64,000 nt of DNA from positions 5,465-69,464 of IMG/VR virus record IMGVR_UViG_3300033074_001364. The stretch is one strand, 5' to 3'. Numbering within the stretch: the first letter of the stretch is position 1; every line of letters starts with the position of its first letter. The notes under the pieces were generated by a model. The model worked only from the letters and a program-made list of their open reading frames with translations, had not been told where the DNA came from and made no database searches. This DNA comes from a virus. Taxonomy: Duplodnaviria > Caudoviricetes. This document shows, piece after piece, positions 1-64,000 of the stretch. A program made the translations under genes and the position numbers.

Positions 1-979
1 CCCGCTCCTCCATCAAGGCAGCAAGGTCGCGCTGCGCGGTCATGAGCGCGGCGCGCGTGGCGTTGCGAGCGTCCTCGTCGGCGTAATCAAGTGCCACCTC
101 GGGCACAGGCTCAGGGACCGGCGCCTCGTGGTCGGTGGGCACAACCTGGATGCGATTGCGCGAGGACGAAATCAGGGCCTCTGCTGTCCGACGCTGGGAC
201 TGCAACTCAGCAAGACTGGCTTCCCATGCCGTATACCTGTCCCGCGTATGCATCAGGCCGTCCCATTGATCGTTGAGCACGCGGAGTTCGCCCTCAGCCA
301 AGACCAAATGCCCCTCAGCCTGTACCAATTCGGCCTCAGCATTCGTCAGCGCCTGATCGTGCTGGTACTCAGCCTCCTTCAGCGCCTCGACGTCAGGCAA
401 ACCTGCCCGCACAACCTCTAGCCGCTGACGCTTCTCATTGCGCTGCTTGCGAATCGCCTTGACGGCTGCATCTGCTTGGTCGATGCCGACGAACCGAAGC
501 ATGGCTGCCACGCGATCACGAGGATCCTTGGAGGCTAAAGCATCGAGCTCCTTCTGGCGTGCGAAGACGCTCAGAGTAAATCCGGCAGCATCGACACCAA
601 GCAACCTGGTAACTGCTTCCGTGACCGGCGCTGCGCCGATGGCGTGCTGCTCGGGCCGGTCATCGTCGGGACCGAGGCGATACATTTCTGAGTGCGTACG
701 CCCGTCCCGTTTGAGTGCGCGACGCACGCGCCAGGTGGCACCGCTATGCGTGAACCAAACCTCGGCAGCACACTCCTTCGCGTGGTCGTTGATGAGGTCG
801 GCGGCGAGGACGTTATCTGGCATCGCGCGTGGCCCGTACAGCGCGAAGGCGATGGCGAGTAGCCGCGACGTCTTGCCTACTTCATTCGCGCCCACCAGAA
901 CGCTGACGCCCTCGGGGAACTCGTGCGTGACCGTGCCGCGCACCGCCCTGAAGTCACTGACGATCAGCTGCTGGATCAC
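1..979 (-). CDS. sbcC: SbcC/Rad50-like SMC ATPase (5' part; runs off window edge)
   Basis: Manual translation from GTG at 979 (overlaps TGA of upstream gene): MIQQLIVSDFRAVRG...GANEVGKT (Walker A)...FARQKELD, then coiled coil. Absent from the ORF track, presumably because it has no stop in the window. Confidence 0.8.
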   Translation of the reverse strand, partial: MIQQLIVSDFRAVRGTVTHEFPEGVSVLVGANEVGKTSRLLAIAFALYGPRAMPDNVLAADLINDHAKECAAEVWFTHSGATWRVRRALKRDGRTHSEMYRLGPDDDRPEQHAIGAAPVTEAVTRLLGVDAAGFTLSVFARQKELDALASKDPRDRVAAMLRFVGIDQADAAVKAIRKQRNEKRQRLEVVRAGLPDVEALKEAEYQHDQALTNAEAELVQAEGHLVLAEGELRVLNDQWDGLMHTRDRYTAWEASLAELQSQRRTAEALISSSRNRIQVVPTDHEAPVPEPVPEVALDYADEDARNATRAALMTAQRDLAALMEER

Positions 980-1386
980 GCTGCCGCCTCGACGCGAGCG
1001 AGTCGTATCGTCTGCGTCGGCACGCCGCTGCGCGCCGCGCGCCGCAGCGTGTCGCGCGTCCCGTTCGACTTGCCATCACCGATGATCGCCACGACCAAAT
1101 CGGCAGCGTCTACGATCTGCTGGTTGCGCTCCGACGCGGCGATCGCGAACGCCTGACGTCCCTGAGCCTTCGGCCAAGGACGAAACACCTGCGTTGGGAT
1201 ACCGCGTGCCTCGGCGATCTCCGCAGCGGCGCGATCGACGCCTCGGGCTCCGCCGGAGATGACCTTTCTGGGACGATAGGTGAGTAGTACGTCACGGATG
1301 GTGGCATTGAGGCGAGGATGTCCTTCCAACATGCGGGAACCGACGATTGCGAGGGCGGGTGCGTTGGGCGGGGGAGGCTCGAACAT
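976..1386 (-). CDS. SLOG family protein (YspA/DUF2493-like)
   Basis: AIVGSR...VISGGARGVD...RNQQIVDAAD...SNGT motifs; start placed at the ATG 7 nt below a TAGAAT -10 box. Confidence 0.75.
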   Translation of the reverse strand: MFEPPPPNAPALAIVGSRMLEGHPRLNATIRDVLLTYRPRKVISGGARGVDRAAAEIAEARGIPTQVFRPWPKAQGRQAFAIAASERNQQIVDAADLVVAIIGDGKSNGTRDTLRRAARSGVPTQTIRLARVEAAA

Positions 1387-1393
1387 CGGGTCC

Positions 1394-1423
1394 ATTCTAC
1401 CGCAGTAGACGTACAGTAGTCAC
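1394..1423 (-). promoter_or_regulatory. Phage promoter motif GTGACT-N18-TAGAAT
   Basis: GTGACTACT at the -35 position, 18-nt spacer, TAGAAT. Confidence 0.75.
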
Positions 1424-1524
1424 GATGCTCAGATTCTCAGGCAGGGACGAGTTCGACAGGTTGTGGCGAGAGGGGAGTTATTCTGAACCGTTGTCGTGGA
1501 GCAACGCGCTAGAATGACGCCACG

Positions 1525-2865
1525 ATGCGCGTGGCGTTCTACGGCAGGCTATCAGATGACAAGGACGGCTCATCGACTGGCATCGACCGCCAGCGATATG
1601 AGGCCAATGCCCTATGCGAAGCAAAGGGCTGGCGCATCGTGGTCGAGTACGTCGACTCCGACCTGTCTGCCTTTCAGCGTCACGTTAAGCGTCCACAGTT
1701 CGAACAGATGTTGCTGGACGCAGGCAACGGCGACTTCGACCTCATCCTCACCTGGAAGCTGGACCGGCTGGTTCGACGCATCGCTGAGTTCGGACGAATC
1801 TGGTCGATCCTCGATGACGCCAAAGTTGGTCTAGCCTCAGTCAAAGACTCCTTCGATACCTCGACCACCGTGGGGCTCATCATCGTCAACGTGCTGGTGG
1901 GCATCGCGCAGATGGAGTCAGAGAACATCAGCATTCGCGAAAAGGCGAAGCACGCCGAGTTGATTCGTCAGGGTCGAGCCTTCGAGGGTGGGAAGCGAGG
2001 GTTCGGCCACACAATGGGCAGGCGTGATGTGGTGCCGGAGGAGGCCCAGCTGATTCGCGAGGCCGCCGAAGCAATTGTTGGTGGCGTGACCCTGCATAGC
2101 ATCGAGCGCGACTGGCAGAAGCGCGGCGTCGTATCGCCAGCAGGCAAGCCTTGGCGACGAGGGCACCTGCGCCGCATGTTCCTATCACCGAGGCTCATCG
2201 GGCGCCGGACCGAGGATGGACCCCAAGGCGAAACCGCACCGATCCTCGACGAGGACGTTTGGCGTGCGGTCAGCGGGATCCTCACTGCGCCAGGACGATT
2301 CCGAAGTGGCTACGCGGGCAGACGATGGCTGCTCAGCGGATTCCTGTTGTGTGGCAAGTGCAATACCAAGCTGAGGAGCAAGTACCGCGAACAACGCAAG
2401 GACGGTCGGTATGGGCGTCGTTACGCCTGCGATGCGTGCTACAGCGTGCTGATTACGGCAGAGCCGATGGAGGATGCGCTGGTGGATACCATCCTCAACT
2501 TGCTCGACCACAGCGACATCCCGCAGATCGTTCCAGCCGACAACTCCATGGCATCCCTTCGGGCCGACGAGGCGGCGCTGATCGAGCTCACCCGTTCACG
2601 CTATGTGGATCGCATCATCACCGACGCCGAGTTCCTGCCCGCCAGACAAGCACTCACCGAGCGCATCGCATCAGCGCAACGAAAGATGGCACCGACTCCT
2701 GCGGTGATGATGAAAGGGAAGGCGCACGCAGTCTGGGAGAGTGCCGACCTGGATCAACGACGTTCGATCGTGTCAGCGGTCATTGACCACATCGTGGTCC
2801 TGCCCGCTAAGCGGCGGGGCGTTCCCTTTGACCCTGAACGGTTGCAGATTCACTGGCGTGCTTGA
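1525..2865 (+). CDS. Large serine recombinase (integrase)
   Basis: YGRLS catalytic Ser, WKLDRLVR, recombinase domain, CGKC...YACDAC zinc ribbon, coiled coil. Confidence 0.95.
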   Translation: MRVAFYGRLSDDKDGSSTGIDRQRYEANALCEAKGWRIVVEYVDSDLSAFQRHVKRPQFEQMLLDAGNGDFDLILTWKLDRLVRRIAEFGRIWSILDDAKVGLASVKDSFDTSTTVGLIIVNVLVGIAQMESENISIREKAKHAELIRQGRAFEGGKRGFGHTMGRRDVVPEEAQLIREAAEAIVGGVTLHSIERDWQKRGVVSPAGKPWRRGHLRRMFLSPRLIGRRTEDGPQGETAPILDEDVWRAVSGILTAPGRFRSGYAGRRWLLSGFLLCGKCNTKLRSKYREQRKDGRYGRRYACDACYSVLITAEPMEDALVDTILNLLDHSDIPQIVPADNSMASLRADEAALIELTRSRYVDRIITDAEFLPARQALTERIASAQRKMAPTPAVMMKGKAHAVWESADLDQRRSIVSAVIDHIVVLPAKRRGVPFDPERLQIHWRA

Positions 2866-2960
2866 GCAAGACCGCGAGACGCTGCAAGGCGTTGATAGCA
2901 GAAATGCTATCAGGCGGTAGCCCCTGAGCCACGCGCGAGGCAGCGAACACCTGACGAGTG

Positions 2961-3515
2961 TTAGGGGTCATATGCGAACTCGTACAGAGGTCGAGGCCGA
3001 CGACGGAAGTTGCGGTTCCGGTAGGTGGCGATGCGCTTGTAGTAGGCGCGCTGCTCCTTGCCAACATGCACGGTGAGCCAGTCCAGACCCTCGCGCAGAC
3101 GAAGGGCATTGAGGAACAACCTGCCAGTGCGTCCATTGCCGTCAACGAAGGGATGGATGCACTCGAAACGGTCATGCATGAGCCACGCCCACCGATGGGC
3201 AGGACGCTCGCCCGGTCCTTCCTCGACCAGCGCGAACAGCCTCTCCATCTCGCGCTGTAGCAGGACGGGTGCGACAGCCTCCTCACCACCGATCCAGACG
3301 GGGATGTCCCTGTAGGCACCCACGTACTTGGGTTCGAGGAGGCCCTTCATCAGAATAGAGTGAATCTGGTCTGGCCTCCACAGCCCACCATCCCTGACCT
3401 CTGTGGCAGCCCACAGGTGCTGGTCATAGATGGGGTGGCCCACGTCGTATCCATCGGCAGGGAAGTAGCCTTCGATGCCGTTGGATTCGATGACGTAGGC
3501 GGAGAGGTCAGTCAT
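2961..3515 (-). CDS. Fic family protein
   Basis: Canonical HPFVDGNGRTGR motif. Confidence 0.9.
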   Translation of the reverse strand: MTDLSAYVIESNGIEGYFPADGYDVGHPIYDQHLWAATEVRDGGLWRPDQIHSILMKGLLEPKYVGAYRDIPVWIGGEEAVAPVLLQREMERLFALVEEGPGERPAHRWAWLMHDRFECIHPFVDGNGRTGRLFLNALRLREGLDWLTVHVGKEQRAYYKRIATYRNRNFRRRPRPLYEFAYDP

Positions 3516-3846
3516 TCATCAACTCAATCAGGTGCTTCGCCATCGACTGACACAGGCACGCGTACTCGTCGGTCAACGCGACTTCGTTGTACTCAACCTC
3601 CACGAAGACGTTCTCACCACTGAGGCCATCGGGTGCATAGCGTGGCTCGACATACCCACAGGCTGGACCCCAAGGGCCGCCAACCTTCTTAGCTGCGTGG
3701 ATGGCGCGCCCGAGCCTGTTCACGTCACCACCGCGGTATTCGAGAACAACATCCTCTAGGCAACAGGGCTGCGTCCCCTCGCCGGAGTGCCAATGCACTC
3801 GGCCATGCAGGCGCTTACGCACAGAGTTAGAACGGAAGGTCATCAA
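3508..3846 (-). CDS. Hypothetical protein
   Basis: 112-aa ORF overlapping both neighbours. Confidence 0.55.
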   Translation of the reverse strand: MMTFRSNSVRKRLHGRVHWHSGEGTQPCCLEDVVLEYRGGDVNRLGRAIHAAKKVGGPWGPACGYVEPRYAPDGLSGENVFVEVEYNEVALTDEYACLCQSMAKHLIELMND

Positions 3847-4246
3847 TGTCTAGATCGTCGGCTGCCTCTCGCACGGCGGCAGGAGCGCTGGTTTCCGCGT
3901 CATCACGCGCGCGACGCTCCAGCAGGACGAACTTGTTGACCCGCCGCATGTCCACCGAGACTCCTTGCGTGCCATCCTGGCGGTCGAAGCTGCGAAGACG
4001 AATCGGTCCTTCGATGTAGACGAGATCACCCTTGCGGGCCTTCTCTGCGACACGCTCAGCCTGATCCTCCCAGAGGGAAGCACTGACCCAGAGCGTGTTG
4101 TCCTGCCACTCCTGCGTCTGCTTGTTGAAGACCGGATCATTGGCTGGCACGCTCAGCCTGACGACTGCTTTGCCTTCGGGTGTGAACCGCAACGCTGGAT
4201 CCTGTCCGAGGTTGCCGATTGCGGTGAACTTGTTCAACGATGCCAA
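3827..4246 (-). CDS. ssb: Single-stranded DNA-binding protein
   Basis: GNLGQDPALRFTPEGKAV OB-fold, acidic DDLPF tail; TTG start after AAGGAAGG. Confidence 0.92.
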   Translation of the reverse strand: MASLNKFTAIGNLGQDPALRFTPEGKAVVRLSVPANDPVFNKQTQEWQDNTLWVSASLWEDQAERVAEKARKGDLVYIEGPIRLRSFDRQDGTQGVSVDMRRVNKFVLLERRARDDAETSAPAAVREAADDLDIDDLPF

Positions 4247-4278
4247 AGTGTTTCCTTCCTTACTGCCAATACGTATCG

Positions 4279-5358
4279 TTACGCCGCGACGCCCGCGACC
4301 GATAGCGCGTCGATCCCGATGCGCTCCACGTCGCCGCGCTCGACGCGGGACGGGAGCGATGCGCTCGCAACGTGGCGCTTCCACGAATCGGCGAGCGAGA
4401 ACGATTCGATTGCGATGGGCTCGTCGGTCGTGTCTTCGCTGACGCGACGAATCGACAAGTCGAGCGCTGGCGCAGCGATGCGGCGCAGCTCGTTGAGGTC
4501 GAGAGCGGCGTACTCCTCGGGAGTGCCGTGGATGGTGAGGCGCACGATGGGTTGGTCGGTGCGATGCGCGATCTCGTCGCGTACGTAGTCGATCGCGTGC
4601 GACGCTTGCGCTTCGAGGTCGATCCAGTCGCGAACGGGGTGGTCGATGAAGGTGAGGCCGCCGTTATCCGTGTCATACACGGCCACACCCGTCGGATTGG
4701 CCCACTCGCCCCAGGCTTTGCGTTCGGTGGCACCGATGTAGACGGGGCCATCCCATCCAGTACTGGCGAGCGGCACGCTGCCGGGGATCAGGCGCACGTT
4801 GATCGAGCGCTGATGAAAATGGCCTAGCAGAGTCGTAACATCAGGTAGTTCGCTGCGCCTAATGTCATGCCCATCTGGAAGCACATCGTCAGTGGCCCAG
4901 TGTCCACCGATCCACTGTGGGTTGTACTCGTCTACCAACGCCAACCCAGCCTTGATCTCGTCGCTGTTGCCATAGGGGACCAAGAGGGCACCGAGTTCGT
5001 CTACATAAGTAGGCTTCAGGTAACCCTGAAACCGAGGACAATAGGCTTCGAGCAGTGTGTAGAGCGGAATGTCCCCTGACACTCTGACGAGCGTATGGTT
5101 CCCGCCCACTGCGTAGTAGGGAAGGCCAGCAGCATTGATGGTCTGGATTAGACAGTGAAGGGCACGCTTCTTGGGATGCGGAACGTCAGCGTCGTCGCCA
5201 AGCGACACGATCGCGTCCACGTCGGCGTTCAGCAGGTTCTCGACAGCAGTGATGTACGCCTGATACAGATCGGCCTCGCGGGTGTTGGTGCCGCTCGCGT
5301 TGACCTTGCTGTACCGACTGAATCCGAGATGAGGGTCTGAAAGAATCCCGACCCTCAT
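4279..5358 (-). CDS. sbcD: SbcD/Mre11-like metallophosphoesterase nuclease
   Basis: SDPHLG, LGD, GNH, GHFH motifs. Confidence 0.85.
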   Translation of the reverse strand: MRVGILSDPHLGFSRYSKVNASGTNTREADLYQAYITAVENLLNADVDAIVSLGDDADVPHPKKRALHCLIQTINAAGLPYYAVGGNHTLVRVSGDIPLYTLLEAYCPRFQGYLKPTYVDELGALLVPYGNSDEIKAGLALVDEYNPQWIGGHWATDDVLPDGHDIRRSELPDVTTLLGHFHQRSINVRLIPGSVPLASTGWDGPVYIGATERKAWGEWANPTGVAVYDTDNGGLTFIDHPVRDWIDLEAQASHAIDYVRDEIAHRTDQPIVRLTIHGTPEEYAALDLNELRRIAAPALDLSIRRVSEDTTDEPIAIESFSLADSWKRHVASASLPSRVERGDVERIGIDALSVAGVAA

Positions 5359-5918
5359 GAGATAGCTCCGTAAATCAGGCCATAGCCAGTAGCAGCACGA
5401 TGAACCGTTGTCGTGCTGACACCATATCTATCCGCAAGGCTGTCTAGCGTCTCGCCGTGGGCACGACGAACACGAATGTCGACCACTTGCTCATCACTAA
5501 GGCGAGCGTGACCTCTCGCACTACGTTCCACCGTGTCCTGAACCGTCTTGGTCCCATGACGACTACCGCGCGGGCGGCGCTCTGGGTGAAGCCATGCACC
5601 ATGCCGACCCTGTGAATCACGATCGCGCATGTTCTGAACTTGATCGCCCTGATAAAGATGGTCGGGACGTACACACAACCCAATATCGCAACGATGGAGA
5701 ATCAGCTGCTCAATAGAGCCATGAGTAAGGAACCATGCAAAGCGATGCGCTTGCCAACACTTTCCCTGCTGCCAGACACTTCCGTATCTTCCCCCGCTAC
5801 CAGCCGCGCCGGTCCATAGCCAACAATTTCCCAACTCAGGCTTATGCGCTGGAGGTGGTCCGTTCTTGTCTACGCGATCCCAGAACGGAATCGGACGCCG
5901 ACCATCGCGCTTGCTCAT
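5355..5918 (-). CDS. HNH endonuclease
   Basis: CWLWTG...AHRFAW...ILHRCDIGLCVRPDHL...N. Confidence 0.9.
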   Translation of the reverse strand: MSKRDGRRPIPFWDRVDKNGPPPAHKPELGNCWLWTGAAGSGGRYGSVWQQGKCWQAHRFAWFLTHGSIEQLILHRCDIGLCVRPDHLYQGDQVQNMRDRDSQGRHGAWLHPERRPRGSRHGTKTVQDTVERSARGHARLSDEQVVDIRVRRAHGETLDSLADRYGVSTTTVHRAATGYGLIYGAIS

Positions 5919-6319
5919 GCAGGCCCCCATCCCCACTGGCAGGGTTCGCAGGGATAGTCAGGGTCGATAGGCATGTCGTGCTTCGGGCACCACGTCCCGC
6001 GCCACAACCGCCAGCGACGCTCTGCCGCATCGAGGCCGGTGAGAACGCGACCACCGATACGTGTGCTGTAGAACCATTCCGAAAAGCGCCAACGGAGCGG
6101 CAGCACTTCCTCCATATCGTACGGGCACGCATAGCCAGGTTCGCCGGGCTCGTCGTATGACCGACCGAGGTCATGCATGTACTCGGGGTAGTGCCACCCG
6201 AAGTAGCAGCGGGGATGATCACGAAACTCGCGCCACACATACTGCAACTCGCTGCCCTCGTAGGGATAGCGGCGCAGCAGGATGTTCTTGGCATCGTCTA
6301 GGTAGTCGCGCAGGTACAT
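5915..6319 (-). CDS. Hypothetical protein
   Basis: Translationally coupled ORF. Confidence 0.6.
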   Translation of the reverse strand: MYLRDYLDDAKNILLRRYPYEGSELQYVWREFRDHPRCYFGWHYPEYMHDLGRSYDEPGEPGYACPYDMEEVLPLRWRFSEWFYSTRIGGRVLTGLDAAERRWRLWRGTWCPKHDMPIDPDYPCEPCQWGWGPA

Positions 6320-6597
6320 CACAGGTGGCGCAATTCCGGTCCCAGATGCCCGCCGCATACCAGGCACACCTTCTTGCCGAAGGCGGACTCACGGACCTGC
6401 TGCGCCAATGCAACGCGACGAGCATCTTCATCAAGACTGAATCCGGGCACCGCGTCGATCTTGCGACGCGCCTCCTCTATCTGGGCAGTGATCTCTGCGA
6501 CACGCTGTTCACGCCAATCAGGCTGGGTCGCGATAACCGAATGCTGCTCTGGGTAGCCGACGACGCTGAGGTTGGAGCCCGTGGGGATGGTGGTCAT
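6319..6597 (-). CDS. Hypothetical protein
   Basis: Coupled ORF, C-terminal CxxC. Confidence 0.6.
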   Translation of the reverse strand: MTTIPTGSNLSVVGYPEQHSVIATQPDWREQRVAEITAQIEEARRKIDAVPGFSLDEDARRVALAQQVRESAFGKKVCLVCGGHLGPELRHL

Positions 6598-7274
6598 GAC
6601 ACCAACGCTTTCATGCTGACTGGGAATCGCTCTAGTGCCAGTTGATCCACTGCTCGCGCGTATTCCTGAATCTCGTACTGCGCATCCTCGGCGAGTCGCT
6701 GATTCAGGAAGTGGGCAACGGTCTGCAACGATGCTGTCCAGCGCCAGCGCACATACATGGCATAGGCGGGAAGGAACAGGCGGGCTTGCTCGGGCGCGAA
6801 GCCTTGCGCCAAAGCCTCCTCGTATAGGTAGAGCGCATCATTGACCGCGAGGCGGAGTTGTCCCGTGAAGAAGTCCCCGTACTGGGCGCTCACGGCATCA
6901 CCGCTGCCTTGCTTCCTGTTCTCAGGAGCCTTGCGCCACTCGGTGGGGATATAGAACTCAGGCTTCTCAGTCACATAACGACGAGAGGACTCATTCCACG
7001 AATCCATAGTGTGATCGCTGCCGACGGCGTACTTCCACCACTGGCGGGCCACCATCAGGGGTGCGTAGACCTCGAAGGTGAGCGTGGCGTGACGGAAGGG
7101 GCTGGTGTGCCCATGCTTGGCGAGATAGCGGATGAGCTTGGCATCGGCCTCGTTGAGCTCACCGGACTCGCGGTCGAACGACACTCGCGCTGCGTTGACC
7201 ACGGACAGGTCAGAACCCATCGCGTCAACGAGGCGAACGTAGCCATGGTCAAGGCAGTCGATCCGATCCATCAC
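6594..7274 (-). CDS. thyX: FAD-dependent thymidylate synthase
   Basis: HTSPFRH, VARQWW, SWNESSRRY, EQARLFLP, AQYEI motifs. Confidence 0.93.
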   Translation of the reverse strand: MMDRIDCLDHGYVRLVDAMGSDLSVVNAARVSFDRESGELNEADAKLIRYLAKHGHTSPFRHATLTFEVYAPLMVARQWWKYAVGSDHTMDSWNESSRRYVTEKPEFYIPTEWRKAPENRKQGSGDAVSAQYGDFFTGQLRLAVNDALYLYEEALAQGFAPEQARLFLPAYAMYVRWRWTASLQTVAHFLNQRLAEDAQYEIQEYARAVDQLALERFPVSMKALVS

Positions 7275-7282
7275 TATGCGTG

Positions 7283-7312
7283 AGTGTACTACGCGTCTAG
7301 GCTAGTAGTCAC
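7283..7312 (-). promoter_or_regulatory. Phage promoter motif GTGACT-N18-TACACT
   Basis: Motif match 8 nt upstream of the thyX start. Confidence 0.75.
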
Positions 7313-7400
7313 GACCGGCGTCCGAAGCAATCACAGCAGATGCCTTCATGCTCAGGGATATGCTCGATGCGAGAAACATCGCAAGCGCAGTGCTCGCAAG

Positions 7401-8609
7401 TCACAGGATCGACAACTCCGCCCAGCCACGCTCGTTGTCTGGCGTGACGAGGAAACTCAGGGTGCCAGGGATCGTCGGGGTGCCCTTGCGCTCCTCAAAC
7501 CACTGGCTACGCCAGTCGCAGGATGGACATTGCCACCATGCGCGAGGACCATTCTGTTTGGCTGCGAAGTGGTGCCGGTGGGCAGTCACAAGGAAGTCAG
7601 CGTCACCGATCGCTCGACGGCCATGCTGCTGGCCCTTCCACCAGTCCTCGGCAGCCTTCTCCGCCGTCACGCCTGACATCTGGTGTCCATGCGCGAGGCC
7701 AACGATGCGTCCCGCTGATTCCAGCGTCAGGGTCAATTCAGTACGCGGGATGACGAACTTGACGTGACCGTAGGCATCAGGGTTCTCAGCGAGGATGTCC
7801 TGCACATGCTCGAACACCTCCGTGTCCATGTTGTCGCCGAAGTCGGTCACGGCGGCGCCATCAGAGCGCTCCTCACCATGGTTGCCAGGAACGGCGGGGA
7901 CGACGATGTGCTCGGCCAACGGGGCAGCAGCCTGAATGATCTTCAGGATGAGCCGACGGGCCACCTTGCGTTGCTCGCGATGGTTGAGCTCGGTGGTGTA
8001 CTGCTGCATCGGGTACGAGCCATAACAGCGCTCAGCGATATCCCCCATACCAGGCAGATAGATGGTGCCGATGGAGTAGCCGATCTTGCGGAGGTCGCCA
8101 ACGCGATGGCGAATCTGGTCTGGCAATTGCAGCAGCCGCGGAACCGTGTACTCAGCAGTGCCCTCCTTGCCAAGTTGCCAGTCAGAAAGGAACGCCCACC
8201 AGTCGTTGGTTCCCGATGGCGCAGCCTTCTTTGCGGGTCGATGCTTGCGAATCGCATCAACTAGCTGATCAATATCGGTCCCATCACCCAGATTGATCCG
8301 CGTGTGGACCTTGATCTTCCAGTAGAACATGCGGCGAACGTCGCCCATGCCCACGGCAGCATCCCACGCACGAAACTCGACGGGTTCCTCGACCGAATAC
8401 TTCTCGGGATCCAGCCCGAAGACGGCGAGCACGTCATCCCAGTGAGGCTCAACTGGCGTCTCCGTCGCCACGGTGACGGTGCCGTCGCGTCCAATCATGT
8501 GGGCGCCTGGCTCAAAGCCCTTCGGATGCTGTGGCGCAGCGCGACGCGCTGGCGTTGGCTCAGTCGTGTTGAGGACGCTCTGTAATGCTTCCCCGAGATT
8601 CCCCGCCAC
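7401..8609 (-). CDS. Calcineurin-like metallophosphoesterase
   Basis: SDWQLG, GDIAE, GNHGE, AHGH, AHRHH motifs. Confidence 0.85.
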   Translation of the reverse strand: MAGNLGEALQSVLNTTEPTPARRAAPQHPKGFEPGAHMIGRDGTVTVATETPVEPHWDDVLAVFGLDPEKYSVEEPVEFRAWDAAVGMGDVRRMFYWKIKVHTRINLGDGTDIDQLVDAIRKHRPAKKAAPSGTNDWWAFLSDWQLGKEGTAEYTVPRLLQLPDQIRHRVGDLRKIGYSIGTIYLPGMGDIAERCYGSYPMQQYTTELNHREQRKVARRLILKIIQAAAPLAEHIVVPAVPGNHGEERSDGAAVTDFGDNMDTEVFEHVQDILAENPDAYGHVKFVIPRTELTLTLESAGRIVGLAHGHQMSGVTAEKAAEDWWKGQQHGRRAIGDADFLVTAHRHHFAAKQNGPRAWWQCPSCDWRSQWFEERKGTPTIPGTLSFLVTPDNERGWAELSIL

Positions 8610-8875
8610 TATGCAGCCACCTTCCGGTAGCAGCGGCACTGCCGACTGCGATGCTCATTGATGGTGGTGGGAGAGACTTCTCTCTTGTACTGGGCGAGTG
8701 CAGTCGAGAGGCTGCGCCCGCTAAACAAGTAGCGGTCATTCACCTTCGCGCTGAGGGCGTGCGAGAGATCGTCGGCATCCTCGGGTTCAAGGTCTTCAAG
8801 AATCGCCTGCAACTTGCAGCGTCCTTGTGGCTCAGCTGGTGGAACGGCGTAGATGGTGTCGAGCAGTCTGCCCAT
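8609..8875 (-). CDS. Small phage protein (possible DNA-binding/Zn)
   Basis: 88 aa, ends HRSRQCRC, coupled to the phosphoesterase. Confidence 0.6.
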   Translation of the reverse strand: MGRLLDTIYAVPPAEPQGRCKLQAILEDLEPEDADDLSHALSAKVNDRYLFSGRSLSTALAQYKREVSPTTINEHRSRQCRCYRKVAA

Positions 8876-9099
8876 CAGCGTGGCCCTGTCCCATCGACAA
8901 TTGCCTTCGCCAGGTTGAATGACTCGATGACCTTCTGCTTCTGCATCAAGACGTACACGATCATCTGGAACAACTCATCCTCCGAGATGACGACGGGCTC
9001 AAAGCCGCTGGCGCGTCGCAACTTGAATCCCCACTGATCGGCATCAGGCCCAGCGTCTTGCACGACAGAACCATCGAGGGGTTCCCAGACGTAGGTCAC
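8875..9099 (-). CDS. Hypothetical protein
   Basis: GTGA-coupled ORF. Confidence 0.55.
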   Translation of the reverse strand: MTYVWEPLDGSVVQDAGPDADQWGFKLRRASGFEPVVISEDELFQMIVYVLMQKQKVIESFNLAKAIVDGTGPR

Positions 9100-9554
9100 T
9101 GGGCGTCCCCATGCTGCTTCCGTACACTTGACGCCCACATGCGTCTGTCTGCGAGACGGCGCGTTAGTGCGTCGAGCTCGTTGCGAACGAAGCGAAACCC
9201 TGCGAGCGCACCCTCGTACTCTGCATTGCGCTCGTCCACAGTGATCGGCTTGCCGTTGTCGCCCATGCGCGGCTTCGGGTAGCGCTCGCTTTTGGCGCGC
9301 TGAAGGTAGAACTCTGCCTTGACTGCAAGCGATGCCACACGAGGCAACCACCCATCAATCATCTGGGTCACTTCGCGATCCAGCTCGACCGGATCGTCAG
9401 GCAACGGACGGAAGGCAGCCTCATAGACGGGCTGCAACTCGTGGTTGACCTGGTAGGCCCACGTCACCCACTCCTTCTCTAGAGGATCGTCGGGGTTTTC
9501 GAGCAGGTTCGGCCACTCGTACAGATCGTTGCTCACGAGAACTCGAACGCCCAC
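9096..9554 (-). CDS. Helical protein, possibly UvsY-like recombination mediator
   Basis: Helical composition and recombination-module context only. Confidence 0.4.
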   Translation of the reverse strand: MGVRVLVSNDLYEWPNLLENPDDPLEKEWVTWAYQVNHELQPVYEAAFRPLPDDPVELDREVTQMIDGWLPRVASLAVKAEFYLQRAKSERYPKPRMGDNGKPITVDERNAEYEGALAGFRFVRNELDALTRRLADRRMWASSVRKQHGDAQ

Positions 9555-9808
9555 ACATCCTGATCAACGGCGCTGTCGCAGGAGCCGAAACAGTCCTCGT
9601 CACATCCGCAACAGGACACCACCGTCGCGGTGACTTCATCGAGGGTGAGCATCTGGTCGGCATCAGTGATGTCGCTGAGGATGCTGTCGCGCCAGAAATT
9701 GTAGGCGGATTCCTTGGATGGGCAGTCCACACGCGAGATGTAGACCGCGCCATCCTCGTTGATCCAGTAGCGCGGCGTCACTGGCGCCAGGAGGTCGGCG
9801 AGTCTCAT
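9533..9808 (-). CDS. Hypothetical protein
   Basis: Coupled ORF. Confidence 0.55.
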   Translation of the reverse strand: MRLADLLAPVTPRYWINEDGAVYISRVDCPSKESAYNFWRDSILSDITDADQMLTLDEVTATVVSCCGCDEDCFGSCDSAVDQDVWAFEFS

Positions 9809-10245
9809 CGGTACAGCGCAGCGATCGCGTCGCCGCCCTCGATCACGACGCCCTCGCCCTTGCTCTGGGACAGCGCGTACTTGAAGGCGCGTCGATCCGG
9901 TCGCCCTTCGTACAGGCGGCGCGTGCGCACGCCATCGCGCAGCTCGTCCACGACGACCGCACTCGCTGCGTACACGAGCGAATCGCTCGTCAACGCTTCG
10001 TAGCGTGGCGCGATGATCGCGACGCTCGCGAACGGTTCGTATTCGAGCGCCTGCGCATCGGTGGTCGGTTCAGAGTTATCCACATCGGGAGTATACTCTG
10101 TGGCTAGGCCAGTAGTCACGGCTGGGTCAGAAATAGGATCAGTTGTCGTGTCGGGGGACGATTCCTGTACCACTTCCTGACCACCAAAGTGGGCCGGTGG
10201 ATTTTCGGTTCTTCCAGCGGCGCGGAATTTCGGCTTACGCGGCAC
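9805..10245 (-). CDS. Hypothetical protein
   Basis: Coupled ORF containing an internal promoter motif. Confidence 0.55.
   Translation of the reverse strand: MPRKPKFRAAGRTENPPAHFGGQEVVQESSPDTTTDPISDPAVTTGLATEYTPDVDNSEPTTDAQALEYEPFASVAIIAPRYEALTSDSLVYAASAVVVDELRDGVRTRRLYEGRPDRRAFKYALSQSKGEGVVIEGGDAIAALYR
10090..10119 (-). promoter_or_regulatory. Intragenic phage promoter motif GTGACT-N18-TATACT
   Basis: Full motif match inside a CDS. Confidence 0.65.
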
Positions 10246-10741
10246 GGTCTTCCAATGCCTCCTCTAGCTGTGCTTGCAGATTGATGATGGTGCTCTCGTA
10301 TTCCTTGAGCTTCTCTACGAACCAGGACATGCGGATGAAGCACCACTCCTCGCTGTCGCCTTTCATGTGGAGGATGCCCACAGGATCCCGACCGAGCACC
10401 TTGGCTTCGGCGTCGAGCTTGTAGAGCACGGCAGCAGGGACTGTGATGGTCTTCTCGCCCTTGGCGTTCACCTTGTCCCATGACTTCACTTCGGCAGCCA
10501 ACTTCAGCCTGCCAATGTCGATGAGCAGATCGGCCAGCAACATCGGGTCAGTCTTTCCAAAGGCTCCGCTGCCAACCTGGCGCTTCACCTTCACGAGCGG
10601 GGGATCGTTGTACTTCTCGACCACGCGGGCCTCGAACCTTCTTCCCGCCTCTTTCGGCTTCTTGCCGCCGCGAGCAAGCCCACCAGCCTTGGACTTCTTC
10701 GGTGTCTTTGATGGCTTCGGCACGGGGTTGAAGTAGGTCAT
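10235..10741 (-). CDS. PD-(D/E)XK nuclease, Holliday junction resolvase-like
   Basis: GRRFE...SGA...ADL...AEVK pattern. Confidence 0.75.
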   Translation of the reverse strand: MTYFNPVPKPSKTPKKSKAGGLARGGKKPKEAGRRFEARVVEKYNDPPLVKVKRQVGSGAFGKTDPMLLADLLIDIGRLKLAAEVKSWDKVNAKGEKTITVPAAVLYKLDAEAKVLGRDPVGILHMKGDSEEWCFIRMSWFVEKLKEYESTIINLQAQLEEALEDRAA

Positions 10742-11469
10742 ACCACCACCAACCCAGTGTCGACGCGGTTGAACACCTGCGCCTCAACCTCATCCCACAG
10801 GGGCAGGGAGCGAACGAATTTCCAGCCCTTGGCACCGGCGACAAGGTTTGCGACAGTGAACAAGGTGTATCTGTTGTGATCTGCGAGGTTGGTCAGCCCC
10901 TCAGACTCCATCATTCTCAGCTTCCTTAGATAGTCCTCGAACACCTCTGCCAGCGTGCGCGTGTGTATGTACTGACCGAGCGGCCATATCCCCGGCATGA
11001 GGTTCTCGTGGCTGGCAGCTGAGTGGTGACGTGCCTCCCAGCCACCCTCAGTGCGGAACAGGCGAACGTGAGCGGGGTGTTCCACATACTTGACCCCCTC
11101 GATCCACTCCTCGCAGCGAATCATCGTGCCCGAGTAGCCACCCTTCTCCATCTGGCGGATGGCGTCAGGGATGCTGCGGAGGAGGGCTGCGTCCATCGTC
11201 TCGTCGCCGCTGATCACGAATGTCCAAGGCGTCTCAACGTGGCTGAGAGCAAGCGGCATCGAGAAGTCACCGCCACCACGCCACTCATCCTCGACCACCT
11301 TATGGTCGGGGCCGGTCAGGACACGACGAGCAATGTCAAGCGTCTCATCAGGTGACTCCTGCACCACAACCACGATGTTCTGGAAGTGGGCAGCGAGCAG
11401 ATCAAGCAGCGCCTCAATGCGATGCCCCTCCTTCCACACGACGCTCACGGCGGTGCAGTTGGTGATCAT
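10738..11469 (-). CDS. Glycosyltransferase family 2
   Basis: VVVVQESPDETL, WTFVISGDE (DxD-like), HVRLFR. Confidence 0.8.
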   Translation of the reverse strand: MITNCTAVSVVWKEGHRIEALLDLLAAHFQNIVVVVQESPDETLDIARRVLTGPDHKVVEDEWRGGGDFSMPLALSHVETPWTFVISGDETMDAALLRSIPDAIRQMEKGGYSGTMIRCEEWIEGVKYVEHPAHVRLFRTEGGWEARHHSAASHENLMPGIWPLGQYIHTRTLAEVFEDYLRKLRMMESEGLTNLADHNRYTLFTVANLVAGAKGWKFVRSLPLWDEVEAQVFNRVDTGLVVV

Positions 11470-11840
11470 GCCGGCACCCTGAAGACAGTGGGCTCTCTCA
11501 CGACACGCAAGCGCTGCTTAGGCATGTCCGCATCGAGCTTCAGCGCTGCCCCAGCAACACGCATCAGATCGGGGTAGCCAAGAGGCTGTCGTCCCTCGCG
11601 CATGGCGTTCTGAATGCGCATCTCATCGAAGGTGTCTGGGTGGATGACAAGCTTCCAGACGGTAGATGGCACCCATTGGTATCGAGCCTGGTTGCACAGT
11701 TTGAGGGCAACAGAGAGGAAGTCGTCTAGGTTGTCGATAAGGCGCTCCGACTCAAAGGCGTGAATGTCCACGACCACCATCGGCGGCGCCTGGATGTAGA
11801 CCTTCGGCAGGTAACGCCGAATGAACTCGGGCAGCCTCAT
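11466..11840 (-). CDS. Hypothetical protein
   Basis: Coupled ORF within the sugar cluster. Confidence 0.6.
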
Positions 11841-12667
11841 GCCCAGTCCTCGTACTTCCCGTCGACGGGGCGCGAGTAGAAGCGGATCCCGTAGCGACGC
11901 AACTGATCTTGGAGGCGCGCCGATGTGAGGGTGGCGGGGCCTGTGATGCTCTTGGTGTGAATGTTAAAGAACGTTCCCAAGCCAACGGACAACGACCCGT
12001 TCTCGTACTTGAAGATGCCCTCATCCACATCGTCTGGGTAGTCGTCACCAAACTGCTCCCAGAAGTTGTCGAGTGCATCGCCAGTGAGCGGCTTCGGGTA
12101 GACGTTCTCCGTGATGACCTTCGCAGGCACACCACCAGCAAGCGCGCCGGCTGGAATGTCCTTAGTGACGACCGAACCCACGGCGACTACAACGTTCGAT
12201 CCGATGGCGACGCCTGGATTCACGATCGCACCCGGCAACCACACGCAACTGCCAATCGAAACCGTAGCAAACGCTACGGGGAACCCATCGAGCGCCGAGA
12301 GGTAGGCACCGTGAGTGAATATCTTGGTGCCCATGCCGAGCCCCACTTCGTTGCCGATCTCCACCCGGCGAGCGGTGTTGATGAACGAGCCCTCGCCCAT
12401 GTGGAGGAAGTGCCCGGCCTTCAGGGATGACTGCCGCTCGAACCGCGACCCTCCACCGATCTTCGCGCCCTCGCCCATGTAGAGCTCTTGCCCAATCTCG
12501 ATGTCACGCCCCTCGATCACGCAGCCGGCTGCGATCTTGGCGCCCTCACCGATGACCAAACGTTCGGTTACGTTGATCCTTACCGAAGGATGTATCTGGG
12601 CAGAGGGGTGCAGGTCGGTGTTCGATGGGTAATTCAGCGTAGGCAGCGTCGTTCGAGACATCGGCAT
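11837..12667 (-). CDS. Hexapeptide-repeat (LbH) acyltransferase
   Basis: Hexapeptide repeats, [29 protein letters not shown]. Confidence 0.9.
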
Positions 12668-12670
12668 GGC

Positions 12671-12895
12671 TTAGTAATCCATCACATGTCCGGCCCAGCA
12701 GTGATCAAGCAGGCAGGCATCAATCGCATGGACAGATGCCAGCCCGGCGATTCCAGCACCCACCCCGATGAGGAAGTACGGATCGAACGGCAGTCCGGCT
12801 ACAACTATCGAGAGCATCGGAACGCTGAAGACGAAGATCATCAGCAGGAACATCCAGGCAGGCGACTCGGTGCGCCCGCACACTTCACACTTCAC
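12671..12895 (-). CDS. Small membrane protein
   Basis: Two hydrophobic segments, N-terminal CxxC. Confidence 0.6.
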   Translation of the reverse strand: MKCEVCGRTESPAWMFLLMIFVFSVPMLSIVVAGLPFDPYFLIGVGAGIAGLASVHAIDACLLDHCWAGHVMDY

Positions 12896-13488
12896 AGCAT
12901 CATCCTCACTGTCTCGAATGCTTCTGCACTTTCCACCCCCGCCTGCACTCCCCTGATGGAGAGAATGGAATCCAGCACTACAGCATCCATGTAGGTGCGG
13001 TGTGCCTGAGACTTGTAGACTTCACCCACCTTTCTCTTGGCATAGGCATCCTCGTAGCCGAGCTTCACGTAGGTGCTGGCATGGAAGGGCTCCATCACGG
13101 CGTTCTGGATGTGCTCGTACCCAAGCAGGGTGGTGTGCTTGAAGGCTCTGATGGCTTCGCTGTTGATGACCTGATGATCTTGGTGGCAGTCGGATGAGGC
13201 TGGCGCTAACACAAGGTCGTACTGGTCGCGTCGCCCCACCATCACTTCGAGGATGTCCTGCGAATGGTCGGCTAGATGACGGACGGGTAGGTCCAGCAGC
13301 AACCGATCCCTGATGCCGAGGATGTCCATGCTGCGGGCGTACTCATCGCGGAGTTGCTGGTTGCCGAGGTCACTGAAGGTGAGGGCTTCTACGTCTGCAC
13401 CTTCTCGGATGAGTCTGTGCAGGGTGCCGGCGCACGCGACTTCATCGTCGGGATGAGCACCGAGGAACAGAACCTTCTTGAAGTTCAT
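12892..13488 (-). CDS. PIG-L/LmbE family deacetylase
   Basis: GAHPDDE and HQDH motifs. Confidence 0.92.
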   Translation of the reverse strand: MNFKKVLFLGAHPDDEVACAGTLHRLIREGADVEALTFSDLGNQQLRDEYARSMDILGIRDRLLLDLPVRHLADHSQDILEVMVGRRDQYDLVLAPASSDCHQDHQVINSEAIRAFKHTTLLGYEHIQNAVMEPFHASTYVKLGYEDAYAKRKVGEVYKSQAHRTYMDAVVLDSILSIRGVQAGVESAEAFETVRMML

Positions 13489-14402
13489 CCCGCACCCTCG
13501 AAGGCACGCTGGTAGATGCCTTTCAGATGGTCAACGATTCGCTCTGGGTGGTGGTACGTCTGCGCGTGTTCGTAGCCTTCGATGGCCCACGCCTTGCGCT
13601 TGAACGGATCCGCCAGGATGCGTAGCGAATCCAAGATCGTTGACGGTGTGGTCTGCACGAACGGAATGAAGCCAAACCGCTTCTCCATCTGCTCCAAGGT
13701 CCAGTCGTCAGCGCCAGCAATCACGGGGATCCCCATGGCCCACGCTTCGACCGCGTTGTTGCCATAGCCGACGGTGGCTTGGTCGTAGAAGATGTCGGCG
13801 CGTGCCTTCTGCCGCAGGGTTTCCTCGTAGGTCTGCTTCTCGATCAAGATGAGCTCGCACTCCACTTCCTTGGAGAACTTCTCGAAGGCTTGGAGAAATT
13901 CCAAGGTGTGCTTCCGCCCACGATTGGTGGGGGAATGGCAGACGCGCAAGATGCCGTCGTTGGGATATTCGCGCTCGCGAATCTCCGCCAAAGCATCGAG
14001 GTCGCGGATGAAGGGTGCCCACTCCAACTCGTCAGGTGCGTAGCGCAACAGGTCGATGGTGGCGACCAGACCGATCGCCTTCTTCTCGCGTTGCACGCGC
14101 AACTTGCCCTCGGGATCCATGCGGAACCACGTCCCCGCATAGCGGACGACAAAGGGTCTATCTGGCACGCCGAGGTAGTCCTGCGCGTCGATGTCGTCCA
14201 TGACATGCACCACGTCGGCTTCACGCCAGTAGCGAGGAGCCTCCTCCCAAAGCACGTCGTAGGGATACTGGATGGTGTTGGAGAGCATCCGCGCCGAGTG
14301 GTAGGTCCAGTCGGGTGCATACTTGCGGAAGGCTTGGGTGACATGCCAGCCGTAGCCGCCGTAGTCGTGATGGCGAGAGGCCCAGAAGACATTGAGGCTC
14401 AC
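13485..14402 (-). CDS. Glycosyltransferase (GT4-like)
   Basis: HSPTNRGRK...ADIFYDQ...GYGNNAVEAWAMGIPVI. Confidence 0.85.
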   Translation of the reverse strand: MSLNVFWASRHHDYGGYGWHVTQAFRKYAPDWTYHSARMLSNTIQYPYDVLWEEAPRYWREADVVHVMDDIDAQDYLGVPDRPFVVRYAGTWFRMDPEGKLRVQREKKAIGLVATIDLLRYAPDELEWAPFIRDLDALAEIREREYPNDGILRVCHSPTNRGRKHTLEFLQAFEKFSKEVECELILIEKQTYEETLRQKARADIFYDQATVGYGNNAVEAWAMGIPVIAGADDWTLEQMEKRFGFIPFVQTTPSTILDSLRILADPFKRKAWAIEGYEHAQTYHHPERIVDHLKGIYQRAFEGAG

Positions 14403-15256
14403 AGGCGGTCCACCACGGCACGCCAGTCCCTGTTGAAGTCCATGCCGAGGACACGCAGCCATTTGTTGTCGAGGTCGAACTGATACACCTCACCAGGGCG
14501 CTCGTCTGCATACTCGATGGGGACGTCGTACTTGTCAGCGATGTACCGCGCCAACTCATTGATGCTGACGTTGATGGCGCTGGCGCAGGTGTACGTCTGG
14601 CCCTTGGAGAAGGGGTGCTCGGCAACCAGAAGGTTCGCTGCAACGACATCACGAACATCAGTGAAGGAACGCTCCTGCTCCCCCCTGCCATGCACAATCA
14701 GCGGCAGCCCTTCCTTCGCTCTCCTGACGAACACAGCAGCGACCCCACCAGTCGCATCAGCGTCGTTCTGGCGTGGCCCGATGACGTGGTAATAGCGCAG
14801 CACCGTGGTGTCCATGCCGTAGAGGTCGTGGTAGAGACGGACATAGGACTCGGCTGCGTACTTGCTGATGCCGTAGTGGGAGGTTGGGTTGAGGGCGCTG
14901 CCGGTGGAGGCGTAGATGAACTTGGGGACGCCTTGACCGCGTGCATGTTCGAGCAACATGAGGGTGCCCTTCGCGTTGACATGCAGGTCGCGGTACGGGT
15001 TCTCCTCAGAGTCCAGCTTCTTGGCTGCTGCTTGGTGGAAGATGACATCAACATCACCGTGGGCGAGCAGTGGGACGAGTGACCAGTAGTCGCCGTGGTA
15101 GAAGTGGAAGTCGCGATTGTCGGTAACGCCGGAGAGGTTCTCCATGCTGCCTGTCGAGAGGTCGTCGACCCCGACAACCTCGTGGCCCTGCGCCAGCAGC
15201 GCATCGACCAGGTGGGAACCGATGAAGCCGGCGCAGCCGGTCACGAGCGCCCTCAC
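14399..15256 (-). CDS. NAD-dependent epimerase/dehydratase (extended SDR)
   Basis: VTGCAGFIGS, YGISK (YxxxK), RSFTDVRD. Confidence 0.95.
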   Translation of the reverse strand: MRALVTGCAGFIGSHLVDALLAQGHEVVGVDDLSTGSMENLSGVTDNRDFHFYHGDYWSLVPLLAHGDVDVIFHQAAAKKLDSEENPYRDLHVNAKGTLMLLEHARGQGVPKFIYASTGSALNPTSHYGISKYAAESYVRLYHDLYGMDTTVLRYYHVIGPRQNDADATGGVAAVFVRRAKEGLPLIVHGRGEQERSFTDVRDVVAANLLVAEHPFSKGQTYTCASAINVSINELARYIADKYDVPIEYADERPGEVYQFDLDNKWLRVLGMDFNRDWRAVVDRL

Positions 15257-15600
15257 CGCGACAACCCCGCGTACTTCCGGCACATCGCCATGTGGTTGAG
15301 GCGTGCCGTGTTGTGGTCGTTGGCGATCTCGGTGTCGACCTCATCGAATGTGTCGGGGGTGCCAAGCCCCTCGCCGGATGTCCTGAAGACGAACGTTTCG
15401 AACAGGCGACCGCTGCCGATCGTCTCGAAGCGCGCGTATTCCAAGCCGTACTGAGCGCCATCCGCACGACCCGATTGCGGTCGGTACTCACCGACCGTCG
15501 AAACGATGTAGTCACCGACACGGGTGGCGAGATGGAACTCGCAGGTGACTCGTAGGTGGGCTTGGTGCCCATCCCAAATCCATTCGCTCTCAGGAATCAC
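15253..15600 (-). CDS. Hypothetical protein
   Basis: GTGA-coupled ORF. Confidence 0.6.
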   Translation of the reverse strand: MIPESEWIWDGHQAHLRVTCEFHLATRVGDYIVSTVGEYRPQSGRADGAQYGLEYARFETIGSGRLFETFVFRTSGEGLGTPDTFDEVDTEIANDHNTARLNHMAMCRKYAGLSR

Positions 15601-15818
15601 GCCGCAGCCTCCAGCCAGTTGTGCTTGCCACTGGAGCAGTCGAAGCAGCGGCTCTCTCCGCCTGTCTCCCACGCTGGAAACCAGCACGGACAAGCAGGGC
15701 AGTCGCAGAGAATCATCGTGGCGTCCTCGCTGTCGGCGGGCTCGTCATCGAACTCGCCGCGAGCGATGCGTCCGAGGCGCTCGGTGTACTCACGAGTCCA
15801 GGCTTTCGGCTGGCTCAC
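15597..15818 (-). CDS. Small Cys-rich protein
   Basis: Coupled ORF with CxxC motifs. Confidence 0.55.
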   Translation of the reverse strand: MSQPKAWTREYTERLGRIARGEFDDEPADSEDATMILCDCPACPCWFPAWETGGESRCFDCSSGKHNWLEAAA

Positions 15819-16042
15819 TTGTAGACCTTCGGCCACTTACGTGAGCGCTGGCCCGACTTCGATGGCGTTCCGTGGCGCCACGCCTTGGTGTACCCATGCT
15901 TCTTGTGGGTACAGGTGGCGTAGCTGTTGCAGGGCGAGTGGAACTCCTGCCCGCTGCGCGAGCGATTGCGGGCGTGCTTCGCCTGCTGTCGCTTGCGATG
16001 CTCGTCTGAGAGCTTGCCCTGATGGGTTCCTGGCTGACTCAT
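15815..16042 (-). CDS. Hypothetical basic protein
   Basis: Coupled ORF. Confidence 0.5.
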   Translation of the reverse strand: MSQPGTHQGKLSDEHRKRQQAKHARNRSRSGQEFHSPCNSYATCTHKKHGYTKAWRHGTPSKSGQRSRKWPKVYK

Positions 16043-16221
16043 TCGCAGTCATTCCCTGGCAGGACGATGGGATCAGGACGAGTAGCCTCCTGTGCGTGCT
16101 TGCAGCACAGATACGGATGAGCATTTGGATCACGCCCGGTGCAGCAGCCGCGCTCCCACTTGTGAGCAGTGGCCTTCTCGTCTCCGCACCAGAGGCGACC
16201 GTCAATACCGAGGTGCGTCAT
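16039..16221 (-). CDS. Small Cys-rich protein
   Basis: ATGA overlap with the dnaB stop. Confidence 0.5.
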   Translation of the reverse strand: MTHLGIDGRLWCGDEKATAHKWERGCCTGRDPNAHPYLCCKHAQEATRPDPIVLPGNDCE

Positions 16222-17528
16222 ATCGGCATCCGCATCGCAGGTGCATCGGTGAACAAGTAGCGGGGCGCATCGAAGGCGATCGGGATGTCGGCCAGCGGGC
16301 CGTTGCGCTGCTTGGCAACCTTCATCCGCACGTCGTTGTTCTCGCGCCACATCATCAGAACCACATCGGCGTCCTGCTCGATGTCGCCCGAACCACGCAG
16401 GTCGGACAACTGAGGCTCCGTGTCGCCACGGTGTTCGCTTTCGCGATTCAGCTGCGACACCAGCAGAACAGGGATGCTCATCTGCCGCGCGAGTTGCTTG
16501 AACGAATTGGTGATCCGGCCGATGCGGTCGACCTTGTTCTCACCGCGCGTGATCGGCTCGTTGTTGGCGATCAATTGCAGGTAGTCCACGACTATGAAGT
16601 CGAACGGCGCGCCCGACATCGCTGCGCGCTCGACAGCGTTTCGCACCACCATCGAGGTTGCAGCCGGCGCGTCGATCAAGGTGAGCGGCAACTTCGTACG
16701 CTCGGCAGCGAGCTCGTACAGGTGCCGCCACTGCTCGAAGGTCAGGCCGTGGATGAGGTCGCGACTGCTGACCCTGCCGCCTCGCGACAGCCAGCGTTCG
16801 AGAATCATCTCGGGGCTCATCTCGACAGAGAAGAAGCCCACCGAGAGTCCTGCCTTGGCGATGGACTCGCACAGGTTCTCAGCCATCGTTGACTTGCCGA
16901 CCGATGGTCTGGCTGCCAGCACCGTCAACTCGCCACGAGCAAAGCCGCCAGTGACGTGATCGAGGTTGCGCAGACCGGATGGGATCCCCCTCGCGGCGCC
17001 CCCCTGGCGCGCCTCGATGAGGTCCATGAGCAGGTGGCCTTGATCATCTGGCGTCAGGACGCGGGTGCCCTGACGCTGTGAGCCGATGGCTTCGAGGACG
17101 ATGGAGAGGACGTTATCCTCCGCCACGTCGGCGTCGACTTCCTCGTACGCGGTCGCTGAGATGCGCCCCGCAGCCTCGATCAACCTTCGCAGTCGCGCCT
17201 TGTCGTGAACGATCTTCGCGTAGTTCGTGGCGTGCAGCGAATGGGGGACCGAATTCATCAGCGTCGCGAGATACGCAACGCCACCGACCTGATTCAGCGT
17301 CTCGGTCTTGGTTAGCTCGTCGCCAACGCTGACGAGATCGACGGGCTCCCTGCGGTTGAACACGGCCATGATCGCCGAGTAGACGATGCCGTGCGATTCG
17401 CGGTAGAAGTCCTCCGCGGTCAACACGTCAGACACGCGCGGGATGGTCGCTGAGTCAATCAGCATTGAACCCAACACGCTCTGCTCTGCGTCGATCGACT
17501 GAGGGGACAGTCGGTTCAGTTCAGACAT
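16218..17528 (-). CDS. dnaB: Replicative DNA helicase
   Basis: AEQSVLG N-domain, AARPSVGKS Walker A, SVEMS, VVDYLQL, SQLNR, LRGSGDIEQDAD, KQRNG. Confidence 0.97.
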   Translation of the reverse strand: MSELNRLSPQSIDAEQSVLGSMLIDSATIPRVSDVLTAEDFYRESHGIVYSAIMAVFNRREPVDLVSVGDELTKTETLNQVGGVAYLATLMNSVPHSLHATNYAKIVHDKARLRRLIEAAGRISATAYEEVDADVAEDNVLSIVLEAIGSQRQGTRVLTPDDQGHLLMDLIEARQGGAARGIPSGLRNLDHVTGGFARGELTVLAARPSVGKSTMAENLCESIAKAGLSVGFFSVEMSPEMILERWLSRGGRVSSRDLIHGLTFEQWRHLYELAAERTKLPLTLIDAPAATSMVVRNAVERAAMSGAPFDFIVVDYLQLIANNEPITRGENKVDRIGRITNSFKQLARQMSIPVLLVSQLNRESEHRGDTEPQLSDLRGSGDIEQDADVVLMMWRENNDVRMKVAKQRNGPLADIPIAFDAPRYLFTDAPAMRMPI

Positions 17529-17536
17529 TCACGAGC

Positions 17537-17566
17537 AGTCTACCACGAGGCTAGGCTAGTAGTCAC
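17537..17566 (-). promoter_or_regulatory. Phage promoter motif GTGACT-N18-TAGACT
   Basis: Motif match 8 nt upstream of the dnaB ATG. Confidence 0.78.
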
Positions 17567-18432
17567 GCTGCCGATGGTTCAGGGATGTCATCGAGGGTGC
17601 GGAGTGGTCGAGGCTTCGGCTTGGCAATCTGGGTTGACTTCAATTTGCCCCACTGAGAGCGAATCACCGAGAGGTCGAATCCGTTCTTCACCCAATAGGG
17701 GTCAGCCTTGAAGACCTCGGCTGCTTGGCGTACCTCGTCAGCGGTGAAGCCATCCGCCAGCATCTCCTTCGCGTGCTTCAGTTGCACTCGGTAGCCAGGG
17801 AACTGCTTGTAGGTGATGCCGAGCACGTCGAGGTATGCCTGGAACAGTGCCCACGGCTTCTCACCTTCTTTGTCCTTGTCGTCACTCGTGTGGCGACGGG
17901 TACCGTTAGGTACCCTGTTTTCGATTGAGATTCCGATTGACAGGGACGACGGGGACCCCGTTGGGGACCCGACTGTCTCCCCACCACTGTGTTTCAGGAG
18001 CTCAGTGAGTGCCCTCTTACCGTGTCCCCGAACATCGTCGACCCAGCCTGGCATCGGGTCCCACCTCGAAGGCCAAGCATTGCGCATCCCGTTCTGGAAG
18101 TCCCACCACTTCGCGATTTGCAGCACCTTGGTGCCATTGGCTGAGTAGATGTAGATGAGGGGGAATCCGTCTCGGTCCTCAAGCCGCTTCATCCGCAACA
18201 GCGCTGCCTTCACGGTATCTGCATCGACCGCATCCTCTGGAAGGTGTCCCAGACAGGTTGACTGAATGGTGGAGATGCGCGCCTCCATGCGGCCCTGATC
18301 ATCGACACCGTGGAACAAGCTCCAGAAGATGAGCAGATGCATTGGGTTCTTCGCCAGAGCGCGCAGCTGCTCAGACTGAACGGATGATGGAAAGATCAGT
18401 CTTGGGGCTGGCCGCCCGTACGTGCGTCCCAA
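17563..18432 (-). CDS. Phage replication initiator/replisome organizer
   Basis: N-terminal LLIFWSL..GVDDQGR pattern; position upstream of dnaB. Confidence 0.7.
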   Translation of the reverse strand: MGRTYGRPAPRLIFPSSVQSEQLRALAKNPMHLLIFWSLFHGVDDQGRMEARISTIQSTCLGHLPEDAVDADTVKAALLRMKRLEDRDGFPLIYIYSANGTKVLQIAKWWDFQNGMRNAWPSRWDPMPGWVDDVRGHGKRALTELLKHSGGETVGSPTGSPSSLSIGISIENRVPNGTRRHTSDDKDKEGEKPWALFQAYLDVLGITYKQFPGYRVQLKHAKEMLADGFTADEVRQAAEVFKADPYWVKNGFDLSVIRSQWGKLKSTQIAKPKPRPLRTLDDIPEPSAA

Positions 18433-18971
18433 AGTGGCGCCTTCTCCTTTGCATCTACTAGAAATCCTTCACTGTCGAAGGAGACTTTCTTGAGCTCAGT
18501 GATCATCTGTTTCGCTTCTTCGTACTGCTTCAAGTGCCACTTGGTTGTCCATCTCGGACGGGCTGTGTTCTTGGTGTTCTGAAAGGCAATGGCTATACGA
18601 GCTTGATTGCTCTTGACCATCAGGTATGGCAGCATGAGCGATAGTGCTTCGGCGGCACGCTGCCCGGTAAGGCTCCATCGGTACTGAGTGCGATGTCCCG
18701 TTTGGCTGACCTTCGTGGCGATGGAGCCACCATAGGTATCTCTCATCAGCGTCAGCGGAGCAGGCGTGATCTGCGCCACTGTCATCGAAAGGTGCGTTCT
18801 ACTGCCTGAGCCGCCGATGCCGACATATCCCTCGCCGTCAAAGAACCCGGCGCAATAGGCATGTAGTGCCTCCTCCTGCGGGTCAGCAAGCGCAGTCCGC
18901 AGAACTGGTATCTCTAGCGTTGAGGGCCTTCCTTCCTTGGGGAATGAGGAAAGCGCAGGCGTGGGGCACAA
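18396..18971 (-). CDS. LAGLIDADG homing endonuclease (single motif)
   Basis: YCAGFFDGEG...VAQ...YRWSLTG...LPYLMVK..QA. Confidence 0.88.
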   Translation of the reverse strand: MCPTPALSSFPKEGRPSTLEIPVLRTALADPQEEALHAYCAGFFDGEGYVGIGGSGSRTHLSMTVAQITPAPLTLMRDTYGGSIATKVSQTGHRTQYRWSLTGQRAAEALSLMLPYLMVKSNQARIAIAFQNTKNTARPRWTTKWHLKQYEEAKQMITELKKVSFDSEGFLVDAKEKAPLWDARTGGQPQD

Positions 18972-18986
18972 TCACGCCTGCGCTTT
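18950..18986. repeat. Perfect 14-bp hairpin
   Basis: aaagcgcaggcgtg-N9-cacgcctgcgcttt. Confidence 0.9.
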
Positions 18987-19001
18987 GGGGTGGATACTTA
19001 G

Positions 19002-19220
19002 TTAGGCCGCGGCTGCGGCAGCTACGAGCGACTGCTCCTGCTGTAGCCGCTGAACGAGAGCGTCGAGCGAGTAGAAGTAGACGTGAGTGCTCCCGATCAG
19101 GATGTCGATACCCTCTCCATCATCGCGGGAATCAACGATGAAGGATGTGTGCTGATCCGAGTCCTCGTAGTCGGTCGAGTAGACCTCCGCTTCGATGCTG
19201 TGGTTGATCGGTTCAGGCAC
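19002..19220 (-). CDS. Hypothetical protein
   Basis: Coupled ORF. Confidence 0.6.
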   Translation of the reverse strand: MPEPINHSIEAEVYSTDYEDSDQHTSFIVDSRDDGEGIDILIGSTHVYFYSLDALVQRLQQEQSLVAAAAAA

Positions 19221-19794
19221 GACTGATCTCCTCGACCACCAAGTCGTACTTGTCCTGCCACGGCTTGTCGAAGTGCCCCTTGATGTTCACCATGTCCTTC
19301 TCCCTCAGCAGTTCCATGACCTTCCAGATGTCGGGGTCAAAGGACTTGGCATCGACGTACTGACCAGGAATGTCGGGATTGCCAATCCTGATACGCATCT
19401 GCGTCTTTCCCCCTGAGCCCTTCTTGACAGCGACCGAGTTGGTCTTCCTGTCGGCTAGGAACACGCGGCAGCCTTCGTATTCGACCTTCTCGAAAGGTAC
19501 GATCTCACCGGGTTGTGACACCTCGGATGTCGCCGCTGACGGGGCAGATTCGGGAGAAGAAGATGAGTCCGATTCCTGTGCCTGCGGAGGCGTCGTGGGT
19601 GCCTTCTGGAACGATGCCGTCGCTGCCTCGATGACGGCATCAACGTTGGTCTTCAGTGCTGCATAGGCGATGCTGTGCTCCCTCTGCCAGTCTTCAGTCT
19701 CGACCTCCAGCTCGACCATTCCGCCGATCTTCACGGACGAGTACGTCCCCGGCTCACTGACGGTTCGCTGGTAGGTTGCCTGGATGGTTGTCAA
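19213..19794 (-). CDS. Early protein, possible OB-fold C-terminus
   Basis: TTG start after AAGGA; first gene after the promoter at 19830-19859. Confidence 0.6.
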   Translation of the reverse strand: MTTIQATYQRTVSEPGTYSSVKIGGMVELEVETEDWQREHSIAYAALKTNVDAVIEAATASFQKAPTTPPQAQESDSSSSPESAPSAATSEVSQPGEIVPFEKVEYEGCRVFLADRKTNSVAVKKGSGGKTQMRIRIGNPDIPGQYVDAKSFDPDIWKVMELLREKDMVNIKGHFDKPWQDKYDLVVEEISRA

Positions 19795-19829
19795 CGATGA
19801 TTCCTTAGAGTGTCAAGCGGTCAAGCGGA

Positions 19830-19859
19830 AGTCTACCACGCCGCTAGGGTAGTAGTCAC
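19830..19859 (-). promoter_or_regulatory. Leftward early promoter GTGACT-N18-TAGACT
   Basis: Motif match in the divergent immunity region. Confidence 0.78.
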
Positions 19860-19915
19860 GTCCTGTATGTCAAGTCCCCCATGTGGACAGATGGTGGAGA
19901 AAGTGGCAGTACTTG

Positions 19916-19945
19916 TTGACGAGAGGTAGTCGTGACGGATACGAT
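19916..19945 (+). promoter_or_regulatory. Repressor promoter TTGACG-N18-TACGAT
   Basis: Sigma70-like hexamers upstream of the XRE gene. Confidence 0.55.
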
Positions 19946-20045
19946 TCACCCGTCGTCTACTGGTGCAGCCACGCACCGAGGGGGTCTATGGTCTAGATCG
20001 AACGGCAGGCCGAGCGATGGAACGACGTTATCGAAGGACACGACA

Positions 20046-20456
20046 GTGAGCACGTTTGACCCGAAGAAGTTCGGGTGGCGGCTAAGACACGAACGCGAGA
20101 TGCTCGGCTTCTCGCAGGCAGAGATGGCGAGACGGTCACGCGAAGTCTCATCGAACTCCAAGACGGGTGTCTCCAAGCCATACTGGAGCATGTTGGAGCG
20201 AGGGGACCAGGAGAACCGACCGTCTGACGAATACCTTGCCCGCATCTCTCGCGCGTTCAATCATCAGGACTTATGGATCGTGCGCGAGTGGGCTGGCATG
20301 GAGCGTGAGCCGGACAACGACAGCGTGCTGCGGGCGCTAGTGCGAGACAAGAATCTAGCTCCGACTGACCGAGCCCTGTTCAAGGAAATCTACCTACGCC
20401 TCGCCGGCCGCAAGTCGTCTAAGGCAGAGGGGACAGAAAAAGAGGGTGCCCCATAG
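20046..20456 (+). CDS. XRE-family HTH repressor (CI-like)
   Basis: LRHEREMLGFSQAEMA...YWSMLERG; divergent from early genes; GTG after GAAGGA. Confidence 0.85.
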   Translation: MSTFDPKKFGWRLRHEREMLGFSQAEMARRSREVSSNSKTGVSKPYWSMLERGDQENRPSDEYLARISRAFNHQDLWIVREWAGMEREPDNDSVLRALVRDKNLAPTDRALFKEIYLRLAGRKSSKAEGTEKEGAP

Positions 20457-20469
20457 CGGGGCACCCTCT
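20441..20469 (-). terminator. Intrinsic terminator between convergent lysis and repressor genes
   Basis: 12-bp stem agagggtgcccc/ggggcaccctct with a T-run on the minus strand. Confidence 0.8.
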
Positions 20470-20481
20470 GATGATGACGGA

Positions 20482-20697
20482 CTACTGAAGCTTGGCGACA
20501 GTTGCCGGGGCGTAGACGCTTCGACGACCGAGTTCGGTCACGAGGAACGTTCCGACTGCGAACAGCGCGTTCTCTAGAGAGACGCCGCCGTTGAGCGAGT
20601 CGTACAGGGTCAAGCCTGCGTTGCTGGCGAGCCAGATGATACGCAGCGGCTCGTGGAGCCACAGGTTCTTCAGGCCCGCTAGGGCATCACTGATCAA
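20482..20697 (-). CDS. Putative holin
   Basis: 71 aa, hydrophobic, directly after the endolysin. Confidence 0.65.
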   Translation of the reverse strand: MISDALAGLKNLWLHEPLRIIWLASNAGLTLYDSLNGGVSLENALFAVGTFLVTELGRRSVYAPATVAKLQ

Positions 20698-20737
20698 TCA
20701 GTAGACCTCCTTTCTTTCGAAGACTTGCGGTGCCCCG

Positions 20738-21856
20738 CTACTTGGCGGAGTTGAGTGAATTCGCGAGCGACTGCGCGCTGACCGCACCGTTCGCAAGCGC
20801 AGCGGACTTGGCGCTGATCTGCGTCTTCTGGCTGGCGATCGTTTCCGCCTGCGTCGCGATCGTTGCCGTCTGATTGGTGACAGTGGTCTTCAGCGAAGTG
20901 ACTTCTGCCTGAAGCGCTGCGACGTCGCCGAGGGGGACGCGTGACACGATGTCCTGGGTGTGGAACACCTTGAGTCCGCCGTTGGCGCTGACCATGACCC
21001 CCCAATCGGGACCTGCTCCGAAGTCCACACCCTTGACCGTTCCGATCATCACTCGGGTGGATTCGGCACCGAGTACGACCGGATCCGATGCAGGAGTGAG
21101 GTCAGGGGAGCGGCGATATGAGGTCACGGCGCGAAGGACGACGCGCTCAGGTGGGATGTACTTGATGTCGTTCTGCCAGGTCATTTCTTCCTCCTTGGCC
21201 GCTAGGTAAGCAATCAGCGCTGGTAGACGCCTTGGGAATCCAACGTCGCCGTCGTAGTCACGCCAGCAGTGCGGCTTGCGGATTCCAGCGATGGCGTGGT
21301 GGTCGGTGTAGCCGGTGTCGTTGAGGGGGAACGCGCCCATCTGCGCGACCAGTTCGGTGGCACTAAAGGCGCCGTTGCCGATGCGAACGCCAGCGGCGCG
21401 GATGGCCTCCAAGTCACCAGAACGAAGAAGCTTCTTCAGCTCCATCGAGGCGTTCCAGATGTGCGGCGTGACGATGTGACGACCTGGCGTCGCCATGTCC
21501 TCGTGCTCGGTCGTCACGGTGGTCAGGTTCGGGTTGACGCCAGCTTGGTAGCCGGGCCACGTAGGACCGTTGGCGTCTCCGTTCGTCCAAGCCATGTTCG
21601 ATAGATCGACGGCCTGATAGATCACCAGTGGCCCGCGTGCGCCCGTGATGGATCCGCACTGCGGGCACGGCGCACCGACTTGCGTGTGGCCGATAACGAA
21701 GTGGCTGCTGACCTTCGACGCTGCCTTGGCGAACATGTTGATCGCGCTAGCAGCGCTGCCTACGATGCGATGCGATACGTCACCCCGCAGGGGATAGCGT
21801 CGGTCACGCTGGTTGAAGTTAGGGGATGGTCGCCATTCGACCTTCGGGATAGCCAT
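20738..21856 (-). CDS. Endolysin, N-acetylmuramoyl-L-alanine amidase with C-terminal coiled coil
   Basis: SHRIVG, SSHFVIG, AWTNG, TEHE, DH...HC pattern. Confidence 0.85.
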   Translation of the reverse strand: MAIPKVEWRPSPNFNQRDRRYPLRGDVSHRIVGSAASAINMFAKAASKVSSHFVIGHTQVGAPCPQCGSITGARGPLVIYQAVDLSNMAWTNGDANGPTWPGYQAGVNPNLTTVTTEHEDMATPGRHIVTPHIWNASMELKKLLRSGDLEAIRAAGVRIGNGAFSATELVAQMGAFPLNDTGYTDHHAIAGIRKPHCWRDYDGDVGFPRRLPALIAYLAAKEEEMTWQNDIKYIPPERVVLRAVTSYRRSPDLTPASDPVVLGAESTRVMIGTVKGVDFGAGPDWGVMVSANGGLKVFHTQDIVSRVPLGDVAALQAEVTSLKTTVTNQTATIATQAETIASQKTQISAKSAALANGAVSAQSLANSLNSAK

Positions 21857-21890
21857 CTACTTTCCTGACTAGTACGGGACTACTGGGGTA

Positions 21891-21919
21891 TTGACAGGAC
21901 GCACCACTACGCGTACAGT
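21891..21919 (+). promoter_or_regulatory. Promoter TTGACA-N17-TACAGT flanked by inverted GACTACT boxes
   Basis: Near-consensus hexamers; gactact upstream, agtagtc downstream. Confidence 0.7.
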
Positions 21920-21925
21920 GGAGTA

Positions 21926-22237
21926 GTCATCATCCACAGTAGGGGTGCTGAATCGAATAGATCGCCGTTGTGGCGAGGCTCGACGGGGGAGCGGGGCTCA
22001 GGGGTATCCCTCAGTCCTTGGGCACAACCTTCATCGCCAGTCGAGCAGCGATCTCAGGAGAACAGGCACTCAGGTGACAGCAATCGAATGGCAAGTGCGG
22101 GTCAGTTAGTCGTCACCGACAGGCACGCCAGGTAGTCAGGAAGGGAAGCACCAACGTGAACGCGAGAGCCCCATGACCCACTAGACCCCCTGTTGACGAT
22201 GCATACTCAGCCGCTTCTGCTCGGGAGGCGGCTGAGT
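21926..22237 (+). ncRNA. Candidate structured ncRNA (~310 nt)
   Basis: No convincing ORF; nested complementary helices; promoter upstream; strong 3' hairpin. Confidence 0.5.
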
Positions 22238-22398
22238 GCTGTTGTGAGAGGATTAGGTGATGAGGAGGGTAGAATTGACGAATGAGCCCGGTGCCGTCCT
22301 GCCGCAGCACGATCCCCCCGATCCTCTGCGCGTCAACCGTCCACACACCGGGCTGCCGTGAGGGTAGCGAGACTGGATTATCGGTGGCTTACTGAAGT

Positions 22399-23742
22399 AT
22401 GAACCGCTGGCCCATCCTCCTCGCTCCGACCGCTCTCGTGGCTGCGGTCGTCCTGGCGACATTCGCCAGCGTACCCAGCAGCTGGACCGTAATGCTGCGA
22501 CCATGGTTTGTGGCCTCAGTCATCGCGACGCTGTGCGCCCTCGTGTTGGCGATGGTCACACGGCGACCGCTGTCCGCCAGTGCCGTGGTGTGTGGCGTGA
22601 TCCTGCTGCTGTACGACCCGCTACTCGGCACCGTGGCGGTGGTCGCGGGCACCTTGCTGGTCGTGTTCCGGTCCAGGCTCGGGTTGAGCAGGGCGTTCAC
22701 GCGAACTGCCTTCGTGACCGCGGTGGGAACGCTGTTGATCGTCAATGTCGTCCGGGTCGCCACCGATGGCAGTGTGACCCTCGGTGAGTTTCGGATGGGC
22801 AGCCCGGTCCGCTCGGCTGAGGACGCGGCGGGACCTAACGTCTATCTGCTGTTGCTGGACGGCTACCCACGAGCCGATACGCTGGCCAACGACTTCGCCT
22901 ATGACAACCAGCCATTCCTCGATGCCCTATCCAGTCGCGGCTTCTTCGTGAACCCCGATGCGAGAACGGCGTTCACGAACACAGAGTTGACGCTGGCCTC
23001 GACGCAGGTCGAGGACCCCCGCGTCATAGCCGCAGCATTCCCCGAGGCCATCGAGGTGATCGACCTGCGCCGCGAGGTGCGACGCACGCTACTGGTCAAC
23101 ACCCCGGCCATGGATGAGCTACGCGATCTCGGCTATCGGCTTGTGTACGTGCCGCCTCCGGTCGGCTTCGTGCAGTGGTCCGGTTGGGACGAGCGCGACG
23201 AAAGTGGGGCGCTCAACGACTTCGAGGTCCACCTGCTCCAGCAAACGCTGCTGCGCGGCATGATCGGCGAGTGGATCATGGATCAGACCCGCCAGCATGT
23301 AGACGAGGCGCTGGAGGCATGGAGCACGCCAACGGGTGATGGCCGGTTCGTGTTCGCGCATCTCGAAGCCCCGCACCCGCCGTTCCTGTGGAGCCCAGAC
23401 GGTGACCAGGAGCGACCGCTGACGTGCTGGTATGAGCGCGCGTGCTCGCTGTACGGCGCACAGTTGGAAAGCCTCGGCATCTCGACCGCCGAATATGCCG
23501 AACGCCTTGCGCCACAGATCGATACGCTGAATCGAAAGGTGCTCACCGCTGTCGATCGGCTCATCGAGCGCGACCCCGGCGGCGTGGTGGTGATCTTCTC
23601 CGACCACGGCACACGCTACGTCGAGGGCGACAGTGAGGAAGCGCACAGCACGCTGTACGCGGCACGGGGAACAGATGTGACCGAGGTGGACGGACTGTTC
23701 CCGGCGCTGATCAGGGAGATTGGCGCATCGGTGGCCCGATGA
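22399..23742 (+). CDS. Membrane protein with sulfatase/alkaline-phosphatase-superfamily domain
   Basis: N-terminal TM helices; LLLLDGYPR, FAHLEAPHPPF, IFSDHG. Confidence 0.8.
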   Translation: MNRWPILLAPTALVAAVVLATFASVPSSWTVMLRPWFVASVIATLCALVLAMVTRRPLSASAVVCGVILLLYDPLLGTVAVVAGTLLVVFRSRLGLSRAFTRTAFVTAVGTLLIVNVVRVATDGSVTLGEFRMGSPVRSAEDAAGPNVYLLLLDGYPRADTLANDFAYDNQPFLDALSSRGFFVNPDARTAFTNTELTLASTQVEDPRVIAAAFPEAIEVIDLRREVRRTLLVNTPAMDELRDLGYRLVYVPPPVGFVQWSGWDERDESGALNDFEVHLLQQTLLRGMIGEWIMDQTRQHVDEALEAWSTPTGDGRFVFAHLEAPHPPFLWSPDGDQERPLTCWYERACSLYGAQLESLGISTAEYAERLAPQIDTLNRKVLTAVDRLIERDPGGVVVIFSDHGTRYVEGDSEEAHSTLYAARGTDVTEVDGLFPALIREIGASVAR

Positions 23743-23954
23743 CGACGGTGCAGCGATTCCTCGCGATGATTGCCGCCGGAGTCATCCTCGGCACCATGAT
23801 CGGGTCCTGGCTGGTAGCGATGGTGACGAGCGACGTGGAACCCTTGCTGGGTGTCCCCCTCGTGGTCGCCGGCGGGGTGATCGGCGCCGCCCTGGGCGGC
23901 CGGCTCGGCGCGATGCTCTTCCGTGACCTACTTCGGGATTCGCACAACGACTAG
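23739..23954 (+). CDS. Small two-helix membrane protein
   Basis: ATGA-coupled, hydrophobic. Confidence 0.7.
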   Translation: MTTVQRFLAMIAAGVILGTMIGSWLVAMVTSDVEPLLGVPLVVAGGVIGAALGGRLGAMLFRDLLRDSHND

Positions 23955-23972
23955 ACCGGTCGCTGATGACGC

Positions 23973-25259
23973 TCACGTCCCGTCGAAGACGTGGGTATAG
24001 CTCAGCTCCTCGATCTCGCTCGATATATCGGGACATGAGAACGCGGTCCCCTTGACGCTGATGGTGGCACCGGCGTCGGTGAACTCCATCAGCCCGTACA
24101 TCTGGTTGTCGAACTCGGTGCCCTCCGAGTAGGTGCCGCTCGACGACGTCTCGTTCTGGTCGAGCGGGGCGAAGTGGAAGATCGGTGGCCCTGGTGCCGA
24201 GCCGGTCGAGGCGTAGTGGGTGTTGGTCCCGTCGTCGAACGCGCAGAAGTGCCAGTCGGCTTGAAGCAGCAGGATCTTATCGGTGAGCCCGTTGTCCTCG
24301 AAGTAGTCGGCAAGCTCGGCGCGCTCGGTCGAATAGGCGCCCCAGCCGGATGGCTCGTTCCACGGCCAGTTGACGGAGATGACCAGCACCTTGGCGGTCG
24401 AGGCCAGCAGCTCGTCCTTCAGCCATTGCTTCTGCGTCGCGCCGAGCATCGTCTTGGAGCTATTGTCGGTGGCCCCGCGGGCCGTCGCCTCCGAGTACGT
24501 GTCAAGCAGGAACCACTCGGTGCGTCCGATGCTGAACTTGTGGTAGATCGGACCGCTCGAACCCTCGGGCAGCGTGTAGTGCGGGACGTACTCACGGAAC
24601 GCCTGCTGTGCGCCGGCCTTACCCGAGTAGGTGCCGTCCGAGTCGGCATCGGAGTAGTCGTGGTCCGACCAGGTGTAGACGTAGGGCACCCCACGCCACA
24701 ACGCCGCCTGGCGCGCGTTGGCCGCGTTGTCGCGGTAGTTCTGCCGGTAGTCGCCAACGATGCCGCTGGTGATGTCGGGATAGCCCCAGTCGCCCAGGTT
24801 GACGTGCAGCAGCGGCAGGCGGTCGAGGATGCGCGCCCAGGCCGGCGTGTTCGACGTGTCGCCGGGGCCCTGGTACTCCGCGTTGGCACCGCCCGGTGGT
24901 GACCCGGCGCACGAAGCCGCAGTGACGGCGAAGGACGCCTGCGAGCCGGCGGTCGGCAGGGTGCGGAAGCGGCCCTGCTCGCTCCAGCCCAGGATGCTCC
25001 AGTGGTACTCGGTGTCGGGGTCCAGGCCGCTGAGCGTGAACGTCCACACGTCGTCGGCGCCCTCGGTGCCCGAGACAGCCGTGGGTGACAGCAGGCTGGC
25101 ATTGAGCGCATGGATCAGCGTCGGTGTGCCGGCGGTGATGCGCGCCTTGACGGTGACGCCGCTCGCGGTGAGGGCGCCCATCCACGCGAACTCGACAGTG
25201 GCGGGGATGAGGGCGCCGCTGAATCCGCCGCCACCACCGAAGAAGCCGCGCGCGCGCAC
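23973..25259 (-). CDS. PhoD-family phosphatase/phosphodiesterase in tail module
   Basis: GRFRTLP, LGDWGYPD, WSDHDY, LDT, MLGATQKQWL, ADWH motifs. Confidence 0.85.
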   Translation of the reverse strand: MRARGFFGGGGGFSGALIPATVEFAWMGALTASGVTVKARITAGTPTLIHALNASLLSPTAVSGTEGADDVWTFTLSGLDPDTEYHWSILGWSEQGRFRTLPTAGSQASFAVTAASCAGSPPGGANAEYQGPGDTSNTPAWARILDRLPLLHVNLGDWGYPDITSGIVGDYRQNYRDNAANARQAALWRGVPYVYTWSDHDYSDADSDGTYSGKAGAQQAFREYVPHYTLPEGSSGPIYHKFSIGRTEWFLLDTYSEATARGATDNSSKTMLGATQKQWLKDELLASTAKVLVISVNWPWNEPSGWGAYSTERAELADYFEDNGLTDKILLLQADWHFCAFDDGTNTHYASTGSAPGPPIFHFAPLDQNETSSSGTYSEGTEFDNQMYGLMEFTDAGATISVKGTAFSCPDISSEIEELSYTHVFDGT

Positions 25260-25871
25260 CTAGTCCACCGTGTAGCCGAACAGCGAGGGCAGGCCGTTGG
25301 CGTTGACCGTGGCGAGGTCGCCCCCCGAGTTCTGCCACACTTGCACGTCAATGGTGTCGCCGGTGGCCACCTCGAAGGCGGGCGTGACGAGCACCTCGCG
25401 GAAGCTGATCGACGATGAACCCACGCCGGTGACGTAGGCGAGGGTGACCGCCGAGCCAGCTACGTTCTTGACGATCTGGGCCTGCCGCGCGCCGGTGGCG
25501 TTGGCCGCGAGGCCGACGTTGGCCCCGAACACCATGGGCCGACCGTTCAGCCCCGCCGGAATGACGATTCCCGCCGAGCCAGTGTGGAAGCCGTCGGTGT
25601 CCTCCGTCTCGGTGTCGAAAGCGACCGTCTGGAAGCCGCCCGACGTACTGGTGCTGATGGCCTGCGTCGAGGCGTCGGTCAGCCACACTCTCGCCGGGTC
25701 GTTGCCGCTCGCCGGCTCGCCCAGCGGGCCGACCTCCGTCCCGGCGTCGTCAATGACGTACAGCCCGTCGCTCTTGAAGTACAGCCGCCACTTGGTTGAG
25801 GCGGGCGTGGATGGCGCGCTGCCCTCCTGGAACAGCAGCGCGGTGATGTCGATCTCGTCGATGGCAGCCAT
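25260..25871 (-). CDS. Minor tail/fiber protein
   Basis: Beta-rich, tail module position. Confidence 0.6.
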   Translation of the reverse strand: MAAIDEIDITALLFQEGSAPSTPASTKWRLYFKSDGLYVIDDAGTEVGPLGEPASGNDPARVWLTDASTQAISTSTSGGFQTVAFDTETEDTDGFHTGSAGIVIPAGLNGRPMVFGANVGLAANATGARQAQIVKNVAGSAVTLAYVTGVGSSSISFREVLVTPAFEVATGDTIDVQVWQNSGGDLATVNANGLPSLFGYTVD

Positions 25872-25878
25872 GACTCTC

Positions 25879-27213
25879 CTATCCCGGCACCCAGCCGTAT
25901 ACCCAGTCGATCCCGTCCTCGGTCGTCACCGCCGCGGCGGGGTTGCCGTCCACGACCACCTCCCAGCGGCCCGCATCTCGTACGTCGTCGGCGCGACGCG
26001 CGACGCCGCCTGCCCCGTACTCGGCCCCGAACCAGCTCGTCCCGTCGCTGATGAAGCCGAGGATGTGCAGATCGCCGTCGAGCGTCGGCGCCGTGCCGCC
26101 GGCCCACACAACATCGCTGTCCCACGTCACCGCGTTGCCGTCGGGGTGCAGGCGGATCAGGAAGCCCTTGCCGTCGGTCGGGGTCGGGAAGGTCAGCGTC
26201 ACCGCCTCGGTCAGCGTGATGTCCTGCACGTTGGCCGTCGGGTCTTCGATGGTGTGCGTGGCCCCTGCATCGGCGACGTAGGTCACGTCATCAGTGCCGT
26301 CAGTGGTGGTGTATGCGCCGGTCTCGATGTCATCGTGGGTGTGGTCCGGCGCAGCGGCATCACCGATCCACACCGCGGCACCCGTGGAGTGATCGACGGA
26401 GACGTAGCGCCCGAAGACCTGCGTCGGGTCTTCTTCGTCATCGACGTGCAACCAGAAGGTGCCGGCCGGGTAGCCCTGTGTCAGGTCGTCGTCGCTGGTG
26501 GGCGGGCGATCCCGCAGGACGTGGTGCCGGTGATCGCAGCGCGCAGCCTTCGGGCCGGTCCCGACGAGGTCGGAGTGCGCGCCGGGGCTGCCGCCTGCGC
26601 CAGCCGAACCCGAGCCGGGGATGGTGACGATCACGTTGTCGAAACGTGTCCGGGCATCCACGACGAGCGAGGCCGTGATCGTCCCGGTCGGTGCAGTCTG
26701 AGAGCCGGAGAAGTGCTGGTACGAGCCAACGATCGTGGCCGGGCCGAGCGTGAAGGAGCCGAGCGTCGTGCCGCCGCTGGCGTGGAAGCGGACCAACATC
26801 TCGCGTTCGGGATCGGTCTCGCCGGGGAACTTGGAGCGGACCATCATGTCCAGGTCAACCGCGAACGGGACGCCCGCCGTCCATGGAAAGATGACTATGG
26901 TTGTGCCGTTGGCTGTCGTGGCGTGGCCACCGAGCGCCGGGTCGTACGGGCTGAGATCGGCCGAACCGTCAGTCCATTCGTAACCCTGGTCGTCGTCGTC
27001 TTCGGCGTCCTCGTCGAAGTGCCACTGGGCAACGACGGTGTCCGGCGTGCCCTCGCCGAGCGCGATGAACGGTTGGCACAGCAGCTCGGGGTGATCGTGA
27101 GGCGCAGGCACCCCACCCCCAATGGGCGCACCACTCCCTGTTGCTCTACTGATGGTTCTGGCGATGCTTCTAGGGCGACCAGCAACGATGTCGATTGTTG
27201 CTCGCTTGCCCAC
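25879..27213 (-). CDS. Tail fiber/minor tail protein
   Basis: Gly/Thr/Asp-rich; VTWDSDVVWAGGTAPTL segment; module position. Confidence 0.65.
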   Translation of the reverse strand: MGKRATIDIVAGRPRSIARTISRATGSGAPIGGGVPAPHDHPELLCQPFIALGEGTPDTVVAQWHFDEDAEDDDDQGYEWTDGSADLSPYDPALGGHATTANGTTIVIFPWTAGVPFAVDLDMMVRSKFPGETDPEREMLVRFHASGGTTLGSFTLGPATIVGSYQHFSGSQTAPTGTITASLVVDARTRFDNVIVTIPGSGSAGAGGSPGAHSDLVGTGPKAARCDHRHHVLRDRPPTSDDDLTQGYPAGTFWLHVDDEEDPTQVFGRYVSVDHSTGAAVWIGDAAAPDHTHDDIETGAYTTTDGTDDVTYVADAGATHTIEDPTANVQDITLTEAVTLTFPTPTDGKGFLIRLHPDGNAVTWDSDVVWAGGTAPTLDGDLHILGFISDGTSWFGAEYGAGGVARRADDVRDAGRWEVVVDGNPAAAVTTEDGIDWVYGWVPG

Positions 27214-29391
27214 CTAGTCAGAACTCCATTCAGTCGTAATCGTTCCGACCCGATAGTCGGTGGTGCCATCAAGATATAGACGCGGCGCATACAGGATGGT
27301 GGTTTCGCCCGGCGTAATGTCCTCTCCGACCTCGGTGGGGTCGTAGTTGACCTCATACCGAGAAAGGGGGACGGCTCTATCTCTGAGCTCCTGCCACGCC
27401 TGTCTGGTCAACAGGTAGGCATCACGAGCAGACGTGTTATCCAGCTTGGCGATCTTCATGCCCATCTTGGCGACAAGGTTCCTATCGACCACGAATGCCC
27501 TAATGGGCATCCCATCCTGATCCTGACCAATAGCCAAGACAGCGGAGGCAGTCGACGCGTAATCGTCCTGCACAAGAGCCTGGATGATGGTGCCGCCCTC
27601 GTTCTCACCCTCGCGGATAATCGTGCCCGATGAATCCCCAACAACCCCAAGTAGGTCAACGCTCCCGTCGTCGTTGAACCGTAGCCACGTATTTGTCATC
27701 TCAACCAGTTGTGACAGTAGTCGCATATGGTTGTCATGGAAGGATTCCATGTAGATGATGTGGGCGAAGTTGCCTTCGACATACTCGAAGTGGAACCGGG
27801 GTGAAACTGTCGTAACGGTCAGGGTGTGTGTATCGAAGTCACCGACGTTGCTCCACGTCGCCAATTCCTGCTGATACTCGTCTTCAGTTGCGCCAAGCGA
27901 GAGATCGACGTTGGCGACTAGGCTGCCATCGACGTAGACGTTGATCTCGCCCATGTTGGGACCCTTGGCACCGTACAGGCGAATCGCGTCCCCAACGAAC
28001 TCGATAGAGAATGTGTCCCCAGCATCACGGGCCACATGGGCTGAGCCGTTGGCATAGAAGTCACCATAGCCGTACGACCAACCATGACTAGTAGTGTTTC
28101 CTGACCCTGCATAGCAGACGAGCCGCTCGTTGTGACGAAGGCGTCGCCATGAGGACTTGTATTCACCAGAGAAGTAGTCGACCTGTGGTGTCCCCGACAC
28201 TTGCTCAACGGTCAGGGTGTGATCATCCAAGGTTAGGCCGAATACTTCGTAACCCTTGGTCTGCCACGTATTACCAGACAGCGTTACTGTCGCTACGGGG
28301 CTACCATCGAGTGAGATGCTGGCTGAGGCATCGCCACCCTCTGTGCCTTGGGTGAAGTACACACTGGTGGACGTGCCGATGAACCGATGCTCAACGGATC
28401 CACCTGACCCGATGCGGGACACGCCTGAGTTGCCCACAACGCCATCGCCATTGAAGGCGCCGTTCTCCTGTACTCGCTCTACGGTACCGAGATGCGTTGT
28501 GTTGCCGCTATCATCATTTTCGATCCACGGCACAGCGAAGGTTGTTTCCGAGCCAACGGTAGCGACATTGCGGTAGACGCTGAAGTTTGCAATGCGAGCC
28601 ACGTCGCCAGCTGCGTCGGTAATCGTCAGCTTGACGTAACGCGCGGTGACGGTGAACTCGTGCAGGCGTCCGCGGTCAGACAACAGGTCTTCATCCGTCT
28701 TGCTGGCCTTCAACGTCCACGTCGAGTTGTCGGGAGACGTGTAGATTTGATACTTGTGCCACCAACGTGACAAACCACCACCGGGAGTGGTTTGCAGGTA
28801 GCCTGGTACAACTCGGGCACCAACGATGTCGGTCTGTTGCCCAAGGTCAACCACGAGGTTCTGTGGCATCCCGACCTCAGACTGCCACTGTTCCTGTGGG
28901 TTGATGTCGCCTGTGATGGCATTCAGAGGATGGTTGCGCGCACCGTCATAAGATGAGGCCGATACGATGGTGGCGAATGGTGCAGCGCCTGCATTCTGCC
29001 GTAGGAATTCCTTGAAGGCTTCCTCCAGCGACCACCCATTGAAGTCACGACGGCCAGCAAAGACATAGCCGAGTTCGGCGCCACGCTGGGCACCACCGAA
29101 CGAGTACGTTCCATCAGCGTTCGTGGCGCGGGTCGTATCGTCAACGAGTCCAGCGAACACCAACGTGCCGCCTTCCCACAACTGCCAGCGTGCTTCTGGC
29201 GAGGTGGGATCAGTCGAGATGGGGATTGACTCGATGAGTTTGTCATTGCCGACGATGGTGACCTCACCTTCGCCGACAGCGCCGAGTTCCTTGGTTGTCC
29301 TAGCTGCCGTGAGGTTGCTTGTGATGGCGAGGCGTTCCCAGTCCTTGTCGAGAATCTCTACCGCCAGAGGTCCAGCCTTGTTCGTAATCAT
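27214..29391 (-). CDS. Tail protein with discoidin (F5/8-type C)-like and carbohydrate-binding-like domains
   Basis: LVVDLG...YQIYTSPDNSTWT...ARYVKLTI; downstream of the distal tail gene. Confidence 0.7.
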   Translation of the reverse strand: MITNKAGPLAVEILDKDWERLAITSNLTAARTTKELGAVGEGEVTIVGNDKLIESIPISTDPTSPEARWQLWEGGTLVFAGLVDDTTRATNADGTYSFGGAQRGAELGYVFAGRRDFNGWSLEEAFKEFLRQNAGAAPFATIVSASSYDGARNHPLNAITGDINPQEQWQSEVGMPQNLVVDLGQQTDIVGARVVPGYLQTTPGGGLSRWWHKYQIYTSPDNSTWTLKASKTDEDLLSDRGRLHEFTVTARYVKLTITDAAGDVARIANFSVYRNVATVGSETTFAVPWIENDDSGNTTHLGTVERVQENGAFNGDGVVGNSGVSRIGSGGSVEHRFIGTSTSVYFTQGTEGGDASASISLDGSPVATVTLSGNTWQTKGYEVFGLTLDDHTLTVEQVSGTPQVDYFSGEYKSSWRRLRHNERLVCYAGSGNTTSHGWSYGYGDFYANGSAHVARDAGDTFSIEFVGDAIRLYGAKGPNMGEINVYVDGSLVANVDLSLGATEDEYQQELATWSNVGDFDTHTLTVTTVSPRFHFEYVEGNFAHIIYMESFHDNHMRLLSQLVEMTNTWLRFNDDGSVDLLGVVGDSSGTIIREGENEGGTIIQALVQDDYASTASAVLAIGQDQDGMPIRAFVVDRNLVAKMGMKIAKLDNTSARDAYLLTRQAWQELRDRAVPLSRYEVNYDPTEVGEDITPGETTILYAPRLYLDGTTDYRVGTITTEWSSD

Positions 29392-29397
29392 CGGTAC

Positions 29398-30174
29398 CTA
29401 TCGCACATAGCGGGGCTGCATCTCGACCAGCACATTGCCTGAGCCGCTGACGGCAGTGATGTCGAGGGAGAAGGTGCCTGAGCCAACGAATGACATGCCG
29501 AAGTCGGGGGTCGAGGTCAGGTAGCGGGCAGCGTTGGAGCCGCCTTGGGTAATCTGGAGCGAGGCGCAGTTGACTGTCACTGCAGACCCAGACATGGACG
29601 ACAGCACCATTTCCTTGCCACTGCCGGAGTGGGACATCGCGATGGCCGTGATGCCTGACCCGATGGTGATGATCGGATAGGTCTTGCGGGTGTCACCGAT
29701 AGCCACGCTGATGGTGGTGCTACCAGATACCGATGAGGAGCCGCTGACCGTGGTGCCGAGGAAGTAGGGTGGGTTGGCAAGGAAGGTGACGGTGTAGGTG
29801 GCGCGATCCGAGGTGCCTGCCACCAGTGGCATGGAGGCACCCTGGAATTCCGCGTTCAGGTAGCGGGTGGTGTCACCGATGTAGAGCTTGCATGGACCTT
29901 GGAGGTCGTCGAGGGCGCTGATGCCCTCGCGCCATTGATCCTTGATGTCCTTGAGGTGCAACAGGCCGGTGGTGTTGGAGAGTCGGGACAGCAGCCGCAT
30001 CCTGATGGATACCGAGCGCATATCGGCACCGATGCGCGACAGGGTGCCACCTGTTCTCCCGATGATGTCCGCTGAGGAGGTCCGCATGGAGAGCGGGAGG
30101 TCTTCCTCTTGACAGTAGCCGGGCAACTGATGGCTGTCGGCCTTGATGATGTAGATGGGCGTTGGGTTGGGCAT
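29398..30174 (-). CDS. Distal tail protein-like
   Basis: Immediately after tape measure; TVTFLANPPY, TYPIITI. Confidence 0.65.
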   Translation of the reverse strand: MPNPTPIYIIKADSHQLPGYCQEEDLPLSMRTSSADIIGRTGGTLSRIGADMRSVSIRMRLLSRLSNTTGLLHLKDIKDQWREGISALDDLQGPCKLYIGDTTRYLNAEFQGASMPLVAGTSDRATYTVTFLANPPYFLGTTVSGSSSVSGSTTISVAIGDTRKTYPIITIGSGITAIAMSHSGSGKEMVLSSMSGSAVTVNCASLQITQGGSNAARYLTSTPDFGMSFVGSGTFSLDITAVSGSGNVLVEMQPRYVR

Positions 30175-33100
30175 TACAGTCGAGCCCCTTCTGCCAGTGC
30201 CTTTGCCAGCGCTTCGTACACCAGCTTCATGAGCTGATCACGCGAGAGCTGTCCACCTGCGATCGTGCCAATGTTGATCGTGATGGCTTGTCCGTTGGAG
30301 TTGAGTCCTGTGCCAGCGAAGAAGCCACCGCCAGCAATGGTGGCGGGCTGACTGATCAGCGACGAGAAGGATCCCTGGTTCACGACGACGTTCGACATGA
30401 AGTTGGCAGCCTTGCGCTCTAGGGCAAGACGTTCTTCCTCGACCTCGATTAGGCGCTGGATCGTTTTTCGTAGCAGCTCGTCGTCCAGCCCCTTGACCTG
30501 CTTGAGGAACTCAGCGTCCTTCAGGAGCGAGAGAATCTCATCCTTGTTGGCTGCGGTCGCGCCTGGGATGGACGCCTGAAGGGCAAACGCCATCTTGAGG
30601 GCCTTCTCCAACTGATCACGGGGCAGGTCGCCGATGTCGAACAGGTTGATGCGCGGTGGCGATGGGTCCTTCCCGCCACCGATCTTCGGCACGTTGCCGA
30701 ATGACGGTGAACCGCTGAAGCCACCACCGAAGCCGGTGACAAGGCTGTCGAGAAGGTTTTGGAGTTGACGCTCAACCTGTGCAGCAGCGCTCTGAACCTG
30801 GTTTGCAGCCTGAACTGATGCTTGATTCGAAGCGTTGGCTCCGGTACGACCACGCTGAACGAAACGCTCACCGGCCTCATTGCCAAGCGAGCCGTCCATC
30901 CGCGCAACACCGATGAATGCGATCAACGGGTTGTTACGCATCGACTCGGCAGCACCAGCGTTGGCAGCAGCCAACTTGATGATCTGATCAATCACTTGGC
31001 TGATCACGTCGATGGATCCGCCGGACGCCACGATCAGGTCGTAGATGCGCTGCGTAAGCGTTTCGTTGCCCTTTGCGGCAGCGTCCGCGAACATCGGGTA
31101 CTGGGCAAGTTGCTCGCTGCTGGCAGCGACGAGTTGTGCGGCCAAGTCAGCAGCCTGTGAGACAAGTTGCTGTCCTTGCGCGAACTCCTCGGCGGTGATC
31201 TTGCCGGTACGGAAGCGCTCGGCAAGATCATCGAGGTCGTCGGCCTGATCCTTGAGGGTGGCCTTCACGAGTTCCGAGGCTTCGGCAGCAATGCGCTGTT
31301 CCTCGGTCATCTCGCTGATGCCCAGCGCAGCACGCAGTGCGGCTTCGTACTGGCGATCGAACTCAGTCGTGGTGCCATCGAGGGTTTCGTTCAACCCAGC
31401 GCCAGCGGTGAGGATGTCCTCGATTGAGACGAGTTGACTGTTGATCGCGCCGTTGGTGTCGAGGATCGCGGCCTTCATCCGTGCCTGTGATTCGGCGTTG
31501 GACTGGCCCGACTGCTCCATCTGAACGAGTGCTTGGCCCAGACGAGTGAGGTTCTCTCGCTGGTTCTCGTTAAATTGGAAGACAGGTTCGGAGATCCGGC
31601 CTTGCTTGCGATCCCCTCGTCCAGGTGTCGTTGGAATTCCGAACGACTCAGCGGCCTGCTCTGGCGTGAAGCCAGCACCAAGCAACGCTGCCTCGCGTGC
31701 ATTCTGATCAATGACGGTGCCACCAATCTCGATAGCAGCCATCGCCAGGGCCAATGGCAGGAATCGCTTCAGCAGGAAGGTGGCTGCTGCGATGCCTTTG
31801 CCCATCAATCCGAAGCTGACACCAGCCTGTGCCGCCGCGAGCGATGCGGCTGAGATCGCACCGCGAACGCCTGCGAACCCGATCAGGTTCAGCAGCGCAC
31901 CGCCGACGAACATGATGCCCTTGAAGGCAACGGCGAGAGCGATGAACGCGCCAACGCCACGCAAGACGTCGGGTGGCAGTGCTCGCAGCACATCGCCGAT
32001 CAACTTGAGGAAGTTCAGCAGTCCCTGGCCGGAGGCAATGATCTGCTCCCCGAACAGGTCATTGAATCCAGACTTGACCTGCTCGATGAACTGCGCGAAC
32101 TGTGGCCCGAGGGCGCTGTTGATCTTCGCGACGAGGCTGTCGAGGTTGCTGACGTCGGCCTGTCCGATGAGTTGAACTTCCCCGCGGATGTTCTTCATCG
32201 ACTCGTACAGGATCGCGAGGTCGGCCTTCGCACCTGGATTCAGGGGCGGAGTCAGTTCGGTGAACAGCTGGTCGAGCTTCTCAGTCTCGATGACGCCCTG
32301 CTGCTCCAGCGCGATGACGTCAAGGAGAACCTCGGTGACGCTGCGCAGGTTGCCCGCGGAATCGAAGATGCTGACCAAGCCACCAGTGATGGCTTGGAAG
32401 CCCTTCTCGGCCCGAGGGTCGTTCAGAATGGTGGCGAACAGCGTTCGGAAGGTGTTACCAACCTCGCTGCCGGTTCGCCCTGTTTCGAGGATGAACTCCC
32501 GCATCAGTGCGAGCAGGACAGGGAACTCAACCCCTGCCTCCCTGGCACCACGACCAGCCTGCTGGAAGCCGTCAATGAGGTCGGAGATCATGGTGGAGGC
32601 ACCACCACCGGCCACGACGATCTGGCCGATCACGTCCCCGAGCTTCTCTACGGGCACGTTCGCCTGATTCATAATGGCGATGAGGTTCGAAACCTCGGTG
32701 CCCACGTCTCGCTGCGAGACAGTGCTGAGCTTGCCCGCGTTCTCCAGCAGCAACTCGGCCGCGGCGGCACGCTGCGCACCCGCTTCGAGATCGAGGAACG
32801 CGCTCGCGGCGCGGTCAGCCTCACCCAGCAATTCCTCGACTGGTGTGACTGTGCTGACCGCAATGTCGAATACGTCGCGTACGAACTGCGGTGACTGCAT
32901 TTGGTTCAGGCCAGTCACCGCTTCGAGACGTCGCGTCTCGCGGTCGATCGTCGTCGCGAGGCCGACCGCTTGCGTAACGCCAGCGGCAGCGGCGGCGAGC
33001 GCTGCGTACAGCACGATCGTCTCGCCGATACGCGTGGCGTGGCGCTGGAACGAGGCGCTGGAGTTGTCAAGCGCATCGCGTTGAGCTCGTAGCTGCGCTG

Positions 33101-33569
33101 CTGATGCCTGCGCGGCTGGATTGATGCGACTCAAACCAACCGCAGCAGCGGACGTCGCTTGGTTATAGCGGCCAAAGGTCGGGCCACCCGCAGCAGTGAT
33201 CTGCTGAAGCAGCCGCATTTCCTTCGCTGTCTCCGCAACCGTGGGGGCGAAGCCCAGCGCACCCATCGCCCGCATTCCCGACTGCAATCCAGCGAGGCTG
33301 CGGGTAAGCGCCTGAACTGGCGATAGACTCGCCCTGGCGGCTGCTGCAACCGCTGCGATGGGAGCCGCACCGGCACCGCCAATGGGCTGACCGTTCGGGC
33401 CAAGAATTACACCACGCGCGGCGCCAGCGGCCGCAGCGGCGCGAGCACTCGCGGCCTGCGTGGCGTTGATTGCCTGCTGTGCTTGCAGTGCAGCGTTGCG
33501 CACCGCCTGCATCTGCGCGATAGCGAACGCAGCATTAGTTTGGAAGAAGATCGCGAAGTCTTGTCCCAC
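30174..33569 (-). CDS. Tape measure protein
   Basis: 1131 aa, Ala-rich helical, TP901-like core (LIDGFQQAG...TGSEVGNTFRT). Confidence 0.9.
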   Translation of the reverse strand: MGQDFAIFFQTNAAFAIAQMQAVRNAALQAQQAINATQAASARAAAAAGAARGVILGPNGQPIGGAGAAPIAAVAAAARASLSPVQALTRSLAGLQSGMRAMGALGFAPTVAETAKEMRLLQQITAAGGPTFGRYNQATSAAAVGLSRINPAAQASAAQLRAQRDALDNSSASFQRHATRIGETIVLYAALAAAAAGVTQAVGLATTIDRETRRLEAVTGLNQMQSPQFVRDVFDIAVSTVTPVEELLGEADRAASAFLDLEAGAQRAAAAELLLENAGKLSTVSQRDVGTEVSNLIAIMNQANVPVEKLGDVIGQIVVAGGGASTMISDLIDGFQQAGRGAREAGVEFPVLLALMREFILETGRTGSEVGNTFRTLFATILNDPRAEKGFQAITGGLVSIFDSAGNLRSVTEVLLDVIALEQQGVIETEKLDQLFTELTPPLNPGAKADLAILYESMKNIRGEVQLIGQADVSNLDSLVAKINSALGPQFAQFIEQVKSGFNDLFGEQIIASGQGLLNFLKLIGDVLRALPPDVLRGVGAFIALAVAFKGIMFVGGALLNLIGFAGVRGAISAASLAAAQAGVSFGLMGKGIAAATFLLKRFLPLALAMAAIEIGGTVIDQNAREAALLGAGFTPEQAAESFGIPTTPGRGDRKQGRISEPVFQFNENQRENLTRLGQALVQMEQSGQSNAESQARMKAAILDTNGAINSQLVSIEDILTAGAGLNETLDGTTTEFDRQYEAALRAALGISEMTEEQRIAAEASELVKATLKDQADDLDDLAERFRTGKITAEEFAQGQQLVSQAADLAAQLVAASSEQLAQYPMFADAAAKGNETLTQRIYDLIVASGGSIDVISQVIDQIIKLAAANAGAAESMRNNPLIAFIGVARMDGSLGNEAGERFVQRGRTGANASNQASVQAANQVQSAAAQVERQLQNLLDSLVTGFGGGFSGSPSFGNVPKIGGGKDPSPPRINLFDIGDLPRDQLEKALKMAFALQASIPGATAANKDEILSLLKDAEFLKQVKGLDDELLRKTIQRLIEVEEERLALERKAANFMSNVVVNQGSFSSLISQPATIAGGGFFAGTGLNSNGQAITINIGTIAGGQLSRDQLMKLVYEALAKALAEGARL

Positions 33570-33621
33570 GGACGAACTCGTCTAGGAAGATCGAGCCATC
33601 CGCGCTCGGAAGAATCCGGTA

Positions 33622-33650
33622 TTGACTACTGCTCGTCTAGGCCGTACTGT
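33622..33650 (+). promoter_or_regulatory. Moron promoter TTGACT-N17-TACTGT
   Basis: TTGACTACT variant; ATG 6 nt after the -10 box. Confidence 0.7.
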
Positions 33651-33656
33651 TTAGGC

Positions 33657-33890
33657 ATGACCGACGAGTATCCGCCCGTGGTGGTCGAGCACTACAAGGG
33701 CAAGGACGCGCACAAGCTTTATGAGGGCTGGGTGGGCGTCTGGGCGAAGCGGGGCTACGTTCCCATCAACGTCGTGACGTCAGGCGGTGGCTTCTCTGCC
33801 GGCCACATCCTCGCCTTCGGTATCGCTGGCCTCGCCGCCCGCAAGGAAACCGTGTTGACTGTCACCTACAAGCGCGAGGCGGCTACGTAG
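33657..33890 (+). CDS. Antisense moron, 77-aa protein with hydrophobic segment
   Basis: MTDEYPPVV...HILAFGIAGLAA; has its own promoter. Confidence 0.7.
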   Translation: MTDEYPPVVVEHYKGKDAHKLYEGWVGVWAKRGYVPINVVTSGGGFSAGHILAFGIAGLAARKETVLTVTYKREAAT

Positions 33891-34191
33891 CGCGCTCGAC
33901 CTCGCGGTCGCTGTCGAAGTACATCGCGCTTGACCCGCCGCCTTCCTTGCCGGGGGCGTGATCCTCGATGTATCGCGCGCATTTCTTGGCGGAATGCCAA
34001 ATTGACTTCGGTGGCCGCTGCTCCTCGGTTAGGTGCTCGAAGAACGACAGGATCCGACGGGCCTCGACCACGCAGTACGAGATCGTCCACGGCCAATCAC
34101 TGGGCGACTTCCAGCGGGAGAAGATCGGTTGTCCGCTGCGGTCAGCCGTGGCGACGATGTTCAGGAATCCAGCTGACCGAGCGATTTTCCC
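33883..34191 (-). CDS. Tail assembly chaperone, -1 frameshift extension
   Basis: GGGAAAA slippery heptamer at 34185-34191 opens frame GKIARSAGF... Confidence 0.75.
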   Translation of the reverse strand, partial: GKIARSAGFLNIVATADRSGQPIFSRWKSPSDWPWTISYCVVEARRILSFFEHLTEEQRPPKSIWHSAKKCARYIEDHAPGKEGGGSSAMYFDSDREVERAT

Positions 34192-34937
34192 AGGCCAGGC
34201 TCCATGTCCAGCAGTAGTGCGCGATGCGTATCGGCGAGTTGCGTATAAGCGGACGGTCGCTGCGAGCGGAACTTCTCCAACTCGCTCAAGGTCTTGAACG
34301 TCGGCTTCTTGTATCCCTTGTCGTTGAAGGTACAGCGCACGATCACTTCGGAGGTATAGCGCGACTGCCACTCGCTCGCCACGATCGTCTCGATGTGCGC
34401 GGGCTTCGCGCTTTCGAGCAGCGCATCGTGGTCGATCGCCTCCGCCTCCTTGTTGAGCGCAAGACGCGCGGACTCGATGGCTTCCAGCAGGGCCGTCAGG
34501 CGATCCTTCTCAGCCGCTTCGACCGCCTCCTCGTAGGCGTCCTCCTCCTTTGAGGTGGTGATGCCTTCTGGCTCTGGAACGTACTCCCGCTCCTCCAGAG
34601 AGTTCTGCTGAATCTCCACCGCCCTCGTCATCAGATGGCCGTTGACCCAGATGTTTCTCAGCTGCTCAGGGTCGGCGTCTTCGAGCGCTTCGATCAGGAG
34701 GTTCTGGTGCTCCTCGCTCTTGGGGTCCGCGAGGCGCTTGCGCATCGCGCGTCGCGCAGCGTTCGCGGCGCCCATCGCGACCTGGCGCTCAATGTCGCTC
34801 GGGCGGCGTACGAACAGGCGCAGCGTCGCGTCAACGTAGCGATCGCCCTCGCGCTTGCGCACGGTGAGATCGAGGGGCTCGGGGTCAGTTAGGAGTTCGT
34901 CAAGCGTGACGAAGCGGGGCGTCGGGGTATCGGGCAT
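34161..34937 (-). CDS. Tail assembly chaperone
   Basis: ATG after GGAAGGA; upstream of tape measure; ends at the slippery site. Confidence 0.8.
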   Translation of the reverse strand: MPDTPTPRFVTLDELLTDPEPLDLTVRKREGDRYVDATLRLFVRRPSDIERQVAMGAANAARRAMRKRLADPKSEEHQNLLIEALEDADPEQLRNIWVNGHLMTRAVEIQQNSLEEREYVPEPEGITTSKEEDAYEEAVEAAEKDRLTALLEAIESARLALNKEAEAIDHDALLESAKPAHIETIVASEWQSRYTSEVIVRCTFNDKGYKKPTFKTLSELEKFRSQRPSAYTQLADTHRALLLDMEPGLGKSLGQLDS

Positions 34938-34949
34938 AGGATTCCTTCC

Positions 34950-35004
34950 AACAAATAAGAACGCCCGGTAGACGAGCGCAAGCGAGCGCACGCGTTCCGG
35001 GCGT
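34950..35004 (-). terminator. Terminator-like hairpin with U-rich tail
   Basis: acgcccgg/ccgggcgt stem followed by TCTTATTTGTT on the minus strand. Confidence 0.5.
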
Positions 35005-35033
35005 GGGGTTCCTTCCTGAGATGGGTATGAGTA

Positions 35034-35548
35034 GGCCCCGCTGGCAGGACGAGTGACCAGCGGGGCCGGATGCCTCCCCGGAGGGAGGACGAATGGAGCA
35101 GGGACTCTACCCTGACGACAGCCCTATCGTTGATGTTAGTGTCAACTGTTGTACTGCCGACCACCCGTTGGGTTCCACCCACAGATTCGACCTTGTTAGG
35201 GCCTCCCGCTGAGTCAGTACCGTTGGCCCTGCGCTCAGTCGGTTTTCTTCTGCCGGATGTGCGTTCTGGCCCTCTAGGGATAGCCAGATTCCGCCATCTC
35301 CCTGCCCAAGGAGCAACCCCTGAGCATTATCTAATCGGCATACTCCCTTGCGGGTTCGGGCCAGTATGCCAGTGGCCCGGTCTGACGATGGTAAGGCGAC
35401 CCCACCATCCGCGGGCTCGTTACCCGACTCGTCGAGCTCTTTGGTCGGCGTCCACCCGAGCCTCAAGAGGGAGCTCGTCATCGGTTGTCATTCAGGAGGG
35501 CTAGCCAGCTGAATGTTCCGACGATCACGGTGGTTGTCCTCATCGACT
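35034..35548 (-). ncRNA. Candidate large structured ncRNA (~450-515 nt)
   Basis: Own promoter; many nested helices, GNRA loop, two possible pseudoknots; strong 3' hairpin 35034-35067. Confidence 0.65.
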
Positions 35549-35554
35549 GACGAC

Positions 35555-35584
35555 AGTCTACCACACACCTACGCTAGTAGTCAC
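35555..35584 (-). promoter_or_regulatory. Phage promoter motif GTGACT-N18-TAGACT
   Basis: Motif match upstream of the candidate RNA. Confidence 0.78.
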
Positions 35585-35605
35585 GGGGTAGTAGGTGAAG
35601 ATTCC

Positions 35606-36748
35606 TTACGCCACCACGCGCAGCAGGTTCGATGGGATGCGGTTGACGACCGAGTTCGGCAGCGATCCATTCCAGTGGGCCGTCGCCTCATACTCGGCGT
35701 AAATCTTCCCCGTGTTGCCCGCGTAGTCGATGACGTAGGCGCCGAACTCCTGTAGGGCTCGGGCGACGATCTTGCCGGTGGCCGTCAGGGCGCGGTTCTG
35801 TGAATCTCTCACCTGGTCGAGGTTGACGGACGGATCGAGGAAGATGCGGCTGCCCTCTGGGATACCACCATTGGTGGGTCCATCGCTCTTGGTGGCTGGA
35901 TACACATGCTGCGGTCCGACGCTGTTGCAGCCCACCACGAGAGCATGGGGGATGCGACCCGCTGCAATCTCATGCGGGCGGATCAGGCCAGCGTAGTAGG
36001 GGACACCAGCGCCACGAGAGGCGTACACGGTCGGGTGCGTGGTGCCCTTGCCGTACATGCCGCCGACCAGCAGGGATCCGTTCGATGCCGTGGCGGTGCG
36101 TGCTGTTCGGTTGACGTTACGGACCTGCCACAGGTCGAGCTCGTCGCCGTTCGTCAGGTCAACAGCGATGATCTGACCATCACTGCCAGCCGATACGGTG
36201 AAGTCCGATGGAAGCCGAACGGTGAATCGCTTGTTCGGAGCATCGCTGGCAGAGGTGCCCTTGTAGACCTTGGCTGCACCCGTGCAGGTGATCGTCCAGA
36301 CCGGCGCAGACTCGTTGGCGAAGTAGACCGGGTAGCTGTACTGGGTGGGGTCGATGCTGACGAAGGCGATGCGATTGATCCACTCAGCAGAGCGTGAATG
36401 CACCTGTGGGTTGGCAGGTAGTGGCGTGTTCCATGGAGAGTCAGCGCTGTAGGGGCGCGACAGTGGGTTCCATGAGGTGGGGTCTGGCTCTGGCTCAGGC
36501 TGTGGATCAGGCTCGGGATCCGGCTCAGGTTCTGGTTCCGGGTCAGGTTCGGGGTCTGGCTCGGGGCCAGGCTCAGACTCTAGGAGATTCGCCAAGCGGT
36601 GGAGGAACGCCACCATCTGGGCACGCGACGTCGGTTGGTCGGGCGCAAACTTCCCGCCGCCTACTCCGAACGTGATGCCGTTCTCGGCTGCCCACTCAAT
36701 GTCGTCGTAGAAGGGATGATTAAGGGGGACATCGCTGAAGCGGGTCAT
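35606..36748 (-). CDS. SLH-domain protein with (EPDP)n linker and uncharacterised C-terminal domain
   Basis: FSDVPLNHPFYDDIEWAAENGIT.G....F.P...TSRAQM. Confidence 0.8.
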   Translation of the reverse strand: MTRFSDVPLNHPFYDDIEWAAENGITFGVGGGKFAPDQPTSRAQMVAFLHRLANLLESEPGPEPDPEPDPEPEPEPDPEPDPQPEPEPDPTSWNPLSRPYSADSPWNTPLPANPQVHSRSAEWINRIAFVSIDPTQYSYPVYFANESAPVWTITCTGAAKVYKGTSASDAPNKRFTVRLPSDFTVSAGSDGQIIAVDLTNGDELDLWQVRNVNRTARTATASNGSLLVGGMYGKGTTHPTVYASRGAGVPYYAGLIRPHEIAAGRIPHALVVGCNSVGPQHVYPATKSDGPTNGGIPEGSRIFLDPSVNLDQVRDSQNRALTATGKIVARALQEFGAYVIDYAGNTGKIYAEYEATAHWNGSLPNSVVNRIPSNLLRVVA

Positions 36749-36762
36749 GGGTCCTCGAAGGT

Positions 36763-36837
36763 TGGAGCCGCCAGGGTGAATCGAACACCCGCTGAGGCCA
36801 TACAAAGGGCTCTGTCTGCCACTAACGATATGGCGGC
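36763..36837 (-). tRNA. tRNA-Thr(TGT)
   Basis: Cloverleaf, loop TT-TGT-AT, one stem mismatch, CCA. Confidence 0.75.
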
Positions 36838-36863
36838 TTGGAATAGTCCCCCTAGATTTGAAT

Positions 36864-36938
36864 TGGAGGTCCAGGTCCGATTCGAACGGACGTGACTGCG
36901 TTACGACGGCAGCATCCTAGCCACTAGATGACTAGACC
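36864..36938 (-). tRNA. tRNA-Thr(CGT)
   Basis: Cloverleaf, loop GT-CGT-AA; body lacks typical C2-G71. Confidence 0.7.
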
Positions 36939-36939
36939 T

Positions 36940-37014
36940 TGGTACCCAATGACAGAATCGAACTGCCACCTACTGGATGTAAGCCAGTCGTCCTATCCGT
37001 TAGACGAATCGGGC
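36940..37014 (-). tRNA. tRNA-Val(TAC)
   Basis: Cloverleaf, CCA. Confidence 0.9.
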
Positions 37015-37182
37015 AGGGTGGGCACGCGTGGGCCGAAGCCAGACCGTGCCGCTGTCCGTTGCGGGAGCGCAGTACTACGCGTAACCCCGGACCGGAATGA
37101 ATGGGAGAGTGCTACATGGCATTGCTTTCAGAGAACCGCCCGAGGCGGCACGCCTTCGCATTGCTCCTTATGCGTGATGAAA

Positions 37183-37256
37183 TGGAGCCATCGTCCATAA
37201 TCGAAATGGAACCTTCCCCTTACCACAGGGATGCTCGGCCTTCGAGCTACGACGGC
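37183..37256 (-). tRNA. tRNA-Thr(GGT)
   Basis: Cloverleaf, CCA. Confidence 0.88.
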
Positions 37257-37261
37257 TTGTG

Positions 37262-37337
37262 TGGTCTGAGTGGAGCGGCTCGAACGCCCGACAGCCGCGC
37301 CCCAAACGCGGTGCTCTACCTACTGAGCTACACTCAG
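37262..37337 (-). tRNA. tRNA-Pro(TGG)
   Basis: Cloverleaf, CCA. Confidence 0.9.
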
Positions 37338-37348
37338 ACGACTAATAC

Positions 37349-37436
37349 TGGCGGATGGACGAGGATTCGAACCTCGGTAGGCTTGCGCCCGCAATCCTTA
37401 GCAGGGATGCCCGATTGGCCGCTCCGGCACCCATCC
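37349..37436 (-). tRNA. tRNA-Ser(GCT)
   Basis: Long variable arm, G73, CCA. Confidence 0.92.
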
Positions 37437-37437
37437 G

Positions 37438-37513
37438 TGGAGAGCCTGGTCGGGATCGAACCGACGTCCAGCTGCTTAAAAGGCAGCCGCTCTGCCGCTG
37501 AGCTTACAGGCCC
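37438..37513 (-). tRNA. tRNA-Lys(TTT)
   Basis: Cloverleaf, CCA. Confidence 0.9.
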
Positions 37514-37541
37514 TTGATAAGGCGGCAAACTTCTGTATAAG

Positions 37542-37615
37542 TGGAGCACTCTCTCGGATTCGAACCGAGGTGACGTGGGTTGCAACCACGCCGCTGGCCG
37601 CTCGCGCAAGAGTGC
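37542..37615 (-). tRNA. tRNA-Cys(GCA)
   Basis: Cloverleaf, U73, CCA. Confidence 0.92.
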
Positions 37616-37616
37616 T

Positions 37617-37691
37617 TGGTCAGGGGCATCGGCTATGATCCGATCCTGTCAGCGCCACAAGCTGAAGTGCTGCCACCTACACCAGCCCCTA
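37617..37691 (-). tRNA. tRNA-His(GTG), atypical
   Basis: Cloverleaf; T-loop ATCATAG, A73, no encoded G-1. Confidence 0.75.
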
Positions 37692-37761
37692 GTTGGAAGC
37701 GAGCCGCCGGTACTCTCACCTTTCAACCGGCATCGTTCGCCCTGTGAGGGGACTCGCTGTG

Positions 37762-37810
37762 TGCTGGATATGGTCGGCAACAAGTGCGTGACTGCCGACC
37801 ATATCCAGCA
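37762..37810. repeat. Perfect 18-bp inverted repeat
   Basis: tgctggatatggtcggca-N13-tgccgaccatatccagca. Confidence 0.92.
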
Positions 37811-37836
37811 ATACCGTAGCGTTTCCGGTACGGTTG

Positions 37837-37909
37837 TGGCACCGCAGACAGGAGTCGGACCTGTAGCAAGTCGTTTTGGAGACGACCGCGCTCCCACGAG
37901 CTCGGCGGC
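37837..37909 (-). tRNA. tRNA-Trp(CCA)
   Basis: Loop CT-CCA-AA, G73, short D-loop, T-loop TCCGACT. Confidence 0.8.
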
Positions 37910-37916
37910 ATGGATG

Positions 37917-37993
37917 TGGTCGCCCTCCTGCGATTCGAACGCAGAACCTCCTCCTCTTGAGGGAGTCGCCTCTACCAGTTGGGCTAGAGGGCG
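37917..37993 (-). tRNA. tRNA-Leu(CAA), short variable loop
   Basis: Cloverleaf, CCA. Confidence 0.85.
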
Positions 37994-38039
37994 TAGACGG
38001 GCCGGGGAATCCTCGCGAGGGCTGTCCGACCCGTATGAA

Positions 38040-38115
38040 TGGTGGTCCCCCAGAGATTCGAACTCTGACTGGCACGCTCCTAAGGCGTGTGCCTCTACCG
38101 TTGGGCTAGAGAACC
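38040..38115 (-). tRNA. tRNA-Leu(TAG), short variable loop
   Basis: Cloverleaf, CCA. Confidence 0.88.
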
Positions 38116-38121
38116 AGGTGT

Positions 38122-38196
38122 TGGTGGAGCTAAGTGGATTCGAACCACCGACCCGCTGCTTGCAAAGCAGCCGCTCTCCCACTGAGCTACAGCCCC
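38122..38196 (-). tRNA. tRNA-Ala(TGC)
   Basis: Cloverleaf, G3-U70, CCA. Confidence 0.95.
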
Positions 38197-38205
38197 ATGA
38201 ATGAT

Positions 38206-38281
38206 TGGCGGAACCGAAGGGATTTGAACCCTCGACCTTCAGCGTGACAAGCTGACATGCTGACCGCTACACCACGGCTCC
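38206..38281 (-). tRNA. tRNA-Asp(GTC)
   Basis: Cloverleaf, G73, CCA. Confidence 0.95.
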
Positions 38282-38348
38282 GCGGTGTCGTCTGTTGCGC
38301 CAAACCCTACAAATCTGTGAGTTGGCAGCGAACAAGTGACACTGATGT

Positions 38349-38420
38349 TGGCGCCTCCCGAAGGATTCGAACCCTCAATTGCGGCTTAGAACACCGCTAC
38401 CGCTCCTATCGGAGAGAGGC
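38349..38420 (-). tRNA. tRNA-Arg(TCT)
   Basis: Loop GT-TCT-AA, reduced D-arm, CCA. Confidence 0.75.
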
Positions 38421-38428
38421 AGAATGAG

Positions 38429-38506
38429 TGGAGCGGCAGGTGGGATTCGAACCCACGAGAAGCCTGCTTGGAAGGCAGGTGCCATAGGCCGCTAGGCGAC
38501 TACCGC
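38429..38506 (-). tRNA. tRNA-Gly(TCC)
   Basis: Cloverleaf, U73, CCA. Confidence 0.93.
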
Positions 38507-38507
38507 T

Positions 38508-38559
38508 TGGTGGAGCGTCCCCGGACTCTTACCGGATTGGCTAGCATCATGCTCGCCCC
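38508..38559 (-). ncRNA. 52-nt tRNA-like mini-RNA with Ala-type acceptor end
   Basis: GGGGCG/CGCTCC stem with G3-U70, A73, CCA, T-like arm, no anticodon arm. Confidence 0.45.
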
Positions 38560-38563
38560 AAGT

Positions 38564-38641
38564 TGGTACGCTCGGGGTGACTCGAACACCCGACGCGCAG
38601 GTTCGAAGCCTGCCGCTCTGGATCCACTGAGCTACGAGCGT
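38564..38641 (-). tRNA. tRNA-Arg(TCG)
   Basis: Cloverleaf, CCA. Confidence 0.92.
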
Positions 38642-38728
38642 GTGGTCGGTCGGGGACTCACCGCCCTACTGGCGGGCCTCGCCCCTCCCGATTGCGTACG
38701 CGCCCCACGAGGCTAAGGGCAGATGGAA

Positions 38729-38805
38729 TGGTACCGCCTGCCGGATTCGAACCGGCGATCTCCGGGGTGAAAACCCGGCGCCTTGGGCCACTTGGCTAAG
38801 GCGGC
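38729..38805 (-). tRNA. tRNA-Glu(TTC)
   Basis: Cloverleaf, CCA. Confidence 0.92.
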
Positions 38806-38964
38806 ATGTGGGGCAGAGCGGAGTAAGGGAATGCACCGGGCGTATACACCACGGGTCCTACTTCAAGCGATTACCCCAGAGTCGGCGGACGAAGGCCCTT
38901 GCCCGCCAGTCCACGTCTTGGCCTACTACCTAACCTGCGAACAGGGGGTGCCGTGGACCGTAGT

Positions 38965-39039
38965 TGGTGCCCTGACAGGGGGTCGAACCCTGGTCGACGC
39001 CGTGAGAAGGCGCCATCCTGACCACTAGACGATCAAGGC
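38965..39039 (-). tRNA. tRNA-Glu(CTC)
   Basis: Cloverleaf, CCA. Confidence 0.92.
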
Positions 39040-39044
39040 GATGT

Positions 39045-39120
39045 TGGTGAGCCTGGTAGGGATTGAACCTACGACCTTGGGCTTAAGAGGCCCCTGCTGC
39101 TGCCGCTGAGCTACAGGCCC
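39045..39120 (-). tRNA. tRNA-Lys(CTT)
   Basis: Cloverleaf, CCA. Confidence 0.92.
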
Positions 39121-39121
39121 G

Positions 39122-39198
39122 TGGCTGCCACCCAAGGAATCGAACCTCGAAGCACCTGATTCAAAGTCAGGCCGCTGTACCTATTTGCGTAGGTGGCA
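39122..39198 (-). tRNA. tRNA-Gln(TTG)
   Basis: U1-A72, G73, CCA. Confidence 0.92.
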
Positions 39199-39298
39199 AT
39201 GTTCTGTGTCGTATACATACCCTGTGAGAGTATAACGACGTTACACTTCATACGATGTGTAAGCGTTGCTATCACTGACTGCAAGAGATGCTTACAGA

Positions 39299-39383
39299 TG
39301 GTGCCTTAGGTGGGATTCGAACCCACGAACCCAGAGGGGCCACGTTTACAGCGTGGCTGCTTTGGCCGCTTGCATACCTCGGC
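39299..39383 (-). tRNA. tRNA-Tyr(GTA)
   Basis: Long variable arm, CCA. Confidence 0.92.
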
Positions 39384-39449
39384 ACTGTGTAGTCGAGCCC
39401 TTGCAAGAGTTACCCGGACAGTTTGGTCCCGTCCAGTTGCTCGACATGA

Positions 39450-39538
39450 TGGTGGTGTAGGGTCCGGTTCGAACGGATACTCGCACTGTCCTATCAGCTG
39501 GTGACGGCGCTTTCACGCGTACTGTTCGCGTCCCTACA
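39450..39538 (-). ncRNA. Atypical tRNA-like element
   Basis: TGTAGGG/CCCTACA acceptor, TTCGAAC T-loop, D-like hairpin, irregular long central arm, CCACCA end. Confidence 0.5.
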
Positions 39539-39682
39539 TGATGAATAACGATGGGCGCCGTCCTTACCACTTTCACTGGATCACGGTCGCCCACCGGAGA
39601 CTCAGCACCGAGGTCTAACACTTCACCCGAAGGTGGCGGCGTTATAGGGATCCCACGACGCCGCTCTCGATGCCTACATAAA

Positions 39683-39758
39683 TGGTGCCGCCCGCTGGTT
39701 ACGATCCAGCGACCTCCGCGGTTTCAGCGCGGCGCTCTACCAGCTGAGCTAGAGCGGC
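39683..39758 (-). tRNA. tRNA-Phe(GAA)
   Basis: Cloverleaf; T-loop ATCGTAA. Confidence 0.9.
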
Positions 39759-39821
39759 AAGTACGGGGCTGGTGCTAACGAGGCCACTTACTCGGCTCCA
39801 CGATCAGCCGACACCCCTGAT

Positions 39822-39905
39822 TGGCTGGCGCGGGAGGACTTGAACCTCCAAGCCTTACGGCGGCTGGTTAACAGCCAGCTGCGGCTACCATTTCGCCACA
39901 CGCCA
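39822..39905 (-). tRNA. tRNA-Asn(GTT) with long variable arm
   Basis: Loop CT-GTT-AA, G73, variable arm GCC-GTAA-GGC. Confidence 0.85.
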
Positions 39906-39987
39906 ACGCTAATTCCCCAGTTGCCCAGATCCATTACGGAGGACTGCTCCTACTGGTAATCGCCGGACCCGCCACAGTCGGGATAAT

Positions 39988-40064
39988 TGGTAGCCCCCGT
40001 CCGACTCGAACGGACGACCCTCACCATATCAGAGTGATGCTCTAACCAACTGAGCTAGAGGGCT
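39988..40064 (-). tRNA. tRNA-Ile(GAT)
   Basis: Cloverleaf, CCA. Confidence 0.93.
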
Positions 40065-40174
40065 ACGACTGGATACAGCTTCCCGGCGCATCAAGCCGCT
40101 GCCGCGTTATCCCATGACTCTGCGCGCATCCCCACGGGATTAATACCGGGCCACCTACCTCTGCATCCATGATT

Positions 40175-40244
40175 TGGTTGCGGGTTGGGGGTACGATCCC
40201 CACGCCATGAGGTTATGAGCCTCTGGAGGCACCATGCACCCGCG
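40175..40244 (-). tRNA. tRNA-Met(CAT), initiator-like C1:A72
   Basis: 70 nt, reduced D-arm, T-loop ATCGTAC, lacks the three G-C pairs of the initiator anticodon stem. Confidence 0.75.
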
Positions 40245-40631
40245 ATGTTGTGATTCCGCCTACACAATGCAGGATCACAAGCGCTACTTGCTACCCCTGC
40301 ATCACCACTCCAACGCTAGTAGCGAACTAGCAGCCTAACCCCGGCGGAATCGTATGAATCGGATCGGAGTACCACCATTCCGAGGCGCTTCAGGGAGCAG
40401 TGCGCGACCGCTTACGCCGGCTAATAAATAGGTGGTGTTTGCCTGGACACGCGCTTGTTACTGATGCGTTCCCGAAGGACCATCGAGTACGTCGATCCAG
40501 AGCGATGGTTGACATTCCACCGCCGTCCTCCCTCGTCGGCGTCACCCGACTTCCTAACTGCTTCCACCATGGCGAAGATGGCTCCCTCACAGGTTTGATC
40601 TCTGAGGATTCAGTATTCACCACCGTATGAA
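40245..40631 (-). ncRNA. Candidate structured RNA(s) in the longest tRNA spacer
   Basis: Closing helices GGTGGTG/CACCACC and GATTCCGCC/GGCGGAATC plus internal hairpins. Confidence 0.45.
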
Positions 40632-40706
40632 TGGAGCGGGCGCCGGGAGTCGAACCCGAACGTCAACCTTGGCAAGGTTGCAGGCAGACCGTTACATCAC
40701 ACCCGC
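40632..40706 (-). tRNA. tRNA-Gly(GCC)
   Basis: Cloverleaf, U73, CCA. Confidence 0.9.
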
Positions 40707-40805
40707 TAGTGCCGGTTACGGATCCGGCTTGGCTTCTAGCCGGTTCGCGTGTCCGACATCACCAACGTGCTGCCCCCGTCATACCATGACGGAAACAGGA
40801 ATGAT

Positions 40806-40882
40806 TGGCTGCACAGGAACGAGTCGAACGTTCAAGCACCTGCTTCAGAGGCAAGCGGCTCTACCAATTTGCCTACTGTGCA
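40806..40882 (-). tRNA. tRNA-Gln(CTG)
   Basis: U1-A72, G73, CCA. Confidence 0.92.
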
Positions 40883-40902
40883 GCGAGTACAGATTGTTAA
40901 GG

Positions 40903-40991
40903 TGGCGGAGCGAGAGTCGAGTCGAACGCTCAAGGCCCTAGGGCTCGTCCGGGTTCAAACCGGGTGCCGTCGCCAATCGGCTTGCCGCTCC
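40903..40991 (-). tRNA. tRNA-Ser(TGA)
   Basis: Long variable arm, G73, bulged T-stem, CCA. Confidence 0.85.
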
Positions 40992-41009
40992 GTCGAATCA
41001 ATTGAGGCC

Positions 41010-41039
41010 ACTCTACCATACTAGTCAAGTAGTAGTCAC
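41010..41039 (-). promoter_or_regulatory. tRNA-array promoter GTGACT-N18-TAGAGT
   Basis: Motif match 18 nt upstream of the first tRNA. Confidence 0.75.
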
Positions 41040-41692
41040 GGCAGGTAGGCAAGTGGGTTCTGCCAGTACCCGTCGCGCGCGAGCGCGAGGTGCAGATGGC
41101 ACCCGGTCGCATTGCCGGTCATGCCCACGCCAGCGATCGCGACGCCAGCGCTGACGTACGCGCCGACGTTGACGAGCGCGGTCGATAGGTGGTTGTAGCT
41201 CACCAGCAGCCCCTCATCGGTCAGCTGCTCCACCACCAAGCCGCCACCGTTGTTCTTCCAGCCCATCCAGGTGATGACGCCGGATCCCAACGCAGCCACG
41301 GAAGTGCCACAGGGCGCTCCGATGTCGATGGCGGTATGCACCTGAGAGTAGTAGGTGGTGATCCTGCCTGCGACCGGCCACACGCGTACGAATGAGGGCG
41401 GTGGTGGTGGTGTTGCGGTGGGGGCTGCCAACGGTGTCGCATCAGGGTCGATGGCGACTGGCGTTGGGAAGGAGGTGGGTTCGGGGGTCGGAGTCGCGTC
41501 GGCGGTGCGCTGCGATAGCGGCGACCGCGATGCGTCGTTGCGGACGTTCGCTGTGACGATGGAGAGCAGGCGGGGCTCTGGCGGCGGCGCCTGGTCGGCA
41601 GCGAGAACGTTGGCGACGAGGTTGGGGTAGGTCGAGACGCTAACGAGCGCCAGCAAGCCTACGGCAGCAAGATGGGAGAGCCATTTCTTCAT
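41036..41692 (-). CDS. M23 family metallopeptidase with signal peptide and Pro/Thr linker
   Basis: HTAID, YNHL, GNATGCHLH motifs. Confidence 0.9.
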   Translation of the reverse strand: MKKWLSHLAAVGLLALVSVSTYPNLVANVLAADQAPPPEPRLLSIVTANVRNDASRSPLSQRTADATPTPEPTSFPTPVAIDPDATPLAAPTATPPPPPSFVRVWPVAGRITTYYSQVHTAIDIGAPCGTSVAALGSGVITWMGWKNNGGGLVVEQLTDEGLLVSYNHLSTALVNVGAYVSAGVAIAGVGMTGNATGCHLHLALARDGYWQNPLAYLP

Positions 41693-41751
41693 TTTGCCCT
41701 GTGGGTTACAGCGGGGGAAGTGGACGGGACGCCTCCCCCGCCGCCAGGACT

Positions 41752-41781
41752 AGCCTACCACAGTAGCCACGCAGTAGACCT
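41752..41781 (-). promoter_or_regulatory. Variant promoter AGGTCT(ACT)-N18-TAGGCT
   Basis: Same spacing as the motif, degenerate -35. Confidence 0.45.
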
Positions 41782-42490
41782 ACGCGGCGCGAGCGAGAGC
41801 GATTGCTTCGGCAGCGTACGCGGCCTCTAGGACGTACTCGGGGATCGAGGGTAGCTCGCTGTCGAGGCGCGTACCTTTCCACCCGTTGCAGATCGGATGA
41901 GACACCCGCGTATTGGCGTACGAGTGTTCGCCATTTCCAGACAAGGGGATAATGTGTTCTAGGTCCCAATCATCAGGATCGACGGCTAGAGTGCAAATCC
42001 CACACAGCCCTTTGTCGCGTTGCCAGACTACTTGGCGATCGACATCCTCGATCCAGCTGTTTCGCTTGCGAGCGCGACGATTGGCAGCATAACTGAGCAC
42101 CTTGTCCCTGTTCGTTCGCTTCCAGTTCTCATGGTAGTCAGGATTCGCAGATGCCCATTCGATGTTCTTGGTCGGGTTGGCTAGGCGAAACTGACGTCCA
42201 GCCTCCAGGGCGCGTTCGTGATTATCCCAATACCACTTACGTGCCCGCGCTCTCGCTTCATCTCGATGCTCGGCAGCATACTGTCTGCACTTCTCGCGAC
42301 TCGCGTCGATGTCGGCGTAGTAGCGGTCGAGTTGCTTACGTGCTATCACCTCACGATTCGCAGCGTAATACGCTCGCCCGTAATCTGACTTACACGGCTT
42401 ACATCGGTCGTCGTATCCGTCGCGGGATCGAGAGCGTCGATGGAACTCATCAAACGGTTTCTCGATCCCGCACGCATAGCAGCGTTTCAC
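41780..42490 (-). CDS. HNH endonuclease with N-terminal Zn finger
   Basis: CYACG...CKPCK; CGIC...LEHIIPLSGNGEHSYANTRVSHPICNGWK. Confidence 0.9.
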   Translation of the reverse strand: MKRCYACGIEKPFDEFHRRSRSRDGYDDRCKPCKSDYGRAYYAANREVIARKQLDRYYADIDASREKCRQYAAEHRDEARARARKWYWDNHERALEAGRQFRLANPTKNIEWASANPDYHENWKRTNRDKVLSYAANRRARKRNSWIEDVDRQVVWQRDKGLCGICTLAVDPDDWDLEHIIPLSGNGEHSYANTRVSHPICNGWKGTRLDSELPSIPEYVLEAAYAAEAIALARAA

Positions 42491-42498
42491 TGGATGCT

Positions 42499-42528
42499 AG
42501 TATATCGCACTAGACTTCCAGTAGTCAC
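42499..42528 (-). promoter_or_regulatory. Phage promoter motif GTGACT-N18-TATACT
   Basis: Motif match 8 nt upstream of the HNH GTG. Confidence 0.75.
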
Positions 42529-42529
42529 G

Positions 42530-43771
42530 TTACGCAGCGGTGTGCTTGGTCAGAAGCCAGTCGAAGCCTGCCGATCCACGGAACGGCAGAGACTTCCCTA
42601 CTTGCGTGCCAACGCGTACGTCCTTCGAATCGCCGGTGATCGCGCAACCCGAGAGAACGTCGGTTCGCAAAACAGTCAGCGTCTTCGGATCGAGGAACTC
42701 GATCTTGAACTGAATGTCATCCCGCCACCCGTCGATCGGGAAGTCGGTGACGGTGCTGTTCGGATCACCGTCCTGCATCAGCTTCTCCTCAGCGTAATCC
42801 TGGCTGAAGATCGTGATGGTGCCGGTGACTTCGGCAGGAGTCTGTCGCCCTGCGGCGATCTGCTGGGACCCCATACCCACTTCCTGCGTCGGCTGGAAGC
42901 TGACAGTGGCCTCAATCGACTGTACGCCTCGCGTGCGTCGGTCGTTGCCGCTCGCCGTGATGGTGACAGGAATGAAGTAGTAGCCACGGATGGCCGCAGG
43001 AGAGAAGGTGTCCTTGGCGTCGAACGGATCGTCCCACTCCGAAGGAGTGCTGCCAGAACGCTGGTAGGCAGCCATGACGTACGAGCCCGAGGCGATGCCT
43101 GCTGCCGCAGACGAGCTGATCGTCAGCGACGTGCCCGCAACGCTGTAGTCGTCGCCCTCAAGCAGGTAGACGGATGAACCGCTTACCTCTGCGTAGGCGA
43201 GGCTGATCAAGTTGTTGCCTGCGCTAACGCCCTTAGTCAAGGGGACTGGCGTTGCCGACAGCGTGTACGCGGTCTGGCCGCCAGACGTAACCGCTAGGTG
43301 GTCGACCTGAACGAAGCGCTCGAACGCGGTCTTATTGGTGCTCGTTAGGTTGAACGTCTCGGTCGCGCTCGCGTTCGTGCTCGCGGCGAGGCGATACGAA
43401 GCGACAGCGGCCTGCTTGACGTAGACCGACTGGATGAACGAGGTGCGCGCGTCGTTGCGCTGGCGCATCTCCAAGTCCACGTCCTGGTTGCCGAGCATGG
43501 TCAGCAGCGAGGAGTCGGTGAAGGTCGAGCCAGACGGACGGTTAGCGATCTGTGAGATCAGCTTGGCGTTGACGAGGTTCGCCTCGACATCGACCGTGAC
43601 GGTAGGGGTATCGAATGTGGTGCCGACGATAGACTCGTTGCCGAGTTCTCGCTCGTCAGTCGCTGGGCGATCGCCGGTCTTGTTCACACCCTGCGAACGG
43701 CGCGCAGCGCCAGAGGCATACGGGGTGTGGATGATCGGAAGCAGCGCAGCTGGATCCTGGGACAGTCTCAT
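42530..43771 (-). CDS. Major tail protein
   Basis: Ser/Thr-rich, follows neck genes; VTGTITIF segment. Confidence 0.7.
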   Translation of the reverse strand: MRLSQDPAALLPIIHTPYASGAARRSQGVNKTGDRPATDERELGNESIVGTTFDTPTVTVDVEANLVNAKLISQIANRPSGSTFTDSSLLTMLGNQDVDLEMRQRNDARTSFIQSVYVKQAAVASYRLAASTNASATETFNLTSTNKTAFERFVQVDHLAVTSGGQTAYTLSATPVPLTKGVSAGNNLISLAYAEVSGSSVYLLEGDDYSVAGTSLTISSSAAAGIASGSYVMAAYQRSGSTPSEWDDPFDAKDTFSPAAIRGYYFIPVTITASGNDRRTRGVQSIEATVSFQPTQEVGMGSQQIAAGRQTPAEVTGTITIFSQDYAEEKLMQDGDPNSTVTDFPIDGWRDDIQFKIEFLDPKTLTVLRTDVLSGCAITGDSKDVRVGTQVGKSLPFRGSAGFDWLLTKHTAA

Positions 43772-43855
43772 TGGGTTCCTCAGAGGTGGTGGCTGGACGG
43801 GTGCGGGGACGTTTGCGGGACTTTCGCGGGGACGTTTGCGACTGCGACCGCAGCG

Positions 43856-44341
43856 CTATGCGTCGATGCGACGCACGGTGGCTCGTACCACTGATCTCCA
43901 CTTGTCTACGTCAGTCGCAGACGCGGGCATGGGTACGGACCGCCAGCCAACCTCGGGCACGTCGTAGCGCCCGATACTTTCAGGGGATGTCTCGTTGCCG
44001 GTAACGAAGTTGAGGATGCTGACCTGATCGTCACGAAACAGGTTGACGATCTCCTCAGCCAGTTGCACCTTCATCGGCTCGTTCGTGGCAAAGATGTGCA
44101 GCGACACGTCGCGCTGCTTGCCATGACTACCGAGCTCGATGCCAGCGAGGGTGCTGTCGTTGATCTGGACGTAGACGACCGGCGGCTTAATCTCCTCGCC
44201 GATGGGCCACATGCTCGTGGCGTGCTTGACGAGGACCTGGCGTTCAGCGGTCCAGCCATTCGAGGCCAGACCAGACTGTACACAAAGTCTGATCGAGTAC
44301 TGATCAATGAGGGCGGCAGAGAGTGATTGAGGTCCGGGCAT
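43856..44341 (-). CDS. Tail terminator-like protein
   Basis: Position; PPVVYVQI...VSLHIFA. Confidence 0.6.
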   Translation of the reverse strand: MPGPQSLSAALIDQYSIRLCVQSGLASNGWTAERQVLVKHATSMWPIGEEIKPPVVYVQINDSTLAGIELGSHGKQRDVSLHIFATNEPMKVQLAEEIVNLFRDDQVSILNFVTGNETSPESIGRYDVPEVGWRSVPMPASATDVDKWRSVVRATVRRIDA

Positions 44342-44916
44342 TAGATACCACTGAGTAGTCGCTTGAAGGCAGCGAGCATCCGAGGAATCACCCTGCCTGG
44401 TGTCACCGTGTCATCAACGAAAGGATGCGGTGGTGTTGCCGGGTATGCGCCGTCGCCGGCGTACCCGTCGTGGAGCAGTCGCCACTGCGGCGTCTTGTCG
44501 CCCCAAACCTGACGGCGCTCAGCGGCGACCTCGGCACGTAGCGCGGCGTTCGGGTAAACGACGTTGCGCCACACGCCGCGACGGTCGCGGGTGCCTTGGT
44601 GGAACAGGCCGGGCTCATCAGCGATCTTCTCGAAGTCCTCCACCGTCCCCATCCGCTCCTCGCTGAGGATGCCGATGCGGCCTACGCCGGGCGAGGTGAT
44701 GACGAGAGGACCGGGCCGGCTCATGTTTTCGATCAGCTGCGGCAGATCGAACCCGACTTGGTATTCCTCTGCGTCCGTGAGCATCGCGCTAGCGGCAGCG
44801 GATACGTCTGCGATCGTATCGAGTGCGATGTCGGGCAGCATGATCGGCGCCTCCGAGAGGAGCCGGATCGCGTTATCGAGGCGAGCGACGAGGCCCGCTG
44901 CGGTTGCGACTGCCAT
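44341..44916 (-). CDS. Neck/tail completion protein
   Basis: Module position; HPFVDDT end. Confidence 0.55.
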   Translation of the reverse strand: MAVATAAGLVARLDNAIRLLSEAPIMLPDIALDTIADVSAAASAMLTDAEEYQVGFDLPQLIENMSRPGPLVITSPGVGRIGILSEERMGTVEDFEKIADEPGLFHQGTRDRRGVWRNVVYPNAALRAEVAAERRQVWGDKTPQWRLLHDGYAGDGAYPATPPHPFVDDTVTPGRVIPRMLAAFKRLLSGI

Positions 44917-44927
44917 TGAGAGCGCTC

Positions 44928-45134
44928 CTACTCGTGTCGGCTCTCAACCTCGATGCCGGTGATCTGCCGAAGAAGGATTCGCTTGCAGCGGTTCGCACCC
45001 TCGCGAACGATCAGCGAGATGCGTTCGTTCTTGCCACCGAGCTCGGCCTCGATCTCTGACAGCGACCCTGCGATGAATCTGCGCGTATGAGTTTCGAGAA
45101 TGTCTGCGACCGCTAGGGCCAACTGTGGGTCCAA
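44928..45134 (-). CDS. Hypothetical protein
   Basis: 68-aa ORF in the structural operon. Confidence 0.55.
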   Translation of the reverse strand: MDPQLALAVADILETHTRRFIAGSLSEIEAELGGKNERISLIVREGANRCKRILLRQITGIEVESRHE

Positions 45135-45144
45135 CGATTCCTGC

Positions 45145-45558
45145 CTAACTTGATGGTGTCGAGCGCCGCCGATGCAGCGCGAGGATGATTCGATCGTTAC
45201 CGAGGTCGCGCCCGTACTCGCTCAGGATCGAGAAGTCCCAGTCAACGCTTCCGATGCTGACGTACAGAGCGTCGTCCACGAGCGGTCGGTACTTGGTGTG
45301 CAGCTTCAACGAGCATTCGCCAAGGAAGCGATAGCCATTGGCATCTGCATCCCACCGCTGGATCGGGCCTGGCACGAACATCGCGCTGACGGTGCGTGGC
45401 TGTGTAGGGTTCTCATAGCCGGTGCCATCGACGCCGGCGAACAGATCGAAGGCGACGTTGCCCTCGTCGTTATGTCCACCCGATACCGTGATGAGTTGTG
45501 CTGGTGGGGTGGGGACGTGGAAGGTGACTTCGCGCGCCCGTCGAAAGCCGATGGGCAT
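45145..45558 (-). CDS. Head closure protein-like
   Basis: Position in the head-tail module. Confidence 0.55.
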   Translation of the reverse strand: MPIGFRRAREVTFHVPTPPAQLITVSGGHNDEGNVAFDLFAGVDGTGYENPTQPRTVSAMFVPGPIQRWDADANGYRFLGECSLKLHTKYRPLVDDALYVSIGSVDWDFSILSEYGRDLGNDRIILALHRRRSTPSS

Positions 45559-45566
45559 GAATGCTC

Positions 45567-46847
45567 CTACGCAGCGGCAGGTAGCGCCTCCGCATCGCTG
45601 GCGCTGCGATTCGCGAGCGCCTCGGTGATGATGGTGTCGAGTTGTTCAGCCTTGGAGGCCCACGAGTGGCGCTGCGCGAACTCGTAGCCGCGCTCCGCAG
45701 TCGCTGCTGCCTCATCCCGATTCAGGTAGACGTGATACAGCTGGCGCGAGAGGTCCTTCCAGTCAGGAAGTGCGAAGTAGGTGAGGCAGCCAGGCTCGCC
45801 TGGGATTAGGTCGAGGACCTTGATGAAGTACCCACGCCCGTTGTCGTGGAGCTCGCGCTGCGGACCAAACTTGGTCGCGATCACTGGCGTCTTGCACGCC
45901 ATCGCTTCCAGCGAGGGAATCCCGAAGCCTTCGCCGCGGGTCGGGTAGGCTAGCACGTCAGCGGCGTTCATAAACACCGCCATCTCCTCTTGAGAGAACT
46001 GGCTCGCGTTGTCCATGATCACGGCATCCTGCACGCCCGTGAGGGATGCGAGGTTACGCAGTTGCCAGCCACCGTTGATGTTGGACGGCATCGCTGATGT
46101 GTGGGGGATCAGGAAGGCGTTGCGTGCTTTCTTCTTGAAGTCCGCGTAGGCGCGGAACAGGGCAGGCAAATCCTTGCGGAACTGATTCGTTGAAACCGAG
46201 TAGACCAAGAACTTGTCCTTGAGCCTCGGTGCCTTGCCAGCGTTGTGGTTGGCGAAGATTTCCTCTAGCCGCTCTTTAGCTTCCTGCTTGTCCATCGGCT
46301 TGTAGAGGTCGAGGTCGACGCCGTGGTACAGGACGTTGGCGTTCGCAGCAAACTCAGGATCGAGATCGGCGAACAGGCCGTGCTGCCAGTGGGTGTAGAA
46401 GATATTGACGTCGTACTTGCGGGCAGCATCGAGGAAGGTCGGCGGACACGGCTGAGAGTCGAGCGGCGCGTACAGAACCTTCATCGCCTTCGATTGCGCG
46501 AAGGCAGAAGGTGAGCCGTCATCATTGACGGTGTACTGGTGGGCAATGGGGTAGTCATTTAGGACCATCGCCACGTCCCATTCGCGGGACTGGATCCACT
46601 CGTTCAGGCGGATGCGGCCCCAAGCATCGTATGCCTCCCAACGCCCGTTCGCTGCGGGTCGCCACCAGCCCGCAGCGATCTTTTCGTACGGGGTATCTGC
46701 TGGACCCATATCGAGGAAGTTGATTGCGACATGCGTGATGTCGTAACGCCCGGTGTTGTGTAGGCCAGTGAGTAGGCCATTGGAAACCTGAGAGAAGCCC
46801 GTGTGGGCTGCGCCGTCGCCGGCGAAGATGAGCTTGATCCGAGACAA
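45567..46847 (-). CDS. Glycosyltransferase family 4 in head-tail module
   Basis: NQFRKDLP, ADVLAYPTRGEGFGIPSLEAMACKTPVI. Confidence 0.9.
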   Translation of the reverse strand: MSRIKLIFAGDGAAHTGFSQVSNGLLTGLHNTGRYDITHVAINFLDMGPADTPYEKIAAGWWRPAANGRWEAYDAWGRIRLNEWIQSREWDVAMVLNDYPIAHQYTVNDDGSPSAFAQSKAMKVLYAPLDSQPCPPTFLDAARKYDVNIFYTHWQHGLFADLDPEFAANANVLYHGVDLDLYKPMDKQEAKERLEEIFANHNAGKAPRLKDKFLVYSVSTNQFRKDLPALFRAYADFKKKARNAFLIPHTSAMPSNINGGWQLRNLASLTGVQDAVIMDNASQFSQEEMAVFMNAADVLAYPTRGEGFGIPSLEAMACKTPVIATKFGPQRELHDNGRGYFIKVLDLIPGEPGCLTYFALPDWKDLSRQLYHVYLNRDEAAATAERGYEFAQRHSWASKAEQLDTIITEALANRSASDAEALPAAA

Positions 46848-46928
46848 GCGATGTTCCTTCCGTGTATGCTGCGCTCGCATTGGGATTCCCGTCCTATGCT
46901 GAGGACCGGCCCTCACGGGTCGGTCCTC

Positions 46929-47675
46929 TTACGTTGTTGGGCGATACCAGTACGCGTGATCGTCAGCGACGCGAGCGTCACCTTCGACTCGATCTGCGTT
47001 GAAGCGGTTGAAGACCCCACCGTCCAGCATCGCTGAGGCGTTCAGCGACTCCATGTAGGCATCGAGGCGCGCCCACTCTTGCGCGTAGATGGTGTTGGGG
47101 TTGTAGGAGATTTCCTCGTCACGCCACGAGCCGCCTCGCCCCGCCCACCACGACGTACGCGCCATGAGCGACGCGACGCTCGCGTAGAACTCGATCTCGT
47201 TCGCGCTCGGCGCTGGCGTCAGCGTGCCGAGCAGTGACGTGTGCGTGGTCAGGCCGTAACGTCGCGACAGAAATGCGACCGCATCGTCGACCCACTGGCG
47301 GGCCATCGAGTCGGTCACGAGGTCTTCGTGGGCAGCTGACTCAGCGACCTTTCGCTGCCAGGCGCGCGCTACAGGTGAGCCATCCAAGGGGAGGACGTCA
47401 GCGTAGACGGGGATGGTCTGCTGGTTGCCTGACTCCACCAGGACGGTGAAGAAGACAGCCAGATGCGCCGGCTCCGCAGTGATGGGGGAGCCGGAAGGAA
47501 TGATGTAGTAGGCACTGCCTGATGCAACAGACGCAGACGTGCTTGGTAGCACTGTCGTGCTGTTGTTCAGAACAGTGATGGTTGCCGAGAGGGGGAGCTT
47601 CGGGGTAAACCCGTCTGGCTCGTAGATGTCTACGGACAGTTGAGCACCGAAGTCACCCTCGTAGAAGGTGCTCAC
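46929..47675 (-). CDS. Head-tail adaptor with N-terminal Ig/BppU-like domain
   Basis: YEGDFGAQL N-terminus; position after capsid. Confidence 0.55.
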   Translation of the reverse strand: MSTFYEGDFGAQLSVDIYEPDGFTPKLPLSATITVLNNSTTVLPSTSASVASGSAYYIIPSGSPITAEPAHLAVFFTVLVESGNQQTIPVYADVLPLDGSPVARAWQRKVAESAAHEDLVTDSMARQWVDDAVAFLSRRYGLTTHTSLLGTLTPAPSANEIEFYASVASLMARTSWWAGRGGSWRDEEISYNPNTIYAQEWARLDAYMESLNASAMLDGGVFNRFNADRVEGDARVADDHAYWYRPTT

Positions 47676-47701
47676 GGGCGTGCTCCTAGCAGAAACAGAA
47701 A

Positions 47702-47749
47702 GAAGGGGCCTAGCCCCGCACTCATTGCGAGGCGGAGCCAGGCCCCTTT
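47702..47749 (-). terminator. Terminator after capsid genes
   Basis: aaggggcct/aggcccctt stem plus a T-rich tail on the minus strand. Confidence 0.7.
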
Positions 47750-47763
47750 GGGTCTAGCTCGTG

Positions 47764-47994
47764 CTAGGAGGTCAGGAGGATCCCTGCGTCTTCAAGAGCA
47801 TGGATCACAGCGTTCAGCTTGGAAGCCGTGGCCGTCATGGCACCGCTCACGTTGGTGAACTGATCAGCGATAGTATCGTTGCTACCGCTGATCTCGAACG
47901 TCGTGGCAGCATCAGCAATGTGAGGCTGACCAGCGTCAATGACGCCTGCCTCACTGATGAGGCCCTGCCGTCGGTAGTACTCGAAGTCAGGCAT
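47764..47994 (-). CDS. Small head protein (head fiber-like)
   Basis: TASKLNAVIHALEDAGIL end; directly after the major capsid gene. Confidence 0.6.
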   Translation of the reverse strand: MPDFEYYRRQGLISEAGVIDAGQPHIADAATTFEISGSNDTIADQFTNVSGAMTATASKLNAVIHALEDAGILLTS

Positions 47995-48005
47995 AGGTGA
48001 CTCCT

Positions 48006-49052
48006 CTACCCGACGGTCGCGGTGATGATCCAGTCAGGATGGAAGATTCGTGGGATGCCCACGATTCCAGCCCGGAGGTACTCACGCGTTGGGTCAGGCT
48101 GCGTCCACGTCTCAGCGAAGAAGCGGTCCACAACGCTGCCGTCAGCAAGCGCCGAAGGAGCGATCGCGAAGTCCGCGAACGGCTCGCCACCATCGTTAGC
48201 ACCGACTGCGAAGATAACCTTGTTATCTGGCAGGTAGTACTTGAAGGTGCCGCCCCAGTTCACGTCCTCCTTGTAGCCCTCGTCGTAGTCAACGACACGG
48301 ACGTTGGCAACAACATCGGTTGCGAACTGATCCTTGACGACATCACCGTTGTTGGTGCTGACGCTGCGGAACTCGGAACGCAGAATCTCGCTGCGGTCCA
48401 TGAGCTCGTGGGTGTTGGTGTTCATCCACGCCTGCGTGATGCGACGACCAGTGGCCTCGCGCTCCTGCTTCTTGGCCCGACGGAACTCAATCCGAGGGTC
48501 AGAAGAAGAAGTGACGGTCCACAGGACGTTGGCGTTCCAACGCTGTGCTGCGGGGATCTTGAAGTCGTGGAAGTAGACAAGCGTCTCGCCGTCAACCGTC
48601 AGCGTCTCGTTGATCGAGCCTGACAGCATGGCGTCGAAGCGCATCTTCTCCATGCGCGACTCGGTATCCGCACGCATTCGCGCGAGGTCACGAGTCACCT
48701 GGGTCCGGCCAGCACTCTGCTCGCGGGTACCAGGCTGGCGCAGGAACAGGATCGTGCCTTCGTCCAGATAAGACTTCTGGCGAATGTCCACGGCCTCGGT
48801 GCGGTGCCGGTCAATGCCCGGTCGCTTGACGAGCGGTGAAGCTGCGTCCATGGCGACGATCGGAGCAATGTTGCGCCCACCGTAGGTTGCCTCCCACTCG
48901 ACAATGCGAGTCGGCACGTTCTGATCAGGGATCAGTTGGTTGCCCATGAGGGCACCCTGTACCGGGAGGTTGTTGATGAGATCAGTTAGAACGACATTCT
49001 GAAGGAAGGGAATATCGTGATAGTCAGACGCGGCGTGCATCGGACGAGACAT
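48006..49052 (-). CDS. Major capsid protein
   Basis: 348 aa; follows decoration and protease genes; IAPIV..DAASP...TESRMEKMR. Confidence 0.85.
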   Translation of the reverse strand: MSRPMHAASDYHDIPFLQNVVLTDLINNLPVQGALMGNQLIPDQNVPTRIVEWEATYGGRNIAPIVAMDAASPLVKRPGIDRHRTEAVDIRQKSYLDEGTILFLRQPGTREQSAGRTQVTRDLARMRADTESRMEKMRFDAMLSGSINETLTVDGETLVYFHDFKIPAAQRWNANVLWTVTSSSDPRIEFRRAKKQEREATGRRITQAWMNTNTHELMDRSEILRSEFRSVSTNNGDVVKDQFATDVVANVRVVDYDEGYKEDVNWGGTFKYYLPDNKVIFAVGANDGGEPFADFAIAPSALADGSVVDRFFAETWTQPDPTREYLRAGIVGIPRIFHPDWIITATVG

Positions 49053-49066
49053 GTCTACTCCTTTCC

Positions 49067-49432
49067 TTAGACGAACTGGATGCCGGTAAGCGCGGCCTTG
49101 GCGGCTGCGACGCCACCAGCTACCGTGCCGACCGAGTTTGCAGACAGCGCGTCCTCGCGGACCACACCGTGAACAAACATGGCTACGATCTTGTCGCCGA
49201 GGCTGGTGTCAGCACGATGGAACAAGATGCCGGCTGCCGCTGCGCCAGAACCGCTTAGAACAGGCTGGTAGCGCGTGCCGGTCTTTTGCAGGATCGTGCC
49301 TTGCGGCAGAACAGTGCTGCCGTTGAGCTGCGTACCTGACTTTAGGGTGACGGAACGGTTAGCGTCGATCCCGTGATCTACGACGAAGAACGGGAGCTCT
49401 GGATAACCGCTGCCGACGAGAGTTTGGCTCAT
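49067..49432 (-). CDS. Head decoration protein
   Basis: VLPQGTIL...AAGIL...VHGVVRE. Confidence 0.75.
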   Translation of the reverse strand: MSQTLVGSGYPELPFFVVDHGIDANRSVTLKSGTQLNGSTVLPQGTILQKTGTRYQPVLSGSGAAAAGILFHRADTSLGDKIVAMFVHGVVREDALSANSVGTVAGGVAAAKAALTGIQFV

Positions 49433-50575
49433 CTATTCAGCCTTTGCGGTGGCAGCGTATCCGGCGCCGGCCAGTGCTTCCTTGACTAGCTTCGACCGCT
49501 CGTCTGCACTGAGTTCACCCTCGGTGTCCTCATGCTCCTCGGCGTCGGTAGCAATACCGCCCTTGATCTCGGCGGCTGCTGCGAGCTCGGCCTTCAGGCC
49601 AGCGAATGCAGCGTCATCCAGCGTTGCGACCAGGGCCTGGCGACCTGCGCGATTCTTCTCGTCGGTCGGCAGGATGGCGTCGAGCTCATCCATGCGCGAC
49701 GCGACAAGCGCCTTCGCAGCGTCGTCGGCTTCGCGATCGGCGAGCGCCTTCTCGGCGGCCTCCGCGCGAGCGTTCGCAGCGTCGATGGCGGGCTGTAGTT
49801 CGGCGAGAAGTTCCTCGCGGAGTGACGCCCGCATCTCGTCAGTGAGTTCAGCCAAAGTGGCTTCTCCTTCTAGAGATTCTTGAGCGTCTTGGTCCTCTGA
49901 CGCTTGGACTTCCTCGGACTCTGCGGGCGTCGCATCATCCGTCTGTGTTCTCGTGGCCGCATCTACGTTGTCGGAGCGGTGTCCGAGACGGCGGGCGACA
50001 ATTTCTGTGATCTGGTCGAGATTCATTGATACCTCTACGGGGCGACGCTCCAAGTCCTCTTGCGTGGCCGCCATCAAAGCGGTGTAGGCACGAGGGTCCG
50101 CGCCCGTCTTCACGATGCCGAGCCCGCTGAAGCGCCCTTCGGTCGGAGTGACCGATCCGTCGGCATTGCTCTGAAGCTCCGCTGTTGGAACGAATTCCAT
50201 GGAGACAGGGAGCCCACGCTCAGAGAACAGGCTCTTGAGGCTCTCAGCGACCGATGGGAAGTAGTGACGCCACACGCTTCCAGTCGCCTTGACCGTCTGC
50301 GTCGTCTCATCGAATTCGCTCGACGTGATGGCTCCCACAGCGTGCCGCGAGTGGCCGGTTGGCTCGCCTTCCTCGTCAAGATCGACGTTGATCGGCATCC
50401 CCACCATCGTCGGCGCGAAACGACGCAACTTGTCCGCAGTCCAGGTCACGACCTGCCCGGTGGACAGGCGATTCGTGCGACCGACACCAGCGACATGCGC
50501 CAAGATGTTCGTCTCGACAGGATCATCCGGATCCAGCAGTGACGCTTCGATTGGCTCGATTTCGAGGGGTAGCAC
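49433..50575 (-). CDS. Prohead protease/scaffold
   Basis: GHS...G...VSME...FSGLGIV protease-like domain and acidic helical tail. Confidence 0.75.
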   Translation of the reverse strand: MLPLEIEPIEASLLDPDDPVETNILAHVAGVGRTNRLSTGQVVTWTADKLRRFAPTMVGMPINVDLDEEGEPTGHSRHAVGAITSSEFDETTQTVKATGSVWRHYFPSVAESLKSLFSERGLPVSMEFVPTAELQSNADGSVTPTEGRFSGLGIVKTGADPRAYTALMAATQEDLERRPVEVSMNLDQITEIVARRLGHRSDNVDAATRTQTDDATPAESEEVQASEDQDAQESLEGEATLAELTDEMRASLREELLAELQPAIDAANARAEAAEKALADREADDAAKALVASRMDELDAILPTDEKNRAGRQALVATLDDAAFAGLKAELAAAAEIKGGIATDAEEHEDTEGELSADERSKLVKEALAGAGYAATAKAE

Positions 50576-52287
50576 TAGGTTCGTGTCTCCGACTGGGCGG
50601 ACGTCGATGGGCGGTTCTCAGCAGCACCGCCACGAGGCTTCCCTTGGCTGTCAGGCGTACGCCCGTCGCCGGGAACGCCGGTCGTCTGGCTGAATGACGG
50701 TCTGATCTCCAGCACGTCCTCGATGCCCTCGGCGGCCTCGCGCTTGCGTCGAGCGACTTCGCGCTCGACCGTGGTGCCCACGCTGTCGAGGAGGGTTTCC
50801 TCTGACAGGGAGCCGCGGTCGTAGACGGCGAGGACGTGACTGCGAAGGGTGTCGCTGTTGGCGAGATCGACTCGTGGGATCAGGATGGTCGGGGTGAACT
50901 CCGTCCAGCCGTTCTTCTCGGCGATCTTGCGCAGCCAGTAGTTGACGAGCGCCTCGATCGGGTCACGAATCTCGTTGATGCGCGCCGCGTTCGTTGCGAG
51001 ATCGAGCGGGCCGCTGTCGAGGTCGCCAGCGCCACGAGATGCGCTGTTGAGCGGGTACCCGAAGTGGTTGAGGATTTCGCTGACGGGAACCCAGAACTTG
51101 TCCTTCGAGTTGAGCAGGTCGCTCGGCGGGGTAAGGATTTGCACCTTGACCTGTGCCGGGATCGAAAGACCCTGAACGCGACCGCCCGCCATCGAGTTGC
51201 GGACGATGCTCTGGCCCTTGGTAGGATCGCTACCCTCGGGGAACGAGAACACGATCAGCATGTTGATCATGCCGTCAGCGACAGCCCAGTCGGCCAACTG
51301 CAACTTTCGCTTCATCGCTAGCGCCGAGAAGATCGGTACTAGGCTAGGCAGCGGGTAGTCGCAGTCCTCGTCTTCTTCCTTGAAGCGGATGACGTAGACG
51401 AGCTCAGGCGGCAACTGGATGAAGGGACCGTTGAAGAACTTGCGGTCGTAGCCCTTCTTGTTGCGATACGACTTCAGGAGGTCATCGGGCAGTGCGTCAA
51501 CGATGTTGCGACCGAGGTCGGGGATCATCTGACGCCAGGCGATGTCCTTACGGCGGCTGGCGCGCAACTTGTCGGCCAGTTGCGGCGTGATCTTGTAGTA
51601 GTAGACGGTGTGCCCGGCGATGGGATCGCGGTAAGGCACCAAGAAGGCCGGGTCGAGGTTCTGGATGACCTTCGGCACTTGGTAGAACTTGCCGTCTACC
51701 TCCATCGTTCCCCAGTTGGCGATCGACACCACTAGGGAAGACAGGATCATCCGACGAGCAGTACGTCGGTTGTAGCCGTGCAGTCCGTCGTGCTGCTGGA
51801 TGCCCTCGTTGAGTTCGGTGCGCCACTTGTCGAGGACCGCCTTGGCTTCTGGGGCTTTCGGCTTCTCCTCATCCATCTGGAATTCAACGCGCTTAATGGC
51901 CTGCGCGATGTCGCGATCAACCAGCGAGTTGACCAGTGGTTCCTGCGTGTAGTACTCCTGCGACCACTGGAGGCGGGTGTAATACGACGACGGGACGGTG
52001 AGCTTCGGAGACAACCATCGGTCGTCAGCAACGGAGGGCTGGACGACCATGCCCTCGACGTAATTGACCGTGGCTTCCATCGCCTTAGAGGCGGCTTGGA
52101 ACTCCCTGTTATCATCCTTGACCGGCACACCTTGCGCCGCGAACGCAGCCACCTGCTCAGGGGTGACGCGTGCGTAGATGTCGAAGCCGCCATCGGTGCG
52201 AGGGACGGTGTAGAGGTCAGAGTCGGGAGTCGCCTCAGCGACCGCTTCGAGTGTCTCAGGTTGTGGCTTACGGGTTGCTCTCGGCAT
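50575..52287 (-). CDS. Portal protein
   Basis: ~570 aa between terminase and protease; YPLPSL segment. Confidence 0.75.
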   Translation of the reverse strand: MPRATRKPQPETLEAVAEATPDSDLYTVPRTDGGFDIYARVTPEQVAAFAAQGVPVKDDNREFQAASKAMEATVNYVEGMVVQPSVADDRWLSPKLTVPSSYYTRLQWSQEYYTQEPLVNSLVDRDIAQAIKRVEFQMDEEKPKAPEAKAVLDKWRTELNEGIQQHDGLHGYNRRTARRMILSSLVVSIANWGTMEVDGKFYQVPKVIQNLDPAFLVPYRDPIAGHTVYYYKITPQLADKLRASRRKDIAWRQMIPDLGRNIVDALPDDLLKSYRNKKGYDRKFFNGPFIQLPPELVYVIRFKEEDEDCDYPLPSLVPIFSALAMKRKLQLADWAVADGMINMLIVFSFPEGSDPTKGQSIVRNSMAGGRVQGLSIPAQVKVQILTPPSDLLNSKDKFWVPVSEILNHFGYPLNSASRGAGDLDSGPLDLATNAARINEIRDPIEALVNYWLRKIAEKNGWTEFTPTILIPRVDLANSDTLRSHVLAVYDRGSLSEETLLDSVGTTVEREVARRKREAAEGIEDVLEIRPSFSQTTGVPGDGRTPDSQGKPRGGAAENRPSTSAQSETRT

Positions 52288-52555
52288 CCGGCTCCTGGTC
52301 AAGAACCGGAGTCAGGCCCTCCGCACCGCATGTGGTGCAGGCACCGTCTGCGAGGGTATGCCGGTCCGGCGCGCACGGCTCAACGAACCGTCTTTCTGGT
52401 GCCCGCTTTCGCTTGCGAGCGTTCTTCTCGCGCCGCATCTGAATAAGATCAGCGGCGATGTTATACAACGTGATGGCAACTGCTACGCCCCACAGCAGCG
52501 CGCCTGCGAACAGGGCGGACCGCTCGTTCGGTGCGAGCCCGTCAATGGCATCCAT
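52268..52555 (-). CDS. Small membrane protein with Zn-finger-like tail
   Basis: One TM helix; C...H...CTTC. Confidence 0.55.
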   Translation of the reverse strand: MDAIDGLAPNERSALFAGALLWGVAVAITLYNIAADLIQMRREKNARKRKRAPERRFVEPCAPDRHTLADGACTTCGAEGLTPVLDQEPDAESNP

Positions 52556-52867
52556 TTAGCGATGCCACTTCTCAAGCACATGCGATGGCACTCGAATGAC
52601 ACCGATGTCGGTGCGGTAGAGCCAAGCGTCGTTGTGTTCGTCAACGTGCTTGAGCGTGGCCCGGAAGCCAGGTGGGAGAACGTCAGGAGCGTCGTGACGG
52701 GCTTTGAACTCGACGTCGACCCAGCCAGAAGTGCAGACGCTCGACCAGTAGGTGTGTTCTTGTGTGACGCCCCAGGGAGAGCTCACGGCTTTGGTACGAG
52801 TCCGAGGGCGAGGCCAGCAAGAGCGAGGATCCCCGGCAGGCCCAGCATTCCGGCAATCCACTTCCAC
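52556..52867 (-). CDS. Hypothetical protein (true start likely internal)
   Basis: Track ORF abutting the downstream gene. Confidence 0.4.
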   Translation of the reverse strand: MEVDCRNAGPAGDPRSCWPRPRTRTKAVSSPWGVTQEHTYWSSVCTSGWVDVEFKARHDAPDVLPPGFRATLKHVDEHNDAWLYRTDIGVIRVPSHVLEKWHR

Positions 52868-53103
52868 GTATTGAGGCTGCCCTGCATGTAGGAGCGGGCC
52901 TGTTGTTCCCCTGCGACCTGCTTGGTCAGGACCGCAATGGCATCGTCGTGGCCGTCGAGGCGTCGGTTAGGTTCCCTCATGGCATCATCCAGGCTTTTCT
53001 CAAGCCGATCTGCGAGGGCGTCGAGTTGCCCTTGAAACCAGATGGCGAGTTCAGGGATGCGGGTGGGTGAGCCGTTGCCATTAGATGTGGACATTTCGCT
53101 CAC
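52783..53103 (-). CDS. Coiled-coil plus C-terminal TM protein (XhlA/holin-like architecture)
   Basis: Heptad region then WKWIAGMLGLPGILALAGLALG. Confidence 0.6.
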   Translation of the reverse strand: MSEMSTSNGNGSPTRIPELAIWFQGQLDALADRLEKSLDDAMREPNRRLDGHDDAIAVLTKQVAGEQQARSYMQGSLNTWKWIAGMLGLPGILALAGLALGLVPKP

Positions 53104-53239
53104 AGGCTCCCCCAGATGATTAGCGTTGCGTTGATGGAGGCGGTGGCCGGTTAGGCCACGTTTCCCACTCTCGTACCGAAGCGCCGCGTTCGGGTGCGTC
53201 GCGGCGCTTCACGAGGCGGGGCGAACAGCGCCCCCAGGC

Positions 53240-53644
53240 TTAGTTGACGGTGTTGTTGGCCGTCACTGTGTTCGAAAACGAAATGGACTGATTATCGGGG
53301 GTGATCCACCAAGAGTTCGTCGGCGTCCAATCGAACAGGGAGGGAAGCACTGGAGATGGCTCCGGCTCCTTGTCCTCGCTGAACAGTGATCGCGCCTCAA
53401 TGCCCTCAACGCACGCAGGGCAGAACTCCGCCTCGAAGCGTACTTCGTTGTCAGTAACCGTCATGTGGATCATGCTCGCGACGAACGCGAACAGATGGCA
53501 CGCGTAGCAACGGGTGACAGCTGGGTCTTCGTCGCAGGTGCATTCCTCGTTAACATCCACTTCTGCGAACGTCCACTCAGTCTCAGGCTGGTCAATCTCT
53601 GGCGACACCGTAATGTTCAGGGCGTCGAGGGGATCGGTGTTCAA
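53240..53644 (-). CDS. Hypothetical protein
   Basis: TTG after AAGGA; Cys motifs. Confidence 0.55.
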   Translation of the reverse strand: MNTDPLDALNITVSPEIDQPETEWTFAEVDVNEECTCDEDPAVTRCYACHLFAFVASMIHMTVTDNEVRFEAEFCPACVEGIEARSLFSEDKEPEPSPVLPSLFDWTPTNSWWITPDNQSISFSNTVTANNTVN

Positions 53645-53657
53645 CGAGGTTTCCTTC

Positions 53658-54014
53658 CTAGTGAAGTCTCATGCCTTCGTCGGCGATTTCTTTGGCGAGG
53701 GCGTAGTCGAGGTTCCATTCGCGCTTACCAGCACGCATCGCTTCGGCTGCTTCGGCCCATTCCGCATCTGTGAAGATGCGGCGTTCCGACTTAGCAACAT
53801 GGCGAGTAACGTTGCTGGTCTTGCGGTGAGGACGACGCCAGCCGGTTGCGTGGCGGTAGTCGTCGTCAGGGGTGCTGATGGGGTGCGCGTCAGCTAGGTC
53901 TTTGAATCGGTCGGGATCGAGGCGGCGCGCGGCGCGGAAGACTTCCTCAGCCGTCTTGCAGTCCTTGAGTTGTTCTTGCAGCGACTTAGGCGTCGGGGCT
54001 TGAGGCATAGTCAT
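53658..54014 (-). CDS. Hypothetical protein
   Basis: ORF in operon. Confidence 0.55.
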   Translation of the reverse strand: MTMPQAPTPKSLQEQLKDCKTAEEVFRAARRLDPDRFKDLADAHPISTPDDDYRHATGWRRPHRKTSNVTRHVAKSERRIFTDAEWAEAAEAMRAGKREWNLDYALAKEIADEGMRLH

Positions 54015-54052
54015 ACTTGCTCATGTAAATATCGCCCCTGCCCTCGATGCAT

Positions 54053-54445
54053 TTACGCAGCGACCGCTTCAGTACCGCTCGCGTTGCGCTTTTCGGCGCG
54101 CGAAACGCGACTTCCGCGCGCAACGCTGTGCCAATAGGCAGCCTTCTCCTGCGATGCGTCCAGCATCCACGCGGCAACCTCACGCTTGCCCTTGTCATCG
54201 AAGGTGGCTTCTATGTATTGATCGAGATCGACGACGTCGCAATGCGCGGCGCCGCCGATGGCGAACGCACCGTGCTCCTCGCTGTCGTAAGCGCGCCCTG
54301 GCACCTCCAGCCGAGAACGCACATACAAGTAGCTAGAGATCACATACTTCCAATAGGCGGGCGTGCGATCCAGCGGTGAGACCACCGCAGCCTCGATGGC
54401 CTGCCAGTTGCGGTACGAGATTTTGTCCTCAATTGAAGGCATCAA
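54053..54445 (-). CDS. Hypothetical protein
   Basis: ORF overlapping the terminase end. Confidence 0.55.
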   Translation of the reverse strand: MMPSIEDKISYRNWQAIEAAVVSPLDRTPAYWKYVISSYLYVRSRLEVPGRAYDSEEHGAFAIGGAAHCDVVDLDQYIEATFDDKGKREVAAWMLDASQEKAAYWHSVARGSRVSRAEKRNASGTEAVAA

Positions 54446-56111
54446 CGACTCCCCATCCGATGTCTATGACCTGCACCCAGGATTCGGGTGTCTTAGGCTT
54501 CTCCTGCGTGACGTCCAGGGTGTGCAGCATGACCCCGAACACCTCATACGAGCTCGCGTCGTGGTTATAGGCGAGCCCGTCTTTGTGGTAGTCGGTGACA
54601 TAGATGCGGTCTGTTCCAGCCTTATTCTCGTAGTCGGTCATGCCTTCAAGCTGCTTCACCAATTCCAACTCGTTGACCAAGCGCAGACGACCGGCATATA
54701 ACTCACGAGCCAGCCGCGGGTATCCAATCTGCTTGGCACGCTCGTAGATCGGCACCAAGATCTTCTCAGCCGGCGAGAACGGATCTCTGTTGAATCGCTT
54801 GCGGAACTCGTCGTCAGTCTCAAGACGCGTGTCGTGCGTGTCGATGGCCTCGCGCAGATCAACGCGGACTAGCGGATGCCCCATGCGTTGGAGGTCAGCC
54901 ATAACAGCTGACCCACCTTGGCCGGTGGTGTCCATGCCGATAACTGGCTTAACACCGGAGAGCTTCTCAATCTGGTCGGCCAACCAATGGATGATTTCAG
55001 CCTGCGTGTTCGCCTCCATGCCGAACAGCAACACACGGTGGTACGTACGCCAGCAATTCGCGGTGATATCCCAGAAGTGGATGTAGAGCGTGGTGGGCGA
55101 GGCTGATTGTCCGTGGTCGGCTGCGAACCACACTTGGTTCGTCTTTGGCATGTCGCCACGGAACGCGAATCGCAATGCGAGTACATCGAGGCGTGGGGTG
55201 CCATCAGGATTCACCACATCGCGAGCGGCAAGTTCTAGGGAGTGGTAGAACGGCGGGGAGACGCGGGTACTGGATCCTTCACGAACGGGGAGGTCCATCG
55301 TCACGCGATCCATGTCGAAGGTCATGCGGGCGTCGGCGCCCCATTCACCCATGACCTTGTTCAGGTAGCCAGATGAAGTTGGACCGCCATAGAATTCCAG
55401 CAACTCGCGGTTCATTTCTGGCGTGAAGCGCGGGTCGTCGTGGCGAGTCATCTTCGATCCCACGTATCCGTAGGAAGCGTCATTGTCGATCTTGTAAGCC
55501 CAGGACGAGCGGACGCCGTTGGGAACACCTGTGGCAATGATGGGCAGCTCGGGGGATACCATTCCGTACCACTCCGAGATCGCTTCATCGCTGAGCATCT
55601 GGACTTCATCAATCCAGCAAATGACATCTGGATGGACCGTGTTCAGCCCAGACCCACCTGAGCCCTCGATGCGCCCACGGATCGTCACACCATTGACGAG
55701 GCGAATCTCGAACGTCTTGAAGTTGACGCCCTTCTCGGGGTTCGGCAGGAACATGCGCAGCAACGGCACGCGCTTGAACATCTCGACCAGCTCGCGCCGG
55801 AACACCGGCTCCAGGTTGGCCTCTTGTTTGGTGGCGAATAGAGCGACGCCAACCGGGTTGCGCCATAGAACGCAGGCTTGCTTGAACTCATCGCTGGCAC
55901 AGATCGTCTTCCCCAGGTATCTCCCATTAACCTTCTTCTTGCGAAGCGACGACCGATTGAGCTCAACAATCTGCTTATTCCACAGACGGAAGCCCTCGCC
56001 CTCGATATTGGGGCGGATGAACTCGCTGAATGTGCTGCGCGTGTAGATGACGCGCCAGAAGGCGAGTTGCTGAGGTGTGAGTTGCGTTGTGTTGGGCTTG
56101 AGGTCGGGCAT
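54429..56111 (-). CDS. Terminase large subunit
   Basis: GRYLGKT Walker A, WIDEVQ Walker B, ATGVPNG, AADHG...GMDTTGQG nuclease. Confidence 0.9.
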   Translation of the reverse strand: MPDLKPNTTQLTPQQLAFWRVIYTRSTFSEFIRPNIEGEGFRLWNKQIVELNRSSLRKKKVNGRYLGKTICASDEFKQACVLWRNPVGVALFATKQEANLEPVFRRELVEMFKRVPLLRMFLPNPEKGVNFKTFEIRLVNGVTIRGRIEGSGGSGLNTVHPDVICWIDEVQMLSDEAISEWYGMVSPELPIIATGVPNGVRSSWAYKIDNDASYGYVGSKMTRHDDPRFTPEMNRELLEFYGGPTSSGYLNKVMGEWGADARMTFDMDRVTMDLPVREGSSTRVSPPFYHSLELAARDVVNPDGTPRLDVLALRFAFRGDMPKTNQVWFAADHGQSASPTTLYIHFWDITANCWRTYHRVLLFGMEANTQAEIIHWLADQIEKLSGVKPVIGMDTTGQGGSAVMADLQRMGHPLVRVDLREAIDTHDTRLETDDEFRKRFNRDPFSPAEKILVPIYERAKQIGYPRLARELYAGRLRLVNELELVKQLEGMTDYENKAGTDRIYVTDYHKDGLAYNHDASSYEVFGVMLHTLDVTQEKPKTPESWVQVIDIGWGVVDAFN

Positions 56112-56230
56112 TCAGGACACAGCCAACTAAGGTGGCCGCTTCAGTAGAGGGTGCGATGCGCCTCAGCCTGCCCGGCTTCGTGGGCACATCGCGGAGAGAG
56201 GAGGTAGCCACGCTTCGGTGGTACGTCAGT

Positions 56231-56260
56231 AGTCTACCACAGTGTAGTGGTAGTAGTCAC
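56231..56260 (-). promoter_or_regulatory. Phage promoter motif GTGACT-N18-TAGACT
   Basis: Motif match ~120 nt upstream of the terminase. Confidence 0.78.
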
Positions 56261-56517
56261 GCTACTTCGGTGCGTTGTTCTAGCGTCGTGCGATACGAGA
56301 TACTGGCCTTCTGGATCAGCTGCGCACCGAATACCATTCCGTTGCCTTGGTCGCACGATAGCGCGAGGACGACGACGCGATCGTCCTCGTAGATCGGTAT
56401 GCCTACCGTCGTAACGCTGCCGGTCCATTCGCGTGCGACGCTGCGGTATACGTCAAGGTGCGCCCAACCTTCGTCTATGTGCATCCCGCTATCGGTCCAG
56501 TCGATGCGCTCCATCAC
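56257..56517 (-). CDS. Hypothetical protein (possibly OB/Sm-like small fold)
   Basis: ATGA-coupled ORF. Confidence 0.6.
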   Translation of the reverse strand: MMERIDWTDSGMHIDEGWAHLDVYRSVAREWTGSVTTVGIPIYEDDRVVVLALSCDQGNGMVFGAQLIQKASISYRTTLEQRTEVA

Positions 56518-57110
56518 GCCGCCTCGCTTTCGCTCGCGAGCGCTTCGAGGCGCTTGCGTTCGCGATACGCTTGCGAACGCAAGCGATTCGCCTCGCGATC
56601 CTCGGCAGCGATGACGGGGAAGCGCTCACGGAGCGAGGCGCGATACGCGCGTCCCCATTCGCGACGGCACGCCTTGCAGATGCGGCTACCGTTGGAGCGG
56701 ACGTAGGTATTGGCCTTGTTGAGGGGGTGCAGTCCTCGACGGCAGATGTTGGCTTTACGGGCTGGGACGAATCGGATGCTGGCCCCGTATCCAGCGTTGC
56801 CCCTGCGGGAGTCGCCAACGATCTCGTTGACGACGAAGTAGGAATTCACGCGGCGGGGTGCAGACTTGTACTTGGTGCGCTTGGCTGCGATTCGCTTCTG
56901 TTCGCGATCAGACTTGGCGACGTCCATGTTATTGAAGACGAAGGGGATGGGGACTTCGACAGTGGTGAAGATGTAGTCGCACCCCTTGCACTTGCGTGAG
57001 CGGATGCGATGGCCCTCGCTGTCGAGGCCAGCCTTGGCTACGCCTGTACGCAGGTCGCCACACTCAGGGCACTCGACCCCGAGCATCTTCGTCCCCTTTG
57101 CCATGCTCAT
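56514..57110 (-). CDS. NrdR-like zinc-ribbon protein with C-terminal Cys/His finger
   Basis: CPECG...RSRKCKGCDYIFTTVE; C...H...NTY...RICKAC. Confidence 0.7.
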   Translation of the reverse strand: MSMAKGTKMLGVECPECGDLRTGVAKAGLDSEGHRIRSRKCKGCDYIFTTVEVPIPFVFNNMDVAKSDREQKRIAAKRTKYKSAPRRVNSYFVVNEIVGDSRRGNAGYGASIRFVPARKANICRRGLHPLNKANTYVRSNGSRICKACRREWGRAYRASLRERFPVIAAEDREANRLRSQAYRERKRLEALASESEAA

Positions 57111-57451
57111 CGTCTAGCTCTCCTGCGTTCAAGGTAACGAGCACGACGGTCCTTCCACATCAGGCGATCACGAATGACGCGACAGGGATCGCTGCACACC
57201 GACTTGTTAGCGATGTCAGAGGTGAAGGCTGCGTCGCATACGACGCATTGACGCTGGAAGGTGGGCTTCGCGAAGATGATGCGGAAGCCATCCTGGTAGC
57301 TGCGATCAGGCGGGTTGGGATCGCAGCGGCGTTCGTCACTCCACCGAGCGTTGCAGAAAGGGCAGCGGGGACCGAACCTCTGCTCGAAAGTGCGGGGCTC
57401 CTGCGTCTGAATAGTCCCCATCAGGCCGCTGCCCGCACAGGAACGGTCCAC
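57107..57451 (-). CDS. Cys-rich hypothetical protein
   Basis: CPFC, CVVC...CSDPC. Confidence 0.5.
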   Translation of the reverse strand: MDRSCAGSGLMGTIQTQEPRTFEQRFGPRCPFCNARWSDERRCDPNPPDRSYQDGFRIIFAKPTFQRQCVVCDAAFTSDIANKSVCSDPCRVIRDRLMWKDRRARYLERRRARR

Positions 57452-57909
57452 CCGAGATTGGACCTGACTACGGCCTCGTCCATCTCTCGGTCGGAACCAT
57501 CGTTGAATTCAAGGAGCGCAGACGCGAAGCTCGATCGCGACGCGATCCCATTGGGTCGTACGAAGTGGAGTCGGTCGCGCAAGAAGATGACTCGATAAGC
57601 CGCACGCGACGCCTTCTGAAACATGCGAGTCTCAGTTCGGGACGGCAAGAGCAGCAGCCCGTGGTTGTGGTCGATCATCCGCTCCGTGAATGCCACGGCT
57701 GCCTTTCCATACGGAGGGTTGAGCCACACACGCCCGACCCAGGGCAACTTCTCGCCGTCCTGCCAGTAGAACCTCTTGGCCGGAATCCACGGGACAGGGG
57801 GGTTGGGAGAGGCTGGATCGAGTTCGAAGTCGAGGCACAACGCGTCAAAGAGCGAGAGTGGCGTGTACCACTCCACGCTTGCGCCGACTGGTAGCTCGTG
57901 AACGACCAT
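57421..57909 (-). CDS. Phage N6-adenine DNA methyltransferase
   Basis: EWYTP, LDPAS, WLNPPYG. Confidence 0.9.
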   Translation of the reverse strand: MVVHELPVGASVEWYTPLSLFDALCLDFELDPASPNPPVPWIPAKRFYWQDGEKLPWVGRVWLNPPYGKAAVAFTERMIDHNHGLLLLPSRTETRMFQKASRAAYRVIFLRDRLHFVRPNGIASRSSFASALLEFNDGSDREMDEAVVRSNLGWTVPVRAAA

Positions 57910-58227
57910 CTACGGCTGGATCTCGTTCATCTCGATCAACGTTTCGATGTCGATCCACTTGCCAGGCAGCACGGTGATGGGGGAGGTAAAGGGTTGATCT
58001 CGCAGCAATCGCAGATGCCCGTCACTGTCGTGGTAAATGCGGGTGCTGGTGACATCGACTCGATCCGTGGCGGTGAAGCGAAAGCGCAGGTAGATCGAGT
58101 TGGTCGTCGTCAGTTGCGCCTCTGCAAACTTGGCTTCGTGATGCACTGGGCCAGCCATGACGAACGCGCCCCACTCATCGGGGTCAATCACGAACGTCAA
58201 GCGCAGCATCAGATCGCTTAGCTTCAT
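57910..58227 (-). CDS. Hypothetical protein
   Basis: ATG 6 nt after a promoter -10 box. Confidence 0.6.
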   Translation of the reverse strand: MKLSDLMLRLTFVIDPDEWGAFVMAGPVHHEAKFAEAQLTTTNSIYLRFRFTATDRVDVTSTRIYHDSDGHLRLLRDQPFTSPITVLPGKWIDIETLIEMNEIQP

Positions 58228-58233
58228 TGCCGT

Positions 58234-58263
58234 AGTCTACTCGCCCGCTAGGCTAGTAGTCAC
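58234..58263 (-). promoter_or_regulatory. Phage promoter motif GTGACT-N18-TAGACT
   Basis: Motif match inside the 3' end of the upstream gene. Confidence 0.75.
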
Positions 58264-59007
58264 GCGGGACAAGCGCAGGAGGTCGGCGTGAGGCTCTCTG
58301 CCTTGGATACGATCGTAGGCGAGAAGCCAGGGATCGATGGCTGAGTAGCGGGGGATGGCGAGATGATGGGCCATCAACGCCCGCAGTTCCTCGACCGTAT
58401 TCGCGGCAGCAGCAGCCAGCGAGGACTCCGACACCATCGCGTTGAAGTACGCCTCAGCCGCTTCCTGCTGCGCGCGGAACTCCTGCATCGGATCCTCGGC
58501 CCGCGCCTTCGTGTCGCGCGTGAGCGCGTCGATGCCGAGTCGCTTCTGGATGTCGGTGTGGTCCTTGGCGAGGTTGCGCAACTCGCTGGTGAGCGCAGTG
58601 CGGTCCTTGACGTTGAGCGAGGCGCTGGCGAGGTCGCGCGTGATGACCCGTTGCTGGAGCTCCAAATCGAGGAGGGCGTTGAGTGCGGCCTCGTCGTTGG
58701 CGTCGTTCCAGGTGAACAGGTCGCGATAACGCTGTTCCTGTGAGGCACGGTAGGCGAGGTCCTGCTCGGTCAGCGTGCCCTTGATGCTATCGCCAGCGGC
58801 CCGACGGGCGAGCTCGCGCTCAGCCTTGTCGTAGGCCATCTGAAGAATGTCGTCCTCGTCAATCTCGCCGCTGAGGAGCTTCTCCTTGTTCTGTTGCATG
58901 ACTTCGTACATGCGCTTGTAGCCGCCGCTCTTGGGGCGATTGCCATGCTTGTCACGCTTGCCTAGCGCGAGATCGTCGCGCTTCTCTTGGTATTCGATGG
59001 GGTTCAT
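58237..59007 (-). CDS. Helical protein, possible terminase small subunit
   Basis: Helical, upstream of the packaging module; weak evidence. Confidence 0.4.
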   Translation of the reverse strand: MNPIEYQEKRDDLALGKRDKHGNRPKSGGYKRMYEVMQQNKEKLLSGEIDEDDILQMAYDKAERELARRAAGDSIKGTLTEQDLAYRASQEQRYRDLFTWNDANDEAALNALLDLELQQRVITRDLASASLNVKDRTALTSELRNLAKDHTDIQKRLGIDALTRDTKARAEDPMQEFRAQQEAAEAYFNAMVSESSLAAAAANTVEELRALMAHHLAIPRYSAIDPWLLAYDRIQGREPHADLLRLSRVTTSLAGE

Positions 59008-60418
59008 GCGATTAGTCCTAGCGGTATCTCAGCGTTTCGTTTGAGCTGTTGCTCGATGTAGTCAGGGTTGAGATCAATCAGGATGGCTCTGCGGGAGAGG
59101 GCGTTGGCAACCATGCCAGTGGTTCCTGAACCTCCGAAGGGATCGAGAACAACAGCTGGCACGGCTGATTCATCGTGATCGCAGGTGGACTGCCAGCCCA
59201 GAGTAGGTACCGCAGACGGCTTCCATGGAACGCTGCTGCCTAAATGGGTATCGGTGCGACTGCGCTCGCCGCCCACAGCTACCTTGCGCTCAACGTTGCC
59301 GCTACCGCGCCCCTCAATGGCAACAGGCTCACCCACAACACGTTCCCACGGCTTGCCACAGGATGGGCAGACCCCCCCGCAGAGGATCCAGCGAGGATGC
59401 ACTTCTCAGGCAACTCTGGCGGGAACACAGCGAAGTGGGCGCCAGGGTAAGGGCGAGTGGTGATCGTCCAGACCGACCGCATGTTGCGACCGCCAGATGA
59501 CTGCTCATCCTTCGTCATCAGATCCCACTTCTCGTTGAAGCCCTGATGCGGACGAGCGTGCCCACGTTGCTTCGCAGCGAAGTTCTCTAAGGTCTTGCGT
59601 GCACTCCGGTTGGGGTTGACGCCGTTGGCATAGTCCTTCTCGCCACCAGTCTGCTGGTCGAACGAGGGCTGATTGATACGCTGGATGCTGGATGGTGCCA
59701 GCGCCTCGCGCACCGCTTCTTGGTCGTAGAAGTAGTGCTGCGACTTGGAGAGCAGGAACAGGTACTCGTGGGCCTTGGTCGGTCGATCGGTGACAGACTC
59801 CGGCATGGGGTTCGGCTTCGACCAGATGATGTCGGAGCGCAGGTACCAGCCGTCCGCTTGGAGGGCGAATGCCACGCGCCACGGGATGCCTACGAGGTCC
59901 TTGGCCTTCAACGCCGCGGTGCGACGACCGTGCCCTGATTCAAACTCAGGTCGAGCGTGCTGATTGCTAGCAGAAATGGAGGTGGCGCGTTGATTCGCCA
60001 TGTAGCCGTTGTAGGAATCCCCAAGGTTCAGCCACACCGTTCCGGTTGGCTTCAACACCCGCTTCACCTCGCGAAATACCTCCACCATGTTGGCGACGTA
60101 TTCCTCGGGAGTGGCCTCTAGGCCCAGCTGCGCATCAACGCGAGTTGCGCCGCAATCGCAGTCGCCGCTGAACTGATCCGTAGAACCACGCTTGCTCAGT
60201 TGCTTCTCAGGGGCAGTCGAATTGGTACGACGTACCGATCCACGATGCTCGTGTTCAGGGTCCCCGCCTTCCCACTCAGCCGTACCGTAGTCGCGTAGGC
60301 CCCAGTACGGTGGCGACGTCACGACGCAATCGACGCTATCGCTCGCGAGCGTTTCGAGCACGCTGCGCGCGTCGCCTTGATGGATGTCAAGCCAATTGTC
60401 GGAGTACGCGAGCGTCAC
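59004..60418 (-). pseudogene. N4/N6 DNA methyltransferase split by a frameshift at a G7 tract
   Basis: VTSPPYW, LNLGDSY, AHFAVFP in one frame; VLDPFGGSGTT...IDLNPDY in another; junction at 59372-59378. Confidence 0.8.
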
Positions 60419-61761
60419 AGCTCCACCCAATCCGACGCCTCGCCTTCGTCTTCGCGATCGTACGGAGCGAACGCGACGCCTTCGAGATCGACTTCCTTGC
60501 CCTGACGCCTCGCTGTCGTATGCAGGTACACGGGCTGCTGCCACAGGTCCGCGAGCGCTACGAGGGCGCCCTCAGCCTGTACCAAGTCGAGGCGACGTCC
60601 GTCGTACCGATGCTCCAGCAGCAGTCCGCGTCGGTCCTTGTAGTCGAAGTCGGTGATCTCGATGCGTGGCGACCGGAAACCATCGAATCTCCGCACGAGA
60701 GCATCCCTGATGACTTCCCAGTCGCGGTGATCGCTGTCGGTGATCCACAACTTGCTGTCGTCATAGAAGCGGAAGGAGAACAGGTTGAGTTCTTCAACCA
60801 ACTCCTCGGTGAGGTTGTTGCGTACGAAGGACACGTCGTCATCGCTGGCAACGATGTCGAGGACGGCCATCCAGCCTTCTCGCTTCTCGACATCCTCGAA
60901 GATGGCGTGGCCCAGCCAGTAGGGGTTGATGTCGCCGTGGCCTGGTGACATGACGCCTGCGAGCATCGAGGAGTGGTCGAGCCACTCCGCATCACTGACG
61001 TCAAGCTTCTCCATGATCCGCCGCTGGACGAGCGCCGCGAAGCCTTCGTGCAGTACCTTGGTGCGGAGCGCCACGCGATCATGCACGGTGAGCTCGCGGT
61101 AGATTTCGAGGATGTCGCGCTGCCACTCCTCCAGCCCTTCCGCGTATCGCGCGATGAAGCCGTACAGGTCGCCGGTCGGCTGGAACTGCTTCTCTGGCTT
61201 GGTCGGCGGGGGAGCGTCGTAGAGGTCAGGATGCGGAGGCGGAGGCGGCTTGACTTCCTTGAATTCCTTGCCGGTGAAGACCTCGGAGGCGAACGGCCAC
61301 AGGGACAGCACCTTGTCGATGAACTGCTCGACAACGAGGTCGCCGTGCTCCTCCTCGTACCCCTCGATGCGCTCACGCCAGACGCGGACGGTTTCGAGTA
61401 GGTACGGGTTCTCGTGGTTGTGGTAAGCGTTCGCGCCGAAGACGTGGGTGTGCCCCATGACGTGCGCCGCCACCGACAGGTTCACGATGTCGTCGTTGGC
61501 GTCCAGCATCAGCGCCAGCCGCGGCTGCGTCGGCACCACCATCTCGTACAGCCTGATGTGGCCGGCGTCATGTCGAGCCTTGGTGATCCAGTAGTCGCGG
61601 CCATCGCTCCAGTGCGACCACATGCCTGGTAGGCCCGTCGTCATCTGGGAGTACATGATGTGGGCAGGGACGGGGAGGTAGCGCACGTCGCCTGGGTCTA
61701 GGCCGAGCTCGCGCGCGACTTCATGCGCAGCTGCGATGCGGGTGCGAAGCGATTCGTTCAC
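60415..61761 (-). CDS. SpoVR/YcgB family protein
   Basis: WSHWS.G, LYEMV, AHVMGHTHVF, TKVLHEGFA, NPYWLG, DDVSFVRNNLT. Confidence 0.85.
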   Translation of the reverse strand: MNESLRTRIAAAHEVARELGLDPGDVRYLPVPAHIMYSQMTTGLPGMWSHWSDGRDYWITKARHDAGHIRLYEMVVPTQPRLALMLDANDDIVNLSVAAHVMGHTHVFGANAYHNHENPYLLETVRVWRERIEGYEEEHGDLVVEQFIDKVLSLWPFASEVFTGKEFKEVKPPPPPHPDLYDAPPPTKPEKQFQPTGDLYGFIARYAEGLEEWQRDILEIYRELTVHDRVALRTKVLHEGFAALVQRRIMEKLDVSDAEWLDHSSMLAGVMSPGHGDINPYWLGHAIFEDVEKREGWMAVLDIVASDDDVSFVRNNLTEELVEELNLFSFRFYDDSKLWITDSDHRDWEVIRDALVRRFDGFRSPRIEITDFDYKDRRGLLLEHRYDGRRLDLVQAEGALVALADLWQQPVYLHTTARRQGKEVDLEGVAFAPYDREDEGEASDWVEL

Positions 61762-62108
61762 GATGCGCTGGACTCCAGGGCGGCACGAGCGGCGGGGTTG
61801 CAGGGCCAGGCAGCACATTCGTCGGCTGGGCCGAGGCTCGGATGCGTTTCGGAGTGGTACGTCTCCGCTGCCAGTTGCAACGCCTCCCTCAGTCGGTCGT
61901 TCTCATCGAGCAGCGCCGTAACGGCTTCGTTCCGACGATCCGCACCGCAGTTGCACTCGTCGGGGTCCTGTCTGTCATCACAGCAGGCTGATAGTGTCGG
62001 GTCGTCAGGGTCACGCGCTTTCGGACATGAGTACCAGCAGTCCCCGTCAACGATGAGATGAGGGTGGAGTGCGAGTTCACGCAGGCGTTTGAGGTCGGTC
62101 ATCGCCAC
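61758..62108 (-). CDS. Hypothetical protein
   Basis: Coupled, Cys-containing. Confidence 0.6.
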   Translation of the reverse strand: MAMTDLKRLRELALHPHLIVDGDCWYSCPKARDPDDPTLSACCDDRQDPDECNCGADRRNEAVTALLDENDRLREALQLAAETYHSETHPSLGPADECAAWPCNPAARAALESSAS

Positions 62109-62311
62109 TCACCGCGCTTCGACTTGCCGCGACCGAACACGCGGAGGCTGCGGCCCTTGCCGCTGACGTAGACCTCGATCTCCTGCCCGGCATCTGTTGT
62201 GATGCCAAGGACGAGAGCGTCCCGTGCGGGGTTCAGGTCTGAGAGCCGTGTCACCGTCATCGGTCCCCATCGGAAGCCATAACGGTCCGGCGACACCTCG
62301 TGCTCACTCAT
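62099..62311 (-). CDS. Hypothetical protein
   Basis: Coupled ORF. Confidence 0.6.
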   Translation of the reverse strand: MSEHEVSPDRYGFRWGPMTVTRLSDLNPARDALVLGITTDAGQEIEVYVSGKGRSLRVFGRGKSKRGEWR

Positions 62312-62613
62312 CTCGGGCCTCCGAGAGTTCGAGAGAGGACACCGTGAAGGGCGGCTGCTGTCTGCCGATCAGGCGGGACGGGGATGTCGTAGACGAAGTG
62401 GTCCTGTGAATCCCGCACCCGCCAGAGTTCCTGCAACGCTCGCTCGATCTGCTCCACCGTAGGCAGCGGTTGTGCTGGTGGGGTGGCTGTCAGTGCTGCG
62501 GCTTGCGCTTCACTGAGCTTTCGGTCGCAGTTCTCCAACGCGCTCGTGACGGTATCGACCAGCGATTGCGTCTCGGGGTCTGCCCACTTGTAAACCAAGT
62601 CCCAACGAGTCAT
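62308..62613 (-). CDS. Hypothetical protein
   Basis: Coupled ORF. Confidence 0.55.
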   Translation of the reverse strand: MTRWDLVYKWADPETQSLVDTVTSALENCDRKLSEAQAAALTATPPAQPLPTVEQIERALQELWRVRDSQDHFVYDIPVPPDRQTAAALHGVLSRTLGGPR

Positions 62614-62978
62614 GCCTTCGTCCCTTCAGCGGCGGGGGCTGCGCGGTTGTACTCGTCAGCGATTCGTTGAGCCCAATCGAGATAGCCGGGCCAACCAGAC
62701 AGCATTGGCACACGATCCGTGTTCATCACAGCCCTCGCTAGCCGCTCCACGTCCAGTGCTTCCCGTAGGTCTGGTCGAGGCTCGGGAGCGGCCTCACGTC
62801 CTTCGACGCAGGTGCAGTCGTCACCTTCCCGCCGGAACTGGCAATACGGATGGTGGAACGCCGGATCGGGGTGGGTGCGTGGTTCTGCTGGGAGAGGGGA
62901 GTCAGTCACGGGATGCCTCGATTCGTACGCGGTTGGCAGCTCGGTCGGAGGGTTCGATCCACGGCTGGCCGATGCCAT
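62610..62978 (-). CDS. Hypothetical protein (true start probably near 62909)
   Basis: Coupled ORF. Confidence 0.5.
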   Translation of the reverse strand: MASASRGSNPPTELPTAYESRHPVTDSPLPAEPRTHPDPAFHHPYCQFRREGDDCTCVEGREAAPEPRPDLREALDVERLARAVMNTDRVPMLSGWPGYLDWAQRIADEYNRAAPAAEGTKA

Positions 62979-63513
62979 CGAAGAAGTCCCGCTCAGTCGG
63001 GCACGGCCAGACCTGGCCGGATCGGTACAGGTAGCCGCCCTCGACGCGGCGCAGGTACTTCTGGCAGTCGGTGACGAGGCGGTGCGACCATTCAGCCGGT
63101 CCGGTGCGGATGGTGAAGATCACGCCCCACTGGTCGGGGTCGTGGACGATGAACAGGTCCACCGGCATGTCCTCGAACATGAGCGCCTTGTACGAGTCCC
63201 CGTCGCGGTGGCCGATCTCGACCGTCCCATCCTTGCGGTGAATCTCCACGTCGCGCAGCGGGAGCGCGCCGGAGGTTCGGAGGCTGGCCAGCGTTTCGGC
63301 CAGCATGTCGATCTCGACCGGCGTGCCCCAGATATCGCCACTCTCCATGTCCAGCCGCGGCATGGCCACGATCTCGATATCGCTGACGAGCGGTGCCCCA
63401 CGACGGATGGACCCGGCAATCTCGATCCGCTCACAGAACGGCGACAGCGTGGACACGAGCCGCTCCGCGTTCGCGCGGGCCGTCCCGATGCCGACCTTCT
63501 CGCCCTGGCTCAT
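62902..63513 (-). CDS. Minimal X-family DNA polymerase/nucleotidyltransferase
   Basis: AGSIRRG...SDIEIV, VDLF, IRTGPAEW, TERDFF...GQPWIEP. Confidence 0.85.
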   Translation of the reverse strand: MSQGEKVGIGTARANAERLVSTLSPFCERIEIAGSIRRGAPLVSDIEIVAMPRLDMESGDIWGTPVEIDMLAETLASLRTSGALPLRDVEIHRKDGTVEIGHRDGDSYKALMFEDMPVDLFIVHDPDQWGVIFTIRTGPAEWSHRLVTDCQKYLRRVEGGYLYRSGQVWPCPTERDFFDGIGQPWIEPSDRAANRVRIEASRD

Positions 63514-63605
63514 GGCGCGAATGCTCGGATGATCTGCACGATGGCCACAGTCAGCCAGGCGGTATGGAAGGCGAAGGCGAGGAAGGGGAGCCGGCGGAGG
63601 CTCAT
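63510..63605 (-). CDS. 31-aa hydrophobic peptide
   Basis: MSLRRLPFLAFAFHTAWLTVAIVQIIRAFAP; ATGA overlaps at both ends. Confidence 0.55.
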   Translation of the reverse strand: MSLRRLPFLAFAFHTAWLTVAIVQIIRAFAP

Positions 63606-63930
63606 GCGGCCAACTCAACGGCCAGCGAACCCCACTGATCGGCCATCGCATCGGCAATGCCCTGGAGGGTGCGGCTGCGGTTCTTCCAGCGATTCGGGCC
63701 GGGTGGCTCGTGGTGGACGCGCGGTGCTCGTCCGTCAACGATGTTCGTCGGCTCCAGCAGGGGCAGGTTCTTCAGCCACAGGCACGTCGCCTTCGTCTCG
63801 GGGTGTCCGAACATCCACGGTTGGATGATCTGATCCGGCTTGCGGATGCGCGAGCTGATGACGCTGATCGGGTTCTCCAGCGCGATCCTCGGGACGGGCG
63901 CATCGAGCAGTCGGCGCACGAACTCGCCTC
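63602..63930 (-). pseudogene. C-terminal remnant of a phage cytosine-methyltransferase-like gene
   Basis: EFVRRLLDAPVPRIALENP...QIIQPWMFGH.ETKATCLWLKNLP; upstream in-frame sequence does not resemble the N-terminal half. Confidence 0.55.
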
Positions 63931-64000
63931 CAGCCCAAGGGCCGCCCTGATCCAAGACAATGCCCGTCCGTCGTTGACTTGGGCCGGCGTGACGCGGATG

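Follow-up and report, generated by a model that had tools for sequence, protein, structure and literature searches.

Many phages carry tRNA islands, for example T4, T5 and the cluster C mycobacteriophages with about 30 tRNAs. These islands are dense, same-strand clusters of CCA-encoding tRNA genes that together serve most or all amino acids, and small open reading frames, homing endonuclease genes and odd RNAs are found between the tRNAs. Transcription of phage structural genes can also be set by terminators that lie close to a promoter or in the middle of an operon, as in the lambda pR'-6S RNA-tR' arrangement and at T7 T-phi. In addition, two large non-coding RNAs, ROOL and GOLLD, have been described beside phage tRNA islands (PMC5737381; bioRxiv 10.1101/2024.12.08.627333).

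We analysed a window of 64,000 nt from the ~100-kb genome of an uncultured tailed phage, in which a block of 7.6 kb (34940-42530) separates the tail tube gene from that of the G/GT tail chaperone. The block holds genes for an HNH endonuclease, an M23 peptidase with a signal peptide, 29 tRNAs and an SLH-domain protein, followed by a non-coding leader of ~610 nt, along with several promoter motifs. All of its genes are on the minus strand, as are the flanking tail genes and the motifs, spacers, leader and terminator described below. A first-pass annotation of this DNA had described the tube and chaperone genes as being split by the block, and Pfam, Foldseek and a slippery site bear out the gene identities. 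The tail tube (major tail) protein (42530-43771, 413 aa) belongs to a group in which Pfam Phage_tube_2 was found in 3 of 16 homologues, and its AlphaFold model (pLDDT 71) matched the tail tubes of T5 pb6, DT57C and P74-26 (Foldseek E 8e-6 to 2e-4, with probability 1.00 to 7qg9, 8ed0, 9iny and 8xan). It is a duplicated-domain tube of the T5 pb6 / P74-26 type with an Ig/CBM-like insertion. The gene for chaperone G (34161-34937, ATG at 34937) is followed by the tape measure gene (30174-33569). A slippery heptamer, G GGA AAA, lies at 34185-34191 and the -1 frame (...PGKIARSAGF...) is open to 33883, which provides the GT extension. As in G/GT chaperones, two overlapping open reading frames linked through a -1 slippery heptamer thus come ahead of the tape measure gene. 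Chaperone homologues likewise stand before the tape measure gene in the relatives. The capsid, tube, chaperone and tape measure genes show that the island sits in a phage context.

The same junction was compared in related genomes, most of which are metagenomic contigs, some ending inside the array. Eleven relatives with tail tube proteins 48-79% identical to that of the window (L022, L014, L023, L009, L011, L013, L016, L017, G001, L019 and L018) carry tRNAs at this site in one shared order, which starts Ser(UGA)-Gln(CUG)-Gly(GCC) and, at the far end where this is sequenced, reads Pro-Thr-Val-Thr(-Thr). Among the relatives readable at the junction only L015 has no tRNAs. In a tree of tail tube proteins, each of the two deep clades has members with arrays of 29-37 tRNAs. 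Short arrays are present in L013 (four tRNAs) and L011 (eight); the latter is the sister of L009, which has 27, and its array (Ser-Gln-Gly-Met-Ile-Asn-Phe...Thr(CGU)) retains tRNAs from either end of the large one, a pattern consistent with an internal deletion. We conclude from this distribution that the reduced arrays of eight, four and zero genes are secondary losses, and that the island is, on the sequence evidence, ancestral and vertically inherited in a family of large uncultured siphoviruses.

The explanation that we favour, and to which as a whole we would assign a probability of about three in four, is that an ancestral tRNA island forms an RNA unit running from promoter to terminator, serves as a landing pad for accessory genes and throttles the chaperone and tape measure genes. 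A phage promoter just past the tail tube stop codon would start a polycistronic precursor whose first residues would lie at about the 5' end of tRNA-Ser(UGA), and host RNase P together with 3'-end nucleases would excise 29 tRNAs that carry CCA. With all 20 amino acids covered, the set would sustain translation of structural proteins late in infection. Transcription of the unit would end at an intrinsic terminator that lies 10-25 nt ahead of the ribosome-binding site of the chaperone gene. Since the terminator precedes that site, we propose that the chaperone and tape measure genes are reached by read-through only; this dependence would keep both low-copy products much scarcer than the tail tube protein. 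The most likely role of the unit is to supply tRNAs late in infection while throttling chaperone and tape measure.

ARAGORN with default settings found 26 tRNAs in the block, and slightly relaxed thresholds added Ser(UGA), Trp(CCA) and an initiator-like Met(CAU), which gives an array (36763-40991) of 26 canonical and three non-canonical tRNAs. The earlier count of 29 tRNAs for all 20 amino acids was therefore reproduced. Each of the three weaker tRNAs is kept in relatives: Ser(UGA), the first of the array (40903-40991), is 92% identical to its counterpart in L009; the low-scoring Trp(CCA) (37837-37909) is conserved in L009 and L023; and Met(CAU) (40175-40244), which has a C1:A72 mismatch and an aberrant T loop, shows a compensatory change in its T stem relative to L011. 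The Rfam tRNA gathering score was reached by 21 tRNAs (37-69 bits). Because all 29 tRNAs encode CCA, position -1 favours U and the trailers are A/U-rich, punctuation of the array by RNase P and 3'-end processing is plausible.

A promoter motif (ACTACT-N-..TATACT) occurs ten times on the minus strand of the window, where chance alone would give 0.06 copies. The three full copies and one variant originally reported in the block were all found: one before the HNH gene (42499-42525), one before the tRNA array (41010-41036), one before the leader RNA (35555-35581; conserved in L009 and L011) and, between the HNH and M23 genes, a variant of the upstream box with two mismatches (41761-41771), which is weak alone. 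The -10 box of the copy before the array ends ~18 nt short of the first tRNA, a corresponding motif precedes Ser(UGA) in L009, L022, L023, L014 and L017, and this copy would be the one that drives the array. At the other end of the block, a GC-rich hairpin (34961-35004) followed by UCUUAUUUGU constitutes a predicted intrinsic terminator (34951-35004), which immediately precedes the chaperone ribosome-binding site GGAAGGA. A hairpin and U tract before this site are also present in L009, L016 and L018, and hence in both clades; L011 and L015 have no obvious terminator beside it, and the read-through model therefore does not hold throughout the family. With promoters of its own and a predicted terminator at its far end, the block can plausibly be regarded as a self-contained expression unit.

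The leader begins 1.2 kb past the last tRNA, with only the SLH gene between them. Its structured 5' domain (35333-35549) is 67% identical to L009:9843-10062 and contains no conserved open reading frame. Over this domain of ~220 nt we counted 58 pairs, 13 of them compensatory and none broken, with 100% of cells paired; slid controls gave 1-5 compensatory pairs in place of 13. The alignment comprises two sequences, and the structure itself was deduced from this same pair. The 610-nt leader thus appears to begin with a conserved folded RNA of ~220 nt. The 'large RNA' of the first-pass annotation is accordingly partly real, in that its 5' part covaries with L009 and the leader ends in a terminator; the middle part (35005-35332) can be partly aligned to the leader of L015 (nhmmer E 4e-8).

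It could be argued that the 610-nt RNA acts in trans as an independent large non-coding RNA of the GOLLD/ROOL kind that ends at 34955 and is not a regulatory leader. It has its own predicted promoter and terminator as well as the covarying 5' domain, and its place beside a tRNA island is one often taken by ROOL and GOLLD (bioRxiv 10.1101/2024.12.08.627333). However, cmscan of 34000-43500 gave no match of the leader to GOLLD, ROOL or any other Rfam family at E up to 1, the 5' domain was found in the window and L009 only and is missing from L016 and L018, and leader length varies from 373-668 nt in the close clade to 140-340 nt in the distant clade. Moreover, L015, which is free of tRNAs, has a homologous leader, and past the terminator no further promoter precedes the ribosome-binding site of the essential chaperone gene. 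We consider this explanation unlikely.

A further possibility is that the spacers between the tRNAs are functional small RNAs (tRNA mimics, minihelices or structured domains) that are freed by tRNA processing and selected for functions of their own. Most long spacers had been described as forming closed helices; this holds for about 4 of the 14 window spacers, which have z of -2.3 or lower, whereas the remainder fold no better than shuffled sequence. The most striking are the Trp-His spacer (37692-37836, z -6.9), which forms three hairpins, one of ~20 bp, and the Gln-Gly spacer (40707-40805, z -3.3 to -4.3), which has a 13-bp hairpin. Across 100 spacers from eight genomes the mean z was -1.46, compared with -0.76 for coding windows (Mann-Whitney p 0.01), so that the excess of structure in spacers over coding sequence is only modest. 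Conservation argues against selected functions: with the tRNAs masked, the spacers matched relatives over just four short stretches, and syntenic spacers range from 1 to >400 nt between relatives and differ in length and sequence even among close ones. The Trp-His spacer is a 145-nt insertion specific to the window, where relatives have a gap of 3-11 nt, although a 52-nt motif within it is common to L019 with one compensatory pair, and the Gln-Gly spacer is 1-99 nt long in relatives. The Met-Ile spacer (40065-40174, z -0.8) aligns to tRNA-Ile(UAU), which relatives have at this position, and is probably a decayed tRNA.

In distant relatives a spacer does hold an additional, genuine RNA. An 81-85-nt tmRNA reduced to the tRNA-like domain lies inside the same array in L016, L018 and G001, which recalls the CDS-less tmRNA of mycobacteriophage DS6A (cited in PMC11915505). 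The window is without such an element; model R1, built from the relatives' elements, gave ordinary tRNAs only in the window (18 bits or less), and it did not pick up the window's 52-nt Ala-like minihelix at 38508-38559. The same cmscan of the region likewise returned tRNA-clan and chance hits only. The idea of a conserved set of spacer RNAs thus did not hold up and we regard it as decidedly unlikely; the spacers would mostly be turnover products, namely insertions, hairpins and decayed tRNAs.

It is also conceivable that the leader's 5' domain acts in cis as an antitermination RNA, similar to put or EAR, which allows polymerase to pass the downstream terminator. The conserved fold begins at the predicted transcript start with the terminator downstream of it, and expression of the tail genes requires read-through. 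However, there is no similarity to the Rfam put or EAR models, and L016 and L018 share the terminator arrangement despite having no such domain, which makes this reading very unlikely.

Within the favoured model, accessory genes would settle in the island, with a different set in each lineage. In the window phage the set would comprise a homing endonuclease of the HNH type with a leaderless mRNA, an M23 peptidase that is secreted and a wall enzyme with an SLH anchor and an MltA-like domain; each of the three would either be served by a promoter motif of its own, as a copy or a variant, or be co-transcribed with the tRNAs. Accessory genes at the island do vary by lineage, with a CAP-like protein, M23, an AAA ATPase, NT5C and a dGTPase-like protein in G001, VWA, HNH, AAA and PTH2 in L017, and fn3 and a C1 peptidase in L019. 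The free-standing HNH endonuclease of the window (41780-42490, 236 aa; Pfam HNH E 6e-6, PHROG 1035 E 5e-26) has an N-terminal zinc ribbon, and its mRNA is likely to be leaderless because the GTG start at 42490 follows the promoter motif by 9 nt. The M23 metallopeptidase (41036-41692, 218 aa, Pfam E 6e-20) consists of an N-terminal signal peptide, a Pro/Thr-rich linker and the M23 domain; its homologues occupy other positions in L013, L014 and G001. Neither gene was found at the junction in the five closest relatives (L022, L014, L023, L009 and L011), so together they are a 1.5-kb insertion private to this lineage.

Surface proteins anchored by SLH domains usually have three SLH repeats and are secreted. 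The SLH protein of the window (35606-36748, 380 aa, SLH E 3e-11) has one N-terminal repeat at residues 2-45, a Pro/Glu linker and a C-terminal domain; no signal peptide was found in it, and no homologue in the loci of the relatives. Lytic transglycosylases of the MltA type are recognised by the double-psi beta-barrel MltA fold and conserved aspartates. The top six VIA-align matches of the C-terminal domain were MltA-family proteins, with 172-181 residues aligned at Z 4.4-6.0, which is below the tool's noise guide of 7-8; Foldseek gave no match, and D190, D289 and D341 are invariant. We infer that the domain may have an MltA-like fold and that the protein is a putative wall enzyme. The suggestion of two cell-surface proteins is plausible, since both the M23 and SLH proteins resemble cell-wall enzymes.

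The first-pass annotation had also taken the block for a self-contained, possibly HNH-mobilised cassette. On this reading the endonuclease would have moved the block or introduced it recently, and relatives that are without it would have tube and chaperone side by side. Even though the HNH gene lies at the upstream edge, promoter-motif copies bracket the sub-blocks and three relatives have few or no tRNAs, this is largely refuted and scarcely credible: the block proved fixed and ancestral, with the same tRNA order at the same site with or without HNH (the array lacks it in the five closest relatives and in L016, L018 and G001), the short L011 array retains both ends and has a 27-tRNA sister, and HNH homologues lie elsewhere in L015 (34% identity, in the head module) and L011.

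How the locus relates to known systems can now be stated. The HNH gene resembles free-standing homing endonucleases and 'moron' genes in having its own promoter motif, in its variable presence among close relatives and in having homologues at other positions; unlike such a unit, it makes up only ~0.75 kb of the 7.6-kb block (~1.5 kb with M23). The leader is like ROOL and GOLLD in being a non-coding RNA of several hundred nt, with a putative conserved structure, next to a phage tRNA island, and differs from them in that it matches no covariance model, is conserved over ~220 nt in two genomes only and is a chaperone leader that ends in a terminator. As with lambda tR' and T7 T-phi, the predicted terminator would set how much transcription passes on to the structural genes beyond it; here it comes after a tRNA array and a long structured leader, and no antiterminator protein was identified. 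The block itself, with many bona fide tRNAs on one strand that are predicted to be processable, is a phage tRNA island. It differs from the islands of T4, T5 and the cluster C mycobacteriophages in that it is fixed in the tail morphogenesis operon between tube and G/GT chaperone, that the family keeps one gene order down to 48% tube-protein identity, and that the island is bounded by what are predicted to be a dedicated promoter and a terminator gating the chaperone and tape measure genes.

The tRNA block (34938-42529) sits within the structural module of the phage, on the minus strand, which carries nearly all of the genes in the window. In transcription order the module opens with the gene for a lambda E-type capsid protein (48006-49052), followed by a GT4 glycosyltransferase gene (45567-46916), small connector genes, the gene for a 413-aa protein (42530-43771) and the block, after which come two overlapping ORFs (34937-33883) and the gene for a 1131-aa tape measure protein. 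The first-pass annotation had placed the block between the major tail gene and the tail chaperone, and both assignments were correct. The major tail gene encodes a tail tube protein of 413 aa: Pfam Phage_tube_2 was matched by 3 of 16 homologues, and Foldseek related its AlphaFold model (pLDDT 71) to the tail tubes of T5 (pb6), DT57C and P74-26 with a probability of 1.00. No match was obtained when PDB sequences were searched with a profile of the tube protein. The G/GT chaperone gene starts with the ATG at 34937 and has a slippery heptamer, G GGA AAA, ten codons upstream of its stop codon; past the heptamer the -1 frame stays open for approximately 100 further codons. Only a spurious match was returned when the chaperone protein was searched against viral contigs.

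The window comprises bases 5465-69464 of a 69,464-bp IMG/VR contig that is rated 59% complete, and has a G+C content of about 60%. Searches of the phage genome collection with the window gave no match at either the nucleotide or the protein level, nor did those with the block (megablast) or with the terminase and tube protein (tblastn). The phage family, whose tube protein is unmatched in that collection and which has some 30 tRNAs and a size above 90 kb, seems to be uncultured. Contigs from three studies contain near-identical fragments of the block's HNH, M23, SLH and leader regions, and therefore its arrangement did not arise through misassembly in a single sample. All relatives examined keep the GT4 glycosyltransferase gene within their head-tail structural module, which hints at glycosylation of the virion; the module of one relative, L016, additionally encodes an epimerase and an aminotransferase.

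We found that the 29 tRNAs for 20 amino acids proposed on first reading could be reproduced, with 26 identified in the block by ARAGORN at default settings and three more, Ser(UGA), Trp(CCA) and Met(CAU), at relaxed thresholds. These three are real, as they are conserved in relatives: tRNA-Ser(UGA) is 92% identical to its counterpart in L009, tRNA-Trp(CCA) is conserved in L009 and L023, and tRNA-Met(CAU), which has the C1:A72 initiator signature, shows a compensatory T-stem change relative to L011. All 29 tRNAs encode CCA, the commonest base at position -1 is U, and the trailers start with A-U-(U/C)-A-U. Both in the window (39822-39905) and in a 48%-identity relative (L018:13420-13503), tRNA-Asn(GUU) reaches 84 nt and has a long variable arm; in L009 it has 75 nt. 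A motif scan likewise confirmed three full copies and one variant of the promoter motif in the block, and there are 10 copies in the window, on the minus strand every time, where 0.06 would be expected.

Relatives were contigs found through homologues of the tube protein (48-79% identity). In every relative readable at the tube-chaperone junction, L015 excepted, tRNAs are present there in one shared order, which begins Ser(UGA)-Gln(CUG)-Gly(GCC)-(Arg)-Met-(Ile)-Ile-Asn and ends Cys-Lys-Ser-Pro-Thr-Val-Thr-Thr. Large arrays have 37 (L016), 33 (L017), 30 (L018), 29 (G001) or 27 (L009) tRNAs, two arrays that are cut retain at least 23 (L019) and at least 19 (L023), and small ones have 8 (L011), 4 (L013) or none (L015). 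Both well-supported clades of a maximum-likelihood tube-protein tree include large arrays, and the simplest history is an ancestral large array that later underwent at least two or three reductions. The tree also places L011 as sister of L009; since its sister has 27 tRNAs, the short L011 array (11391-12737), which consists of the first seven tRNAs of the family order plus Thr(CGU), is best read as a recent internal deletion. The suggestion of a self-contained, possibly HNH-mobilised cassette is therefore not supported, because the relatives carry the block as a fixed ancestral region with the same tRNA order at the same junction. The L017 array also contains, between His and Cys, a tRNA with a CUA anticodon (17477-17550; an amber suppressor, labelled 'Pyl' by ARAGORN).

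The genes for the HNH endonuclease (41780-42490) and the M23 peptidase (41036-41692), the latter with a Sec-type signal peptide and a Pro/Thr-rich linker, are a private insertion of the window lineage; in L022 (79% tube identity), L014 (76%), L023 (74%), L009 (71%) and L011 (68%) the first tRNA lies within 50-140 nt of the tube gene. The nearest HNH homologue (34%) is in the head module of L015, and M23 genes are found after the tube gene (L013), inside the array (G001) or in the head region (L014). Other guests are a CAP-like protein, an AAA ATPase, NT5C and a dGTP diphosphohydrolase-like protein in G001, VWA, HNH, AAA and PTH2 in L017, and fn3 and a C1 peptidase in L019; as the guest genes differ between lineages, the island is an insertion hot spot. 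The GTG start of HNH (42490) is only 9 nt beyond the -10 box of the promoter copy at 42499-42525, suggesting a leaderless HNH mRNA. A leaderless HNH, an SLH domain and a tube protein like that of P74-26 together hint at a host with leaderless translation.

The SLH protein (35606-36748) starts at an ATG (36748) 15 nt past the last tRNA, is without a signal peptide, has one SLH repeat at its extreme N-terminus and has no homologue among the relatives' loci. The 270 residues at its C-terminus constitute a widespread domain without a Pfam family, which elsewhere is fused to other surface modules and has three invariant aspartates. A Foldseek search with this domain gave no match; the closest structures to its model (pLDDT approximately 90 over the domain) were MltA-type lytic transglycosylases, a resemblance that is suggestive at best because the Z scores were only 4.4-6.0. 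The block adds an SLH-linked, putative wall-enzyme domain. As speculation, if the protein trimerised in the way tail fibres do, its three copies of the single repeat could together re-create a module of three SLH repeats.

It had also been noted that most long spacers between the tRNAs fold. When the 14 window spacers of 46-387 nt were folded against shuffles, this held for about four, with Trp-His (z -6.9) and Gln-Gly (z -3.3) folding strongly and two or three more near -2.5, but most were unremarkable and no better than shuffles. Across 100 spacers from eight genomes the mean z was -1.46, against -0.76 in matched coding windows (p 0.01), a genuine but minor difference. Once the tRNAs had been masked, just four short spacer matches to any relative were left, and syntenic spacers range from 1 to more than 400 nt. 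The Trp-His element is an insertion in the window only, Trp and His being 3-11 nt apart elsewhere, and the Met-Ile spacer fills the slot of the relatives' tRNA-Ile(UAU), traces of which remain. We conclude that the spacers are mostly products of turnover and do not make up a conserved set of the additional non-coding RNAs that had been proposed. A 52-nt two-hairpin motif (37703-37753) has a non-syntenic counterpart of 86% identity in L019 (15137-15188), with one compensatory and one wobble change; no further copy was found by pattern scans of viral contigs and the other loci. A 52-nt minihelix (38508-38559) picked out in the first-pass annotation resembles an acceptor/T-arm, with G3:U70, A73 and CCA; it is lineage-specific, because the Arg(UCG)-Gly(UCC) gap is only 1-6 nt in L009, L023 and L016, and a relationship to the mini-tmRNAs described below found no support, as it is not detected by a model (R1) built from them.

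A stretch of 668 nt, which includes a promoter copy (35555-35581) and had been described as a large RNA, separates the SLH stop codon from the chaperone ATG. No conserved ORF was found there, and protein coding at 35107-35481 was rejected: tblastn showed no conservation, relatives do not keep the ATG, and the alignment with L009 contains 1-nt indels. The first approximately 220 nt of this leader are 67% identical to L009, and of 58 pairs 13 are changed on both sides and none is broken in this comparison of two sequences; slid controls gave 1-5 compensatory pairs and 30-51% pairing. The large RNA is thus supported in part, for this covarying 5' stretch. Among the leaders homology is limited to pairwise pieces, a four-way MAFFT alignment being too poor to use, and no Rfam family was matched. 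A pattern scan for the leader core found nothing in viral contigs, and its one match in bacterial genomes, inside a Phenylobacterium leuD-like coding gene, was judged to be chance. Later parts of the leader align to those of L015 and L011, and hence the leader belongs to the chaperone upstream region, not to the tRNAs. At its 3' end a hairpin (34961-35004) is followed by UCUUAUUUGU and then the ribosome-binding site; a terminator-like hairpin and U tract 10-25 nt upstream of the chaperone ribosome-binding site are also present in L009, L016 and L018.

The block is most likely an RNA unit that runs from promoter to terminator within the tail operon. Its most likely role is to provide a complete set of tRNAs while late genes are expressed, and its terminator most likely keeps down transcription of the downstream chaperone and tape measure genes, whose products are low-copy; the folded 5' domain of the leader, a candidate for a new structured RNA, may modulate this read-through or be a separate RNA. 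The fixed tube-chaperone site, with promoter and terminator on either side, suggests that tRNA supply is linked to tail-protein dosage. We give a chance of about one in five to the fuller proposal, that the covarying domain (35333-35549), with the terminator 330 nt downstream, represents a new phage RNA class, either cis-regulatory or of nanostructure type, by which the late-expressed tRNA island is coupled to regulated read-through into the genes for the chaperone and tape measure. If true, the island would be part of the control of tail operon stoichiometry and not a passive insert.

The tRNA island can be seen as an organ that a virus family has stably inherited by vertical descent. It keeps its gene order while gaining genes, shrinking and hosting accessory genes, and is informative on the evolution of phage tRNA sets and the reasons for their retention. 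A mini-tmRNA of 81-85 nt, a tmRNA reduced to its tRNA-like domain, which neither the window nor its closest relatives have, lies in the arrays of L018 (14053-14133, plus strand), L016 (13632-13714, plus strand) and L007 (12076-12160, minus strand). It has G3:U70 and an ACCA end and lacks the tag reading frame; the L018 copy scores 60 bits against Rfam tmRNA, and there are 7 compensatory pairs among the three copies. A CDS-less tmRNA of the same kind has been reported in mycobacteriophage DS6A (PMC11915505), and it is these in-array elements of the relatives, consisting of the tRNA-like domain only, that it resembles.

Follow-up and report, generated by a model that had tools for sequence, protein, structure and literature searches.

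The virus record from which the sequence was taken (IMG/VR) is linear and 69.5 kb long, with an estimated completeness of about 59%. The stretch analysed here, referred to as the window, is a 64,000-nt part of that record. All genes around the locus of interest are carried on the minus strand. Along the direction of transcription, a gene for an M23 peptidase (41692-41036) is followed by an array of at least 26 tRNA genes (40882-36763, ARAGORN) that ends in Thr-tgt (36763-36837), a gene for an SLH-domain, minor-tail-like protein (35606..36762; PF00395 SLH, E 2.7e-11; phrog_17388, E 1e-17), an intergenic gap of 668 nt (35605-34938), a gene called chaperone-like, an overlapping shifted ORF, and the tape measure gene (33569-30174; PF10145 match). 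The chaperone-like gene (34164..34949, with the RBS GGAAGGAA at 34949-34942 and the ATG at 34937) is the first gene of the tail operon, and was identified by its coding signal and by 14 homolog clusters. The SLH gene is situated between the last tRNA and the promoter of the putative RNA described below, and the tRNA array lies 1.2 kb upstream of this RNA on the same strand.

Cultured relatives were sought among 50,697 phage records. Neither the gap, searched by blastn, nor the chaperone-like protein, searched by tblastn, matched any of these records, and the best tblastn matches of another protein of the phage, of no more than 31% identity, were to glycosyltransferase genes of assorted phages. 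Such matches pointed to no host and to no cultured relative. The phage is a member of an uncultured siphovirus-like lineage, and no cultured phage proved close to it in these comparisons.

The gap shows no coding signal

An initial annotation of this DNA, made from the sequence, had described about 600 nt without a credible gene in the gap. Between about 35640 and 35040, codon log-odds trained on the long genes of the phage itself were below zero in each of the three minus-strand frames, and they were positive across the SLH gene and the chaperone-like gene. Open frames do exist in the gap, and it could therefore encode a protein after all, either in ORF124 (35481-35107, minus), in the antisense ORF144 (35070-35504, plus) or in an ORF of 21 codons (35543-35478). 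However, ORF124, ORF144 and a further frame, ORF97, scored only -0.26 to -0.43 per codon, compared to +0.3 to +0.4 for real genes, and showed flat GC1/2/3, with GC3 about equal to GC1, whereas GC3 of real genes was 0.71-0.81.

Comparison with a homologous locus (L006, see below) was informative in this regard. ORF144 showed 41% identity over 102 aa to the antisense strand of L006, but this is the value that the DNA identity of 71% yields without selection. The substitution rate in the alignment of the window and L006 was nearly flat across codon positions, the middle codon position was the most changed in the frame of ORF144, and the indels, of 1, 1, 2 and 4 nt, were frame-breaking. The 21-codon ORF starts 12 nt past the -10 element of the promoter described below, an ATG spacing like that of real genes at other copies of this promoter, but the ORF is missing in L006 and in two other homologous loci, L007 and L009. 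The initial annotation had also allowed that the 124-aa ORF might prove to be conserved as a protein; no homologs of either ORF124 or ORF144 were found among 5.8 billion protein clusters. We consider it extremely unlikely that the gap is protein-coding, and the description of a stretch of about 600 nt without a credible gene is upheld.

A promoter-like motif that recurs in the phage

The promoter reported by the initial annotation, GTGACT-N18-TAGACT, is present as a 30-mer on the minus strand (35584-35555), with a TG ahead of the -10 element, and is one copy of a recurring phage motif. When at most one mismatch was allowed, 11 copies were found in the window, all on the minus strand, against an expected number of 0.17. 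The copies have in common the longer consensus GTGACTACT-N13-GGTAGACT, including the TG typical of extended -10 promoters. The other copies are followed either by a start codon, about 5-40 nt downstream, or by the tRNA array, which comes next after the copy at 41039-41010 (minus). Only the copy at 35584-35555 has about 610 gene-free nt after it.

A generic sigma-70 scan does not flag 35584-35555, where 8 of 12 consensus positions match, and the case for a promoter is therefore built on recurrence and position. The sub-motif CTACT-N13-GGTAGA is found just ahead of the RNA in L006, L007 and L009, and was absent from about 165 unrelated loci. We predict that the motif is a lineage-specific, sigma-70-like promoter of the extended -10 type, and that transcription of the RNA would start near 35548. 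The predicted body of the RNA, from this start to the end of a terminal hairpin, spans 35034..35548 on the minus strand (about 515 nt), or about 600 nt if the transcript ends at a terminator at 34950.

Content of the slot between the tRNA array and the tail genes

Relatives of the phage were reached through the chaperone-like protein, whose 14 homolog clusters showed 40-57% identity, and the contigs of these relatives (designated by L numbers) were compared. In L004, an array of 27 tRNA genes is syntenic with that of the window, with the genes in the same order. Relatives differ in what occupies the slot from the last tRNA (Thr) to the chaperone-like gene. In L006 (630 nt), L007 (636 nt) and L009 (374 nt) this slot contains the promoter motif followed by a structured RNA related to that of the window. 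In L004 the promoter is followed by a different element, of about 200 nt and with many GNRA loops, for which a cmscan search against Rfam found nothing. L114 and L115 have other non-coding stretches, and that of L115 is related to the 3' part of the RNA in L007. In L003 and L116 the slot holds just a spacer (AUCAU...GGAAGGA) followed by a terminator hairpin and its U-run.

The SLH gene is absent from the slot in L003, L004, L006, L009, L114 and L116, and where it is absent, the last tRNA directly precedes either the promoter and RNA or the terminator; in L006 and L009 the RNA promoter comes right after the last tRNA. Since no relative has an SLH gene at this place, that of the window is an additional gene, inserted between the array of tRNAs and the RNA cassette.

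The promoter, the RNA and the terminal hairpin occur together in the window, L006, L007 and L009, and all three are missing in L003 and L116, in which the same spacer and terminator directly adjoin the last tRNA. In addition, the 3' domains of the RNAs have been exchanged: the window and L006 have one domain (domain B), and L007 has a different module, which it has in common with L115. This pattern of joint presence or absence, together with the swapping of 3' domains, fits accessory RNA genes better than an essential control element. The RNA family is thus known from four loci of one uncultured siphovirus-like lineage, with a patchy occurrence among close relatives.

A conserved core with an H-type pseudoknot

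All four RNAs contain a core of roughly 90 nt in which an AGUC, a hairpin (H1), a CG linker, a second hairpin (H2), a short linker and an H-type pseudoknot follow one another in the same order. H1 of the window (35412..35426, minus), preceded on its 5' side by the conserved AGUC, has the stem CGGG/CCCG and the 7-nt loop UAACGAG, and was recovered by the covariance model R1 described below (E 3.4e-4). The loop is kept as URACGAG in all four sequences, on stems of 4-6 bp that read CCUCCA/UGGAGG in L006, CCUCGC/GCGAGG in L007 and CCUCAC/GUGAGG in L009. H2 (35387..35409, minus) has the apex GGGGUCGCC, invariant in all four, on a covarying stem of about 9 bp with the variants GAUGGU/ACCAUC, as in the window, GGCCGA/UCGGUU and GGUCUA/UAGAUU.

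The initial annotation had proposed a pseudoknot formed by GGCAUAC (35370-35364) and GUAUGCC (35343-35337). Comparison of the four sequences confirms this pairing as helix b of an H-type pseudoknot (35337..35379, minus), interlocked with helix a, CGGGCCA/UGGCCCG (35379-35373 with 35363-35357). The topology is the same in all four RNAs, with a loop 1 of 1-2 nt, a loop 2 of 0 nt and a loop 3 of 9-13 nt. The counterparts of helix a are UCCUG/CGGGA in L006, GGUGC/GCACC in L007 and GGCGC/GCGCC in L009, and those of helix b are GGCAGGC/GCCUGCC, GGCAGG/CCUGCC and GGCAGG/CCUGCU, respectively. Both helices therefore covary, in that their sequences differ yet stay complementary across the four homologs; MAFFT misaligns the pseudoknot of the window, as well as the 5' domains. 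A CCC-GCAA-GGG hairpin with a GNRA loop, which had also been annotated, is indeed present, within loop 3 of the pseudoknot, but it is specific to the window.

We built a covariance model of the core (R1) from L006, L007 and L009 alone, with the window excluded. The sole significant match of R1 in the window was at 35431-35352 on the minus strand (26 bits, E 3.4e-4), as expected in both position and orientation, and no match was obtained in L003, L004, L005, L114, L115 or L116. As R1 matches the window once, the core is a single-copy element, and not a feature of the other ten promoter copies.

Compensatory changes in the 3' domain

Domain B (35084..35328, minus) is 245 nt long and consists of an apical hairpin (35326-35303) and a multi-branch domain. 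Alignment of the window (35328-35084) with L006 (1687-1929) gave 71% identity over 247 nt (E 2e-26), and the consensus structure derived from it has 69 pairs in 11 helices, with 100% of the pairs formed in both the window and L006. The apical hairpin is GCUCAGGGG/CUCCUUGGGC, and the multi-branch domain is closed by a helix of 8 bp between GGGAGAUG (35303-35296) and CAUUCGUCC (35095-35086). Enclosed by this helix are a CUGGC/GCCAG hairpin, a long branched arm with a CUGAG/CUCAG hairpin, a hairpin with a 30-nt loop and a T-arm-like hairpin. The CUGAG/CUCAG pairing, which the initial annotation had suggested as a second pseudoknot, is instead a plain nested hairpin stem (helix 7 of the consensus).

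Between the window and L006, 23 of the 69 pairs are changed, 13 by double compensatory and 10 by single compatible substitutions, and none is broken; this covariation draws on two sequences (on four for the family as a whole) and in part on a structure taken from the same alignment. When the pairing partners were slid by 1-3 columns as a control, no double changes were seen and pairing fell to 34-46%. Because the structure of domain B had been derived from the same alignment, 200 column-shuffled alignments were refolded in the same way. In the shuffled alignments, double changes averaged 5.0 and numbered at most 11, compared to the 13 observed, and the consensus energy was -42.5 on average and -54.7 at best, compared to -80.5 observed, so that 0 of 200 reached the observed values. 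A covariance model of domain B (R2) matches the window and L006 only.

Folding of individual sequences was less instructive. The single-sequence minimum-energy folds of domain B from the window and from L006 agree in 28 of about 80 pairs. As this makes single folds an unreliable guide, we relied on the consensus structure. The whole stretch has a moderately unusual fold energy (z -3.9 for the minus strand and -2.1 for the plus strand), and the separate domains do not (z -1.1 to -1.5).

The 5' domain (35427..35548, minus) was delineated from the minimum-energy fold, in which a CAUUCAG/CUGAAUG hairpin (35515-35489) lies within the helix UCGUCGG/CCGAUGA, and GAGCUC (35476-35471) pairs with GAGCUC (35439-35434). 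The 5' domains of the relatives have analogous helices round a loop of 22-31 nt, but their sequences align poorly, and comparison lends the predicted structure weak support. The helices listed by the initial annotation thus fared differently. GAUGGU/ACCAUC, GCUCAGGGG/CUCCUUGGGC and CUGGC/GCCAG are kept by compensatory changes, whereas CAUUCAG/CUGAAUG is seen only in the minimum-energy fold of a 5' part that cannot be aligned.

We also searched for further members of the family. Neither the chaperone-like protein nor its alignment led to a confirmed relative in IMG/VR, in JGI metagenome contigs or in GTDB genome contigs. The 103 and 61 stretches retrieved by pattern scans of IMG/VR were chance matches throughout, as judged by blastn or R1, and two stricter pattern scans returned nothing. 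A family that is confined to four loci, is patchy among close relatives and has gained no further members from scans of these three collections could be a decaying or selfish filler, that is, a remnant or a mobile insertion without phage function, whose hairpins are kept by shared ancestry. Against this, the 23 of 69 pairs that differ at 71% identity all still pair, and the URACGAG and GGGGUCGCC loops are invariant while the stems around them change. Changed but paired stems, together with invariant loops, indicate purifying selection on structure and not drift, and we regard a filler of this kind as very unlikely.

The 3' end of the RNA and the downstream terminator

Two strong hairpins had been annotated 3' of the helices and pseudoknots, and both were found on folding, at 35088-35073 and 35067-35034. 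The first, CCUCCC-UCCG-GGGAGG (-12.8 kcal/mol, z -2.9), overlaps the 3' strand of the closing helix of domain B by 3 nt, and L006 has a different hairpin at this place. The second is a G+C-rich terminal hairpin of 11-12 bp (-27.3 kcal/mol, z -5.2), followed by the conserved UAC-UCAUACCCA. The RNAs of the window, L006, L007 and L009 all end in a comparable strong G+C-rich hairpin, followed by YUACUCAUAYCCA. By pairing the start of each RNA with the UCAUA downstream of its terminal hairpin, a helix of 4-5 bp that would close the molecule can be constructed for all four RNAs; it was rejected as too short and inconsistent in register.

Further downstream, a conserved spacer (35005..35033, minus) contains the Shine-Dalgarno-like GGAAGGAAC (35016-35008), and is followed by a branched hairpin, ACGCCCGG...CCGGGCGU, with the interrupted U-run UCUUAUUUGUU (34950..35004, minus). 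A terminator scan and folding identified this hairpin, with its U-rich tail, as resembling an intrinsic terminator, in agreement with the terminator-like hairpins annotated ahead of the chaperone gene. A covarying hairpin with a U-run is found at the same place in L003, L004, L005, L006, L009, L115 and L116, and the same spacer lies directly 3' of the last tRNA in L003 and L116, which do not have the RNA. Since spacer and terminator are present where the RNA is absent, they are part of a terminator module at the end of the tRNA island and not of the RNA cassette. The U-run of the window is weaker than those of the relatives and, being interrupted, makes the terminator look leaky.

This arrangement raises the question of whether, as the initial annotation had suggested as an alternative, the RNA acts in cis, as a leader that lets transcription from 35584 pass the terminator (35004-34950) into a tail operon of roughly 15 kb, either by processive antitermination, as in HK022 put or Bacillus EAR, or by shielding or processing the 5' end. 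A promoter directly precedes the RNA, a conserved terminator that looks leaky follows it, and the RBS of the first tail gene is found 10 nt beyond this terminator. There are no further promoter copies (at most one mismatch) between 35555 and 19859. Some transcripts from 35584 would therefore have to cross the leaky terminator, with the RNA physically their leader, and a role in cis is to be reckoned with for this reason.

However, neither promoter nor RNA is present in L003 and L116, whose terminator and tail genes are the same, indicating that read-through does not need the RNA. The core occurs once in the window, and none of the other ten promoter copies is followed by it. Between the RNA and the terminator lie a stable hairpin and a spacer that also occurs where the RNA is absent, and we saw no conserved alternative pairing or riboswitch-like interplay between the two. 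The exchange of 3' domains between relatives, and a length of at least 500 nt, which is far above the sizes of known antiterminator RNAs, also argue against a cis-acting leader. On balance, we regard a leader role as rather unlikely, but as a serious alternative.

Comparison with catalogued RNA families

The initial annotation had suggested either a member of the class of ROOL and GOLLD or a new family, and had proposed cmscan against Rfam as a check. When 33500-41500 was compared with all 4227 models of Rfam 15 at E values up to 1, only tRNAs were found. With the isolated 681-nt stretch 34930-35610 and E values up to 10, the output was noise, the best match being sX13 at 21 bits against a threshold of 50, so that no family was matched in the gap. 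ARAGORN found no tmRNA in the window or in the leaders of the relatives.

Individual candidates fared no better. The covariance models of ROOL (RF03087) and GOLLD (RF01998) had no match in 33500-41500 (E up to 1) or in 34930-35610 (E up to 10), and neither ARAGORN nor the Rfam models for tmRNA, including its permuted form, gave a match. Resemblances to RNase P RNA that were seen by eye did not stand, and Rfam gave no match. A T-box or other riboswitch likewise lacked an Rfam match, and a hairpin and a 29-nt spacer part the RNA from the terminator. Hammerhead and pistol ribozymes, a group I intron in a split tRNA, and a mimicry of the sarcin-ricin loop or of an anticodon stem-loop by H1 were suggested by short resemblances noted by eye, with no support from Rfam or ARAGORN.

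The setting does resemble that of ROOL and GOLLD, which occur in phages near tRNA islands (10.1101/2024.12.08.627333). Nevertheless, with no credible match to any of the 4227 models and no tmRNA by ARAGORN, we find it barely conceivable that the RNA is a divergent member of a catalogued family, whether ROOL, GOLLD, tmRNA, RNase P RNA, a T-box or other riboswitch, or a group I intron. The first half of the suggestion is accordingly dropped, and the new family is the branch that remains.

Interpretation

Covariation in homologs and the lack of a coding signal support the central claim of the initial annotation, namely a large structured ncRNA that has its own promoter and lies next to the tRNA array. 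At the level of sequence, the comparisons establish a promoter motif that recurs, a stretch that is non-coding, selection on a secondary structure that includes a pseudoknot and invariant loops, and presence, absence and module exchange of the kind expected of a cassette. The best reading of these data is a new, rare and modular family of large phage ncRNAs, encoded in a promoter-RNA-hairpin cassette at the end of a tRNA island. The features by which we define this putative family are H1 with the loop URACGAG, H2 with the apex GGGGUCGCC, the pseudoknot, the lineage promoter, and the terminal hairpin with YUACUCAUAYCCA, and they were found in the window, L006, L007 and L009. The case for a real structured RNA, of an uncatalogued and rare family, is rather well supported. 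It belongs with the large ornate RNAs and other non-tRNA RNAs of phage tRNA islands, a kind already known in outline.

We propose, with a probability of roughly 0.6, that 35584-35034 (minus) is a gene for a large ncRNA of about 515 or 600 nt that belongs to an uncatalogued family, acts as RNA and is carried as accessory cargo. A transcript started by the lineage-specific promoter near 35548 would fold into a variable 5' domain and the conserved core, with its two invariant-loop hairpins and H-type pseudoknot. In the window and in L006, the core would be followed by the multi-branched 3' domain of 245 nt. The very stable terminal hairpin would close the RNA, with the terminator module, in which the tRNA island ends in all relatives, downstream of it. 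The RNA would be made as a discrete, stable molecule that acts in trans and, like the neighbouring tRNAs, it may be accessory cargo of a phage 'RNA island' and would probably act on translation or on RNA metabolism in the course of infection. Part of the transcripts would pass the weak terminator and also serve the tail operon.

A more specific proposal is that the RNA represents a new class, with a conserved pseudoknotted core to which exchangeable 3' domains (170-250 nt) are attached, and with a dedicated promoter where the tRNA island ends. Such an RNA would form an RNA-only machine like ROOL or GOLLD, either a self-assembling scaffold or a ribozyme or decoy that acts on tRNAs, ribosomes or host RNA-targeting defences. 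As it stands, this is an improbable conjecture.

Few bacterial and phage RNAs exceed about 400 nt and have intricate conserved folds. To our knowledge, each such class that has been studied (RNase P, tmRNA, OLE, ROOL, GOLLD, raiA) does something unusual. The RNA of the window would be a further, unrelated example in the niche of ROOL and GOLLD, at the edge of a phage tRNA island. Its clearly bounded unit, from promoter to hairpin, makes it handy for experiments, and the natural swapping of domains round a pseudoknotted core of about 90 nt may mark this core as the common functional unit. The finding also lends support to a view of phage 'tRNA islands' as RNA islands in a broader sense, with non-tRNA cargo that is for the most part unexplored.

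Several smaller RNAs provide partial parallels. The stable RNAs species 1 and 2 of T4 (rnaC and rnaD) are non-tRNA RNAs of about 120-140 nt in the T4 tRNA cluster, processed from a tRNA precursor and of unknown function. The RNA of the window is alike in its tRNA-cluster setting, but it is 4-5 times larger and is preceded by a promoter of its own. HK022 put RNA and Bacillus EAR are cis-acting processive antiterminator RNAs of about 70-120 nt, located right after the promoter and ahead of terminators in a long operon. The position of the RNA described here would fit such an element; however, it is single-copy, and it is lacking in relatives that have the same terminator and operon.

The closest comparison is with ROOL and GOLLD, RNAs of phages and prophages that are often found near tRNA islands and whose function is unknown (10.1101/2024.12.08.627333). 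Like GOLLD (RF01998) and ROOL (RF03087), the RNA predicted here from sequence would be a large, multi-domain, pseudoknotted ncRNA, borne by a phage and encoded beside a tRNA island. Unlike either of them, it is known from four loci of one uncultured lineage only, and matches neither covariance model. With GOLLD it has in common the division into one conserved and one variable part (10.1101/2024.12.08.627333). Yet it is smaller, and the conserved part, which in GOLLD is the 3' region, is here the central core, with a 3' domain that can be exchanged.

Promoter-like motifs and the tRNA island

The motif GTGACTACT-N13-GGTAGACT was found in 11 copies in the window, spanning positions 1394-58263, all 11 of which lie on the minus strand, and we regard it as a lineage-specific promoter-like motif. 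Most copies are followed by a start codon just 5-40 nt downstream, a spacing which suggests that many mRNAs are short-leader or leaderless. One copy (41010-41039, minus strand), which overlaps the M23 peptidase gene at its end, is directed straight into the tRNA array, so that the island appears to be served by a promoter of its own. Rfam models picked up two minus-strand tRNA-like genes that ARAGORN did not report, both at sub-threshold scores: one at 40907-40991 with the tRNA-Sec model (29.7 bits), the other at 37840-37909 with the tRNA model (26.6 bits). Judging by synteny with L004, a relative's contig reached via the chaperone-like protein, the two genes probably encode tRNA-Ser(tga) and tRNA-Trp.

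Variable contents between the tRNA island and the tail genes

Close behind the RNA promoter lies a 21-codon ORF, MRTTTVIVGTFSWLALLNDNR (35543-35478, minus strand), whose product is hydrophobic. Its start lies 12 nt past the -10 element, a distance also found at real genes. The relatives that carry the same promoter and RNA core (L006, L007 and L009) do not conserve this ORF. On the other side of the promoter, and preceded by the last tRNA, is a minor-tail-like gene that encodes an SLH domain and a Glu/Pro-rich linker (35606-36762, minus strand). This gene was not found at the corresponding place in any relative examined. It looks like a recent insertion and hints that the host has an SLH-anchored S-layer.

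In other relatives, different non-coding elements occupy this slot where the tRNA island ends. They include a GNRA-loop-rich element of ~200 nt, 3' of the same promoter type (L004:5690-5895), and an element at L114:79-345. Another module is common to L007 (467-636) and L115 (200-435), which are 78% identical there across 73 nt. Structured RNAs seem to gather in the slot.

Ahead of the tail genes, two Shine-Dalgarno-like copies of GGAAGGAA(C/U) flank the terminator hairpin on the minus strand, one immediately 5' of it (35016-35008) and the other, at 34949-34942, being the real ribosome-binding site. This arrangement is kept in L003, L004, L006, L009 and L116, with a hairpin stem that covaries. 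The doubling could provide a standby site, could serve to pair with the U-run, or could be left over from an insertion.

The chaperone-like gene (34164-34937, minus strand), whose protein had no match in Pfam or PHROG, overlaps a second open frame (33883-34371, minus strand) by ~200 nt. This overlap resembles the one in the frameshifted pairs of siphovirus tail assembly chaperones (G/GT).

Follow-up and report, generated by a model that had tools for sequence, protein, structure and literature searches.

Introduction

The locus described here raises the question of what a 52-nt sequence, which ends like a tRNA and carries the marks of an alanine acceptor stem but has no anticodon arm, is doing in one slot of a 28-gene tRNA cluster of a soil-type phage. 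The cluster lies in the window, by which we mean the whole stretch of 64,000 nucleotides that was analysed and which is part of a 69-kb IMG/VR viral contig (GC ~61%), a phage record that is 59% complete. Siphovirus-type genes in the window include those for a portal, a tape measure, a DnaB-like helicase and an M23 peptidase, and the homologues of the last suggest Actinomycetota or Chloroflexota (Limnocylindria) as possible host groups.

Minihelices carrying a G3.U70 pair have, since 1989, been the textbook proof that AlaRS reads the acceptor stem only. To our knowledge, alanine minihelices have so far been laboratory constructs, and the tmRNA of phage DS6A that consists of the tRNA-like domain (TLD) only is the one published natural phage case. 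A first-pass annotation of the present locus had read the 52-nt element as an alanine-marked mini-RNA, and had offered mimicry of the tmRNA TLD or a degenerate tRNA-Ala among its possible explanations.

We hypothesise that the 52-nt element is a real, lineage-specific gene for a functional, non-decoding tRNA mimic of the alanine type. We put this forward tentatively, as having a little less than an even chance of being right, and we set out below the features that suggest it, together with the alternative readings with which it has to compete.

The element within the tRNA array

The coordinates of the array, of the element and of its parts are given in Table 1. Most of the ARAGORN calls are supported by Rfam, and the CCA is encoded (as NCCA) in all 28 of the array's tRNAs, as it is in the 52-nt element. 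Neither a sigma-70-like promoter nor an intrinsic terminator was found inside the array (36763-40991), which fits a single long precursor transcript. The gap between tRNA-Arg(tcg) and tRNA-Gly(tcc) measures 57 nt and is made up of ACUU, the element and one A. The description of the element as flanked by these two tRNAs is thus borne out, since it stands as a gene-like unit in the array, 4 nt from the one and 1 nt from the other.

Table 1. Coordinates of the tRNA array, of the 52-nt element with its parts and of the neighbouring tRNA genes in the window.
Feature	Position	Strand	Remarks
tRNA array	36763..40991	minus	ARAGORN: 26 confident and 2 weak (relaxed threshold) tRNA genes
tRNA-Arg(tcg), CCA encoded	38564..38641	minus	upstream neighbour of the element; ARAGORN and Rfam
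Leader ACUU, 4 nt, U at -1	38560..38563	minus	between the tRNA-Arg CCA and the element
Whole anticodon-less tRNA-like element, 52 nt	38508..38559	minus	sequence, fold
Acceptor-like stem, 5' strand GGGGCG (positions 1-6)	38554..38559	minus	pairs with 38512-38517
Hairpin 1: 4 bp AGCA/UGCU, UGA loop	38543..38553	minus	no linker to the acceptor stem; MFE and centroid
Unpaired linker AGCCAA	38537..38542	minus	in place of the anticodon/variable region; fold
Hairpin 2, T-arm-like: 5-bp stem, 7-nt loop UAAGAGU	38520..38536	minus	fold
Two unpaired bases GA	38518..38519	minus	between hairpin 2 and the 3' acceptor strand; fold
3' acceptor strand CGCUCC (38512-38517), discriminator A (38511), encoded CCA (38508-38510)	38508..38517	minus	sequence, fold
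tRNA-Gly(tcc)	38429..38506	minus	downstream neighbour, begins 1 nt past the element's CCA

Some members of the array depart from the ordinary. The genes for tRNA-Trp(cca) (37837-37909, minus strand) and tRNA-Ser(tga) (40903-40991, minus strand) appeared at relaxed ARAGORN thresholds or were weak in Rfam, where the pair scored 26.6 bits as tRNA and 29.7 bits as tRNA-Sec, and the ARAGORN calls Thr(ggt), Cys, His and Arg(tct) had no Rfam tRNA match; together these point to several unusual tRNAs in the array. No tRNA-Met was found in it except a very weak candidate at about 40175-40244, at the loosest ARAGORN setting. A motif resembling (A/T)TCAT(T/A)C recurs 3' of several of the tRNAs, for example as TTCATAC after Gly(gcc) and Leu(tag). 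The gene directly past the array (35606-36748, minus strand) encodes an SLH-domain protein with a linker rich in Pro, Glu and Asp, and its start is likely to be the ATG at 36748, not the TTG at 36805, which overlaps tRNA-Thr.

Fold of the element

On the minus strand the sequence from 38559 to 38508 reads exactly as the first-pass annotation had written it, and the fold drawn there is both the minimum-free-energy fold (-17.4 kcal/mol) and the centroid, which are identical. All 15 base pairs are intact. The acceptor-like stem, which includes G3.U70, has 6 bp and not 7, and the hairpin that stacks directly on it is hairpin 1; between hairpin 2 and the acceptor stem the GA bulge breaks a stack that is continuous in real tRNAs. 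In the fold there is therefore no unbroken acceptor/T-stem helix of some 12 bp with a 7-nt loop at its end (6 bp, a 2-nt bulge and 5 bp are found instead). In the length of the acceptor stem and in the interrupted stack it departs from the top half of a tRNA that the first-pass annotation had implied.

The loop of hairpin 2, UAAGAGU, keeps the equivalents of U54, R57 and A58 and lacks the UC (psi55-C56) that almost every tRNA of the array has in its T-loop. The residues kept are those that form a T-loop by themselves, and psi55 and C56 normally pair with a D-loop, which is absent from the 52-mer; this pattern may speak for a maintained RNA and against a fresh deletion product. There is no anticodon stem-loop (a 7-nt loop with U33) in the 52-mer, its sole 7-nt loop being UAAGAGU with A at the U33 position.

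Alanine identity elements and kinship to the resident tRNA-Ala

The bacterial alanine identity set consists of A73, G2-C71, G3.U70 and G4-C69 (PMC9976931). The acceptor end of the 52-mer reads G1-C72, G2-C71, G3.U70 and G4-C69, followed by A73 and the encoded CCA, and so contains four out of four of these elements. The G3-U70, A73 and CCA that had been noted from the letters are therefore present, within a bacterial set that is complete.

One of the 28 tRNAs of the array is a tRNA-Ala, and the 52-mer shares with this tRNA-Ala(tgc) its first 5 and last 9 bases, 14 identical terminal bases in all. At the 6:67 pair the two differ, the 52-mer having G-C and the resident tRNA-Ala(tgc) U-A, so that both sides have changed. 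This terminal identity, taken with the two-sided change, makes the 52-mer akin in kind to an acceptor stem of the tRNA-Ala type and sets it apart from a random hairpin. In a local similarity search no segment similar to the interior of the 52-mer was found in the window or in the relatives described below.

Departure from chance

The folding energy of the 52-mer is ordinary when compared with shuffles (z = -0.58). To assess the combination of its features, the 57-nt spacer was shuffled 200,000 times with its dinucleotides preserved. Of the shuffled sequences, 0.68% were closed across the spacer by a stem of 6 bp or more with NCCA behind it; 0.02% had G3.U70 and A73 as well, and in 5 (0.0025%) these features were joined by a 5-bp/7-nt-loop hairpin adjoining the 3' strand. 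The 52-nt element is not a chance hairpin.

Tests against tRNA and tmRNA models

ARAGORN did not call the 52-mer a tRNA in its standard, relaxed (-ps, -ps80) or mitochondrial modes, and the Rfam tRNA model RF00005 gave no match to it at E<=10, whether 6 kb or only 81 nt were searched. The Rfam tmRNA model RF00023 likewise gave no match in the 81-nt search, even at E<=10. As a positive control the TLD-only tmRNA of DS6A was located at JN698994 28478-28560, where the same tmRNA model aligns both ends of the RNA with 34.7 bits (E 7e-13). An attP-like 3' fragment of tRNA-Lys in DS6A, near 36383, was discarded as a candidate for the DS6A TLD.

At its acceptor end the 52-mer does carry what a tmRNA TLD carries (G3.U70, A73 and a CCA end), though on a stem of 6 bp and not 7. 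The unpaired D-loop with its GG..UCGAC motif and the UUCGA-type T-loop are both present in the DS6A alignment, and both are absent from the 52-mer. The suggestion that the element mimics the tmRNA TLD is thus not supported, given a model that is silent on the 52-mer and finds the DS6A control, and given the missing D-loop motif and canonical T-loop. No smpB gene was found in the 69-kb, 59%-complete phage record.

Search for homologues

Searches of GenBank phages with megablast and blastn, using either the region or the 52-mer alone, returned only the flanking tRNAs or nothing. In IMG/VR the pattern GGGGCG-N30-44-CGCTCCACCA matched 116 loci, all unrelated, with one of them near a tRNA and folding differently, and a structure-aware pattern had a single match, an ordinary tRNA-Ala. 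The pattern searches gave 69 chance matches in JGI metagenomes, all of them in coding regions or on the reverse strands of tRNAs, and three in GTDB genomes, all in coding regions. A covariance model built from the 52-mer (R1) was run on the window, where filters were off over the array, on the 69-kb record and on a 91-kb relative, and it matched no copy besides the 52-mer itself.

Relatives of the phage were sought through its proteins. The portal and M23 proteins as queries found nothing in IMG/VR, and homologues of the SLH-domain protein and M23 peptidase came from unrelated phages in which there is no array. For the major tail protein 68 relatives at 48-79% identity were found, and contigs were taken from among these (L118-L126, L201 and L202). 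Only three of the fetched contigs (L121, L123 and L202, the last being the 91-kb relative) have a syntenic tRNA array with the same gene order and the Arg-Gly slot. They are distant, their orthologous tRNAs being about 65-70% identical to those of the window; the closest contigs, whose tail proteins are 76-79% identical, are short and do not extend as far as the slot.

The gap between Arg(tcg) and Gly(tcc), 57 nt in the window, is 1 nt in L123, 6 nt in L121 and 687 nt in L202, and neither inspection of the slot nor the covariance model R1 revealed the 52-nt element in any of the three. The first-pass annotation had envisaged that homologues might turn out to be full tRNA-Ala genes, of which the element would be a deletion remnant; what the relatives have in the slot instead is 1 nt, 6 nt or an unrelated open reading frame. 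The latter, of about 200 amino acids, lies in the 687-nt insert of L202 (13886-14572, plus strand) and its first segment is hydrophobic and resembles a signal peptide. In this phage group the Arg(tcg)-Gly(tcc) slot seems to be a hot spot for insertions. The junction past the element, CCAA|GCGG, is the same as the Arg|Gly junction of L123, and the sequence would fit the insertion of a CCA-ended cassette at a CCA microhomology.

Within IMG/VR, JGI metagenomes, GTDB, GenBank phages and the three syntenic relatives, then, the 52-nt element is a singleton, and no homologue with stems preserved by compensatory changes was found in them.

Other CCA-ended small RNAs in these arrays

The arrays of this phage group hold further small RNAs that end in CCA. 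A conserved 50-nt hairpin ending in ACCA is found in L121 (5780-5829, plus strand) and in L123 (4271-4320, plus strand), 6 nt past one tRNA and 1 nt ahead of tRNA-Glu. It has an inner hairpin of 5 bp with a 7-nt loop, and the four differences between the two copies amount to two compensatory pair changes in this inner hairpin. Its being kept with compensatory changes indicates that small, CCA-ended RNAs other than tRNAs are maintained in this phage group, which counts in favour of the reading preferred here. The hairpin has no pattern match in IMG/VR and no homologue in the window, and the idea that the 52-mer is a diverged copy of it was rejected, as the covariance model R2 does not match the 52-mer.

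In the window itself, an 85-nt tRNA-like element at 39453-39537 (minus strand), not called by ARAGORN, has an acceptor stem of 6-7 bp followed immediately by a hairpin, and further a T-loop that reads UUCGAAC, an A73 and a CCA; its centre is irregular, with no anticodon loop. At 37694-37758 (minus strand), 2 nt before tRNA-His, a 65-nt RNA forms a three-way junction with an 8-bp closing stem and a UCCA end; its architecture is like that of the 52-mer, and its R1 score is not significant (8.3 bits, E 0.4). Over the spacers of the array, a closed stem with NCCA was seen 11 times against 5.8 expected from shuffles, a marginal enrichment (P ~0.06).

Alternative readings

The notion of a chance hairpin in a GC-rich spacer seems to us scarcely credible. 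The energy z-score of -0.58 would suit it, as would the fact that loose versions of the pattern match many GC-rich coding regions, but the features come together in only 5 of 200,000 shuffles, the 14 terminal bases are those of the resident tRNA-Ala and the element exactly fills a tRNA slot. Mimicry of the tmRNA TLD, by which the element would bind SmpB and block trans-translation in the manner reported for the TLD-only RNA of DS6A, we regard as very improbable. The ends GGGGC...GCUCCACCA and the G3.U70 pair are common to the 52-mer and to tmRNA, and expression of the DS6A form in E. coli is stated to inhibit tmRNA (PMC4131195 and PMC11915505, citing Mao et al. 2009). Set against this are the Rfam tmRNA model, which matches the DS6A TLD and not the 52-mer at E<=10, and the want of both the unpaired ..UCGAC D-loop and the UUCGA-type T-loop. 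Moreover, on our reading of the sequence, a hairpin occupies the place where SmpB would dock.

A further alternative is that the element serves processing only: an acceptor-like hairpin would direct RNase P and the trimming of 3' ends in the interval from tRNA-Arg to tRNA-Gly, and the freed piece would have no role. The tight placement between two tRNAs and the mild enrichment of closed stems with NCCA in the spacers are consistent with this, and tRNA-like processing signals are known elsewhere, such as the t-elements of plant mitochondria. We nevertheless give it little probability, given that the relatives mature their Arg and Gly tRNAs from genes 1-6 nt apart with no such element, that both flanking tRNAs are already RNase P substrates, and that G3.U70, A73 and an encoded CCA are more than a cutting signal alone requires. 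The main rival to our reading, though rather unlikely, is decay: a gene of the tRNA-Ala type (or for a mini-tRNA) would once have stood in this slot and lost its central part, and what is left of it, inert, would still be co-transcribed and perhaps excised. Consistent with decay are the element's being a singleton in the collections searched, its absence from the slot in three relatives and the variability of that slot (1, 6, 57 and 687 nt), the presence of other aberrant pieces in the array (the 85-nt element and the weak Trp and Ser tRNAs), a fold no better than shuffles, the non-canonical T-loop and the shortened acceptor stem. Yet no residual similarity to a D, anticodon or T arm is left, while 15 of 15 pairs are intact and the CCA is kept, and a recent deletion should have left the canonical GTTCGA T-loop that nearly all neighbours have. 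The intact stems, the interior unlike that of a tRNA and the change on both sides of the 6:67 pair relative to the resident tRNA-Ala argue against a recent deletion derivative. A remnant would, by chance, also rarely be of the alanine type (1 in 28), which is the type that is charged from the acceptor stem alone.

A proposed non-decoding alanine acceptor mimic

The reading that we tentatively prefer is therefore that of a functional alanine-type mimic that does not decode. We infer that the element is transcribed, processed and charged and has a downstream role, in the following manner. It would be transcribed within the long transcript of the tRNA array, and its 5' end would be freed by RNase P, to which the U at -1, the G at +1 and the 3' ACCA would be suited. 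The 3' end would be set at the encoded CCA, once RNase P had cut at the next tRNA, 1 nt further on, and the one surplus base had been trimmed away. As the identity set of the acceptor stem is complete, the 52-mer is predicted to be chargeable with alanine, host AlaRS being the enzyme that would read the set and load it. With no anticodon arm it would be unable to read codons, and any effect would thus come from the acceptor end: the 52-mer may be a competitor or a decoy that engages proteins recognising the acceptor ends of tRNAs, or it may carry alanine outside the ribosome. We favour such a role, as acceptor-end competitor or decoy or as extra-ribosomal alanine donor, over tmRNA mimicry because the features of the TLD were tested for and are absent.

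Counting against the preferred reading are the lack of a homologue, the absence of the element from the three syntenic relatives and the z-score of -0.58. In addition, the 6-bp stem and the 2-nt break in the stack make recognition by RNase P, EF-Tu and the CCA-adding enzyme less certain than for a textbook minihelix. Genes for FemAB, SmpB, a CCA-adding enzyme or an AlaRS editing-type (tRNA_SAD) domain were not found in the 59%-complete record. A bolder supposition is that the genome encodes here a natural alanine minihelix which is charged in vivo and works through its acceptor end, either by titrating host defence enzymes directed at the 3' ends or acceptor stems of tRNAs, or by supplying alanine to a non-ribosomal transferase; this more specific proposal we consider quite unlikely.

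Should that proposal be true, the element would represent an undescribed class of acceptor-only tRNA mimics of phages, distinct from tmRNA. If it is charged, it would offer a handle on how phages interfere with the quality control of host translation and on how they counter tRNA-directed defences, and it would show what a minimal natural substrate for aminoacylation looks like.

Comparison with known systems

Non-tRNA RNAs within phage tRNA clusters have a precedent in RNAs C and D (species 1 and 2) of T4, which lie in the T4 tRNA cluster and are matured with the tRNAs. They are about 120-140 nt long, are not of the alanine type and have no sequence in common with the 52-mer; the analogy is a looser one.

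A nearer case is the DS6A RNA, a TLD-only (CDS-less) tmRNA listed in the tmRNA Website as tmID 11587 (PMC4131195, PMC11915505). Like the 52-mer it is phage-encoded, small and non-decoding, with no anticodon, an acceptor stem beginning GGGGC..., G3.U70 and A73, and as an anticodon-less RNA of the alanine type it can be counted as a precedent for the reading that we prefer (PMC4131195, PMC11915505). The two differ in most other respects. The DS6A RNA measures about 80 nt. Its acceptor stem has 7 bp, its D-loop is unpaired and bears the tmRNA motif, and a P2 helix and a canonical T-loop, UUCGAUU, are present; its CCA is not encoded, and its gene lies by itself with protein genes on either side. 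The 52-mer, by contrast, has a 6-bp stem, a hairpin instead of the D-loop, the loop UAAGAGU and an encoded CCA, and lies inside a tRNA array.

The other comparison is with the synthetic substrates, since AlaRS charges acceptor-stem minihelices (Francklyn and Schimmel 1989, as given in refs 110-111 of PMC9976931). Minihelix- and microhelix-Ala share with the 52-mer an acceptor stem with G3.U70 and A73-CCA, a T-arm-like hairpin and the lack of an anticodon. Synthetic minihelix-Ala is one coaxial hairpin of 12 bp, whereas the 52-mer is a natural gene whose product would fold as a three-way junction with an extra 4-bp hairpin, a 6-nt linker and a 2-nt bulge.

An alanine-marked, CCA-encoded RNA of 52 nt that fails the test for tmRNA suggests that there is a second type of phage mimic, and that phages may also use acceptor-only tRNA mimics not derived from tmRNA. 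With no sign of selection maintaining the 52-mer, a single copy is too little to carry this claim alone. In functional terms the closest analogue of the 52-mer is the synthetic minihelix-Ala, and the closest published object is the TLD-only tmRNA of DS6A.
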